From Glaucostegus cemiculus (lineage: Eukaryota), in the NCBI GenBank assembly GCA_976551045.1, contig CDPCPM010000033.1, forward strand, positions 27,466,001 through 27,530,000: a DNA stretch of 64,000 nt, written 5' to 3'. Of the stretch, positions 1 to 64,000 are shown piece after piece. The notes under the pieces were generated by a model that saw only the letters and a list, made by a program, of their open reading frames with translations, did no database searches and was not told the origin of the DNA. The position numbers and the translations under genes were made by a program. Each line of letters opens with the position of its first letter. Within the stretch, counting starts at the first letter, position 1.

Positions 1-759
1 AACTCACTACTTTGAATATGTTGGTACCTATTCAATTATGACAGCTGCAATGCTGAAACATATGCCAATATTCTCACTACAGACATTTAGTATTTGCTGA
101 GTTCCTCGAGCACTTTTTGCGTACTGACTTTGTTCTTCAAAACATCAGTAGGATGGCTGAAAGGCCACCTCAGGAATATAGGAGTGGTGCCATGCTGCAC
201 ACACCGGCTGCCTTGTCTCAGAAGAACAGCATTCAACCTTCCACCTCTACCACTCTGCTAGATCCCTTGCATTTACTTATCTACCTGACTGTCCAGAATG
301 TTGCTGCCCACCAGGAGATGATGCAGTCTGGCTCTGAGCATTCCAGGCCCAGAGCTGCTTGCATCTGTTCTCTCAGAAAATCTGTAATCTCCTCAATTGG
401 AAGTTGGCTGTCTCTCAATACAGCCAGAGGAGACAAAGGTACATGATCAATAAGGACCTAGACAATGAACAAAGATGTTTTTATTATTTTTATAAAAACA
501 TATCTTAGAATATGTACATCCAGCTGGGTTTCATTTTTTGTTGGCAGACTGGAGACTATCTATTGGACAGAAATAGAGGAAAGCCAAGGAACATGGACTC
601 TGACAAATGGGGAGCTGCAACTGACATTACTTATATCACTGTTCCATTATATCTTCATTTTCCTTTTGTGTTACTTCACTTCTTGTTCCACTCCTATCTA
701 TTCCGTTTCTTCATATTTCTGCTCATTTGATTCCCATCCAGTAGGTAGCAGACAAGGAC

Positions 760-1480
760 AGTTCCATCATGATGACTATGTCATTGGAGGATGAAACATA
801 CCACAATGGATCTTGATACCTACTCAAATGAGTACTGCAAATCTATCTAGAGCAGTTTAGGCAGCCGAAGTTTTGTTTGGTGTTCTGTTTCATGTCCTTT
901 TTGGGAGCAAGATTCTAATTCAACTCCTTTTTTTACACTGATGCAATGGATGTGAATAGGGGTCTCAAGCTATGTCATGAATAAACAACCCTCATCATCC
1001 ACAGACACCCCTATCCTTATTTTGGTCAAGCATGGGGGTGGTAAAACAAGGGGCAGAAAGGACTGCTGCAAAATGAAGGAATTTTGACAACTACCAGGAA
1101 CACAGGCATTCACCCAATCATGAGGACACACCTGCCTGACAATGAAGGAGTGAATTGATTTCAGTTCATGTAACTGCCCAAGGTTCACATGAAATGTACA
1201 TAAAGTTATGTACAAGCAAGTCAACAGCCCCTTCAACATACTGAGCCTTAAGTCTGTGCACATCCTTTCTGTCCATCCTGCTTGCCAATGTGGAGCAAGA
1301 GGTAAAACAATCAAACTGTATTTTTGTGAATGGAGAAGCCCAGTGACCTCCCTACCAGGGAACTGTGAGATATATCTCCCACAATAAAAAGCCATATTCT
1401 TAACAGTGTAATGCCAAGGTCAACTTGACAAATAAAGCAAGGCTGTCCTTACTTTATTTTGTGGCTGGATTTTGACTCAA
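760..1480 (-). mobile_element. Decayed PIF/Harbinger transposase (HARBI1-like DDE) relic
   Basis: ORF 970..1395 has ISQF..REVT, HS..V..VC.H, VNA..PGSC..SFILQQS; downstream reads FGCL..LQYSFE*VSRSIVVCFIL; colinear with HARBI1 motifs (HSLNVQLVCD, PGSxHDAFIL, GDKGY, FRCL, LQYSP, CCxLHN). Confidence 0.85.
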
Positions 1481-1997
1481 AACCTGGCCTGGTACCTGGA
1501 GTTAAAGCTTCATTTTTAAAAAGGAAAACATGAAGAAATTGCCTCTTTTTATATTAAGTTATAACCTCTTAACACAAGCACTAAAAGAACAAAAATCAAT
1601 CATTCAAACCATTTTGTTTGAATTATGAATCCTCCAAACAGTATTATTTATGCCTTTGCTAATATCAAACCCTGTTTTATGTCTACTTTTGAAGTAAAAC
1701 TAGTAAAGTCATAAATATAAACACCTGGTAATTGTCAACAATGATTAAACTAAGTGATCTTCTTAAGTTCTCCATTGTCAGTAAATCTTTAATCAGTCAA
1801 TGAAATAATGCTGACATTTATTTCTCTACCACATCTCCAGCCCATCTAAAGACCTGTTATACCCCAAGTTTATAACAACAGCAATAACACATAAATATAT
1901 CAAAATAGACCAGGACATAGAATAGAATTAATTAAAAAGTAGACAGGTACTTATTTCACACTTTTTTTTCATGTAAATCAACAAAAAGATATTCTAC

Positions 1998-2066
1998 CTT
2001 TTTCTGGAGTAACCTCTTTCTTTGGTTTCAATGGTTCAGCTGCTGGCTTCTTAGGAACTTCAGGCA
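1998..2066 (-). CDS. ttn: PEVK 69-nt repeat exon, copy 8 (P>A: VPEVPKKPAAEPLKPKKEVTPEK)
   Basis: Two adjacent substitutions; ttgaag/GTAGAA. Confidence 0.92.
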
Positions 2067-2269
2067 CTTCAAGAAATTAAAGACAACTATCATAACCAAA
2101 AGTACCAAGATAACAAGTTAAAATTGCACAAATATAATAATTTCTCTTCCACTGTAAATGTAGTGGAGAAGAAATTGACTAACCACTGAGAACAGATATG
2201 CAGAATATGTTACATTAGTAATCTCTGCTCATTCAGCACTTCACAGGTAACAGATTAAATTGGTCTAAA

Positions 2270-2540
2270 ACCAGAAAAAAGATGGGAATACTTAGCATGT
2301 CAGGCAGCATCTGTGAAGTGAGAAAGAGTTAATCTTGCAGGTCAATAACCTGTTATCAAGACCAATGAACTGAACATTCATGAGTTCTAATGCAAATTCA
2401 TCAACTTGAAATGCGTTTTTTGTGTAATACTTGAAGTATTAACACTGTTTCTCTCCCCACAAATGCTGCTGGACCTGTAGAAAATTTTCAGCATTTTCTG
2501 ATTTAATTTCAGTTTTTAACACTTGCAGTTTTTTGCCTTT
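2270..2540. mobile_element. Short element with imperfect inverted arms (CAGGCAGCATCTGTG / CACAGATGCTGC family; possibly Penelope-associated or MITE-like); related copies near 13200, 16300, 21540, 22190, 24580, 42810, 48430, 50560, 51630, 55080
   Basis: 2291-2332 is an imperfect reverse complement of 2439-2480; the motif recurs across the window; family assignment is inference. Confidence 0.6.
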
Positions 2541-3059
2541 CAATGAGTTTTCATTCTTACGTTGTTTATTGGCTTCAGGTTTTGCTAAGAGCCCTAATAA
2601 CACTTGTGACAGGAACTTAGGCAAGTAAGAAGTGGAAAGGAAAGGGGTGCAGTACTGACAAAGACAGCAGGCATTCAAGGCATTTTCTCAACAGGTAGTT
2701 GGAACAAGTAAAGATGGAGCCTAATGGCAAGCTGTTGCTTTAAGAACATGAAAGCAACATGGGGAAAAATAATACTGATCTAGAAAGAACTTTTTAGGTG
2801 AATTCAACTTCATTTAAGGTATTCAGTCACCTACTTTACAAGTCACATTCACTGCTCACTTCATTTACATACTTACTAATAATCTCCATTCGACTCAATT
2901 TACCTCTTCATATGCTACACCTCACACTCTGACACTTAGCACCATTGCAAACCTCAAACACACAACTGACCAGATTGAATATGCTAGTAGCTATTCAATT
3001 ATGACAGCTATATCACTGAAACATATTTCAGGTTTCTCACCGCAAAGCATTCTTCATTC

Positions 3060-3230
3060 TTGCAGAATGTGGCCGCTTAAAAACAGGAATCAGAATTAAG
3101 TGGAGGAGAGCAAACATGCCTAAATACTTCAACAACCAAGGAAAAGACAGTGCTGGGCATCGTGGGAAAAGGAATCACTGAAGATGTAGCCACTGGCAGA
3201 ACTAGAGGCATTGACATTCACAGTACATCC
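3060..3230 (+). mobile_element. Relic of the Harbinger Myb/SANT-like accessory ORF
   Basis: Reads SGGEQTCLNTSTTKEKTVLGIVGKGITEDVATGRTRGI, like the TGGG..LT..EE.VL.I.G motif; convergent with the transposase relic. Confidence 0.55.
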
Positions 3231-4569
3231 ACACTGGCATACTTCTCCATTCTCCATCCAGGAATTTCCTCTGTCCTCCAATCTGCACATGGCTTAAACA
3301 TCTATTTCATTGTTTCAGATCTTACTTCCACACAAATCAATCTACCTTTCTCAACACCCTAATACTAGCATCCTTCCAGTCAGTGGTGAAAGAGGAAGAT
3401 GACAGTAATGGTGAAGAGGAACTTTCACTGAATTTTACACACAGCTCCAAGATTGATACTCTGCAATTCGATGAGGATACAGGAGGGACCTGGACATGAC
3501 TAGGCAAGTGTGCATAAGCCACGGTGGGGGGATGAAGGACAATGCAGGTGCCTTCTCACCAATAGGGTAATATCATACACTAGTTCTGCTTCTGAGGTGC
3601 CTGATGAAGATCTTGGTGGCCGAACGACAGAAGAGACTGTTTCATGAACATAATCAAATAAACTGGTGTGCTATAAAGCCTGAGTTCAATGTTACATGCC
3701 ATGGATTAGTCCAGTACCAAATTGGTATCCTGCATGACACATATCTTAGGGACCACCCTCCAAGCATGGAAGAAGTCATCATCTCTATCATCATATCATG
3801 GTGGAACCAACCATGATGCCGTATCTGATGGCTGATCAAAGGTCTGACTTCTTCAGAGGAAGCTCAGAATGCATCCAATATGGCTCTGGATACCACTGTT
3901 CAAAAGGATATCCAAAAAGTCAGTCATTCATGATTCTGTTCTCCAAACCATCAGCTGGATGGCTGGAAAAGCTAACTCAGGGATAAAGGCATGGTGCTAT
4001 TCTGCATACACCTGCTGCCTTCTCTCAGGAGCAGGACATTCCACTTTCCACCACTCACACTCTGCCAGATCCCTGGCATTTATTTAACCATCTAGCTGAC
4101 TGCCAGACTGTTACTGCCCACCAAGAGATGATGTAGTCTATCACTGGGCATTCCAGGGCCAGAGCTGTTTGTGTTTGTTCTCTCATGAGACTTGCAATCT
4201 CATCAGCTGGAAGTCAATTGCCTTCCAATGTCCATGCTAAAGTTACTATGAAAGGTTCATGCAAGAGCACTAGAAGAGGCAGAGGTATATGAAAATTAAG
4301 CACTAAGGTAAATGAATTATTTTTATAAAAGCATATTTTAGAATATGTACTTCAAGCTGGGTTTCATTTTTCTGTTGGCAGACTGTTGACTGTCCAAAGC
4401 TAAGGAAAGTGGAACTTTGACAAATAGGGAGCTACAGTTGACATTACTGTTTACATTATATCTTCATTTTCCTTTTGTGTTACTCTACTTCTTGGTTCAC
4501 TCCTATCTCTTCCAGGTTTTCATCCTTCTGCTCATTTGATTCCCATCTAGTAGGCAGGAGACATGGACA

Positions 4570-5770
4570 GTTCCCTCACGATGACAATGTTGTTGCAGGA
4601 TGAAGCACTCCACAATGAATCTCGATATCTACTCAGATGAGTACTGTAAAAAACGTCTACAACAGTTTCAGCAGCCGAAGGTTTGCCTGGTGTTCTGTTT
4701 CATGCCCTTTGTGGCAGCAAGACTCTAATTTTGCTCCTACTTTATACCTACCCATTGAATATGAATAGGGATCTCAAACTATATCATGAGTGAACAACCC
4801 TTATCACCTATAAACACCCCTTTCCTTGTTTTGGTCAAATGGTGGCAAAAAAAAGGCAAAAAGGACCCAAATAAAGGCAGCAAAAATAACTGCTGCAAAA
4901 TGAAGGCATCTTGACAACTGCCAGAATAGCAGACATTCACCTATCCATGGGGGTATACTAGCTCAACAGTGAGGGAGTGAAATTATATCAATTGATGTAA
5001 CTGGCTGAGTTTCACAAGAAAGGCACATAAAGCATATATAATATGACAAAAACCAGCTTGCTCTCCACAGACTCTGTCTACACTTCTTGTGGCTTCAGAA
5101 AAGCGGCCAACATAATCAAAGACCCTGCCAACACCAGAATTCTCTCTCCTGTCTCCTCCCATTGGGCAGAAGATACAAAAACATGAAAACTTGCACCACC
5201 AGGCTCAAGGACAGCTTCCATCCTGCTGTTATCAGATGATAGAATGGAGTTCTTGTACGATAAGATGGACTCTTGACCTCACAATCTACCTCGTCATGGC
5301 CTTGCATATTATTGTCTACCTGCACTGCACTTTCTCTGTAACTGTAACACAATATTCTACATTCTATTATTGCCTTTCCCTTGTAGTACCTTGACATACT
5401 TATGTTGTGAAATGATCTGAATGGATGGCATGCAAAACAAAGTTTTTCACTGTTCCTCAGTACATGTGACAATAATAAGACAATTACCATTTACAAGAAG
5501 ACAACAGCCAATTCAACATAGTGAGCTTTTAATATGTGCACATCATTCTGTCCATCCTGCCTGCATATCTAGAGCAAGAGGTAAAAAGAGCAGGCTGTAT
5601 TTCTATAAATGGAGAAGCCCAGTGACATCCCTACCACAAAATTGAGATGTTCCTGTGTCTCCCAGAGTAATCTGGAAAAAGCAACATTCATAACAGTATA
5701 GAGCCAAGGGTCACTTTGACAACAAAAGCAAGGCCGTCCTTGCTTTATTTTGTGGATGGATTTTGACTCA
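4570..5770 (-). mobile_element. Decayed Harbinger transposase relic, interrupted by a LINE
   Basis: Reads FHSLTVELV..VNVCYSGSCQDAFILQQ, GVFIGDKGCSLMI, SLAATK, LQYSSE*ISRFIVECFIL with stops. Confidence 0.85.
5041..5491 (+). mobile_element. Rex1/Babar-type LINE 3' fragment
   Basis: Degenerate KAANIIKDP..GRRYK..TTRLKDSF ORF2 C-terminus and 3' tail; absent from the sister units. Confidence 0.8.
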
Positions 5771-6317
5771 AAACCGGCCCTGGTACCTGGAGTTAAAGCT
5801 TCAATTTTAAAAAGGGAAATGTGAAGAAATGGCCTCTCTTCATGTCAAATTTTAAAGTCTTAACACAGCCTTCAGGTTGCTTAAAGAACAAAAAATGGCT
5901 CTTCAAGCCATTTTTCTTGAATTATAAATCCCCCAAAGAGTATTACTTATGCTTTATGCTTTGATTTATCAAACCACACTTCATGTCTACTATTGGAACA
6001 AAATTGTTAAAGTTTTAAAAATAGGCACCTGGTAATTGTCAACAATGATTAAACTAGGCAATTTTCATAAGTTCTCCATTGCGACTAAATTTTATAAACA
6101 GCCAATGGATTAATCCTGACATTTCCTTCTCCACCGAATCTCCAGCCCATCTAGAGATTTGTTACACCATGATTGTGCAATAGAGCTTGTAATAATAATA
6201 ATGCATAAATTATCAAAATAGACAAGGACATAGAATAGAATTAGTAATTAAAAAGTAAAAAGGTACTTATTTCACACTAATATTTTGAGCATTTAAATCA
6301 ACAAAAAGATATTCTAC

Positions 6318-6386
6318 CTTTCTCTGGAGTAACCTCTTTCTTTGGCTTCAATGGTTCAGGAGCTGGCTTCTTAGGAACTTCAGGCA
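6318..6386 (-). CDS. ttn: PEVK 69-nt repeat exon, copy 7
   Basis: Two synonymous differences from copy 1; inside ORF 6298..6480. Confidence 0.92.
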
Positions 6387-7545
6387 CTTCAAGAAATATT
6401 ATAATTTTATAATTAAATACAACTATTATAACCAAAATTACTTTTATAACAAGCTGACAAAGCACAAATATATGTGTCAAAGAAATGAGATACCTAGTAA
6501 TTTCTCTTCTCCTGTAAATTACATCCCTTTCCTTATTTTGGTCAAGTATAGGGTTGTCAAAAATAGAGGGAAAAACAAGTGCAGCAAAATGAAGGAATTT
6601 CTACTACTCCTGGGATAGCAGGCATTCTCCTACTCTTGGTGTCACTTCAGTTCAACACTGAGAGATATAAGATCCCTCTGAGTTCACGAAAATGGTCAAG
6701 TTTCATGAGAATTGTGTGCAAGTCCACATACATATAGTCAACAGCCCTTGCAAAATACAGAACATTTAGCTTTTTGCATATGGTTCTCCTCATCCTGCCT
6801 ACATATCTACAGCAAAAGCCAACAAGAGGAAGCTGCACTTCTGTGCATATGGAAACCCAACGACTTCCTTTGCAGGGAACTGTGAGATGTTGATTGTATC
6901 CTGGAGAAAGCCAGATTCATAACGATTTACAGCCAGAGTCACCTTGACAGGAAAAAGCAAAGCCCTAGCTCTACTTTGTGGACTTGACGCACAACCTTGT
7001 CTGGTACCTTGAGTAAATGTTCCAGTTTAAGAAGTGGAAATGAGAAGAAATAGCTTCTTTTCATGTCCATTTATAAAGTCTTAACACAAGCACCAGGTTA
7101 CTTAAAGAATAAAAAAAAGCTCTTCAAATCATTTTGCTTGAATTATAAATCCTCCAAACAGTATTACTTATGCTTTATGCTTTCATTTATCAAACCACAC
7201 TTTATGTCTACTATTGGAATTAAATTATTAAAATTTTAAAAATAGGCACCTGGTCATTGTCAACAATGATTAAACTACACAATTTTCTTAAGCTCTGCAT
7301 TGCGACTAAATTTTATACTCAGCCAATGGATTAATCCTGACATTTCCTTCTCCACTGAATCCCCAGCCCATCTAGAGATTTGTTACACCCATGATTGTGC
7401 AATAGAGCTTATAATAATAATAATAATAATGCATAAATTATCAAAATAGACAAGGACATAGAATAGAATTAGTAATTAAAAAGTAAAAAGGTACTTATTT
7501 CACACTAATATTTTGAGCAATTAAATCAACAAAAAGATATTCTAC

Positions 7546-7614
7546 CTTTCTCTGGAGTAACCTCTTTCTTCGGTTTCAATGGTTCAGGAGCTGGCTTCTT
7601 AGGAACTTCAGGCA
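7546..7614 (-). CDS. ttn: PEVK 69-nt repeat exon, copy 6
   Basis: Two synonymous differences from copy 1. Confidence 0.92.
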
Positions 7615-9160
7615 CTTCAAGAAATATTATAATTTTATAATTAAATACAACTATTATAATCAGAAGTAATATTATAACAAGCTGACAAAAAACAAATATA
7701 TGTGACAGAGAAATGAGATACCTAATAATTTCTCTTCTCCTGTAAATGAAATGCCTTTCCTTATATTGGTCAAGTATAGAGTTGTCAAAAATAGAGGGAA
7801 AAACAAGTGCAGCAAAATGAAGGAATTTATACTACTCCTGGGATAGCAGGCATTCTCCTACTCTTGGTGTCACTTCAGTTCAACACTGAGAGATATAAGA
7901 TCCCTCTGAGTTCACGAAAATGGTCAAGTTTCATGAGAATTGTATGTAAGTCCACATACAAGTAGTCAATAGCCCTTGCAAAATAAAGAACATTTAGGTT
8001 TTTGCACATTGTTCTCCTCATCCTGCCTACATATCTACAGCAAACGCCAGCAGGAGGAAGCTGTACTTCTGTGCATAGGGAAACCCAGTGACTTCCTTTG
8101 CAGGGCACTGTGAGTTGTTGATTGTACTCTGGAAAAAAATCAGATTCATAACGATTTACAACCAAAGTCATCTTGACAGGAAAAAGCAAAGCCCTAGCTC
8201 TACTTTGTGGATTTGACACAAAACCTTGTCTGGTTACCTCGAGTTAATGTTCCATTTTAAAAAAAGGGAAATGAGAAGAAATTGCCTCTTTCATGTCGAG
8301 TTACAAAGTCCTAACACAAGCATCAGGTTGTTTAAAAAACATATATTGGCTCTGTAAACCATTTTGCTTGAATTTTGAATCCTCAGAACAGAATCATTTA
8401 TGCTTTATGCTGATATCAAACCATATCTACTTTGGAATGAAATTAGTACAGTCATAACTATAGGTACCTAGTCATTGTCAACAATGATTAAACTAAGTGA
8501 TTTTTGGAAATTCTTCATTACCAGGTAGATCTGATAATCAGCCAAATGGAATAATTCTGACATTTATTTCACTACTAAATCCTTGGCCCACTTAAAGGTT
8601 TGTTATACTCTCAACTGCACAACAATAATAACACCTGAGTTCATCAAAATTGACATGGATAAAGCCACATTCATAACAGTGTAGAGCCAAGGCCACTTTG
8701 ACAACAAAAGCAAGGCTGTCCTTGCTTTATTTTGTCCTGGATTTTGACTCAAAACCTGCCATGGTAGCTGGAGTTAAAGCTTCAATTTTGAAAAGGGAAT
8801 TGTGAAGAAATGGCCTCCTTTCATGTCAAATTATAAAGTCTTAACACAAGCTCCAGATTGCTTAAAGAACAAAAAACGGCTCTTCAAACCATTTTTCTTG
8901 TATTATAAATCCTCCAGACAGTACTATTTCTGCTCTATGCTTTGAATTATCAAACCACACTTCATGTCTACTATTGGAATGAAATTATTGATCTTTTAAA
9001 AATAGGCACCTGGTCATTGATTAAACTAGGCAATTTTCATAAGTTCTCCATTGCGACTAAATTTTATAAACAGCCAATGGATTAATCCTGACATTTCCTT
9101 CTCTAACGAATCTCCAACCCATCTAGAGATTTGTTACACCCTTGATTGTGCAATAGAGCT

Positions 9161-9162
<2 letters not shown>

Positions 9163-9204
<42 letters not shown>
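9163..9204. repeat. (TAA)14 microsatellite; homologous tracts of 4, 6, 9 and 6 units at 6190, 7412, 10386 and 11593
   Basis: Counted directly. Confidence 0.95.
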
Positions 9205-9207
<3 letters not shown>

Positions 9208-9320
9208 ATAAACTATCAAAATAGATGAGGACATGGAATAGAATTAGTAATTACAAAGTAAACAGGTACTTAATTCACACAAATAATTTTAGTATTTAAA
9301 TCAACAAAAAGATATTCTAC

Positions 9321-9389
9321 CTTTCTCTGGAGTAACCTCTTTCTTTGGTTTCAATGGTTCAGGAGCTGGTTTCTTAGGAACTTCAGGCA
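9321..9389 (-). CDS. ttn: PEVK 69-nt repeat exon, copy 5
   Basis: Two synonymous differences from copy 1. Confidence 0.92.
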
Positions 9390-10383
9390 CTTCAAGAAAT
9401 ATTATAATTTTATGATTAAATACAACTAGTATAACCAAAAGTACTTTTATAATAAGCTGACAAAGCACAAATATACGTGACAGAGAAATGAGATGCCTAA
9501 TAATTTCTCTTCTCCTGTAAATGGAATGCCTTTCCTTATATTGGTCAAGTATAGGGTTGTCAAAAATAGAGGGAAAAACAAGTGCGACAAAATGAAGGAA
9601 TTTTTACTACTCCTGGAATAGCAGGCATTTTCCTACACTTGGTGTCACTTCAGCTCAATACTGATTGATGCCTGATCACCCATAGTTCATGAAAATGGTC
9701 AAGTTTCATGAGAATTATATGCACGTCCACATACAAGTAGTCAACAGCCCTTGTAAAATACTGAACATTTAGCTTTTTGCATATGTTTCTCCTCAATCTG
9801 CCTACATATCTATAGTAAAAGCCAACAAGAGGAAGCTGTACTTCTGTGCATAGGGAAACCCAATGACTTCCTTTGCAGGGAACTGTGAGATGTTAATTGT
9901 ATCCTGGAGAAAGGCACCTTGACAGGAAAAAACAAAGCCCTAGCTCTACTTTGTGGACTTGACACACAACCTTCTCTGCTACCTCGAATTAATGTTCCAG
10001 TTTAAAAAAAGGAAAATGAGAAGAAATTGCCCCTTTTCATGTCCATTTATAAAATCTTAACGCAAGCACCAGGTTGCTCAAAGAATAAAAAAAGAGCTCT
10101 TCAAATCATTTTGCTTGAATCATAAATCATCCAAACAGTATTATTTATGCTTTATGCTTTGATTAATCAAACCACACTTTATGTCTACTATTGGAATTCA
10201 ATTATTAAAGTTTTAAAAATCACCTGGTAATTGTCAACAATGATTAAACTACGCAATCTTATAAAGTTCTCCATTGCGACTAAATGTTATACACAGCCAA
10301 TGGATTAATCCTGATGTTTCCTTCTTTACCGAATCTCCAGCCCATCTAGAGATTTGTTACACCCTTGATTGTGCAATAGAGCT

Positions 10384-10415
<32 letters not shown>

Positions 10416-10527
10416 ATAAACTATCAAAATGACAAGGACATAGAATAGAATTAGTAATTGAAAAGTAAACAGGTACTTACTTCACACTAATATTTTGAGC
10501 AATTAAATCAACAAAAAGATATTCTAC

Positions 10528-10596
10528 CTTTTTCTGGAGTAACCTCTTTCTTTAGTTTCAATGGTTCAGGAGCTGGCTTCTTAGGAACTTCAGGCA
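10528..10596 (-). CDS. ttn: PEVK 69-nt repeat exon, copy 4 (P>L: ...PLKLKKE...)
   Basis: One substitution at 10554. Confidence 0.9.
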
Positions 10597-11726
10597 CTTC
10601 AAGAAATATTATAATTTTATGATTAAATACAACTATTATAACCAAAAGTACTTTTATAATAAGCTGACAAAGCACAAATATACGTGACAGAGAAATGAGA
10701 TGCCTAATAATTTCTCTTCTCCTGTAAATGGAATGCCTTTCCTTATATTGGTCAAGTATAGGGTTGTCAAAAATAGAGGGAAAAACAAGTGCGACAAAAT
10801 GAAGGAATTTTTACTACTCCTGGAATAGCAGGCATTTTCCTACACTTGGTGTCACTTCAGCTCAACACTGATTGATGCCTGATCACCCTTAGTTCATGAA
10901 AATGGTCAAGTTTCATGAGAATTATATGCACGTCCACATACAAGTAGTCAACAGCCCTTGTAAAATACTGAACATTTAGCTTTTTGCATATGTTTCTCCT
11001 CAATCTGCCTACATATCTATAGTAAAAGCCAACAAGAGGAAGCTGTACTTCTGTGCATAGGGAAACCCAATGACTTCCTTTGCAGGGAACTGTGAGATGT
11101 TAATTGTATCCTGGAGAAAGGCACCTTGACAGGAAAAAACAAAGCCCTAGCTCTACTTTGTGGACTTGACACACAACCTTCTCTGCTACCTCGAATTAAT
11201 GTTCCAGTTTAAAAAAAGGAAAATGAGAAGAAATTGCCCCTTTTCATGTCCATTTATAAAATCTTAACACAAGCACCAGGTTGCTCAAAGAATAAAAAAA
11301 GAGCTCTTCAAATCATTTTGCTTGAATCATAAATCATCCAAACAGTATTATTTATGCTTTATGCTTTGATTAATCAAACCACACTTTATGTCTACTATTG
11401 GAATTCAATTATTAAAGTTTTAAAAATCACCTGGTAATTGTCAACAATGATTAAACTACGCAATCTTATAAAGTTCTCCATTGCGACTAAATGTTATACT
11501 CAGCCAATGGATTAATCCTGATGTTTCCTTCTTTACCGAATCTCCAGCCCATCTAGAGATCTGTTACACCCATGATTGTGCAATAGAGCTTATAATAATA
11601 ATAATAATAATACATAAACTATCAAAATAGACAAGGACATAGAATAGAATTAGTAATTGAAAAGTAAACAGGTACTTACTTCACACTAATATTTTGAGCA
11701 ATTAAATCAACAAAAAGATATTCTAC

Positions 11727-11795
11727 CTTTTTCTGGAGTAACCTCTTTCTTTGGTTTCAATGGTTCAGGAGCTGGCTTCTTAGGAACTTCAGGCA
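11727..11795 (-). CDS. ttn: PEVK 69-nt repeat exon, copy 3
   Basis: Identical to copy 1; donor GTAGAA. Confidence 0.92.
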
Positions 11796-12893
11796 CTTCA
11801 AGAAATATTATAATTTTATGATTAAATACAACTATTATAGCCCAAAGTACCAAGCTGACAAAGCACAAATATATGTGTCAAAGAAATGAGATACCTAATA
11901 ATTTCTCTTCTGTAAATGGAATGCCTTTCCTTATATTGGTCAAGTATAGGGTTGTCAAAAATAGAGGGAAAAACAAGTGCAGCAAAATGAAGGAATTTCT
12001 ACTACTCCTGGGATAGCAGGCATTCTCCTATTCTTGGTGTCACTTCAGTTCAACACTGAGAGATATAAGATCCCTCTGAGTTCACGAAAATGGTCAAGTT
12101 TCATGAGAATTGTATGTAAGTCCACATACAAGTAGTCAACAGCCCTTGCAAAATAAAGAACATTTAGGTTTTTGCACATTGTTCTCCTCATCCCCCCTAC
12201 ATATCTACAGCAAAAGACAAGAAGAGGAAGCTGCACTTCTGTGCATAGGGAAACCCAGTGACTTCCTTTGCAGGGAACTGTGAGATGTTGATTGTATCCT
12301 GGAGAAAGCCAGATTCATAACAATTTACAGCCAAAGTCACCTTGACAGGTAAAAGCAATGCCCTAGCTCTACTTTGTGGATTTGATACACAACCTTGTCT
12401 GGTACCTTGAGTTAATGTTCCATTTTAAAATGGGAAATGAGAAGAAATGGCCCATTTTCATGTCCAGTTATAAAGTCCTAACACGAGCATTAGGTTGTTT
12501 AAAGAACAAATATTGGCTCTATAAACCATTTTGCTTGAATTTTGAATCCTCAAAACAGAATCATTTATGCTTTATGCTGATATCAAACCATATCTTCTTT
12601 GGAATGAAATTAGTACAGTCATAAATATAGGCACCTGATCATTGTGAACAATGATTAAACTAAGTGATTTTTGGAACTTCTTCATTACCAGTAGATCTGA
12701 TAATCAGCCAAATGGAATAATTCTGACATTTATTTACCTACTAACGCCTTGGCCCATTTAAAGTTTGTTATACCCTGAATTGCACAATAATAATAACATC
12801 TAAATTGTCAAGGATATAGAACAGGTTACAATGTGGCAAGGTACTTTTTCACACTAATAGTTCAAGTATTTAAATGGACAAAAAAATACATAC

Positions 12894-12962
12894 CTTTTTC
12901 TGGAGTAACCTCTTTCTTTGGTTTCAATGGTTCAGGAGCTGGCTTCTTAGGAACTTCAGGCA
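12894..12962 (-). CDS. ttn: PEVK 69-nt repeat exon, copy 2
   Basis: Identical to copy 1; donor GTATGT. Confidence 0.92.
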
Positions 12963-14729
12963 CTTCAAGAAATATTATAATTTTATGATTAGATATAACT
13001 CATAACCAAAGATACCATTATACCTTGTTAAAATAGCACCAACATATTACAGAGAAATTTGATACTTGACATTTATGCTTCTTTAGTAGATATATTGAAG
13101 AAGAAATTGGCTATCCACCAGGAACAAGTATGTAGAACAGAGTACATGATTAATCGGTGCTCATTCATTAACTTGCAGGGAACTGGTTAAACTGGTCTGA
13201 AAACAGTGAAAGATGGGAATAATTAGCAGGTAAGGCAGCATCTGTGAAGAGAGGAACAGTTAACCTTAAAAACTGTTAACCTCTCATTAGAACAGAACTT
13301 TCACCTGTTTGATGCAAGTTCATCAGCCGATACACTAACTTTGTTTCTCTCTCCCCAAATGATGCCAGATATGCTGAGCAATTGCAGAATTTTCTGGTTT
13401 AGTATCATGTTTCAAGTATCTGCAGCTTTTTGTTTTTTACATAAAGTTAACTGAAATGTTGTCTATTGGCTGCAGGTTATGGGAAGAATATAAGAATTAA
13501 AGGAAATAGGAGCAAGTGTAGGCCACTTCTTTACTTCAGATTTTACTTCCACACATATCAATCTTCCTTCTATTTTCACTTCAGATACCTACAAGTGGCA
13601 CCTTTCCAGTCAGTGATAGAAGAAGAAGACGACAGAAATGCTGAAGAAGCGTTGTCACTGAATTTTACTTGTAGCTCAGAGATTGATATTGTGCATTTTT
13701 ATGAGGATACATGAGGCCCATATGTATAAGCCAGGGCAGAAGGAATAATGGACTATGCAAATGCTAGCTCACCAGAGATAATATCATACATTAATTCTGC
13801 TTCAGAGGTGTTCTGATGAAGACTTTGGTGGCCGACTAAAGAGGAAGACTGATTCATGAACGTTACCAAGTGCCTAGTGTACTGTTAAAACTTCCAGAGT
13901 TACTAACTGTAAAGGAGACCAGCACCAAACTGCTATCCAGCTATGCACAAATCTGAGGTCCCACCTTCCAAGCATGGAAGTAGTCATTATTTCCATCATC
14001 ATATCAGTTCATCCAAGCATGATGCACCATACTATGACTGATCAAAGGTCTGACCCCTGTAGATGAAGCTTAGAATGTCTCCAATGAACCTAATAACAGT
14101 GTCACAATTGTTTATGAATTTGTTCGCCAAAAGATCAGCAGGATAGCTGAAGAGCTACCTCAGGAAAATAGTAGTGGTGTATTGCTCCCTTTTCTCAGGA
14201 GAATTTCAGCTCCTACCTCTGACACTCTGGCAAATGACTCTTATCTATCTGCCAAACTGCCCAGAATGCTGCCATGACGTGATGCAACCTGGCATTGAGC
14301 TTTCCAGGTGCTGAGCTGCTTCAGTTTGTTATCCAAGGAAATCTGCGGTCTCAAATCAGCAGTTCCAATGCCCATGCTGCATGTACTGTGAAAGGGCTAT
14401 ATAAGAGCGCCAGCAGAGACAAAGGTAAACACGAAGCAAGCACTTTTATGTCATGTTTACATTTATAACTTTGTATTAGAATATGCATTTCCATCCAGGT
14501 TTCATTTTTCTGTTGGCAGAACAGGGATATTTCATTGGTCCTTGATAGAAGACAGGTAAGAAATATGGGCCTTGGACAAAAGGGAAGCTGTGGTTGACAT
14601 TACTTATAATCACTATTTATATTGTATCTTTCTTTCTCTTTGTGTTGCTCTTCTTGTTTCACTCCCATATCTTCTGCTTCTTCATTCTTCTGCTCTACTG
14701 ATTCCCATTCAATAGGTAGTGACAAGGAT

Positions 14730-15440
14730 TACTCCTTCATGATGACAAAGCTGATGTAGAATAAACGATGACACAATTAATCTTTATATCTGCGCAGATA
14801 AGAACTGCAAAGGATTTCTACGATATATTAGGCTGCAGAAGGTTTGCTTGTGGGTTGCCTTTTGCTCCTTGTGACAGCAAGACTCTTACAGTAGGCTCAT
14901 GGTATACCAATGCATGATTTCTGAATAGGGGCCATTAACTATCTTATGAGTGAATATCCCTCATTATCCAGTGGTCATCACTTTCCCTGTTTTAGTGGTC
15001 AAGCACAGGTGACAAAACAGAGGACAAAAAAGGGACTGCTGCAAAATGAAAGAACTGTGACTACTACCATGATAACAGGCTACCCATTCACCTACCCATG
15101 GTGACTCACTAGGTCAACAATGAAGGAATGAAATCCCTTTCAGTTCATTAAAATGGCCAAGATACATATGAGGTACATGTAAAATCATGTACGAGCTGTT
15201 GACAGCCCCTGAGACTTTGTGCTCATTCTGCCTGATGTCTGTAGCAAGAAGCAGTAAGAGGAAGCTGTACTTCTGTGCACAGAGAAGTACATTGATCTCC
15301 ATTCCTGGAAACGGTGATATGTTGCTTGTATCTCCTGGAATACGCTGGAAAAAGCCTGATTCAAAAAAGGTAAGAACCACAGTCACTGTGATAAGTACAA
15401 GCAATACTGCCCTTGCTCCAGCTTCAAGTTGAAATCTGAC
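14730..15440 (-). mobile_element. Decayed Harbinger transposase relic in the long unit
   Basis: ORF 15114..15404 has VTVVLTFFESGFFQRIPGDTSNISPF...GAVNS..LHVPH..LKG. Confidence 0.85.
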
Positions 15441-15977
15441 TCATAACCTGGCATGGTGCCTCGCTTTAAGTTTCCATTTTAAAAAGAAATGAGAGGAAAT
15501 TGCTTCTTTTAATTTGAGGTGACAAACTCCTAACACGAGGGTTTAAAGAACAAAAATTGGCTCTGCAAACCATTTTGATACAATTATGAATTCTCAAAAC
15601 AGTACTATTTATGCTTTATATTGATATAGAACCACATTTTATATCTACTATTATTGAAGTCATAAATTAGTCATAAATACAGGCCCCTGGTAATTGACAA
15701 CAATGACCAATTGAGGCAATTTCATAAGTTGTCCATTGTCTGCAAACTCAATAATCAGCCAATGGAATATCGAGGACATTTATTTCCCTACCACATTCAA
15801 GGTCAACCTAAAGATTTGTCTGATCCTCGATTGTGCAATAGAATTTATAGTAACAATAACAATACATAAATAAATCAAAACCCAAATGTAAACAGAACAG
15901 AATTAATAATTAAATAGTAACAAGGTACTTTCTCACATAAATATTTCAAGTATTTAAATCAATAAAAAGATACAGAC

Positions 15978-16046
15978 CTTTTTCTGGAGTAACCTCTTTC
16001 TTTGGTTTCAATGGTTCAGGAGCTGGCTTCTTAGGAACTTCAGGCA
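15978..16046 (-). CDS. ttn: PEVK 69-nt repeat exon, copy 1 (VPEVPKKPAPEPLKPKKEVTPEK)
   Basis: ttgaag/GTCTGT. Confidence 0.88.
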
Positions 16047-17413
16047 CTTCAAGAAATATTATAATTTTAAGATTAATTAAACTGTCATAAAACAATACCA
16101 ATATGACATGATAAAATAGCACAAACATATAATAGACTAATTTGATACCTTACATTTACTCTTCTCCAGTAAACATATTAAAGAAGAAAATGGCTAACTA
16201 CCAAAAACAGGTATGTAGAACAAGGTACATAATTAATCTGTGCTCATTCATTACTTTGCAGACAACAGGTTAAACTGGTCTGAAAAACAATAAAAGATGG
16301 GAATACTTAGCAGGCCAGGAAGCATCTGTGAAGAAAGAAACAGTTAACCTTTGAAATTGATGACCTTTCATGAGGATTAATGAACAGAATTGTAACCTGC
16401 CTGATGCAAGTTCATCAGCCTGAAACATTAACTCTGTATCTTGCCTCGAATGATGCCAGACTTTCATGATGCAGCATCTGATGGCTGACAAAAGGTCTGG
16501 CTTCTGTATAGGAAAATTAGAATGTCTCCAAGAACTCAAAATACCTCCGTTCAAAAGGGCTTCCACAATGCCACAGTCACATCTTTCTTCAAAAGATCAG
16601 CAGGATAGTTGAAGAACCACCTCAGGAAAATAGGAGTGGCACCATGCTACCCTTTCACCCATTCTTGTCTGAGGCATGAAATTCGAAATGGCAGTGTTGC
16701 AACAAAGACTAATGTGATAACATGACTGCTCTGCTTGTTCCTAGCATACTATTTTAAACTTGCACGGACACCGTGTGTACATTACACTTCTGACACAAAA
16801 TTCAAGCTTTTTTCAATGGGCACTATGGAGCTTAATTTTCCCCCAGTGGGACAGATCATCAAATTTGACTGGATGTAATGGAATGTCATTGATTTGAACT
16901 ATTAACTTTCTTTCTCTCTCTGCCAATGAGTACTTCTAATATTTTCTGTTTTAGTAAAACTTATACAATGCCCTCTTAGAAACTACTTGACTTTCAATGC
17001 TGATTTTACAGCTGACATAAATGATCAAAATAATAATAAACAATAATTAAATTTGCTAGCATTCATCTATAGTAAATCATTCCCAGGAGAAGTAAACTGA
17101 AAGCCAGTTTATGTCAAAGAGTTTGGTCATATTTTTCAATACCCAATAATCATAGTAAGGATCATGGATAACAACATCATTTCTGGGGTGATTTCAAATC
17201 CGTGAGTACAAAATCCAGTACTCATTTAATTGATATTATGTATTGAAACTTACTTCCAACTGCTGTTTTGCTAGAACTTTATCAATAATCCATCCAAACA
17301 GATATACTATGATACAAATCGCATCAAAAGAAGTTGACAAATTTGGGAAACATATAAATACAATCTTTAAATATGCACACTTAAAGCTATATAAAATTTA
17401 AGTATTTTTGTAC

Positions 17414-17488
17414 CTTCTGGTTGAACATCCTCTTTGGGAACGGCAGCTGGTTTTAGTTCATCAACTTTCTTCTTAGCAACCTCTGGCA
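17414..17488 (-). CDS. ttn: PEVK exon (VPEVAKKKVDELKPAAVPKEDVQPE)
   Basis: 75 nt, ttaaag/GTACAA. Confidence 0.88.
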
Positions 17489-18088
17489 CTTTAAAGAACA
17501 GTAGTTTAATTTAGCAATGGGTTTAGTAATGTACAAATTCAACTTTTTTAATTTTACATTTGAGTTCTGTTCATAATAAAGCAAAAAAATGAGCTAAACA
17601 TAAAATAAGGATATGGAAAAAATAGTACATAAAGTATTAATAGCTTACCTAAAAAAATTAGTTGCTGAGACATTATCCTGCTTTTAGCCTTGTTAAAAAT
17701 AATTTGAAAATATCCTGCACTATTTCTTCAGTTAAATAAAAAAAAACAATTCACTCACTGGTAATATAATATATACCTGTAATTTCTATAACAGACATAT
17801 AGTTACTAATATTTGCATTTGAAGATCAAGCCATAGATTATTGACTATGTTCTCCACAGAATAAAATATGACACTGACAATTATAATGAGGGTAACACAA
17901 AGGTATAATATATCACAACACAAATAGAAACTACACAATAATAGCAACTATGACAACCAAAACAAAGATTTAAGTTGTTTAATTGTGCAAAAAGATGATC
18001 CAAAAGATTGACAATTCTACATGGACAGGAACAGAACATTGTTAGACAACATTAGCATTTAACTCAAATCCTTCCTTTTTGCTTATAC

Positions 18089-18160
18089 CTTTCTTTGGAG
18101 GAATTTTCACTTTTTCTGGAACTTGCTTCTCCACTTCAATAACAGGCTCTTTTAGAAGCT
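18089..18160 (-). CDS. ttn: PEVK exon using a shifted acceptor (ELLKEPVIEVEKQVPEKVKIPPKK)
   Basis: Expected acceptor reads ttaaaa; in-frame acag 6 nt inside gives 72 nt; donor GTATAA. Confidence 0.62.
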
Positions 18161-18601
18161 CTGTCATTTTAAAGAACATTATCATCATCTTAGGTAAGCT
18201 TATCTTAGAATGAGTTTACTTCAAGAATTTCAAAATGATGAAGATATCTAAACTAAGATATCTGACAGGCAAAAACTAATACAATATAGTATTTTATATT
18301 GCAATAATATAAGTACTGAATTTAAATAGATATGATTCCACCAGGCATTAGGTTTTACACACAATAGCATGAGCAGTACAGACAAATTTAAAACATCAGC
18401 CATGTTAGCTAATACACTGCAGCACAATAGTATATTGGATGAGTAATCATAAAAGAATGAATGGAACAAGAAGTACTAAGTAAAATCTGATTATGATTTG
18501 TGAAAAGAAATAGGTTTTTTTTAAACATCGTAGGAAAGAACAGGACCCCATAATGCATAACTTATGGGTTTATATGTGATGTTTCCAATGTTGTTTTGTA
18601 C

Positions 18602-18664
18602 CTTTAGTCAGTGCAACTTCTTTCAGTGGTTCTTCAGCAACTGGTTCCTTTGGAACATCTGGCA
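18602..18664 (-). CDS. ttn: PEVK exon (VPDVPKEPVAEEPLKEVALTK)
   Basis: 63 nt, ttaaag/GTACAA. Confidence 0.87.
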
Positions 18665-19009
18665 CTTTAAAGAACATTATTGATTTAAAATGAGCTTCAT
18701 GTAAGATTAACAATGAAGCTAGTTAAGCAAATCCAGACAGATACAACACATATAGTATATACAAAGCTAATATAAAATGTAACTGCAAAGGCAGAAAATC
18801 AGTATCTGGGTAATCACTAGCAAGAATGCCATACTTCAGAATTGGTGAAATTCTTCTGAGAGAAATGTATTAGATATATTTTCACTGGAAAGGAAATACT
18901 AAAACAAATTCTGGAGGGGATCATGGAAGTGACCACATAAAGTAGAAATAGCTTGCATGGCAGAAAGAGAAAGGACTGAGAAATATTTGTACAGAAATTT
19001 GTTATATAC

Positions 19010-19090
19010 CTGTTATCAGAGTGGTCTTTTCTCTTGAAATTTTAATTGGTTGGACTTGTTCGGCAATTGGTTTCTGTGGCATCTCCAGAA
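19010..19090 (-). CDS. ttn: PEVK-type exon (VLEMPQKPIAEQVQPIKISREKTTLIT)
   Basis: 81 nt, tcaaag/GTATAT. Confidence 0.8.
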
Positions 19091-19645
19091 CTTTGAAGAA
19101 TATCATTGTTTATTATAGATTTACTATGTACACAATATTCAGATTTGTGTATCAATTAAGATAACATGAAACAAACACAGCAGACAAAATGGACATAGTT
19201 GCAATTCTCTTACGGAAGGACATACATATTGACTATTTTATGTAAACTTTTTGTTGGAATTTGAACAGCAAAGAGCCAGAAGTTTTTTTTTGTAGAATAC
19301 CTTAGCCACAATAATTAAAAAATAATGATAAACTTAATTCATTGTGTTAAATTATAAATTTATAGAATAACATTATTTTGCATTAACCTCTGTTAGTTAA
19401 GTTTAACTGATAGCAGGTAAGACAAGTAAAACATTTCATCCAGATTAGCATCATTTCTATAACTGCACATACAATACAGACAAATGTAAAATCCATTCAT
19501 TAACATGTACACGCACATTGAAGATAACTATTAATGAAAATGGCAGACTTTTTGGGATAGACTTAGAAAGATGATTATGAAAAGCAGGAATTATTTTCAT
19601 CATATTGCATAAAAGTTGGTAAGAAATCTCAAGCATCTGTTGTAC

Positions 19646-19729
19646 CTTTAACTGGAGCAGCCACCTCCCTTTTTTGAACAACATCTTGCTGGAATTCTTC
19701 AATAACAGTCTTCGTATAAACTTCGTTCA
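19646..19729 (-). CDS. ttn: PEVK-type exon (VNEVYTKTVIEEFQQDVVQKREVAAPVK)
   Basis: 84 nt, tcaaag/GTACAA. Confidence 0.82.
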
Positions 19730-20700
19730 CTTTGAAGAATATGGTTGTTTAAAGATACAATTCATAAGTAGTTTCAAAACCATTAAAAATAAGCAGAATC
19801 AAAGCACATAAATGACATAACAACATCAACTAACATTTTAATTTGGAAAGACACATAACCCAAACATCTATGGACCAAGCAGGCAAGTTCTTATGTGGGG
19901 ATTGCGCCCTGTGAAAACATTTGCTATGGACAAACTTAAAATATATAACATTGGGAGAATACCACCAATTTGCTGATAAATCAGCTCAAAATCCATCAAG
20001 GAATTTAAAATGTTCAGCATAAAATTGAGCATAAAACAATTGGGGCTCCCTAGTGGGAACACATTTTAACTGTCCACTTACATCTTATAGATCCCAGGAC
20101 TTAATGACAAATTTGGTAGGTGGCAGGAATGCAAATTTGTTACTATGCTCAGTTATTGAACTCTACATGGAGTTGTGATTATAGAGATTTCAGATGCTGT
20201 GACTCCACAGCACTACACTGGGGAGATGCCTCTCCTATCCTGTGTCAGAATAATCTGGTACAGGATCTGAGAACTCCTTGATTTCATTGGGGTTCCTGGG
20301 TCCGTAGATTAGGAGGCAATGAGAAGGTAAGTTAATCTTTTTTGACAGAAATCAAAGCTCAGTCTCCAGCTTTGTCTTCTGTCAAAATTTGTTGGGGGTA
20401 TTTCAGGGAGTAATCTCTATACTACTTTATCATTCGGATCTTGCTGCCCACCTCAAGGGTGCCAACAACCAGAAAGGTCAACCTTCTGAATCTGGGTCAA
20501 GTGAATGCTAGTATGCAGAATTGTTAGCAACAATTCCTATTGCTGCATCTGTTCCAGCAGGTTGTGGCCTTATAAAAAAATTGCAATTTATTAAAATATT
20601 GATGTCATAATATTTAATTTCAATTAAATATATTTAGCCAATAAAACTTCAACTGCTCAATCCATTGTCCATTTCAATCAAAAATAATTAATGTAACCTG

Positions 20701-20960
20701 CTCTCTTTGCATTACTAGCATGGGTGAGGAGGTACAGGGGCCTGAAGACCCACACTCAATGTTTTAGGTACAGCTTCTTCCCCACAGCCATCTGATGTCT
20801 GAACGGTCCGTGAACCCACGAAAACTACCCAATTATCTATCTATCTATCTATTTATTTTTGTAGCTTTTTAGTAATTTTTATGATTTGCACTGCTCTGTT
20901 TCCACAAAACAACAAATTTTACGACATGTATCAGTGATAATAAACCTAATCCTGATTCGG
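20701..20960 (+). mobile_element. Rex1/Babar-type LINE 3' end
   Basis: RRYRGLKTHTQCFRYSFFPTAI C-terminus, AATAAA and ctgatt-type tail. Confidence 0.75.
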
Positions 20961-21174
20961 ATGTACCCCACAAAGCATTGAAAAGTGCATCCAGATATAT
21001 AATAGCAACATCACAATGTCACAGAACAGCAAAATACACAAAATGAAAACAAATGACACTTAAGGATAAGAAGCAAGTTTCTAGTTATGGTGAGTGAATT
21101 TCATCATGAGAAATATAAATTGTTCACACTTTCTTCATTAAAGTTCATATGGATGCCCTCGTTTCATCTCGTAC

Positions 21175-21240
21175 CTTTCATTGTCATGATCTCTTCCCTT
21201 CTTGGTTTTAATTCTTCTGCCACTGGCTTCTTGGGAATTT
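21175..21240 (-). CDS. ttn: PEVK exon using a shifted acceptor (EIPKKPVAEELKPRREEIMTMK)
   Basis: Expected acceptor reads ttaaaa; in-frame ccag 6 nt inside gives 66 nt; donor GTACGA. Confidence 0.65.
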
Positions 21241-23139
21241 CTGGCATTTTAAAGGATGTTATATTGTTTCAGGATGAGATTAATTTAAGAAACAATTAAA
21301 ACATTCAGAAACTCAGAATAACATGAAACAAACAAGACAAATAGAATGAGCACAATACATTACTTCAAACAAAGTATCAGCTAACAATAAAAATAATACC
21401 ATAACCATACTTGGACCATTCTGTGAGCTGGGGGTACAAATTATTATGCCTCTAATTGAAAAACAGCAATATATTTTTTCCAGTGTTATAGCCAATATTT
21501 ATCTTAGCCTACAACACACAAAAAAACCTTAGACAATGCTAAAAACACTTATTAGGTCAGGCAGCATCTGCAGAAAGATAAACAATACTAATATCCCAGG
21601 TTGAAGACACTTCATGAGTACTGGAAAAGTTTTGATGAAGGGTCTTTGATATGAAATATTAATGGTGTTTCCTTTTCCACAGACACTAACCTTACCAGCT
21701 GAGAGTTTATTTCCAGAGTTCCAGTATTTGCAGTTTTTGTTTTACCCTAATTCTACTTTTTGTTCCTTTCACAATACTCATCGATGTAGTATGGTAAGTC
21801 CTCATTATCCATTGATTTACTATCCAAATAACTCTGTACTCAGAAAGGTGGCCATGCATTACTGGGAGTATTGAGAAAGGTAGTGCATCCTTCCAGAATT
21901 TTCTCAAGTAGTGTCCAGTGAGACCTATTTGCCATGAGATTGATTGCACCTTATGTAGTGAAATATCAAAAGTTGGTTTGCAGCCAGAGTGTGGGTGAGT
22001 TCACCAGCGAGAGCTAGAGTTGGGGTCAGGGTCAGGGTAAGGAACACTGTGGGTCTTGAAACTGGGTAGGTTTGTACTCCGGGCCAGCGGCCAGCGTGTA
22101 GGCCAGGTATATGGTTGGATATGGGGTCTGAATGTGGACTGGATGTGTTGACAAGCTAAAACGTACAAGCTGAAACTTCCATAGCAAAAAACTAGAGGAA
22201 CTCAGTAGGTCATGCAGCATCTGTGAAGACAAAGAGATAGCCAACATTTCAAGTTGAGACCATGCATCAGGACTGACGGTGTAAAGGGCAGTTGTTAACA
22301 GTTGTTATATCCATATGGTATGCGGGTGGGGTGTTAACTAATGAATACTGAATGTCATTGCAGCCTGAGTGTCACTGCCAGCAGCTTTAGTGGTATCTGC
22401 ATTTTTTGTTACCTGTAGAAAGTTAATGCCAAACTCTCTCATAAATAAAGTGTGGAATGACTGCATATGTGCAAATTGGCAGGCACATTTTCCTTCATTA
22501 AAAATGACTGCACTTCAAAACTATGTCACTCACTATGAAATTCTTCTGGATGTCCTGAAGAAGTGGAAGGAGCAACATAAATGCACACTCTTGCAAATCA
22601 ATTTTTGCTTTTATTTTTGCAGACATTCCTTACTGGGTGCTCCCATTCTCCTACACTCTACAATCAATATATTTTGTATCATCTTATCTAGAACTGCAGA
22701 GCATAGTCTAGAACCGGGGATGAGTGGGAACATGGGATAAGTGATTGGCCATTTACAACTGAAATGTGGAAAAAAAATTCTTCACATAGAGGAATATAAA
22801 GTTACAGATGTTTAGTTGTTGATATATTCAAGGCTTAGATAGATTTTTGGGCACTAAGAGAATTGGAGAGAATCAAGTGGAAAAGGGGATTAGGTGCCGA
22901 TTCAGTTATGATCTCAATGGAAGAGCAAGCTCATGGGGACTTTTGACTGATCCTGCTTCTGTCACTTCTAATTCTTATGATCTAATGGCTCTTTCATCTT
23001 CTACAATACTCTCTTCAATTGTAATTTGTCTTGTACTATATAATTTGGCAATTAAAATACGTAATTTCAAGCCATCAGAACTGCAAACTCTCTCATCCCT
23101 CCATCTTCCTTTGTTAACACTAAGAGATGCTAGGTGTAC

Positions 23140-23435
23140 AGAAATGCACCAGCACTTTAGATGCCCGACACCAGCCCGTTCACTTTAAGAACTATTTATT
23201 TATTTACTGGCCATTTTTTAATTTAATCTGCGCAATAATTCAATTTCAATCTCCATAGCTTCTAATGTGTAATGTTTTGTACTGTGTATTCTGCCAAGTG
23301 TGTATGTGTCTCTCTGTTGGTTGTTATGTTATTCTTTTTTTTTATGGGACGAGCACCTGAGGAGGACGGTATCTCGCTCCTATGCGTACCATGTATGTAC
23401 ATGGTTGTGACAATAAAACTGATTCTGATTCTGAT
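23140..23435 (+). mobile_element. LINE 3' UTR fragment
   Basis: Ends gacaataaaactgattctgattctga (poly(A) signal plus short tandem tail). Confidence 0.5.
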
Positions 23436-23624
23436 TAAATTAATCACTAATTACTTTTGAGTTAACTTCTTCTCTTATGACACAGAGGTACAGCACATTT
23501 GACAATGCTACAAGAAACATATCAAATGAACATTTCAGAAGCGAAAAGGTACTAATAAGACACAAAAGACAACAAAAAGAAGTCATTAAAATGGAAGAAC
23601 GTTTTTTCTTGAAGTATTTTATAC

Positions 23625-23705
23625 CTGTTACCATGATGATCTCTTTTCTTAGCATAGTATCTGGCTCAGCTTCAGTATCAAATTGCTTCTCTGGAATCTC
23701 CAAGA
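23625..23705 (-). CDS. ttn: PEVK-type exon (VLEIPEKQFDTEAEPDTMLRKEIIMVT)
   Basis: 81 nt, ttcaag/GTATAA. Confidence 0.8.
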
Positions 23706-23983
23706 CTTGAAAGAATATGATTAAGAATGAAAGTTATCAAAGCCAGCATCCATAATTTTAAAGTATTTTTAAAAAGAAAGTATAATGTAAAACACACAGG
23801 ACAGACAAATCTAACACAAGATGATAAAGAATACATAGATTATATCCAAAGATATTATGCTGATATATTGCTAAAAGTGACAGCTGATCTTTCTGCATGA
23901 GTGGTTTATCCAGTAAATTTCATATCAGTATAGCAGAGCAGTTATAAAGTAAAGCTAAGATTGCATGAGTTTTTCATTTATAC

Positions 23984-24067
23984 CTTTTCTTGAGATGACT
24001 TCCCTTTTTCTTGAAACAGCAACTATCTCAACATCTTCCCGTATTTCAGGCTTGGAAATCTCCAGCA
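23984..24067 (-). CDS. ttn: PEVK-type exon (VLEISKPEIREDVEIVAVSRKREVISRK)
   Basis: 84 nt, ttcaag/GTATAA. Confidence 0.8.
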
Positions 24068-25546
24068 CTTGAATAAACATTGTGTTTTAAGATTAAGTCA
24101 ATTTAAGAAAATACACTTCATGAAAGATACTTAAGTAATAAATTAACATTACACAAAATATACAGTACATCACAAGAAGACTCGAAATGATATTATGCCC
24201 TATGGACCACAAAGATACAAATAATTATTTGCAGTGTGACTGACAATGAAAAACATCTACCTGATCAATTTGAGTATAAATCTGATAGTGTAACTTGAAA
24301 AATTTTCACTGTGTTTGCCAATAAAATGTTTGACTTCAATAATAACAGCATGCTCCTTCAAATATGATGATTAATATAATTGATTAAAATGTAATTTATT
24401 GAAAGGCATGGTCATTGAATCACAACTGAAAAAAATTCTAGAAAATAATGGGCTGAATCAAGTAGACCTGGAATATGTTGAGTGACAGATGCCTGGGGAT
24501 CTGCCATCCACTCAAATTCATCTTTACATCAGGGAATCCCTCTCTCTGATCATGCCAGATAAACCAGCAATGGGAAAGAAAACAGAAAATTTAGGAAAAA
24601 CTCAGCAAGTCAAGCAGCATATAAGGAGAGAGAAAGAGTTAACATTTTAGGTTGGTCAGCTTTCATCAGCTCTGCAGTTTTTTGAATTTCAAAACCTGCA
24701 AAGGTAATTGGAGTCCCTTTATTTGAATAGAAATTCCCAGCTCTGCAGCATACATTGGAAAAGGATGAGTCATCTTTTTACATCTTTTGTTTCTAATTAC
24801 TTCCTAGTTATTAATATGGTTACTCCATTTTATTTCTTTTTGAAATGTTGAATAACTATTTAAATTAACCTCAATAAGTTTAAAATGTCTCTGATTATTA
24901 AGTATATTTAAAAACTGTTAAAACACCATCAAAGGCTTTGAGAAGAGGCAAAGAATGGACAGGCTCAAGTTCTTTTCTTCCAGGAAAGATTATGAAGTGA
25001 TGATTAAGGTTTTTAAAATTATGCAGGGATTCAATAGACATAAGAAAGCAGTTGTGGAAGAGTCAAGTGCTAGCTACAATGAAGAAAAAACAGTCATTAC
25101 TAAAGCATATTAATAATCCTTCATTAGTGAATGATTAAATGTAGAACTTGCTACTGTTGAAAATTTGAGGTGATTAATTTGGATGACCATACACTATTGC
25201 TGGATCAGTAGATGAGAAGGAAGGAATACAGGAGTATCTTGATACGGTGAGATGATGGGAGGAAATTTGTGTGAAGCATAAACACTGGCAGAGATCTATG
25301 AGGTTGATTGGCTGGTATACATGATCAAAAAGATTATGTAATCTATGTACATAACAACTACAACGCACAACTAGAAAACAACGAAAAAATCGGTACACTT
25401 TAACAGATTCAATGGTAACTTGGTAAGTCAATGAATTCCAATCAAATAAAAAAGGACAAGAAACAGTTCCACATAAGAGTAATGTGTTCCCAGGAAGGGT
25501 ATTAAGATTATGATGGTGTACTTAGAGTATCTTTACAATTTTATAC

Positions 25547-25630
25547 CTTTGATTGGTGCAACTTCATCTTTCCTTGGAACAATAGCCGGTTTTTCTTCTG
25601 GTTTTACTGGCACTTTGGGAATCTCTGGTA
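25547..25630 (-). CDS. ttn: PEVK exon (VPEIPKVPVKPEEKPAIVPRKDEVAPIK)
   Basis: 84 nt, tttaag/GTATAA. Confidence 0.9.
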
Positions 25631-26894
25631 CTTAAAATGATATAGGTTCTTTTAAGAAAAGATTTGCTCAAAGAACATGAACAAAAAAAAGTTGACATAT
25701 AAATAAGAGATGAAGAAAATATTTAAAAAATGCAGCTACCTAATGAACTCAAATGGCTTTTTATCTTGAGAAATAAATATACCAAAAATGAAATGATCTA
25801 TGCAAAAGAATGGAATACCAATTTCTTTTATATATGCTACCACCTTAATAAATATAAAGCATTTTTGTTCAAATATAATGAGCCAACTCACCTTGTAATA
25901 AATATTCAAAATGTACAATTGGTTTTGATTCTGACTTAATTTAAACATTGAGAGACAATTGTTACATTAACTGTAAATTTGCTTGTGATATCATAAACTA
26001 TGGAAACCATCCTCAAAGCCCTCTGCACAAATTGAAATCTCTGAGATTGATTTTCAATTGACTTGAGCCAAATTAACAAAAAAAGTAAGCAGTTGCTCTA
26101 TTTGTTAAAGCTATTATAACTTAAGGAATGCAGACAGATAATTGTGTTACAAACTTTCAACAAAGATTTTGACAGATACACATAAAAAGATGGACAAGAT
26201 CTAGCTGTACTGGAATTTCCTCTTGTGTTCTCCCTATGACTGTAGTTACTAGGTTGGGATGTGGGGTGGGGGGGTTTACCAAACTCATTAGCTTGAAGTA
26301 TCTGGACTCTAGTGGCATGGACTAAATGGGAGTAGGACCTCTGGAAGTGCAGGGCAATGAGAGAGCTCTGTCCCCCAAAATAATTTTCTTACAGTGAGCT
26401 AAGGCCCATACCTGCTTTGTCAGCTATGAAACCTGAGAGAGGCATTTAAATTTTTTTTAAATTGGTTCTGGCATCTGGAAGCTTTAAAAATTCAGTAAGG
26501 TTAAAGTTAATAATTACAATAAATAAAATTAAAGCCCCCTAAAATACAAAATTGAAAAAGTAAACTTAAATAATTAAAAATGTAACCACCTCCCATTCCA
26601 CAGCCAGACAATCCCCACTGAAACAATGGGCCAAACTAGTGCAGGATCTATGAAGAAATTCCCTGTCAGTAAGTCTTGAGTTAACAATTGCAAAGAAGTC
26701 CTAGACTTACTGCTATTTAAATGTCTAAATGCAGGTGATTCTTATCAGAACTGTGACAGTCTGCTTCAACGAATTCCACATTGTCAATAGGATTTGAAGG
26801 TTCAGCATGACAAGTAGAAACTTGTTTTCATTCTGAATGTGAAGATACTGCCTTGTGAATTAAGTTACGATAGTTTTTTCAACTGTATTTGTAC

Positions 26895-26978
26895 CTTTAG
26901 CTGGAGGAGCTTCCTCTTTTCTTGGAACTGTTTCTGGTTTAACTTTTTCAGCAGGTGCCTTCTTGGGAACTTCTGGCA
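26895..26978 (-). CDS. ttn: Canonical PPAK exon (VPEVPKKAPAEKVKPETVPRKEEAPPAK)
   Basis: 84 nt, ttgaag/GTACAA; typical 28-aa PPAK repeat. Confidence 0.93.
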
Positions 26979-27505
26979 CTTCAAAGAACATTATTGCTTT
27001 ATTAACTCATAATAAGTAAGTCTAGCATTATTGACAACATTAATTTAATCAGATAAGCCAACATAACAGACCAAGGAACTAGAATGAACATCTCTTGACT
27101 GAGTAATGAAACTATTGAATTAGACAGTTGGAGTGTTTTGTTGCATCAATACATAATTGGCAACAATATGAATAATAACGTATCAATGAATTGTGACTTT
27201 TGCCAACATAATTTTACTTTTAAAATTGTGTTTAAATATTTTCAAATTTACTTTCCAATTACATTTATCCATCACCATGGAATTATTGGTTAAAACAAAT
27301 TCTAAGATTGGGTAGAATGGGGTGACAGCAGTATAATGAAAAATGTTTGAAGACAAACTGCTGTTGAATTTTTATTGTTAGAAATTCATTTTAATTCTTT
27401 GTTTAGTGTCAATGAAGACAATGACAAAAACTCACATATACTCACATACACAATTACACAGATGTAATTTAATGCTGAACAATATATACTGTGCTTGTTT
27501 TATAT

Positions 27506-27589
27506 ATTTGGCAAGAAAGACTGCTTCTTTCCAAGGAAGAGATATTGATTTCACTTCTTCAGCCAGAGGCTTCTTAAGAACATTTAGCA
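27506..27589 (-). pseudogene. PEVK pseudo-exon, donor lost (VLNVLKKPLAEEVKSISLPWKEAVFLAK)
   Basis: 84-nt module, ttgaag acceptor intact, ends T/ATATAA instead of G/GTATAA; peptide drifted from the PEVK pattern. Confidence 0.7.
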
Positions 27590-28071
27590 CTTCAATGATA
27601 TCAGGAAATTTTAACTCAATAAAATGAACATAACAGTGAACTTATTAAACTATAGACAACATAAAACACATGACAAGAAATACTAATGGCATAATTTTTA
27701 AATCAGGAAGGGAATTAAACACATGGATTCTATTGAGGAGATTTGGCATGTACTATTGATAATATTAATTGCATCAGTATAATTGCATCCATATATATCT
27801 GCACATACTAAAAATATATTTTGCATTAAACTGTTAGTTTATATATTTTTCTTTAACTTATACTTAGAGAAAAAATGCTTCATTGTTATTTAATCTTACA
27901 AAATAAAATTAATGTTATGGTTGAAAAATTAAATATTTTGACCAGCCATTCTTGGCCATACTAATGAATAAGCATTTAGTTGAGATATTAATCCCTGTAC
28001 AATCATAAATATTTATTTAAATTTTCTTGCAAGTCATCAGAAATTCTTCCCTAAATGGTTGATACTCAATA

Positions 28072-28075
<4 letters not shown>

Positions 28076-28126
<51 letters not shown>
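28076..28126. repeat. (AT)n microsatellite
   Basis: Seen directly. Confidence 0.97.
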
Positions 28127-28128
<2 letters not shown>

Positions 28129-28275
28129 CATCAAACATACTCATAAAAACACAAAATACAGACTTTACATACAGAAGACAGAGTGCTAAAGGAAATCTAA
28201 GCACGAAGGGATGACCACAAAAAGCAAGTTCTACAAGAATAAAGCAGACAGGAGATGTCCTGTATATATTTCTAC

Positions 28276-28359
28276 CTCTAGTTGGAATCATTTCTTCTTT
28301 CTTTGGAATAGCATCTGGCATCACTTCTTCAACAACAGGTTTCTTATGAATACCTAGTA
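28276..28359 (-). CDS. ttn: PEVK exon (VLGIHKKPVVEEVMPDAIPKKEEMIPTR)
   Basis: 84 nt, ttaaag/GTAGAA. Confidence 0.85.
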
Positions 28360-29064
28360 CTTTAAAGGACAATATGATTTAAGACACAAATAATACTAGA
28401 ACATTTAACGTACAATGAAGATACAGAACTAAAACATCTTAACACATAAAAACATTTGTGACAGATGGAATTGACACAAGAAATTTTCTCTTCCAATCAA
28501 AAAGCAACTGTGTAATCAAAATTACTGATAGTTATGTATTACTATCATTAACCAGTTACGTTGCCACTGGTAACAATGGGTAACTGTATCTGTCAAAATA
28601 AGAAATATCCAAATTCCCTACCAGCTTTATAATTAAAGCCAAGCTGTCAGTTTATTTGTTATTTCTCAAAGGTGTGATCTAAATTATCATGCAATAATAA
28701 ACTAAAATACCTACTTATTTTTAGTTGCTCTATCAGCAGTCTCAAAATTTCTACAAATTAGTTGAAATAATTTAAACTACTTGAAGTTTAATTTTTAATT
28801 AACAAAAATTAAATCTAAAGTTGATTTACACACGTTATACAATCACTTAATAAACAATGAACTTGCACAGGTTTCAAGCATAAAATACATACTACATTGT
28901 AACAGCCATTAACAAATATCAAGAAGCCAGATTTAGCAAACGAAAAGCATGAGATGAAGACAAAGAACTACTGAATGATAATGAAACGTAACAATGATGA
29001 ATGCTGAAGAAAACACACAACTTTATGCAAGAGTTCAACGATTTAACAAGAAAGATGTTTATAC

Positions 29065-29139
29065 CTTTAGTTGGAGTAATATCTTTCTCTGGAACAGTAG
29101 CTGTTTTGACTTCTTCAAGAACTATCTCCCTAATGAGTT
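29065..29139 (-). CDS. ttn: PEVK exon using a shifted acceptor (ELIREIVLEEVKTATVPEKDITPTK)
   Basis: Expected acceptor reads ctaaac; in-frame ccag 6 nt inside gives 75 nt; donor GTATAA. Confidence 0.6.
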
Positions 29140-29815
29140 CTGGTTGTTTAGAGAAAATTATTAATTATTAAATACACACATGAGGAGAAATGTAAAGAGA
29201 TTAGGTAATGGTGAACTTGCAAAAGACAAGTCAAAACAACATGCAAGCACAAAATACAATAACATCTTACATAGTAATACAATTTTTCACTTGAAGTGGT
29301 ATATTCAGTGCATGCAAAATTAAAGCACATGTTTAGAAATGGAGATCAAATAGTATGATGGCTTAGACACAGTTTTGTTTTGATTTGGAGGATCGGGAAT
29401 GAAATCCAGTACTGATGGATAGAATATTTAAAGACATTTCTGAAAACAATTGAAATGATCTTAAGTCAATAATCTTCATGGTGGTTATGAGCATAAAGCA
29501 TAAATGCCTCTAATTTGACTCTAAATCGTCAACGTATCCAGTATAGATTGCTGCCACAAGAAGTGAATGAGATTCATCTGAGCTCATGGCTGAGAAACAT
29601 TATTGGACAGAAGATTCAGCTATTTGATTGATTTACCAATGTCAGAATGCTGATACATATTTTTTATTGCTTTCTTCAATCTGTTCACTTTACCATAAAA
29701 TGCTTTAATTCAGTTGGATGCTGAGGTGCCAGTTTGTCAGAATTGAACTTTGGACAACAACAATATGCAGTCACTGATATATTGTTAAGCAGTCAGACCC
29801 TTTGCATTTTTATAG

Positions 29816-29899
29816 CTGGCATTAGAAGAAGTTCTTCTTTTCTTGTAATGGAAATCTGTTTCACTTCTTCAACAATCGGCTTCTCAGGTATCTCCGGAA
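29816..29899 (-). pseudogene. PEVK pseudo-exon, donor GT>CT (VPEIPEKPIVEEVKQISITRKEELLLMP)
   Basis: 84-nt module with intact ttcaag acceptor, but followed by CTATAA where siblings have GTATAA. Confidence 0.7.
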
Positions 29900-30227
29900 C
29901 TTGAAAGAGTATTTTTTACCACTACTATTTAGCTAGGATTATTTCGACAGCTTGGAAGATGATTACAACACAGATAACATAAAATATACAATACAGAAGT
30001 GACTAATCTAAATGATTTGCAAATATATTGTTTCAAAAATCATGATATTTCTGTCTGCTTTCATATTTAAATTACATTTCTATTAAATATATGTATAAAT
30101 TTGAAGAGTTCTCAAATTCATGTTAATTCAATATATTACCAGAAACATATTCATGCAACCAATAAGTCATTATGAATAATACAAAAAATTCAATCAATGT
30201 TGGTTCAAATCTTCCAGGAAATTTAAT

Positions 30228-30510
30228 GGGGCCACGGTAGTGTAGTGGTTAGTGAAATGCTTTACAGCGCCAGCGACCTCAGGCCGCTGTCTATAAGGAG
30301 TTTGTAGGTTCTCCTCGCGTCTGCATGGGTTTCCTCTGGGTGCTCCAGTTTCGTCCCACATTCCAAAGACATATGGGTTAGGAAGTTGTGGGCATGCTGT
30401 GTTGACGCCGGAAGTACGGCGACACTTGCGGGCTGCCCCAAGACACACTATGCAAAAAGATGCATTTCACTGTGTGTTTCGATGTACATGTGGCTATAAA
30501 GATATCTTAT
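30228..30510 (+). mobile_element. tRNA-derived V-SINE
   Basis: tRNA-like head (gtagtgtagtggttag), V core gggtttcctctgggtgctccagtttcgtcccacattccaaagac, LINE-like tail. Confidence 0.85.
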
Positions 30511-31252
30511 ACAACATTATTATTGGGCAAACGAATCAGCAAGTTCAGAAGAGAAACAGAGATATTGAAGTGCATAATTTGCTTTGCCGGTTGCCTTCAG
30601 CCTCCTTAATTTTTTCAAGATCTTGCTGAGCTTTAAATACTTATTCAACTATGTGAGACTTGTCAAAAAATGCTAACACCTCTAGCCCATAAAATAAATT
30701 ATTTAATTGTTGAATTAAATTCTAGCATAGAATAAATTCTTCTAAGAGATTTCAGACTTTAAAATACTTTCTTACTTTCAGATTTGTTTTAGCCCTCTCA
30801 CAATTCAATCATATTTCTCCCCTTTTCAGTACTTAGTTCATATCTTTGTTAAATTGGTTAAGGGTTTAAATTGTGGGTCCTGTTATTCAGTATGAAGTTC
30901 TAAGTGAGCAAGTGCCCCATCCAAGGTGTTATTAGGCCAGTCTGACAGCAATTTATGCAACAAAACATTCTGACCTGAAAGATGTGGTAAAAATCTAACA
31001 ATGCTGAACACGACAAGATGTACTTTTGCGTGATTTGAGTCAATATTTCAGGTTGCAAGAAAATATAACTGAACACTATAAAACACATATATTGAGAAAC
31101 TAAGTACTGTAAAATTCTGAAAAATCTGGGGACTTCGGTGATGTTTGTCAGGCAGATTTCTTGACAACTGGATATTACACCTATTAATACACCAACATAT
31201 TTTTAAATTATTTTGTCAGATGTTACACAGTAATATATTTGCCAGTGAAACC

Positions 31253-31427
31253 AATAAAGGGAAGGTATGAAACCAGTCCTAGGTGTGTTTAAAGGAAATG
31301 CGAGAAACATGGCTCCACTGAGTTTAAAGGGAACATGGGAACCAGTGCTCTATTGGATTTAAAGGGAGAGTGGGAAACAGGGCTCTAATGAGTTTAAAAA
31401 GGAGTTCAGGAGCCAGCACTCAGTGAG
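31253..31427. repeat. Degenerate 35-bp minisatellite, about 5 copies
   Basis: tttaaa anchors at 31288, 31323, 31358, 31393. Confidence 0.75.
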
Positions 31428-31597
31428 CTAGTTGCTGAACATTTAGGATTTCTAAACAACTGGATAGCATATTACTGGAGTTTTACAGTTGTATTTACAT
31501 AAAAAGTAAGCTTTGATAATGGCTGTTGTAATGTGAACTTGAGACCAATGAAGAATGAAACAAATTGATATAAAATCTTCTATGTTTTCATTTTTAC

Positions 31598-31678
31598 CTT
31601 TAGTTGGAACAATCTCTTCTCTTGACACAGTAAGAGATTTGATTTCTTCAGATACTATTTTCTTATGGACTTCTGGCA
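31598..31678 (-). CDS. ttn: PEVK exon (VPEVHKKIVSEEIKSLTVSREEIVPTK)
   Basis: 81 nt, tcaaag/GTAAAA. Confidence 0.87.
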
Positions 31679-32215
31679 CTTTGAGGAAATTTAACAGCAA
31701 ATTATGATATGAAACACACAATGTGTTGACTTAATAAATAAACACATTAACGTTGACTTAAAGTGACATTTTCTTTTGTAACAACAAATAAACACGACAA
31801 TAATACTAAAATAATTGCAATATCAAAAATTAAGCAATTTAATTTTGCTTTCTATTGTTTTCAAATCAAATAATCCAATATAATTGATATTAAAATTGTA
31901 TAAAATGAACACTTACAAATACACAACATTAACCTGTATATTTCCAAATATTGAGTATCAAACCTTCAGCTAAATGAATAAAAGTTTTAGATTGCTATTT
32001 GCTTAAATCAGAGCATATGAGTAACCTAAACAATAATAACAAAATGTGTTAATACTTCACTACATTACCCCAATGGTAAAAATGAATGAACCAATAAAAA
32101 GGCTGCAAAAAAAGACTATGATACAAACTGAATAATCAAATATTAATAATTGTTATAATTTCCGATACAATGGAAGTGCTCCTCCATGCAGAGATAATGC
32201 TGGGTAGTCTTGTAC

Positions 32216-32299
32216 CTTTTTGTGGTGCAACTTCTTCTTTTCTTGGCACAATAATTTTTTCTACTTCTTCAACAACTGGTTTCTTAGGAGCCTCTGGCA
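32216..32299 (-). CDS. ttn: PEVK exon (VPEAPKKPVVEEVEKIIVPRKEEVAPQK)
   Basis: 84 nt, ttgaag/GTACAA. Confidence 0.9.
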
Positions 32300-32619
32300 C
32301 TTCAAAAAATACAAAATAGTTTTAAAAGGATGTATGTTTCTATCTGATTTATTATTCAAATCACAAAGCAGAGAAATAATGACATTCTCCAATATGATAG
32401 CAGCTTACCTCCATTCAACCACCAGAGACTTTGTGTTAATGTCTCTCATCAGGGATGCATTTAGTAAAAATTAATGGATGAATCCAAAATTTACAGATCA
32501 TCCTTAGTTTATTTGAGTGAGTCAAATTGAAAATCTGTTCTGCACAGGTTTTCTAGTTGATTAAAATATGTGAAAACATTTGCTGCTATTGGTACCATTT
32601 GGTTCTTGAATCCACTGGC

Positions 32620-33020
32620 AAAACCCTAATCACTACAGTTTAGCAACACTATTATCACTTAGCACTAAAATGAACTTTGTATTTTTTTTGTTCTAATTGA
32701 GCTTTCTTGTAAAAATTGTATTTAAGTTATGATTAATTTACGTTTTTCTTGTGAATGCTGCTTATATGATGCTATGTGTCTCTGATGCTGCTGCAAGTTT
32801 TCATTGCACCTGTGCATAGATCACAAGATAATGGAGCAGAAGCAGGCCACTCGGCCCATCGAGTCTGCTCCAAAGGGAAGGGAGGGTGGGGAAAAAAGGG
32901 GGAAAAAGATGAAAAAGAATGAGAAAAAAAAACTATTCTAACTCCAAATTCCCACCTTATCTCCATATCCCTTGATATGTACTGTATATACTTGAGCATA
33001 TGACAATAAACGACTTTGAC
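32620..33020 (+). mobile_element. Rex1-type LINE 3' UTR with a nested minus-strand CR1-type tail (about 32817-32975)
   Basis: Resembles the 3' UTR at 49760-50010; the insert carries gcaggccactcggcccatcgagtctgct. Confidence 0.55.
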
Positions 33021-33917
33021 TTCAAATGCTTACAATCATGCCCAACCTTCCCTTACCGCAGGTGTCCATAGGTCAGGAGGGAAGACTTCGCCTCCTTTTT
33101 ATAAGAGTCACACTCTCAAGATCTGTCAAAGCCTTCTCAATTAGTCCTCCTACTCACCTGGCTTACCACTTTTGTCATCATATGCAATAAGGTCTGCTGA
33201 CTCAGAGTGCACATTAACTCTTTTCTACTCTTCTTGTAGCAGAATTTATTACTACCAGAATACAATCAGCATAATAAGATGTGCACCACACACCTGAGAA
33301 CTGTAATTGTTGTCATGTCAAGACACAAAACAATTAGCAACAGAAGTGGCAAGGCTGATGGTTTGGGTTAGCATGCTTACTAGCACTGCTCTTCCCCTTC
33401 TGTAACTCTTTGATTCATATGTACCCTGCTGTTTTGAATATAGGCCCTGACTTATGAAGACCAGCATGCTAAACTCCTTCATCACCCTTTGTAGTATGAA
33501 TTGTCAATGTTTAATTTGGTTGAAGAATATCTTTCCCCTCAAATAAAATTCCAGGAAGTTTGCTGAAGCATTGTGATATCCCCTAATAGTTCATCAATAT
33601 GTGGAATTGTGATGAATAATCAGAAAGGTCTAACATCTTTGCCTGGTTGATTTAAATTAATTAATGCTAGAGCTAAGTAATACTTCAATTCATGAGAAGG
33701 CAGGAGGTGTGACTTCGTTTTATTCCTAGAATCGGTTTGGATTCTAATGGCCCCACAAGCAGGTAACTGCCAGATCGAGCTGGCACATGAGATAAAAGAT
33801 CCTGGATGAATTAGTGGCTATATATTTTTGTACTGCTGTGTCATTCAGTGTGGGTGACTGCTGCTGCATTCACCTGGCAATATAATGCAATAGTGGGTTG
33901 CTATATTCAAAACAGTA

Positions 33918-34705
33918 GAGTAAGGGCAGTCTTTGAGAGGACCAAGTCTCTCCCTAGTTACCCCTTTATTTTTAATATAACTAAAGAACCTCTTGGAATT
34001 ATCTTTAACCCTGCCTGCCAAATTCATCTCATACCCTCTTTTTGCTCTCCTGATTTTCCTCTTAAGCCTGGTCCTAAACTTTTTATATTTATCAAGGGAT
34101 TCATTTGTACCCAGCTGCCTAAAAGCAATTTATGCATCCTTCCTTATCCTGACCAGAGTCTCGATATCTCTTGTCAGCCAGGATTCCCTGAACTTGGTAT
34201 GTCTGCCCTTCACCCTAACAGGAACATGCTGCCCCTAGACTCTTGACATGACCCTTTTAAAAGCCTCCCACTTGCTAACTGTTCATTTGCCTTTGCATCT
34301 TCTATTTAGAGTCACCCAATTAACCCCAGCTAGATCCTGCCTAATGTCCTCAAAGCTGTCGACCTGTTCTATCTTTTTCCATAACTATTTTAAAACTAAT
34401 AGAACTGTGGTCACTGGACCCAAAGTGCTCCCCAACTGCCACTTCAGTTACTTGGCCTGCCTTGTTCCCTAAGGGTATTGGCCTTCCCAAGTGGGTTCCT
34501 CTATACATGCTGTGAGGAAACTGCCTAAGCCACACTGCACAAATTCCACCCCATCCATGTCCTTTGTACTCTGGGTGGCCCAGTTGATACCAGGAAAATT
34601 GAAATCTCCCACTAGCACTACCCTACTATTCTCACAACTATGTGCAATTTCTCAACACATCTGCTCCTCAAGTTCCCGCTGACTATTGGGGTGTCTACAA
34701 TATAG
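33918..34705 (-). mobile_element. CR1-clade LINE ORF2 fragment (endonuclease C-terminal to pre-RT region)
   Basis: VGEHFGSSDHSSISFKIVMEKD and LAGRVKDNSKRFFSYIKNKGVTRERLGPLKD. Confidence 0.88.
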
Positions 34706-34717
34706 CCCTACCTTCTT

Positions 34718-34983
34718 ATTTGGTATTGGTATTGGTTTATTATTGTCACTTGTACCAAGGTACAGTGAAAAGCTTGTCTTACAAACCGATCATACAGGTC
34801 AATTCATTACACAGTGCAGTTACATAGTTAGTACAATGTGCATTGATGCAGTACAGTAAGAACAGTAACAGTACAGAATAAACTGTCACAGCTACAGAGA
34901 AAATGCAGCGCAATAAGGTGCAAGGTCGCACAAGGTAGAATGTGAGGTCAAAGACCATCTCATTGTATAAGGGAACCGTTCAA
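34718..34983 (-). mobile_element. LINE 3' tail inserted into the CR1 fragment
   Basis: ttggtattggtattggtttattattgtcac is the reverse complement of a poly(A) signal plus tandem tail. Confidence 0.6.
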
Positions 34984-35575
34984 TTCTAATTTCTAAGTTC
35001 TACCCAAATGGCCTTGTTAAATGATCTCTCAAGAATATCCAATGGTTTGCAGAGAAACGTGTAAGAGGGTGCGTTATGAGATACTCAATAGCAGTGACTC
35101 CAGAGACCAATCACTGAAGAAGAAGACCCCGAGTCAGGGACTCAGATAAGAACTCACCAAGTCAAATGGCAGCGCCATTCATCACAAGTGGATGATAGCT
35201 GAATGCAAATAGTGGGTTTTGGAAATTGTAAAAATAAACTGAAGAGTTGTGCAACTAAAAGAGTTGTGAAAATAAAGTTAAGTAATTGTTTAAAACTACA
35301 CAGTGAATCTTTGAGTTGTTTGAACTAACTGCAATAAATAAGTATAGTTGTTTGGTAAAGTCATTGGCTGGTGTGTTTTTGTTGTGTTCTGCATTTAATT
35401 GGCAACAGTAGGAAAAACACAAACAACACTGTAAGCAAGATCAATGGCAGAGTCCTAGCTAGAAATTAGCAACTGAACCATGAAGAAAAACCACATCAGC
35501 ACTCTGATTAATGAAGATGATATAAAATCATTTATGTATGAAGTCTACACAAAAATTACTTTATGTATGTTATAC

Positions 35576-35672
35576 CTTCTATCTCTATTGGAGAAACCTT
35601 TGGTCTTGAAATAATTAATGGTTTCACTTCTAGTTTCTCTTCTGTAACTATTTTATTTAGCAATTTCTAGCA
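35576..35672 (-). pseudogene. Frameshifted PEVK-like exon (VLE/LLNKIVTEEKLEVKPLIISRPKVSPIEIE)
   Basis: 97 nt (3n+1) between ttagag and GTATAA; TAA in frame from the 5' acceptor. Confidence 0.6.
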
Positions 35673-36216
35673 CTCTAACTAAACATTATCTTTTTAAAGA
35701 CTAAAACTATTAAAGCAAATATAGAGAATATATATTAAACCAAACAGTTCAATATATGCAATTCCTCTTTTAAAGGTATCCTCGCTGTAAAGCATTTTCA
35801 GCTACTGGTACTTCAGCTAGTGATGCATTGTAACAGCAATTTTAGTGACTTGAATAGAATATCTTTACTTTGATATATTTATTGAAATAAGAAATAACCT
35901 ACATTTGCTAACAAATTACAGATCTTACTTAACATTGATACTCTATTTTTCCCTAATGGTTTGCATTTGAAAAAAGCATTTTGGTAAAAAAACAATTTAC
36001 CTAGACCAGTTTCACTCTGTTGACATATTATTGTCAGTATAATAGCACTAATACAACCTTTATGGCCCATTTACATGCAACAGTAGGAAATCAGAGGATT
36101 TCTAACTGAATTGAGTGACTATCATGAAAATAAGACACCACTTGTCACCTTAATAACAAAAATAAACTACAGGACACATAAAGAAATATGTGTATAAAGC
36201 TTTATATATGTTTTAC

Positions 36217-36288
36217 CTGTTACTGGGGTGATTTTTTCTTTCTTTTGGACTGGAACTGGTACTTCAGGAGCAGGTTTCACAGCTTTTT
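36217..36288 (-). CDS. ttn: PEVK exon using a shifted acceptor (EKAVKPAPEVPVPVQKKEKITPVT)
   Basis: Expected acceptor reads ttaata (no AG); in-frame ccag 6 nt inside gives a 72-nt phase 1-1 exon; donor GTAAAA. Confidence 0.65.
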
Positions 36289-37811
36289 CTGGCATATTAA
36301 AGGATTTATGTTTAATTTAGTAATAGGCTATCAAAATTGTTTATTCAAACTTGCAATGAAACTCATACAAAACTGGTAGCAGGCAATGGTAGTATCTAAA
36401 TCAAAGTTTCCCTTCCATCACATAACTCTTGTATCTTTCTCCATACAACCTTTCAGGGACATTACCCATAAACATGTCAGATTCTACTCTGATGACATAT
36501 GTTCTAGCTCACAATATTATTCAATGCTCTCCAATGCATTTGGTTTGTCACGCTTACCCAATTTCTAGTGCTGGAATCTTGTACTAATGGGAAAACTGAA
36601 TCAAATTTTGGCAGCATCACCCTCAAACCTAATTTCCCAGAAAATGATCTTACCCTCTCTATGGGCATCATTTGAGGCTGAACTAAATTTACTTCTGTCT
36701 TTGACATTCTAGTTGACCTTGAGTTAAACTTCCAGGCCTGTACCCTCTCTAGCACCATGGCTATTTATTATCACCTCCATAATAGTGCCCATTTCCAGCA
36801 TCATCATGGCCAATCCATGGTTTTGTTAAACACAGACTCAGTATTTAAAAATCATTGCATTTTATACCCTCCTCTAATTTGAGCTCTAAATTTTGCTGAT
36901 CATCCATAATTACAACCCTCCAAGAATTTTGCTTTCTTCTACTTCTGGTTTCTTGTCCATGTCCAACTTCCTTTGCCTTATCAGTGGCAATTGTATCTTC
37001 AAGTTTAAAGATCCAAATTACTTCCCTAAACATTACCACCTTTCAATTATTTTAGACACTCTTCAAAACTACTTCTCTAACCAGATTCTATCTCTATTTT
37101 GACTCCGTGTCAAAATTTGTATGAAGTGCTTCTGTGATCTTTCGTTAAACAGGCCACATAAATAAAAATTGCAGATAACAATTACTTAAACAATGATTTT
37201 TATGTCAATGAAACAGTTGTAGTTAAAAGAAACATTTTTTGAAATGATCTTTCATATCTTTTTTAAAAATCTGTGCTCCAGAACTTGGTGAGTGTGGCTC
37301 ACCACCCACATTCATTGTTGCTGATGACACTTAGATTTATATTCAGAACTTGTTGGTCCTCTGTGGCAATAAGGCCTTGCATGTGTTAGTTGGACCATTA
37401 AGCTCTAAAATGGAAGCACTGGTGTCAAATTTGACTTGTAGAATGATTAACATGATCTGACTAGCATATATACTTCTTGCATGCATTGAAGATGCAATTT
37501 TGGTACCTAAATGCCACCAATAGGGCACAACTAATGGGCACTGTGCCAAACCACATTTTTTTATTGTGCACCTAAAATAATGCAAGTATCAAAATTTTTT
37601 CAAGAACAAAGACAATACAACACAGTATTAGGGCGGCACAATATCATCAGCAAAAATATAAAACAGTGTACGTTGTACATTAACATTCACAAGTAGCGGA
37701 GCATTGGCAATCTGAAGCCTCTAAAACAGAAATACCTGCCTGGATAATGACAACATCAATACACTGACAATCTAAAGAATAATTCTAGTACAAAATGTGC
37801 CTTCCTTGTAC

Positions 37812-37886
37812 CTTCTTTTGGTGCAACCTTTTCTTTTCGTGTAACTGGTCTCATTTCTTCAGGTACAAACTTTGGAATCCCAGGCA
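37812..37886 (-). CDS. ttn: PEVK exon, 75-nt family (VPGIPKFVPEEMRPVTRKEKVAPKE)
   Basis: ttaaag/GTACAA. Confidence 0.87.
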
Positions 37887-38759
37887 CTTTAAAATAGTCA
37901 ATTTCAGACAAAACTATATCAAATACTTGCCCTTAGGCCATTTTATCATTGCAAAATACATAACATTAATCAGAAAGAAGCAATTAATATATAACACAAT
38001 TATTGTCACCATAATTTCTCAATTTGCATTACGGTTCTAGCATACGTAAAGTTATTATTGCATAATGGAATCTAGTTAATTAGAGGAATGACAATAAGCC
38101 CTCAGTTATATAGTGTTCTTGTGATTATTTTAAGGCTCAGGTCACCTGCCCCTGTAAAATTTAGGGAATAACAAACCTTTGTGGAATTGCAATAATACAG
38201 TCAAGACATTAACCAGAATTAACCTGTAAACGCAGATGATCCATTGAAATAGCTCGGCATGAGTATGAGTTCGAGATGGTAGGGAACAGGTGGGGAGGGG
38301 TGTTTTCTACTTGCTGCTGAATGGCAAGTTATCGGTATGCCATCACCAACATCATTCCATCTTAATCATGCTACAAATCACTGAGCACACAGTGGATGTC
38401 ATTTGGTACACAAATGTCATTTTCAGCACAGCTTTGTGGGCCGAAGGGCCTGAATTGTGCTGTATGTGTTCTATGTTCTATGAGACCTGTAGCACCTGGA
38501 CTACTTTGTCAAATTTTGATATACAAATAGTATAATTTTAATGGTTAATTAACCATAATGCAAATGAAAAAATTATGTAATGTACAAGGACAACAAAATA
38601 AAGTTTGACTGCACATACAAGAAATTAAAAGATCATAAGTTTTTAGGTGTTGAATATATCTGGGCATTGTTAACTTGAAGCCCATAAAAAAGAAATACTT
38701 TCGAAGACGATGATGATTATGCACAAGAAATAATTCTACTACAAAGCATTCTTTTGTAC

Positions 38760-38834
38760 CTTTTATTGTAGTAACTTTTTCTATTCTTGTAACTGATTTC
38801 ACTTCTTCCAGAGAAAACTCAGCAACCTCAGGAA
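38760..38834 (-). CDS. ttn: PEVK exon, 75-nt family (VPEVAEFSLEEVKSVTRIEKVTTIK)
   Basis: ttaaag/GTACAA. Confidence 0.85.
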
Positions 38835-39004
38835 CTTTAAAAAAACATGTAATTTATGGACAAAAGAATATCAAAAATGTGCGCTTACAACAAATGAACG
38901 TACCAATACACATTACATTATGTAGAAAGACACAACAAACATATACAGTATCGTGCTAATAACACCATAATTTCTCATTTTGCATTATGATCTTGGTATA
39001 AGAA

Positions 39005-39390
39005 AATAGAGACATAAGAACTAGAAGGAAGAATTGGCCCCCTGTGGCTGCTCTGCCTTTTGATAAAGTCATATCTGATCTATTACCTCAATGCTATGTC
39101 CTGCACTGACCATATATCCCTAAATTCCCTAAATATCTAAAAATCTATCAGCGACCAAGCCTTCTTTGTCCTCTTTGATCAAGGTTTCCAAAGATTCATC
39201 ACCCACTGAGGTGGTGGAACTTTGGAAACCTTGAAATTTCTATGCATCTCTGTCCTGAATAACCAGGCCATTATTTTAAGATTGTGACCCCTGGTCCTAA
39301 AAACTCCAACTGGGTGAAACATCAACCCCACATATATTCTGTCAAGCCCTGTAAGAATTTTGTACTATTGGCCCAATCTGCTTATTCTTA
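39005..39390 (-). mobile_element. Old CR1 3' fragment
   Basis: acataagaa tail and ttttaagattgtgacccctggtccta (RGHNLK-type motif on the minus strand). Confidence 0.6.
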
Positions 39391-40472
39391 GGAAGTCAGA
39401 AGTTTCCACATTGACCACATGACAGATATACCAGAACAAATGGAGAAGTGTAAGAGTTGAGTCAGGATGTCATTGCCAGAAGTATCTATACCAAAGATGC
39501 AAACACTGTTAAAATGGTCTAAGCATCCGAGAAAGCCTGTGCACAGATTGAAGCTGCAAGTGATGTATATTTGCAAAACACTCCTTCAAAAAAGGGAAAG
39601 CAGTTGGCCTATCATTATGTAAATGGGCTTCATGTACTTATGAGGGAATTACATAATCATTAACATGACATATCCAGCTATTGCCTTACAGAGCCCAATG
39701 AGTTAATGCAGAAGTAATTAGCAACCTCAATTTTGCAATGATCCTCTGAATATTTTAATGCTCAGCTCTAGACTAATCCAAGTGATTTGTTTGAAACATT
39801 GAAAAATCTTATCAGCACTAAAGATTGCTGCAACTCAAATCAATGATAGAAAACAGCAAGAGCTCATGGGATTGCAGTCAGAGCTAGAAGAAATTAATTT
39901 CAACTAACCTATAAGTAGTTGATGGTCCATTTGAATATATTTAGTGGGCTGGTAGGAGTGTGCATGAAATTCCTTTATGCTGCCTACATATGTAAATTAG
40001 CCATGCATGTTTATGAATTAATTAGCTGCAACACCAAGCTCCTAAGGAAAATGCAGTGTTAATGTGCAACGAAACTGATTGTTTCATGAGCTGGCAATGA
40101 AGCATTCCTCTACGGTGATGAATACACCATTACCAATATATTGCTCATGCATATCATACTACAAGTGATGGAGTAGAGTGCAGGTGTTATTTTGGTACCC
40201 AGATGTCACCCAGTAGCACCCAAGAATGGGCTAATTGACCCAATTTTTTTTCTGTATAACCGACCATAATGCAAGTATCAAAATTATTTCATGGGCAAAG
40301 GCAACAAAATATAACACAAATACAGAAACAAATTAATAAAAAAAACCTGGAAATATTTAATAATTATTGGGGCATTGGTTATCTGAAATGTTTAAAACAA
40401 AAATAATTTCCAAGATAATGGTATGATGTTCTTCCAAAGAAGTAATTCTGGTATAAAACTTTTGCCTTGTAC

Positions 40473-40547
40473 ATTTCAATGGAGCAACCGCTTCTTTTAG
40501 TGCAACTGGTTTCACTTCTTCAGCAACCAACTCAGGAATCTCAGGCA
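40473..40547 (-). CDS. ttn: PEVK exon, 75-nt family (VPEIPELVAEEVKPVALKEAVAPLK); last base T instead of G
   Basis: ttaaag acceptor, weak AAT/GTACAA donor. Confidence 0.7.
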
Positions 40548-41269
40548 CTTTAAGAGTTTAATTTTTTGGACAAAAGAATGTCAAAAGATGTTCATTTAGA
40601 AAATGTTAACACAGAAATGCACATAACATTAAACACAACAAGAGCAACAAATATGGGGCCCAATTTACCATCTTGTGTTAATCACACAATAATCTCATCT
40701 AAATTATTTTTTTGTTTTATATATAAGCTTATTTGCCTTATTAAATCTAGTAAATTTAATGGAGCAGCAAATAGCCAACTTGACTAAACAAAAAAAATGG
40801 GATATTTTAATTTTCAGTTATCAACCAATCTCTTTTTTTTTGCTTTAAGTCTCCTCTCCACATTTTCCAATTCTTCTAATTGTCCTGCAAGTCTTATTTT
40901 CTTTTGGACTGGTGTTTTTTATAACCACTTTCCAATAAGTCTACCATGTAACAGCACCATGCTTTTTGGACCATAACATTATGCTTATGATTGAATATGC
41001 TACTGATAACTCAACTGGCATGCTGGAAGAGTGAAAGTCTACTTTCTTGCCAACACTTAAAATCTCTTTTCAAAATGTCTTTACAAATGGTATTTCTGCA
41101 GATTTTAATTCTAGAAATAAAGCATCCCAGATTGATGGGTATTCAGAGCATTGTTCTCCAGTGGACAAATTTTCAGTCTGAATATTTACGGTTAGTGGTG
41201 TCATTCAAAAATTGAACACTTTTTATTAATAACCACATCTATATGCTATCATATGCTTGTATGCTTTTC

Positions 41270-41460
41270 TAATCTCTACTAATAAGCAACTGAAACATTT
41301 GTATATGATAACTACTGCCAGCTGCCACTAAGAAGGGACCATTAGCACAGAACACCATTGACATGATTACCATGGCAACTACTGACATTGCGTTTCCTGC
41401 TTTGCTACGAGAATGCAAGAGGACATTTTCAGTGAGGATGTTATTTCTGGAGTACATTTC
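41270..41460 (-). mobile_element. Harbinger transposase relic (N-terminal part); homologous relics at about 43020-43300 and 46420-47090
   Basis: LHSRSKAGNAMSVVAMVIMSMVFCANGPFLVAAG; LQSRIREALAVAIKVIRA; LPVAIKVTIV..SSFQTAAGNSS. Confidence 0.7.
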
Positions 41461-42112
41461 CTAGCCAAGTTTGCCTTTTATGGGTTCGTGTTTAAACTTC
41501 CAATCATGCTGCCCTGCAAAAGGGATATTTATTATTGCACCAAATGCATGGGAGAAATTAGTTAGTACAGATACCATAGTAAGTGGTCCTTCTACACCTG
41601 CTGCACCCTGTGTACTTGTAATCTGAATTGTCTCCACAAAGTACCAAATACTTGTAAAATTGCAGTTCATGCAATAAAATATTGACCTAAATTAACCCAT
41701 ATGTAATGGATGATTCCTTTAAATGACTAAGGTTAGTTTAAGCAAAGTGGGATCCACCTCCTACTTGTCTTGCACATATTCAGCCACATGGGTTTAAGAT
41801 GTGGTATTATCTGGTAAGTTGAGCTCCAAGATAGCAGTGTAGTTGTCCAAACAACATTTCACATTGATTGATTCAATGAGATGCCTTCTAGGCATAAATT
41901 TGCGGGCAATCAGTGCACTATCATTAATACAGTATTAGAATAGCACAAATGCACAAAGAAAGAAATAAAGCAACACATTGTAAAACAAAACATATAGCAA
42001 AGCACAGGCAATTTCAGGCCTCTAAAACATAAAATAGCTTCCAAGATAATGAGAAGATAAACACACTATATATTGAAATAATTATTCAAGAAGAAAGCAT
42101 GTGCCTTTGTAC

Positions 42113-42187
42113 CTTTAACTGGGACAATCTTTTCTTTTCGTGTAATTGGTTTCATTTCTTCAGTAACAAATTCTGCAACCTCAGTCA
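42113..42187 (-). CDS. ttn: PEVK exon, 75-nt family (VTEVAEFVTEEMKPITRKEKIVPVK)
   Basis: ttaaag/GTACAA. Confidence 0.85.
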
Positions 42188-44197
42188 CTTTAAGAGATTT
42201 AATTTTGGGACAAAACGTATCAGACATAAATTTACATTTTAACATAGCAATACAGATAACATTAAACAGAAAACAACCGATATATGACATGATCTACTAT
42301 CTTAAGCAGATCATTCAATAAGCTCTCATCTGTATCATAGTTTTGGTGTATATAAATTTATGACTGCTTTATGGAGCTTAAATAATTACCAGAGAAGCAA
42401 TAAACCACTTCAATTACAAATTATTAGGATATTCTGATGTTTACTCTCAATTAATCTGTTATTTTTTCTCTATTTCTCCAAATTGTCCATAAATTTGGCA
42501 CCATTGCTATTATAAATTTTATGGGCAGAACTCAGGCCCCATAAACAACCCTCAATATTGATCATAAAATTACTTTCCAAGCAAGCAGGCTTGAAGCAGC
42601 TCCTAAGTTGTGTTGGTGATAACTAAACTGGTGGGTTAGAAGGCAGAAAGATATTTCTGTTGAACAATATTGCAAATCTCTTTCATATACAATGATACAT
42701 ATAATTAACTGAGCAGCGTAAAGATATGGTGTGAGTGTATGAGCCTGCTCTGGCCCCTGATAACCAATGGAAGAATTTGAAATGTATTAAGATTTACTAT
42801 TGCAGGCTCTCAACCCAAAATATTGACTATCCCTCTACCTCCAGAGATGCTGCCTAACCTGTTGAGTTCCTCCATTAGTTGTATTTTTGCTCCAGATTCC
42901 AGCATTTGCAGTTTTTTTTCGCATCCTCAAGATTTACTGTAGTCAGTTTTAGGAAGCAAAGCTAAATGCCTACATACACATCTGTATATTCTCATCATAT
43001 ATATTTTGCTAATGTTTAGTGATAAGTAAATGAAATATAAGCATGTCAATACTGCAAACTACAGTCTGGAAGGAATGTAAAGTTTCTTTGCCCTGATTAC
43101 CTTGATAGCTACTGCCAATGCTTCCCTTATCCTGCTTTGAAGGTAGCTCTAACAGGTAGAGAACCTTAAGGAATCAAATGGTTAATTGCTAAAGTTCATG
43201 TAGCTGATTAGGCCACTGAAAAGGAGAGATGGCCTCCTGCTGGGTGCTCCTTCTCTCCTTCCTCGTCCTCCCTCTTCCAACAGGTTGTCCTCTGCATGCT
43301 AAATTGCAATGGGATAAACTATTTATACATCCATGCTAGGAGCAATTAACTCTTGCAAACATTGGAAGACAGCACCAAGTATTTCAGTGCATGATGCTCA
43401 ATTCTCTGTATACTTCTAAAATGCTAGCCAACTCTAATTGCTTGCAAAATAAGATAGAGGGCTATGGGTAAGCCTAGTAGTTTCTAGTGTAGGGATATGT
43501 TCGGCACAGCTTTGTGGGCCGAAGAGCCTGAATTGTGCTGTAGGTGTTCTATGTTCTATGTTCTAACTCAAGATAGCAACAATTACTGGAATTACAGTAT
43601 CAGCCAGAAGAAATCACCCAATAATCTGTAGGTACTCATTGATCCCTTTAATCTGCTGAGTATGGGTCTGTCAAGGATGAAGTACGATATGGGTAGAAAT
43701 GTCCTTTCCTGCTACTTGATGTTTGCTCAAATGCCTTTAAAAATATAAGTTAGTCAATTCAATGAGCACTAAATTGGCAGTGCTGGTGTCATATCAGATT
43801 CGCACACTGATCGATTTCAAGAACTGTCTGCATACTCTTGCTGGCGTTCATAATATTGTGCTTGCCATGTTTATATCACTGGTATGTGTGAGCAGTGCAA
43901 GGCCATTTGATGTAAACATTTTATCTACAGCATCCAAACAATGATCACACCTGAGTCAAATTTTACTCCATATGTTCCGAAGCAACAACGTTATTTCCAA
44001 TTACAAAGACAGCACAAGACACATAAAACAGCACAAATTTACAAGTAAATTTTAAAACAACCCCCACCAAGAAATAAGATTAATGGATAGAAAGGCAGTA
44101 AGTCTTTACAACAAAAATACTTTCAAGATAATGACAAGGTAAATAAAATATTTATTCAAAGAATAATTCTGATATAAACATGTGTTTTCTTCTGTAC

Positions 44198-44272
44198 CTT
44201 TTATTGAAGCAACCTTTTCTTTTTGTATAACTGGCTTCGCTTCTTCAGGAATAAACTCAGGAATGCCAGACA
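44198..44272 (-). CDS. ttn: PEVK exon, 75-nt family (VSGIPEFIPEEAKPVIQKEKVASIK)
   Basis: ttaaag/GTACAG. Confidence 0.85.
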
Positions 44273-44613
44273 CTTTAAGAAATTTAATTTTTTGAAAAGA
44301 ACATCAAAAGATGTGCACATTTAACAACTTAAACAATACACATAAAACTAAACATGAAAGCTGCAACTGAGACATGACATACTAATAACAACATAGTTTC
44401 TCATTTTGGATAATGGCTCTGGTATACGTAAAGTTATTATTGTCTTATGAAGCCCAAATAATTCATGAGAGCTGCAATGAGCCATGTCATCACACAATGA
44501 TTCTCTGAATATTTCAATGTTCAGTTCTGGACAACCTGATCTGGCTTTCTCTTGTAAATCTTTCTGATGTAAATCTCACCATTCCCTGAAGACCTGCAAT
44601 ATTAATCAAACGC

Positions 44614-45041
44614 AAGGGACTGAGTTATGAAGAGAGGTTGAGCAGGTTGGGGCTTTATTTATTGGAACATAGGAGAATGAGGGGTGATCTTATACAGATG
44701 TATAAAATCATGAGGGGCCTAGGTAAGGTGAATGGACACAGTCTTTTTTCCCCAGGGTTGGGGAATCAAGAACTAGATGGCATAGGTTTAAGGTAAGAGG
44801 GGAGAGATTTAATAGGAACCTGAGGGGCAACTTTTTCACCTAGACAGCAGTCAGAATATGGAAGAGGAAGAGGTTGAGGTAGGTACATTAACAACATTTA
44901 AGGGGCACATGGACAGGTACATGGATAGCAAAGGTTTAGAGGGTATGGACCAAATGCATGCAAGTGACTAGCTTAACTGGGAATCTTGGTTGGTGTGGAC
45001 CAGTTGGGCCGAAGGGCATGTTTCTGTGCTTTATGACTCTA
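44614..45041 (+). mobile_element. CR1-clade LINE 3' end
   Basis: LSYEERLSRLGLYLLEHRRMRGDLIQMYKIMRG and tgggccgaaggg tail. Confidence 0.9.
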
Positions 45042-45648
45042 ACCAGTGTGAATTAAACACTTATTATTCACTGCAATTGTAAACTGAAAATAACCCAAAC
45101 TAATTTACAAGATGTGAATGATTTGTTTAAATACAATGATCAGACATATGGGATGACTTAAGGTGAGGGTGGGGTGAGGTGGATGGTGAAAACCATGTTC
45201 ATTTTGCTGCGTAATGCTTGGTCAGCCACTCATGTGTGTCCCAATTGGGGCACTGAACTCTGAAACACAAGTGCTGGTGCTTAATTATTATTGGAGAAAT
45301 TGATTAATGTGTTGAACTAGGCATACTTCAGGGCAAAATCATCATTATGGCCTTTGATGTAGAGTGCACCAGATGTCATTTTGGACTAAGTGCCAAAAGA
45401 ATGGGTTCTGCTTTAGCTAATTTTTGCACTGCATGTTTTTAATCATCTTATAGCCATAATACGAATACTGAAATTATTTTGTACAAGGACACACACTACA
45501 TTAGCAGAATAACACAAGCACGAAATTAAAACAGTAAATATTGGCAGCAAATAATTGAATGTGAAAGAGTTTTGTTACTGTGAAGCTTAAAATGCTTCCA
45601 AGATAATCCAAAGAAAAATTCCAAAGCAAAACATGTCTGCTTTTATAC

Positions 45649-45723
45649 CTTTGATTGGAGCAACTTTTTCTTTTTCTGTAACTGGCTTCACTTCTTCAGA
45701 AACAAACTTGGCAACTTCAGGCA
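45649..45723 (-). CDS. ttn: PEVK exon, 75-nt family (VPEVAKFVSEEVKPVTEKEKVAPIK)
   Basis: tttaag/GTATAA. Confidence 0.88.
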
Positions 45724-46529
45724 CTTAAAGAAATTTGTTTTTGATTAAAAATATCAAAGATGTGAATGGAGTATTTTACAATACACATAAATCACAAAAG
45801 AAGCAACAGATATATAACATAGTTTATCCTCTTGTACCAATCACACAATAATCTTTCACTTTATATTATGTTTCTGGTACATATAAAATTAAGCTATTTA
45901 ATTAATAAAGCAACACTGAGCCAACTTGATTACACATTAATCATTAGGAGAGTTTAATATTCATTCTCATTCAACCCATGTTGTTTTTCCTGTCATACTT
46001 TTCCACAAATACTCATATTACTACAAATATAATTTCTTATGGATAGAACTAAACTCAATTATAGTCCCTGCTGTCATTGCATAATTTTCAGATAAGAAGG
46101 GTTTTTGCTGTCGTGGTTTGTTTACTTTAGTCTGAACAGAATTGTCCTGTTAGGAAGCAAAAATATATGTTTGTTACAACATGCAAAATATTTTTATGCA
46201 ATGTCTGTAAATATTGCAAATTTTACCATATTATAAAGTTTAGCTCCAAATATAATAAGTAGCAGGGTTTGGGTACTTGTAGACTTAATTGGTAAGAGGT
46301 GAATTTGTAATCTCTAATTTCCTGTTGGTGGTTTTAGACACCAAAGTGCAGATGAAAAAACAATGTCAATTACTAATTTCTACAATATACTGCCATGTGT
46401 TTCTACAAGTAGATGTAATTGAAAAATATTTGCAGATAAGTAACCAAAACAGATAGTCTTAGAACTATTTCCAGCTGCAGTTTGGAAGGAGCTCAAAAGC
46501 ATATAACTATGGTCACTTTGATAGCCACT

Positions 46530-46920
46530 GGCAATATGAACAAAAGATACAGAAGCAGGAGTAGGCCATTCAGCCTTTTGTACCTGCTCCATTTTTCCTG
46601 CACAAAGCAAATATTCTTGATTCTCTTAATCTGTAAAAATCAATCAATCTCTCTCCCGGATAAATTCAGCAGCTGAGCTTCCATTCTTGGGCAGGGAGTT
46701 CTGAAGATTCTGAAGAAGTGTCTTCTCAAGTCTGTCCTGAATGATCAACAATTTAATTTGAAACCATAACTCCTGATTCTAGACACCCTAACTAAGGGAA
46801 ATATCATCTGAACATCTATTCTGTCAAGTCTACATAAAATTTGTGAATTCATCCATATCACCTCTCCTTTTTCTGGGAATAGGCCAAATCCATTTAACAA
46901 ACTGCCATTCCTAAAAAAAC
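46530..46920 (-). mobile_element. Old CR1 3' fragment splitting a Harbinger relic
   Basis: gcaggagtaggccattcagcc tail; the transposase relic continues on both sides. Confidence 0.6.
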
Positions 46921-47790
46921 AATCATTGTGGTTCTTACCCTGTTCTGAAGGTGCAGTTGATAAGAGATACAGTTAGGGGAACTGAAGTCTGGGACACTTG
47001 CCAGTTGTGGTTAACTTTGACAACCCTTCTCACCCTCCTTATTCTCCTCCTCCAACAGCTTACCCTGCTCTGCATGCTCTCAGCATATTTTTCAGTCAAG
47101 TTGTATAACATGTCAAGTGCCCTACATCTCATCTGGAGCAACTGGTTTTGCAGTATCCTGAAAATCAGTTTCTAAAACAAGAAATCATTTACCAACTAAG
47201 CAGGAAGTACTGGATAATTGCTCATTTGAAAATAAGGGGTGGGGGGTGTGGGGAGGAGGGTTTAGGATATGCCATTCCTATGCTAATGCTTGTTCAATCA
47301 TTTGTATTTAAGGGTGCACATTATTTAGAGCAATGAGCTCCAAAGTAGAATCCTTGTGTCCCATCAGCATTCTGGACTGCTTGGTATATGATTTGCCTAT
47401 TTTACATACTTTCAGTTAGGGTTCAGTGCATCTTCATTAATATGGTGATTGGTGCAAGTCACATCACAAGTAGGTATGTATAAGACTGATGCTATTTTGA
47501 TACACAAGTACCACCCATAACATCCAAACAATGGTCACTATCAAGACCTTTAATAAATAACTTCAGTATTAAAATTATTTCTGTTACAAAGACAACACAC
47601 TACAGTAACAGAGTAGCTCAAATGCTCAAGCAAACAATTACAACACATAACATAAAATAAGATTAACAGGAGGCAGAGCAGTGCCAATCTGAAACCTCTG
47701 AAACAAAAATATTCTTCAAGACAATGACTACATAAATTCACTATAATCCTAAGAATAATTCTATGATAAAACATTTTCTTTCTTTTGTAC

Positions 47791-47865
47791 CTTTCATTGG
47801 AATAGCCTTTTCTTTTCGTGTAACTGGTTTCACTTCTTCAGGAACAAACTTTGGAACCTCAGGCA
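47791..47865 (-). CDS. ttn: PEVK exon, 75-nt family (VPEVPKFVPEEVKPVTRKEKAIPMK)
   Basis: tttaag/GTACAA. Confidence 0.88.
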
Positions 47866-48529
47866 CTTAAAGAAATTTAAATTTAGAGAAAAGATTGCTA
47901 ATGATGCAATAACATGGGAATACACATAACATTAAGCACAAAAGGAAGTCTACCATTTTGTGCTAAATATCACAATAATAGCTTGAATCTTGGTTCTGAT
48001 GTATACAAAGCTATAATTGGTTTGCAAAACCTTGTTTGTTAATGAAGCAGTTATAATCCACCTCAATTATACATCAATCCTTGGGACATAGCCTGTTTGA
48101 TTGTTTTGCTACCCATCACTTCTGATAGCTCTACATACATGGTTTTTAAGGACATTCACAGCCTCCATATACGTTCTCTGGTGTGCTCAGAACTACTTTC
48201 CAATAATCCTAGCTTGTAGTTCTCCATGCTGTTGGAACAGAATGGTTCTGTTTATGTCAAGATATATTTGTGCCAACTGAACTAGCAAGTGGGAGCAGAA
48301 AAAAATGTTCCTAACTTAAAATCACTTTTCAACACAATAATATAAAATAAATGGTTTAGTTTAGTGTATTATATGTAGCAAGGTGATCTCAGACTTGTTC
48401 CGCAAAAGATGCATTGAAATGTCTTAAGATCTGCTCCACAGATGCTGTCTGACCTGCTAAGTGTTTCCATGTTTTCCATTTCTCATTCAGATTTCAAGTA
48501 ACTGCAGTCTTGCTTCAATTCATGTGCTC

Positions 48530-50230
48530 AAACTTTGTTCATTAAGCTCCTGTGTGAGATCTTACTGAAAGCTTCTAAAAAGTCATATACTCCATATCCA
48601 CTGAATCTCCCTCGTCCACTTTACCAAATACATCCCCAAAAAAATTCCTATAGGTTAGACTTGCATGGTTTTCCTTTCATAAATCCATGCTCAGTCTACT
48701 CATTCATAATATTATTTTCTAAGTATTTTGATATCACCTCATTTATTATAGATTCAAGAATCTTCCTAACTAATGTTGCTGGGCTAACAGGTCAGTAGTT
48801 CCCTGTTTTCTCTTGCCCTCCTTGTTTAAATAGCAGAGTCGTGTTTGCTACCCTCCAACCTGCAAGAACCAATGCAGAATCTATAGAATTTTCGAAGATA
48901 ACCAGAGCACCATATCTCCATGGCTGGCTTTTTCAAAACTCTAGGATTTAGATAATCAGATTCTTGGGATTTATCAGTTTTAAAACTCATTGTTATCTAG
49001 TAGTATTTCTTTACTTATTTCTTTCACTTCCTTATGTGTATTGGACTCTTGGTTCCTCAATATTTCTGTGAGTTTTTATTGTGTCTTCATCCATGATGAC
49101 AGCCAATAAATATTTGTTTAATTCCACTGCCATTTCCTTGTTCTCCATTATAAATTCTCCCTTTTCTTTCCAAAAAGGACCAACAATTGCCCTCACTTTC
49201 TCTCAACTTCAATATTCTATTTTCCTTTTCTTTATCAAATTCTTGGTCATCCTTTTCTAAATTCTAAAGCACTCTCTACCCTCAGGCTTACTGCTCTTTC
49301 TAGCAACTTTACAAGTTCTTTCCTGAAATATAATGACATCCTTAACTTCTTCTGCAATCCATTTTGTGTTGTCTTATTTTGCATTAATGTATATCTTTGC
49401 AAACTATGCATTTTTTAAATGCTAGTCATACTCTTTAATAGTTTCCTAATCTATCATAGCCAACTTGGCCCCAATCCCTTCTTATTATGGTCTGGTATGG
49501 CAATATCAATGCACAGGAATGCAAGAGGCTTCAGAGAATTGTGGACACAGCCTTCCCCACCACTGACAGCATCTACAGGAGGCACTACCTTAAGAAGGGG
49601 GGAATCTATCATCAAGGATCTCCACCATCTGAGTTATGCCCTCTTCTCACTGCTGATGTCAGGCAGGAGGTACAGAAGCCTGAAGTCCCACACCACCAGG
49701 TTCAGGAACAGCTACTCTCCTACAACCAACAGGTTCTTGAACCAGCCTGCGCAACCCTAATCCTACCTCAGCAACAGAGCACTACAGACTACCTCTTGCC
49801 CTACCATGGACTTGTCTCTGATTGTGTCTTTATTTTTTCCACTAAGATCTTGTTTTTTAACTCTCTCTTTTCACTGCCTTGTATAATTTATGTATACTTT
49901 ATATTTTGTGTGTTGTCTGTACCTACATGCCTGTGATGCAGCTGCAAGCAAGTTTTTAATTGTACCTGTATTTCACTGTACTTGTGCACGTGATAATAAA
50001 CTCAGCTTGAATAAACCTGTTGCACAATACTAGGTCTAAAATAGTCTGTTGCTTGGTTGGCCCCCAGCATTTTGTCATAGAAGCTCATTGTGCATACATC
50101 CCAGGAATTCATCATTGTTAAGACTAATTTGATTTGCCCAGCCTACATGTAGATTAAAGGTCTCCATGATTGCTATATTACATGCATCTTTCATTTCCTC
50201 AGTAATACTATGCACAAATATCCATTGCTG
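48530..50230 (-). mobile_element. Decayed CR1-clade LINE ORF2, interrupted by a Rex1 element
   Basis: cctttcataaatccatgct (QHGF motif) and ctaacaggtcagtagttccc (GNYxPVSL motif) on the minus strand. Confidence 0.7.
49485..50010 (+). mobile_element. Rex1/Babar-type LINE 3' fragment
   Basis: VWYGNINAQECKRLQRIVDTA and IIKDLHHLSYALFSLLMSGRRYRSLKSHTTRFRNS. Confidence 0.88.
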
Positions 50231-51199
50231 TGATGGGCCTGGCATCCAGTCCTTGCCTGTTATGAGAGTGCAGGTGAGATAACTACTTCCATAAATGCCC
50301 CAGGGAGATATGGCTTCCTTCTGAGAACTCTTCTTCCTCACTCCTCCATTAGCCCGCTGCTAAATTTTCCATGCCGACTATATTGCAAGGAAAATGCCCA
50401 CTTGCAACCAAGTCTAGGAGCAACCAATGCATGCAGAAATTTAACACTGTGGATCTGCAATTTAAACCAATTCTAGAGAGCACCAAATAATTGTAGATTT
50501 ACGATAATCATAACAATGTATCAGCTCAAACTAATGTACCAAAGGTAGATAATTACTTCAAATGGAGACACGAGACTGCAGATGCTGGAATCTAGAGCAA
50601 CACACAAGATGCTGGAAGAAATCAGCAGGTCCAGCAACATCTGTGGAGTGAAATGAAAGTCGGCGATTTGGGTTGAGAGCCTTCATCTGGACTGGATTAC
50701 TTTAAATAGTCCTGTTTGGAGTTGGATGTGGGAATGAGCCATGGAGGCATGGGTGGTGAGAGAACTTTCCTTCCTGTACTTCACATGTTCAGCTGCAGGT
50801 GTCTAAGATTAAAGTTGGTTGGAGCATTAAGCTCCAAAAACTGCATTGCTGGTGTTCATCATCACTACAACATCGGTTACCCCAATGACCTACTTCTCTG
50901 GCATATTTCAGTGTGCTAATTTAGCAATCAGGACAATTTCAATGCAAGACTGCAATTGTCAGTTTGGTACATAAAAGTCATGTATAGCATCAAACAACAA
51001 CTACCAAACTCAATTTTATGTCAGAGATTTTTGGTTTCAAGAAGGACAGGTTGATACAGTACAAATTGCACACATGCACAAACAAAAGACAAAGAAGAAG
51101 ACCGCCTAAAAAAAAATTACTTTCCAAGATAATTCCATGATGATAGTATCATTTATCAAAAAAATAACTGTAGTGTGAAATGTGTGTCTTCTTTTGTAC

Positions 51200-51274
51200 C
51201 TTTCATTGGAGCAACCTTTTCTTCTGGCGTAACTGGTTTCGTTTCTTCAAGAACAAACTCAGGAATCTCAGGCA
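51200..51274 (-). CDS. ttn: PEVK exon, 75-nt family (VPEIPEFVLEETKPVTPEEKVAPMK)
   Basis: ttaaag/GTACAA, phase 1-1. Confidence 0.88.
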
Positions 51275-52210
51275 CTTTAAGAATTTAATTTTTGGACAAA
51301 AGAATATCAGAAGCATGCACTAAGAAAATATAAAATAGCAATGCACATAACATTAAATGCAAGGATACAAATAATACATAAACAGTTCATCATCTTGTGG
51401 CAATCACATAAATTATAATGCACCATGAATTTAGTATACATAAATTAAACCTCATGCAGCCTACTTAATAATTCAAGTAGAAATGCTTCACTGCACACTA
51501 AATATTTTAATAACTAACTCTCAATGAACCCAAATGAAAATGACAATTTTTTTCCTGAGACAACTTATGGTGTGATTACTTCTGGCAACAATGTGCACAT
51601 GATTTATGCACACTACCCCAGATATAGTAAAAACAGAAAATGCTGAAAAAACTTAGGTGTGCAGGTTAAGCACATCTATAGAAAGAGCAACAGTTTATGT
51701 TTCAAGTCAGACAACCTTCATCAAAATTGAGAAAGAGGGAAATAACTTAGTCTAAATAGCTGAAAATGTGGGGGAGGGCAATAGGTCAAATAAAGAGGGC
51801 TTTATTGCCCTTAACAGCTGCACATTTTCACCCTGTCAGAGAAATTCCCTTTGTTATACCTATTCCCCTCCCCCACCTTCTCTGTAACCTAATTTGTTTC
51901 TCTCTTGTTCAGTTGTGATGAAGATCCTTGGACCTGAAATGTTAACTGTTTCTCATTTCACAGATGTGCATAACCTGCTGAGTGTTTGCAGCATTTTCTG
52001 CTTAGGGAAGTGAATTCTGTACATAAATCATGTGCACATTGTATTTTCAGTTATTATTTCTAGCATCTACAGTTTTATGCTTCATCATACAATTTCTAAT
52101 TCAATATGTCCACTAAATGTAATGACAAAGTAAACAAAACAAATTACAAAATACAAATCAGGAGCCACCATAAATGCACAAGACATGAGCATATATACAA
52201 ACACAAACAG

Positions 52211-52226
52211 ACACACACACACACAC

Positions 52227-52262
<36 letters not shown>
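52211..52262. repeat. Interrupted (CA)n microsatellite about 80 nt downstream of a PEVK donor
   Basis: Seen directly. Confidence 0.95.
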
Positions 52263-52265
<3 letters not shown>

Positions 52266-52339
52266 GAGTAAAGCTAACTGATGATGTGGTCACTTTTTCA
52301 AGGAATCTGTTTAAAATTATGGTATGCATATTCCCATAC

Positions 52340-52414
52340 CTTTCATTGAAGGAACTTCTTCCTTTCTTGAAACAGTAATTGGCTTAACTTCATCAGAAAT
52401 AGGCTTCTTGAACA
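52340..52414 (-). CDS. ttn: PEVK exon (VFKKPISDEVKPITVSRKEEVPSMK)
   Basis: 75 nt, ttaaag/GTATGG. Confidence 0.85.
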
Positions 52415-53161
52415 CTTTAAAGAACATTATTAATTTTAGATGAAATGCGTTGAAATTAATGGAAATTTTCTGAAAGATGTTTGAAAAGTGAAACGGAACA
52501 TAGAGAACAAACATATAGTATACAAATTAGACCACAGGGCACAATCAACTGATAAGAAGAATGTATGTGGCAAATGAACTCCCATGATCTCGAATCTCAT
52601 ACTTCAATTAAATACTAATACCAAAACCTATTTTCAAAAAGTTACAACATATAATTGAAAAGCAAATAAAAATTCTTGAGGCAGGAAGAGTAAAAACAAT
52701 ATAGAGTTCACTCCTTTTTTGATGGCATTAAGTTCTGCCTTAAAACTATTGTTTCCTATTATTTTAATTGATGACCTGGTCAAAAATATTAACAAACCAG
52801 TGATTTTGGTCACTGTGTACATTTTTCACATAAACTTCCACTTGTAATATGTTCACTAACTTCCTTGGGAGTTTCAGAAAATGAAAATAAAATAATTTTC
52901 TTATCAGTATTGATTCAGTAAAAATGCCAAATTTGAAGTAAATTAAAGAAATACAATGTTACATTAAATCTGACTAAATAAAATATGTTGAAGTCACTGA
53001 ACTGGGCATAAATACGTTTTCCTTCCTACAATTCTTGGGTAATATTGCCTATAATTCCATTAGTAACAGCTGCTTTCTGACAGTCTATCCTAATATTATT
53101 CCTGAAATGTAATCCTACACAATGTGCAGTACTAATCAAGATAACATAACTGTATTTCTAC

Positions 53162-53236
53162 CTTTTCGATGACTAATTTCATCTTCCTCCATAATAATAT
53201 CAGTAATTTCTTCATGTGTCTGGGATATTTCGGTCA
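53162..53236 (-). CDS. ttn: PEVK exon (VTEISQTHEEITDIIMEEDEISHRK)
   Basis: 75 nt, ttaaag/GTAGAA, phase 1-1. Confidence 0.8.
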
Positions 53237-55431
53237 CTTTAAAAGAGATATATCCTATTAGTTAGTTTTCAGCGGGAGCATATGTAGTACATGATAACAA
53301 CTGAGACAAGACAGTATAAGTTTACAAACTAAGATAATTTTACATTTATTAATATAAATTGAGCAAAAAAAGCTATTTATGTTCATTTGTTCTTAGAAAT
53401 TCGTGTAACAGCGAATGATGATCTCAGATTAGGAACTGACTTGAGGGAGGTTTAAAAAAGATAACTAAATTATTAATAGAGATTGATATCTGGTCATCAA
53501 TTAAAGTTACTCAGGCATCCTGTCATTTCGACTAATTTAGCCTTACTATAGTCATACTCAATGTCCCCTCAAAGTCAGTTTTCTCGCTATTAACATACAT
53601 TCCTGTTTAAAGGAAAGTGTTCTTAAATAAATTATCATGCATAAAAAATTGTCACCTGCTCAGAATATTGTTTTTTAAATATCAGAAATTACACATTAGG
53701 TTTTACTGATAAATTGGTTTCTTACATTAAACCACTTAGATGGTAAAATTGTATTTTTAATGAGCCAGCATGGAATCTCCATCTGTGCATCTATATTAGC
53801 AGTGCTGGTTTCTAATGAACAGAATTTAAACATGTGAAACATGAATGACACAGAGATAGCCTTTGTGTCTGCCACTTTTGAGATTTTGGCATAAAATATG
53901 AGGTCAGAGCAGCAACGTCTATGTGCAGGAGAACGCTGGGAATCCACTGAAGTGTACATCAGGCACCTTGACCTTTTTAAGAACTCCAATGCTCACCTCA
54001 ATTTTTATTGTAACATCCTAAAAGCTGCTGAAGAATGGTAAACACAGAGATGTAATGCTGCAGGCCACTATGTACCCACATTCACCCATGGCCAGTTGAC
54101 TTTACAAAGCTTCAAGGCTTATATGAGGGTGAGATATGCATTGAAGCCCATTTAAATTTCCAGGGTTCTGATTTGGAAGCTGCATCAGGTTACTAAATTG
54201 GAGGTTGCAGATTTCTGATTTAATGTAGTTTGAGCGTGGGGACAATTTCTGCCAAGCATAATTTCAGTTTAGCATCAATTGACTCAAAAAAGTTGGCATG
54301 GGCAAGGGACGCTATTGGGGCCAACTGGATAAACAATTGTTTCCAGAGTGTACAAGTGCATTGGCATGCTGGCTGGGGTGAGGGGAAGGTTGGGGAGGGA
54401 GTGCATGGGTTGTGGATGGTGGAAGAGATGATCCAGTTGAGACAACTGTCATAAACATGATCCGCTGATAAAATAATTCCTAGTCAAGAGAAAAGGGCAG
54501 AAAACAGATAAAAACACAGAAATTTAGATTATGGGCTGGATTTTCCTGAGGTATATTGGCAATTCCATGTACAACTGCAGGTAATTCCTCACAAATGTAA
54601 CAGAATGCTACAGACTCCTGCAGATATTTGTTGAGTTTTGTAAACTATGCTACACTGTTAGATTGCTTGTGGTGGGCAGCTTGGTGTTATTCCACGCATT
54701 TCCATCAGACCAGTACTTACAAGATAATTGAATTTGCTCATAAATCCCTTACTTGGAGATGCTTATATGGTAAAATTCTGGCAATTTGGTGCAGAACTGG
54801 AGGTATTTCCCAGTACTTAATGTACTAAAGTTTTCCCCCCTTCCTCTTGCAAACTAGGATCTGACTTTAATCTTTTGAAGGTAGTATTAACTGAATGGCC
54901 ATATGTTAAATGCATGCCTGGTTTTCCTTTTAAGGTCATTGAAAAGGAAAATCAAGTATGATGCCTAAAGGCCAGCCAATCCAATACTTCCAATTTTTCA
55001 TCGCTTACAAAAGTAGAAATTACTTCTGCATACAACCTTAAACATTATAACCTTAAACATTACAAATATTTCTCAAAAGGCCAAATGAAAGGTGCCGAAA
55101 CTTCAACCGTCCAGTTCCCCTTACAGGTGCTGTCTGACCTTCTGAGTTCCTATAGCAGCTTTTTTTTTTCCTCGAAAGGCATCTTGTTGTAAATACTCTT
55201 TGACATTTTGATAGAAGTAACCATATTTTCTTAATTGTACAGTACTTGTAAAACTGTTTAGGTGTAGTTGACTAGAGGACTTCAGAAAAATCCAAAATGT
55301 CCTTAAGACCTTACTACAACAAGAATAAATTATATAACAGTAGTATGTTTAAATAATGCTGTTTTGGAATGCTTGATTAAGATTCAGTAATTTCTACAGC
55401 TTATTAAAACCAGAAGTATGAAATACATTAC

Positions 55432-55455
55432 CTATTTCTTCTGTCCATTCTTCTT
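55432..55455 (-). CDS. ttn: Titin 24-nt acidic microexon (EEEWTEEI)
   Basis: tttttaacag acceptor, GTAATG donor, phase 1-1, EEW motif as in PEVK E-rich segments. Confidence 0.7.
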   Translation of the reverse strand, partial: KKNGQKK

Positions 55456-55739
55456 CTGTTAAAAAGATAAGGAAAAATATGTAAATATCCAATAATACCA
55501 ACATAATTAAGGAGGATGCATCTATACAGCTAAACTAAAAAGAATACATAGGGAGATACAGGAAAGACAACACAACAAAAATATTTTTAAAAAATCCTTT
55601 GCAAGTTAAATTTAGGAAAAAAATTGCAATGGCTTCTAAATTTGATGACATCAAAAACATGCGAAAGGATCAATATGTACATTGAACTTGTAAGTGAAGC
55701 TGATGTGGCAAATGTGAAGAATGAGAGCAATCAACAAAT

Positions 55740-55805
55740 TTTTCAATCACTATCATGGAGGCCTTGGTGAAGGAGTTGGGAAATAACAAGAGGTCTCTTT
55801 TCCCG
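55740..55805 (+). mobile_element. Possible Harbinger Myb/SANT N-terminal relic
   Basis: FSITIMEALVKELGNNKRSLFP resembles the FS...LEALVEEV..RR.VLFP pattern. Confidence 0.4.
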
Positions 55806-56122
55806 GAGGATCACAAAACCACATAATATCAATAAAAGCAACTTCAGGTAGTACATCCTCACAAATGCACCACCATGATGATACTCAATTCATCTCGCCC
55901 CATCATTCATTTATGCTTGAAGAGCATACCCAATGAAATATTTAACCCATTGGGAACCCTGATAGAAGGTCAATGTTAAATGCTGATGTGCATGCAGGCA
56001 ATAGTACAGGTCTTTATGCATAGCTTGAACTCCATCCTTTGCACTATGGAAGCAGTGGCCAACCCCATAAGCAGCTTTCAGATCCAATCACAATTCAGCA
56101 TTTAAAGGGCAATGTTGCAACT

Positions 56123-56875
56123 TAAGAACATAGAATACTACAGCACAGTACAGGACCTTCAGCCCACAATGTTGTGTCAACATTTTATCCTGCTCTAAGA
56201 TAAATCTAACCCTTCCATCCCACATGGCCCCCCATTTCTCTATCATTCATGTGTCTATCTAAGAGTCTCTTAAATGTCCCTAATGTAGCTCCCCTTACAA
56301 CCTCTGCCGGCAGTGCGTTCCACATACCCATCACTCTCTATGTAAAAAGCTTAACCCTGACATCCCCCTTATATCTTCCTCCAATCATCTTAAAATTATG
56401 CCCCCTTGCGTTAGTTATTTTCACCCTGGGAAAAAGTCTCTGACTGTCCACTTGATCTATGTCTCTTATCATCCTGTACACCTCTATCAAGTCACCTCTC
56501 ATCCTCCTTCTCTCCAAAGAGAAAAGCCCTAGCTCACTCAACCTATCCTCATAAGACATGCTCTCAAATTAGACAGCATCCTGGTAAATCTCCTCTGCAC
56601 CTTCTCTAAGGCTTCCATATCCTTCCTATAATGAGGCACTAGAACTGAACACAATACTCCAGGTGTGGTCTAACCAGAGTTCAATAGAGCTGCAACATTT
56701 CCTCGCAGTTCTTGAACTCAATACCATGACTAATGAAGGCCAACACACCATACACCTTCTTAAAAACCCTATCAACCTGCGCGGCAAGCTTGAGGGATCT
56801 CTGGACATGGACCCCAAGACCCTTCTGTTCCTCCACACTGCTAAGAGTCCTGCCATTTACCTTGTATTCCATTGC
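56123..56875 (-). mobile_element. CR1-clade LINE 3' portion
   Basis: ORFs MSYEDRLSELGLFSLERRRMRGDLIEVY and EYKVNGRTLSSVEEQKGLGVHV; agaacatagaa tail. Confidence 0.93.
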
Positions 56876-57544
56876 ATATCAGTAGCCTGAGTCTTACAGT
56901 AGAAGAGTAAGGTTGACCATTATGATTCATGTAAAGATGATAGTCATCTTATTTCTGACAGATTACTGCGATTGCCAGGGTGCAGAATTAGCAGAGTGGC
57001 AGTACCTCTATGGAGCATGAACTTGCAATTACTCTATCAAGTAGGCAGCAACCATCCTCCCACTCCTGCCAGTTCACTAGGTTTTGCTGTCATCTATCAA
57101 CCAGTCAGTACAGACTAGAGTACCCATGTGGAGATGATGCAATCAACAACTTCCAATAATTTCCAGGCCCAATTCCCCTCATGGTCATCATCTAAAGCAA
57201 TCTCTAGCCTCTTTCTCTGACAGTTCAGCAACCTTTACTGCAGCTACTGAGGTTGTACTGTGCAATAGCACAAAGACTGCCAAAGGCTTAAAGAAGGCAC
57301 CAAAGAAATGGATATGGGTAACTAGTTGACTGGAAGTAAGAAAAAAATGACATTTTTTATTATAATTTTGATTTGAAATTATTATTTTGTGTTAGTTTTA
57401 ACATTGCAATGTGACTAGGTTGTAATATAATGTTAAATGATAGTGGGAAGGTAAGGTGTGGAACTAAGGGAATGAAAAAATGCCATTGTGTTTACTGGAA
57501 TCACACATGATTGAGTTCTTATTGGACAGTACAGGCATGGATAG

Positions 57545-57745
57545 GCTGCAAAAGTTGCCTCTCACTTCTTTTTGTTTCCTCTTCCTCTCCCCACATCTCC
57601 TCCTCATTCTCCATCTCCTGATCTTCAATTATTCTCATTATAGCCATAAACAAGCACTGAGATCTTGTTTTGCTGAAGTTATGCAGTAATTAGCACACCA
57701 CCATGAATGTCAGCACTTGTATGTTGAGTAATACAAAGCTTCTTC
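57545..57745 (-). mobile_element. Harbinger transposase C-terminal relic with acidic tail
   Basis: ALYYS / VLTFMVVC*LLHNFSKTRSQ...EDQEMENEEEMWGEEEE. Confidence 0.7.
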
Positions 57746-58013
57746 AGACGAACCCAAGGACCAAAAGCATTATATCAGCATAGCTATGGTCTACTTTGAT
57801 ACATGGAGGTTGGACTCCAGATTAGACTGATGGCTGATGACAATGATCAGTTGCACTCTGGACTTCATGGACTCAGATTTATGGAATAGACTGGAGGTCA
57901 GGTAAAGGCACTCTGTCCATTTTCATCACTGAGTCAGAGACATTTAGAAGCAATGGGAAAGGCCTTAACAGCCCAAAAAATAATGCACTATGTGAAAAAG
58001 GTAAGCACAGCTC

Positions 58014-58015
<2 letters not shown>

Positions 58016-58065
<50 letters not shown>

Positions 58066-58087
58066 GTGTGTGTGTGTGTATGTGTGT
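58016..58087. repeat. (GT)n microsatellite
   Basis: Seen directly. Confidence 0.97.
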
Positions 58088-58657
58088 TGGGTGTGGGTAG
58101 TGGAGCGGTGAATTTGACACTTGGGCTATATCTACTGAGACCCAGCCCATCACCCTATTCTTGCTGTGTGCACTGAAATCACCAGGCACTGCATCAGCCA
58201 ATAGGCCTCGATTTCTGTGTCTATTCTTTCCTTGGTTTATGGGATTTAAGTGCACAATGAACTGTTGCAGATTGCAACCAGAATACCAGGCAATGACTGG
58301 CATGATCACACATCAGCTAGTTATTAATGGCAACCTGTGTAATTGAATGTCTTTAGTTGCTGGGTTCTTGCAATATAGAAAGCTCCATTAATAGATTGTA
58401 TTAGCAAACTCTGTTTGTGCAACAGTTGACAGCAAACATCAGGATATAAAAACCTTCAACTGCAGCCTGGATTAAGCTACATGTAATCCAGAACACAGAA
58501 AGATTCACTGCCCTGTTAACCTGGACATTCACAATTAAATATCTTAAATAAAATAGAAAATTCCAAGTATTTCAATTATGTTCTGCTTCATGCTAGTTGG
58601 TAGCACTTGTCTGTCAATAAGAAAGTTATCAGTTTAAGTCCCACTACAAAGAAAGAG

Positions 58658-58935
58658 AAGGCACAGTGGTGCTGCAGTTAATCCTGCTGCCTCACAGTTC
58701 CAGAGACCTGGGTTTGATCTTGATCTTGGGTGTACTCTAAACAGATTTTAAGTGTACTCCCCCTGTCAGCATGGGTTCTGATGGTAGATTAATTTACTAT
58801 TGCTAATTACCAATTGGTGTAGGTTAAAGACAAAAAGAATCAAAGGGAAGTTGATGGGTGGGTGAAAGAGAATTAAGTTGCAGGGATACAAGGAAGCAAG
58901 AAGAGTGGGAATGGGACTAATCTTGGAATGACACT
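58658..58935 (+). mobile_element. Degenerate tRNA-derived SINE
   Basis: ggcacagtgg..gctgcctcacagttccagagacctgggtttgatc head with A/B-box-like motifs. Confidence 0.6.
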
Positions 58936-59229
58936 TCAGAGCAGTAAAGACATGATTTTGTAATCTCATGAGCACTCTCTTCTGGATGGGACATTAAACT
59001 GTCTGTTTTCGCAGGTGGTTACAAAAGATGCCTAAACATTTCTTTGAAGCAGTAGCTCTTATACCTCCTTCAACAGACTAAAGTAGGGGATCTGGTCATT
59101 ATCACTGTTAGTTGGAGCTTGTGAGAATTTGGGCTATCATATTTCCTATATTATTACAGAGACTAAATGTTTCTCTCTGGCCAAGCTTTGGAGCATCCTG
59201 AAATAAATACTTTTGTTTTCTTTTTTCCT

Positions 59230-59450
59230 TTTCTTTAATGGCAAAATTACTTTTACTCTAATCGGAGGTGGCAGCTATAGTTAAGGCAGGTGGTAGGTTT
59301 CCCTGAGGACATCTTTAGTTAAGGGCACTTGTCTCAAATATTGTCTTTTCACGAGTTTTGCGTAGATGGACTGCTCCTTGAAAACCTGAAGAGATATAAC
59401 TTACTAATGAGAATTCTTTTCTACGTCCTTCTCCCTCTTCTAGCAGTTTT
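59230..59450 (-). mobile_element. Harbinger transposase N-terminal relic
   Basis: RRGRR...VFKEQSIYAKLVKRQYLRQVPLTKDVLRETYHL resembles the VFRE..SYL.L...QC.RRLRFTKEV..E.CHL pattern. Confidence 0.6.
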
Positions 59451-60078
59451 GTCTGCTCTGGATACCCTCTGCTCATTCTCTCAGTTATGCAAGGGGGATA
59501 TCTACTAATGAAACCGTTTTATGAAGAATCCTGAAGTGAGCAAGAAAATCAGTATCTAATACAGTGCACTTCTAATTCTATGAACCAAGTCAAGAAAGCA
59601 TCAAATGAATGTAGAATCATAGCAACACCAAGGAAAAAATGATTGATAACTAATCATTAAAGACCAGATAATTATTTTAAATAATGTTGGTGCAGTGGGA
59701 ACATAGTTAACTAGAACAAGAAATTCAAAACCAGCAGCATTGCATGTTGTCTGACATCATGATTTGCTTGCTCTGCATACTTCCAAAAGGGGCTCAGTAA
59801 ATACATTTATGCTATTATCTCACCAATACAGCTGCTGCAATCAAAATCACCACTGTGACTACCTACAACCCAGGCTCCATCCCAACCTTGCTCCACTAGC
59901 CTTGTTTACACTACCAGTATCCAAATAAGCCCAAGCACTCTGGGCACATTTGTTTATCCAACTAGTCTCAGAAATGTCCAATCAATAGCTCTTTCCTATC
60001 CTAATTACGTAGCAATAAATTCTTCAGTTGAGCCCAGACTTACTTGATGCTGGATTCCTAACTTAAATGCTGTTTTAC

Positions 60079-60123
60079 CTGTAAATGTTTTTCTTTCAAA
60101 TGGAATTCCAATATCAGGAACAT
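60079..60123 (-). CDS. ttn: Titin 45-nt exon (DVPDIGIPFERKTFT)
   Basis: ttcttcag acceptor, GTAAAA donor, phase 1-1; resembles mammalian DIPDSRVPIP. Confidence 0.8.
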
Positions 60124-60565
60124 CTGAAGAATACAAAAGGAATATGAATTTTTTTAGGTCTTTGATCCTGTGGATTTATTTTATTAATATTTTTGAACAA
60201 CATTGCATGAAATTAAACTTCCAACTAGCATTTTAACTGTTGAATCCCAGCAACATTTTGAGAAAATGTAAACAAAATATTTAACATCAATGATAAAGTG
60301 ATGTTAAAAGTAGCTTTTAAATTATTCATTAGCAGCATAACACTTGAAATACATATTCTATTACATATTACATATAAATCATACATATTTTAAGAGCAGC
60401 ATATTTGTTATTTAATATAGGTATTTTTATCATTAACAAACTTCTAACAGTTCATTAACAGTTAACTAAGAGAGGTGATGAACACAGTTGAACCCCTTCA
60501 TGATTTATCCTTATGTTAATGAAAATTTAACAACTGTAATATGAAATGTTTAGAAGAGTTCATAC

Positions 60566-60592
60566 CAGGTTTCCTTGGCTGTAAGATGATTT
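60566..60592 (-). CDS. ttn: Titin 27-nt microexon (EIILQPRKP)
   Basis: ttacag acceptor, GTATGA donor, phase 1-1; positional counterpart of mammalian EIKLELKPP. Confidence 0.85.
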
Positions 60593-60685
60593 CTGTAATG
60601 AACAGATTTTAAATGAGGTAAATACATAAATTAGTAAAGGAAACATCATACTGTCACTGAAAAAATGCATTAAAGTCATATGTAC

Positions 60686-60763
60686 CTTGACTTGATACGT
60701 AAAGTTCTGCAGTACTTTTAGCTTCACCTCTTGGTTCAAGTTGAGCAATTACAGAATAAACAC
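60686..60763 (-). CDS. ttn: Titin exon: Ig I83 part 2 (GVYSVIAQLEPRGEAKSTAELYVSSQ)
   Basis: 78 nt, phase 1-1, ttcag acceptor, GTACAT donor. Confidence 0.96.
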
Positions 60764-61305
60764 CTGAAGAAAATAAATTTACACTCCAATATTTATCTTT
60801 ATTTTAATTGAAATGAGTATTTCTTGCTATTCCATAATATGTACAGCACAGAAAAAGATTAACCATGACAAAAGACATATATTGATATCTATGGACATGG
60901 GAACAAGTTCCATAATCTATATGGTAGAGAACCTCCTAATTTTGTTATTTGATTATACATGTGGCTCCTAATTTTAGAATACATTACATACAACATTTTA
61001 TCAATTATTTATATTAAACACCTTCATATTTCTGAGTACCTCTATCAGATCACCTGTCACACTTATTCAGTCTTTGTTATTGTTATAACCAGCTCTATTA
61101 CAATTTTTATACTTCTCAGTATCTTCTGTTAACAGGGAGACTAGAATTGAGGACATTTTTATGAGTGTGTTCTGATCAAAGTTTAAAATTAAGCTTAACA
61201 TAACTGGTTTGAATTGCTTCTCTGAAAATTAATCTCAGCAGAGAATCAAAATAAATAAATAATCATTATGATAGAAATAAGATTAACTTATTACAATAAA
61301 CAAAC

Positions 61306-61515
61306 CTTCGTCTTCTGTTGTGACATTGTGGATGGTCATAAAGTGTCGGCGCCCTTCCCTTCTGAAGCTGTATTTTGGACTTTCTTTCAGTACAACTGTA
61401 TCTTTAAACCAGGTTACAATGGCATCGTCAAAGGACACTTCACACTCAAATACAGCTGATTCATGTTCATTCACCACAATATCCTGAATTGTCTTTGTGA
61501 ATTCAATTGGGTGAG
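61306..61515 (-). CDS. ttn: Titin exon: Ig I83 part 1 (AHPIEFTKTIQDIVVNEHESAVFECEVSFDDAIVTW...VTTEDE)
   Basis: 210 nt, phase 1-1; overlaps ORF 61283..61567. Confidence 0.97.
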
Positions 61516-61606
61516 CTATAACATACAAAAGCAGAAACGATGTTCTTATACAAAATCTACTGAGCAAAGTACAATTAGAATAACCCTACTTAATAGAACT
61601 ACAAAC

Positions 61607-61867
61607 CTTGAACCCTTAAATCAGCAGATGTCTCCAGATCTTCAAACTTGCAAGTAAATCGCCCTTGATCCTCTGGCTTCAAGTCACTAATAGTGACTTT
61701 CTGTAACTTATCCACAACATCAATGGAATATCTGCCTCGTCCTTCAATTCTCCTACCATTTCTAAACCACTCAGTTTTTAAATTTGGTAAGGAAAACTGG
61801 CAAACCATGATACAAATATGACCTTCCTTTCCAGAAAGATTTTCAAGGTGCTGTTCCACAATAGGTT
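61607..61867 (-). CDS. ttn: Titin exon: Ig I82 (EPIVEQHLENL...EWFRNGR...EDLETSADLRVQ)
   Basis: 261 nt, phase 1-1; overlaps ORF 61599..61859. Confidence 0.96.
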
Positions 61868-61955
61868 CTGGAGAACAAAAAACAATTTAAGTAAATTAGG
61901 TGAGTTAAAAAGTCTCCAAACAACATTTAGAATTAAAAATATAAATACCACTTAC

Positions 61956-62223
61956 CAACAACAGTCAGTTTAGCACTTGAGATATGTGGGCCACAGACAA
62001 TGCGGAAGTTGCCTTGATCTTGCAGAGCACAATTTCTAACCTTTAGGCGATGAGTATCACCATCAATGCTAATTTCATACTTGCTGTTTGATTCCAATTT
62101 TTCAGTCCCTTTATACCAGGAAAGCTTGATTTCAGGATAGTTTATCTTTATGGCACATTCAAATACTGCATCTGCATTTGTTCGTACAACTTGATCTTCA
62201 ATATCTTTGATTAATTCAATGGG
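61956..62223 (-). CDS. ttn: Titin exon: Ig I81 (PIELIKDIEDQ...KINYPEIKLSWYKGTEKL...VCGPHISSAKLTVV)
   Basis: 268 nt, phase 0 to 1, tgcag acceptor, GTAAG donor. Confidence 0.97.
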
Positions 62224-62333
62224 CTGCAGTGAAAATAAATATTTTTATAAATATTTATTTCAAAAAATACCCAAGGGAGTACCACAGAATATCATTTGAG
62301 GTAGCTATTGCATTATAAAGATGGAAAACTTAC

Positions 62334-62420
62334 CTCAACTTTTTCTATTCTTTGCTGGATATATTGAATTAGTTCATTAAACTCCTCTTCTTCAGGACCT
62401 CGCCCCTGCTCTTCTATCTC
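62334..62420 (-). CDS. ttn: Titin exon: UN2A C-terminal part (EIEEQGRGPEEEEFNELIQYIQQRIEKVE)
   Basis: 87 nt, phase 0-0, taag acceptor, GTAAG donor. Confidence 0.94.
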
Positions 62421-62533
62421 CTTAATAAAGCACCAATGAAAAGTAATGACTCAAGAGCATGGATGTAAGGCATCTATTCTGCATAAAAAAATATAATATG
62501 AACTATGGTAGAAATAAACATAATGTTACGCAC

Positions 62534-62717
62534 AACTCTGTGAGTTTCATCTCCTTTGCTGGCCTTCAGTTGCTCAATAGCTTGTAGGAGACCGCGGAAA
62601 TCTGTAATTCCATACATACGTGCATATTTTTCATATTCCTTAGGATCAACATTCCTTAAAAGTTCTACAATATCAATGTCCTTTTCTGCTTCTTCTTCCT
62701 TTTTCTTGGATGGTGTT
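62534..62717 (-). CDS. ttn: Titin exon: UN2A unique sequence (TPSKKKEEEAEKDIDIVELLRNVDPKEYEKYARMYGITDFRGLLQAIEQLKASKGDETHRV)
   Basis: 184 nt, phase 2 to 0, aaag acceptor, GTGCGT donor; core nearly identical to mammalian UN2A as I recall it. Confidence 0.96.
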
Positions 62718-62969
62718 CTTTTAAAATAAATGGTAAAATTAATTCATTATTAATGCGTTTTTAAGAAGTACATCAAAAATAGATGACTCAATCTAACAAT
62801 ACTAAAATCTGTATATCAAATTCATCATTGAATTTTATCCATCCCATTAATTAGAACAAATCATCATACATGAAGATGCCAAACTGAAGAGAAAGAGAGA
62901 TTTGGTTATATTATGCAAATAAATCAAGTAAATCAACTTTGTTAGCGATTCCCAAATCATAATACTTAC

Positions 62970-63252
62970 TTCTTCAATTTTGCTCTAAAGTCTGTTTCAA
63001 CAATGATTTCTTTTTTCTCCTCAATTTCTAAGTTGGCACTGCTTTCAATTTCACCAAATTTATTAGATGCAACACATCTGTAATGTCCAGTGTCAGTTTT
63101 TACAACATCTTTGATTTCTAGTTTAGCTTCTTGTCCCTTTTGTTGTATAATAATTCGGCCACCATGGTTCATTTGCCTCCATTTGCCTTTCATCCATTTG
63201 ACATTTGGAATTGGATCACCACCAACCTTTGCAATAAATGTTGCTATATCCT
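62970..63252 (-). CDS. ttn: Titin exon: Ig I80 of N2A (DIATFIAKVGGDPIPNVKW...DFRAKLK)
   Basis: 283 nt, ttcag acceptor, GTAAG donor; overlaps ORF 62966..63193; matches vertebrate I80. Confidence 0.97.
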
Positions 63253-63344
63253 CTGAAATGTAAAATGGCTTCTTTAAATATTACATCTTACAGAAATATT
63301 TCATTTTAGCAAACATACTCAGAAAAAAAATCAACTGCACTTAC

Positions 63345-63434
63345 TTTCTATTACTTTCAAGTTCTTTGGTTTCTCAATGAAGAAGACCTTGTCAGATTGT
63401 GGTGGAGAAACCACTTTCTTTGCTGCTGCTTTTT
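63345..63434 (-). CDS. ttn: Titin exon: linker and start of Ig I80 (KAAAKKVVSPPQSDKVFFIEKPKNLKVIE)
   Basis: 90 nt, tttag acceptor, GTAAG donor, joins the next exon in frame. Confidence 0.9.
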
Positions 63435-64000
63435 CTAAATCAGAACAAATTAAAAGAAATTAATAGGTTTAATTCTAGTAACTGCACAATTTCTCAAAAG
63501 AATGTGTGCTCTGTACGTAAAAATATAGTAATTATTTTTTTATCTAAACAAAAACAACAAAGGTTTTCAGGGCACATTTATGCCATCACTTTGACCTTGT
63601 CACAAAATAATCTGACCTGCATCTAGAGAGGAAGAGCAAGAGTCCATTCTCTAGAGAGTCTCCTTCTTAGAGTTGTGGTCAGGTCAATTCCTCAGTTTAA
63701 ATATAGGTTGTATGAAATTTTGTGTGACACCAACATTACAAAAATTAACATTTGCATATGGAACCTTATCTAATCACTTATGGCTCAATTCATTTCTTTC
63801 TTAGTTTAAATACTGAACTTCAATTCAATAGTAGGGGTGGGGTAATATTTGTAAGGTATTTGGTGAATAAATTTGAGATAGTCTTATGAGTTCCTTTAAT
63901 GTGCAAGTTGTGAGGAATTTGACTTTGTATTTCATCTCATTTCTCTTCAGTTAATGGTCTGCCTTAACTACTTTCACAGCTTGTCGTTCCTATTTTTCCC

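Follow-up and report, generated by a model that had tools for sequence, protein, structure and literature searches.

How did a row of eight almost identical PEVK exons arise, each with the remains of the same transposon in the intron behind it, and did that transposon make the copies? Transposons are often named as the cause of titin PEVK exon duplications, and for cartilaginous fish this has been suggested without analysis (PMC12241362). The locus described here allows a test of this claim at each breakpoint in turn, since a neutrally evolving relic lies beside an exon that is kept constant. The window, meaning the whole 64,000-nucleotide stretch that was analysed, comes from Glaucostegus cemiculus. 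The answer is probably that the eight exons multiplied in tandem along with their intron, most of which consists of what is left of one Harbinger DNA transposon, and that this element, likely dead before the first copying, rode along as a passenger.

The exons are 69 nt long, lie on the minus strand, have AG/GT splice sites and are in phase 1. All eight copies (E1 to E8) that had been noticed from the letters alone could be mapped, and they are 0-4 nt apart pairwise. Six of the eight encode the same peptide, PEVPKKPAPEPLKPKKEVTPEK, and at the nucleotide level E1, E2, E3, E4 and E5 can be told apart by copy-specific bases. The variable sites comprise 2 non-synonymous and 5 synonymous ones, while the flanks of old pairs are at distances of 0.18-0.27. 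For old exon pairs, the probability of seeing so few non-synonymous changes is 3e-4 to 1e-7. Purifying selection at the protein level has kept the exon intact. Synonymous homogenisation is seen only among E6, E7 and E8 (P about 0.015, from three non-independent pairs of the 12 printed), which does not suffice to establish gene conversion on the exon. The exon is symmetric and intact, which means that each copy would add 23 elastic PEVK residues if spliced in. That the copies are spliced in, and that this has any effect on stiffness, is something we infer.

The host gene is likely the titin of a shark or ray. As in the titin PEVK segment, short and symmetric exons rich in P, E, V and K form an array in the window, all on a single strand. 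Between 2 and 51 kb a search of the minus strand gave 21 phase-1 exons of 63-84 nt that are 54-86% PEVK, and further ones were seen besides. Two of seven exons match PPAK (PF02818), both below the cut-off (E 0.013 and 0.3), and a Pfam scan of the 69-nt exon gave no PPAK motif. A look at the window's ORFs of at least 110 aa revealed no exon of the Ig, Fn3 or kinase type.

In what follows, unit Un is the intron downstream of exon En, and U9 lies upstream of E8, the first copy. The sequence-only reading had placed a HARBI1-like transposase beside each exon, in titin's orientation, and this is what is found. In a frameshift-aware profile alignment, all eight introns downstream of exons scored above 22 controls (best relic piece per intron 27.5-111.3 bits, controls 13.2-20.5). 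The tblastn comparison proposed at that stage also succeeded: HARBI1-like (DDE_Tnp_4) proteins gave 55 matches, all on the minus strand and within 763-15437, and none in the reversed window.

The assignment to DDE_Tnp_4, the transposase family of PIF/Harbinger, is indirect, by way of profile matches and back-mapping. A profile made from three relic pieces (of U1, U2 and U8) retrieved 25 proteins at E<=0.001 among 1.84 billion, the best at 5.8e-16, and PF13359 is above its cut-off in every one of the 25. All ten of the matches that were looked up are shark or ray proteins named 'putative nuclease HARBI1'. Since these proteins were retrieved with the U1, U2 and U8 pieces, scores for the C-terminal halves of those pieces are circular; this applies less to the N-terminal matches of U3, U4a, U5, U6 and U7. 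Window frames scanned directly with X at stops gave no Pfam match to DDE_Tnp_4 (0/30 and 0/54 frames). A PDB sequence search gave 0 matches, and a word-index search with the transposase alignment found no homologs among 1760 candidates, which is weak evidence for so decayed a query.

By its sequence, the relic is assigned to the shark and ray Harbinger elements and not to the domesticated HARBI1 gene. It resembles PIF/Harbinger proteins of sharks and rays (XP_067854380.1, XP_069759287.1; PF13359) over profile positions 29-325, at about 27-35% identity in tblastn pieces, and it may share with such elements a second ORF with a post-Myb motif. An active autonomous element has an open frame with an intact D-D-E triad. 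Here, by contrast, each of the eight aligned transposase pieces carries stops or frameshifts, and no piece has all three acidic residues. The terminal repeats and target duplication of the element are not demonstrable, and its copies spread through host tandem duplication instead of transposition.

Table 1. Features of the PEVK array and of its Harbinger relics (positions within the window).
Feature	Position	Strand	Remark
PEVK exon E8	15978..16046	-	first copy in transcription order
PEVK exon E7	12894..12962	-	
PEVK exon E6	11727..11795	-	
PEVK exon E5	10528..10596	-	Pro to Leu change
PEVK exon E4	9321..9389	-	
PEVK exon E3	7546..7614	-	
PEVK exon E2	6318..6386	-	
PEVK exon E1	1998..2066	-	Pro to Ala change
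U9, remnant of element	16430..16660	+	second-ORF side, upstream of E8, without transposase
Transposase relic, long unit U8	14612..15453	-	profile 29-325, 111 bits
Transposase relic, short unit U7	11959..12382	-	profile 37-191
Transposase relic, short chimeric unit U6	10771..11186	-	
Transposase relic, short chimeric unit U5	9582..9927	-	0.7% from U6
U4b, truncated exon-side end of U2-type relic	8656..9120	-	alone without significant protein score
Transposase relic U4a, U7-type	7789..8213	-	no exon ahead
Transposase relic, short chimeric unit U3	6561..6984	-	
Transposase relic, long unit U2	4507..5764	-	split by insertion at about 5050-5480
Transposase relic, long unit U1	744..1486	-	unit extends past left edge of window
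Presumed exon-side element end	6120..6148	-	homologous place in all units, 138-200 nt from donor
High-copy palindromic repeat, nested in ancestral unit	2215..2560		also 13151-13432 (U8), 16234-16425 (U9)
Deletion junction of short units	6510..6525		U2-equivalent about 2160 joined to about 4810; same in U4a, U5, U6, U7
In-register crossover, U2-type to U7-type, in U3	7092..7101		within relic, near transposase ORF start
Same U2-type to U7-type switch	11275-11277 (U6), 10044-10057 (U5)		
Out-of-register junction of two-exon block duplication	8650..8662		transposase N-terminal region joined to host donor flank
Crossover of newest duplication	10636..10641		period 1207; host acceptor flank, 41-44 nt from E5
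Likely Myb/SANT-like second ORF relic of U2	2690..4290	+	convergent with transposase; post-Myb motif 3099-3167
Possible intron in U2 second-ORF relic	about 2798-3064		
Pieces homologous to U2 second-ORF relic	1-77, 125-404 (U1); 13527-14520 (U8)		also in U9

The ends of the element are harder to place. PIF/Harbinger terminal inverted repeats measure 25-50 bp (PMC9179366). The candidate pair in U2 (2152-2177 and 6120-6145) is 26 nt long and 73% complementary, which is not significant; it is the second longest of 65 pairs. One of four profile widths places it third among about 64,000 positions, and it is not recovered in U8. A 3-bp target-site duplication was sought, and the triplets beside the candidate U2 ends differ; the position of the left end is uncertain, and this is an old copy. 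The insertion that splits U2, together with two ORFs near 49.5 kb, gave no match in a Pfam scan; all three may be LINE-like. U1 still matches U2 at position 1 of the window, so the far end of the array lies outside it. The U9 remnant upstream of E8 is as compatible with a passenger origin as with one in which two flanking elements crossed over.

The convergent Myb/SANT-like relic claimed by the sequence-only reading stands on one short motif, and homology searches did not add to it. The relic is likely the second (Myb) ORF of the Harbinger element. The post-Myb motif was taken from published teleost Harbinger Myb-like proteins, the comparison with these being solely by eye and by short motif. 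Its relaxed form, a pattern written after seeing the window, matches once (3099, plus strand) and never in 300 shuffles; the strict form has 0 matches, and a looser form 1 match in the window and 1 in 300 shuffles. No window frame that was scanned matched a Myb family in Pfam (0/30, 0/54 and 0/9 frames, X at stops). Homolog searches with the second ORF found none among 449 and 3960 candidates, which is weak evidence for decayed queries, and an Atlas search with a 45-aa piece gave no usable match.

Did all units inherit one insertion? The exon-side boundary of the relic is common to all units, so independent insertions with different breakpoints are not what is seen. The three copies that cover a certain conserved Trp column all have TAG there: U1 (970), U2 (4779) and U8 (14939). 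Two other stops are each common to only two of the three long copies. A single deletion junction occurs in all five short copies. The same boundary, the nested repeat and the TAG stop point to one ancestral relic within the duplication unit, as had been proposed, and this element was likely dead prior to the first duplication, to judge from the shared lesions. The shared-death reading depends on a single stop codon.

U8, the oldest unit, is about 95% identical to its orthologues in three other organisms (B, C and D), versus about 30% diverged from its paralogues (0.29-0.31). For U8, E8 and U9 together, the orthologues in these organisms differ by 0.043-0.097, in 9 long pieces chosen among the 32 matches listed. 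Among units, relic divergence is 0.23-0.32 versus 0.18-0.31 for the host flank.

Three duplication breakpoints can be resolved, and one of them is inside the relic. There U3 goes from U2-like (75:13 informative sites) to U7-like (13:159), with a maximum chi-square of 157 that was reached in 0 of 2000 permutations. This in-register crossover inside the element is one event, visible in U3, U5 and U6. The junction of the block duplication unites non-homologous positions; alternatively, the duplication may have been in-register, with a ninth exon lost afterwards in a deletion. The newest duplication (U5/U6) shows 7 substitutions and 2 gaps in 1207 nt, and these two units could be two alleles assembled in tandem. 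Further recombination tests were negative or weak (U2 versus U1/U7, 468/2000; U7 versus U1/U8, 565/2000; U1 versus U2/U8, 66/2000).

The relic makes up 68-72% of a short unit, so one of two in-register crossovers falling inside it matches chance. A need for element homology at the breakpoints, or its enrichment there, was not found, though with three events the sample is too small for enrichment to be measured. The idea that relic homology promotes crossing-over holds for the one unequal crossover that gave the U3 type, but not for the relic as a driver: the newest crossover lies in host intron, the block junction is out-of-register, and a second array has no Harbinger match. This second family consists of eight 75-nt PEVK exons at 37.6-51.3 kb with flanks alike at 70-83%. 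Beyond 16.7 kb no transposase match is better than E 0.049; the family expanded without any Harbinger match.

The copies, relic, shared lesions and breakpoints observed here would fit the following history, in which the order of the old duplication events is what we infer. A Harbinger element would have inserted about 170 nt behind the exon, taken up the nested repeat and gained a stop. Old duplications would then have given U8, U7, U2 and U1 (p about 0.30, then 0.18-0.25), with U7 deleting about 2.6 kb. An in-register unequal crossover of U2 with U7 inside the relic may have added one more exon and the chimeric U3/U6 type. Next, a two-exon block would have been duplicated with an out-of-register junction (p 0.07-0.09). 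Finally, an in-register crossover in the host acceptor flank would have produced U5 and U6 (p 0.007).

The transposon may instead have founded the array, two Harbinger copies in the same orientation around one exon crossing over and relic homology driving further expansion. This is unlikely. An element remnant, U9, does sit upstream of the first exon copy, and the right part of U9 is not homologous to the donor flank of the units; but the remnant is preceded by the nested repeat and acceptor flank that also occur in U8 and U2, as a ninth unit minus its other half would be. One later crossover within the relic agrees with such an origin, as do stretches of U3, U4a and U7 within the relic that are only 1-3% apart, as after gene conversion. 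The same role has been proposed for LINE-1 in primate PEVK, as far as the accounts cited below describe it. Against this, the relic went unused in two of the three resolvable duplications, the second exon family grew without a Harbinger match, and intact terminal repeats or a target duplication indicating two insertions were not found. A stronger form, in which two dead copies founded the array early in this lineage of shark or ray and the relic has since been a recombination engine tuning titin spring length between species and individuals, is doubtful.

Harbinger elements have target preferences, with which separate insertions of family members beside each exon would agree, and the old copies differ by 20-32%, a distance that separate members may show. 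The host flanks are nevertheless homologous on both sides and diverge in step with the relic, and the common stop codon and nested repeat largely refute this reading. The exon also lies outside the presumed element end, which speaks as well against an active element having moved it; either course of events is very improbable. Co-option of the relic, for example as an intronic splicing element or a promoter of the exon array, has just as slim a chance. The exon-side 450 nt and the N-terminal part of the transposase are present in every unit, but their survival in five short units goes back to one deletion, U7, U9 and, in organism C, also U8 have freely lost large parts of the relic, and relic divergence equals that of the host flank. 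That the array is mostly an assembly artefact is hardly credible. U5 and U6 are only 0.7% apart and no contig spans the stretch compared; however, all remaining unit pairs are 7-31% apart, and in X3 and X8 up to 8 distinct contigs per site cover the U7 region and contigs break at E8, as expected for a multi-copy unit in relatives. Contig depths in other organisms were left out of copy-number counts.

The relic is thus best read as a passenger and an occasional recombination substrate. As had been suggested, it records the order of duplications, through unit distances and breakpoints, and is useful for this although the units are mosaics.

A transposon inside a duplicated PEVK block is a known concept, and the present locus reveals no new mechanism. 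The PEVK-C triplication of human and primate TTN contains LINE-1 (Bang et al. 2001, cited in PMC6469411 and PMC12241362), and this LINE-1 has been proposed to facilitate the duplication (PMC6469411, PMC12241362). As far as these accounts go, both loci have PEVK exons and introns in tandem with a transposable element inside the repeated block. The unit here has one exon and there nine; instead of LINE-1 it contains the relic of a DNA transposon that had likely died before the copying; and there are at least six duplication steps (p 0.007-0.30) as opposed to two recent ones. In addition, breakpoints can be mapped here, one of three being in the element.

The titin of a cartilaginous fish has been described as elephant shark connectin, with many alternatively spliced PEVK exons (PMC12241362). 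Its authors suggest that transposons may mediate multi-exon duplications, but that paper treats 6-Ig repeats and does not look for the transposon. The elephant shark is a chimaera without detected Harbinger (PMC9179366). A literature search found no report of this shark or ray Harbinger-PEVK case.

For the claim that transposons cause PEVK duplications the outcome is mixed: one event made use of the element, two bypassed it, and the neighbouring array did not need it. If it had after all founded and driven the array, a fossil DNA transposon would be a long-lived copy-number dial for muscle stiffness. The locus documents an old Harbinger family within a gene of a shark or ray, and its PEVK copy gains form a dated series that can serve comparative studies of shark muscle.

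The eight 69-nt PEVK exons, E1 to E8, are numbered from left to right and transcribed from right to left, E8 first. Downstream of each lies an intron, U1 to U8; the intron U9 (16047-17413) precedes E8. U1, U2 and U8 are long, and U1 extends past the window's left edge. U3, U5, U6 and U7 are short, as is U4a, one of two pieces of U4 (the other, U4b, adjoins E4).

The introns carry pieces of a decayed PIF/Harbinger element, the relic. A Pfam scan of single window frames gave no transposase match. A search profile was built from three relic pieces, the C-terminal half only, from U1, U2 and U8. It matched 25 proteins at E<=0.001 among 1.84 billion, all 25 with DDE_Tnp_4, and all ten that were looked up are named 'putative nuclease HARBI1' (Pristiophorus, Heptranchias, Heterodontus, Scyliorhinus, Narcine). 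These genera point to a shark or ray as the likely source of the window. The sequence-only reading had placed HARBI1-like remains beside each of the eight exons, and this is borne out. With tblastn, the matched proteins give 55 matches between 763 and 15437, every one in minus orientation, and 0 in the reversed window. In a frameshift-aware profile alignment all eight downstream introns score above 22 controls (13.2-20.5 bits): U1 109, U2 25 plus 88, U3 53, U4a 37, U5 28, U6 32, U7 54 and U8 111 bits. U4b (17 bits) and U9 (18 bits) are at control level. Since the query covered the C-terminal half alone, the short units' N-terminal matches are the less circular ones. All transposase pieces are broken.

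A HARBI1-like protein of Narcine bancroftii, P0008 (XP_069759287.1-XP_069759290.1; four accession numbers, 395 aa), is apparently intact. Possibly it represents a Harbinger gene that rays have domesticated.

Exons of the two PEVK families. The 69-nt exons are phase 1 with AG/GT ends; the 75-nt family lies within 37585-51381.
Feature	Position	Strand	Remark
69-nt exon E1	1998-2066	minus	
69-nt exon E2	6318-6386	minus	
69-nt exon E3	7546-7614	minus	
69-nt exon E4	9321-9389	minus	
69-nt exon E5	10528-10596	minus	
69-nt exon E6	11727-11795	minus	
69-nt exon E7	12894-12962	minus	
69-nt exon E8	15978-16046	minus	
75-nt exon	37812		
75-nt exon	38760		
75-nt exon	40473		T instead of G before donor
75-nt exon	42113		
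75-nt exon	~44180		
75-nt exon	45649		
75-nt exon	47791		
75-nt exon	51200		

The 69-nt exons differ pairwise by 0-4 nt, with 2 non-synonymous and 5 synonymous variable sites. In old pairs the nearer flank has diverged by 0.18-0.27. Among the 12 of 28 pairs listed, old pairs show significantly fewer amino-acid changes than expected (P 3e-4 to 1e-7); synonymous changes mostly match expectation. Because amino-acid change falls short of flank divergence, the copies behave as coding exons held by purifying selection, with putative splicing. E6, E7 and E8 have one identical 69-nt sequence, and some 24 nt of acceptor flank stays near-constant across E2-E8, while their introns differ by 22-32%. Either splicing-signal selection or short gene conversion could produce such constancy.

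From the layout of PEVK-rich exons we infer that the gene is titin. A minus-strand scan of the window found 21 short ones over 2-51 kb. PPAK is weak (2 of 7 exons match, both below the cut-off), and the 14 window ORFs of at least 110 aa include no Ig or kinase exon.

The presumed end of the element lies at the homologous place in every unit, 138-200 nt from the donor, the spread being due to a TAA run and small indels; for U8 the position was read off the alignment by eye. U2, U8 and U9 carry a nested high-copy palindromic repeat, always at the same position. A TAG at a Trp column of the profile is common to U1 (970), U2 (4779) and U8 (14939), and one deletion junction to all five short copies. 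Two further stops are each common to two copies only. The shared TAG suggests that the element was probably dead already when duplication began. Given the shared end, nested repeat, TAG and junction, independent insertions are very unlikely. The single ancestral insertion proposed earlier stands: DDE_Tnp_4 similarity is significant, and the breakpoints beside the exon are shared. The TAA microsatellite of the donor flank has expanded to 16 copies in U4b (9162-9211) and 11 in U5 (10385-10419).

A convergent Myb/SANT-like relic had also been claimed. Pfam, two homolog searches and Atlas gave no support for this second ORF. In the supplement of PMC9179366, teleost Harbinger Myb-like proteins carry a short motif directly after the Myb domain. 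A relaxed form of it matches the window once, on the plus strand at 3099, where a possible intron precedes it, and has 0 matches in 300 shuffles; a looser form occurs in 1 of 300 shuffles, and the strict form has no window match. Because the relaxed pattern was tuned after the window had been seen, a second ORF with this motif is graded likely, not shown. DNA homologous to its region is present in U1, U8 and U9.

The candidate terminal repeats are 2152-2177 with 6120-6145 (73%), and no target duplication was seen at these candidate ends. The deletion behind the short units (6510-6525 and homologues) has its start roughly 10 nt into the candidate left repeat (U2 2149-2160); this may reflect the terminus of the element or be a coincidence. 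In U2 only, the transposase is interrupted by an insertion (~5050-5480) that is similar to 34727-34971 (opposite strand, 67%) and to 49662-49721. The insertion has no Pfam match and resembles the 3' terminus of a LINE-type retroelement.

Donor-side distances are graded: 0.29-0.31 for U8 against all others, 0.25 for U7 against U1 and U2, 0.18 for U1-U2, 0.089 for U4a-U7, 0.084 for U4b-U2, 0.072 for U3-U6 and 0.007 for U5-U6. U3, U5 and U6 are chimeric: the ~450 nt nearest the exon are U2-like and the remainder U7-like. Informative sites in U3 run 75:13 (U2-like) and then 13:159 (U7-like), with 0 of 2000 permutations as extreme. This in-register switch (7092-7101) falls some 270 nt inward of the presumed element end; the first transposase residue that aligns comes about 110 nt later. 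An unequal crossover of U2 with U7 inside the relic would create this chimeric type, and would yield exactly the observed order.

The block spanning U7 through the beginning of U2 was also duplicated (divergence 7-9%). Near 8655 its junction fuses the transposase N-terminal region to host donor flank. Because the joined sequences share few bases, this was probably not a homologous crossover, or else duplication was followed by deletion of a ninth exon. In the 1207-nt U5/U6 duplication, with 7 substitutions and 2 gaps, the switch point is 10636-10641, within host intron and 41-44 nt away from the exon. Alternatively, the assembly may have placed two alleles in tandem here. Within the relic, U3, U4a and U7 have stretches that differ by only 1-3%, which suggests later gene conversion. 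The relic does record the order of duplications, as had been claimed, in that graded distances resolve the events, but the units are mosaic with likely later conversion, so one tree built from entire units would be misleading.

Contigs from sequencing runs of three compared organisms (X3, X8, X11) cover U8, E8 and U9 at a divergence of 0.043-0.097 (9 long pieces among 32 listed of >12,000); of the pieces listed for run X1, 4 of 8 are identical to the window. Since the Jukes-Cantor distance is 0.38 for the oldest duplication vs about 0.05 for the X3/X8/X11 splits, that duplication is, by this measure, several times older. Up to 8 contigs per site in the U7 region of X3 and X8 (a depth, not a copy number) fit the presence of several short units in these organisms as well. 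In one X8 contig, 13128 is joined directly to 14279, so that about 1.15 kb of U8 is deleted, comprising its nested repeat and second-ORF side.

It had further been suggested that the relic's homology may promote unequal crossing-over. One of two in-register crossovers lies inside the relic, which accounts for 68-72% of a short unit's length; on these tiny numbers there is no sign of enrichment. The 75-nt family has co-duplicated flanks alike at 70-83%, and its proteins are far more diverged than those of the 69-nt family. Beyond 16.7 kb the best transposase match has E 0.049, at 57.7 kb, so this gene can amplify exons without detectable Harbinger. U9 has the second-ORF side of the element and lacks both the transposase and a donor flank of the unit type. 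This would suit either the remainder of a ninth unit or a member of a pair of elements that lay on both sides of a single exon and may have founded the array.

A LINE-1-containing PEVK triplication in humans, with related duplications in apes, is described in PMC6469411 and PMC12241362, citing Bang et al. 2001; it is alike in amplifying PEVK exons in tandem with a transposon inside the unit. PMC12241362 also proposes transposon-mediated duplication for cartilaginous-fish titin, its authors saying there that the transposon was not looked for. PMC9179366, which defines Harbinger features, reports no Harbinger detected in elephant shark. Among the open-access papers listed on titin PEVK duplication, transposons and gene conversion, some judged by title, we found no account of tandem amplification with a Harbinger relic. 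The case is real, well resolved and of a known kind, and apparently new to the literature. The evidence does not make the relic the engine of this expansion; it is a good clock, and was a crossover substrate once.
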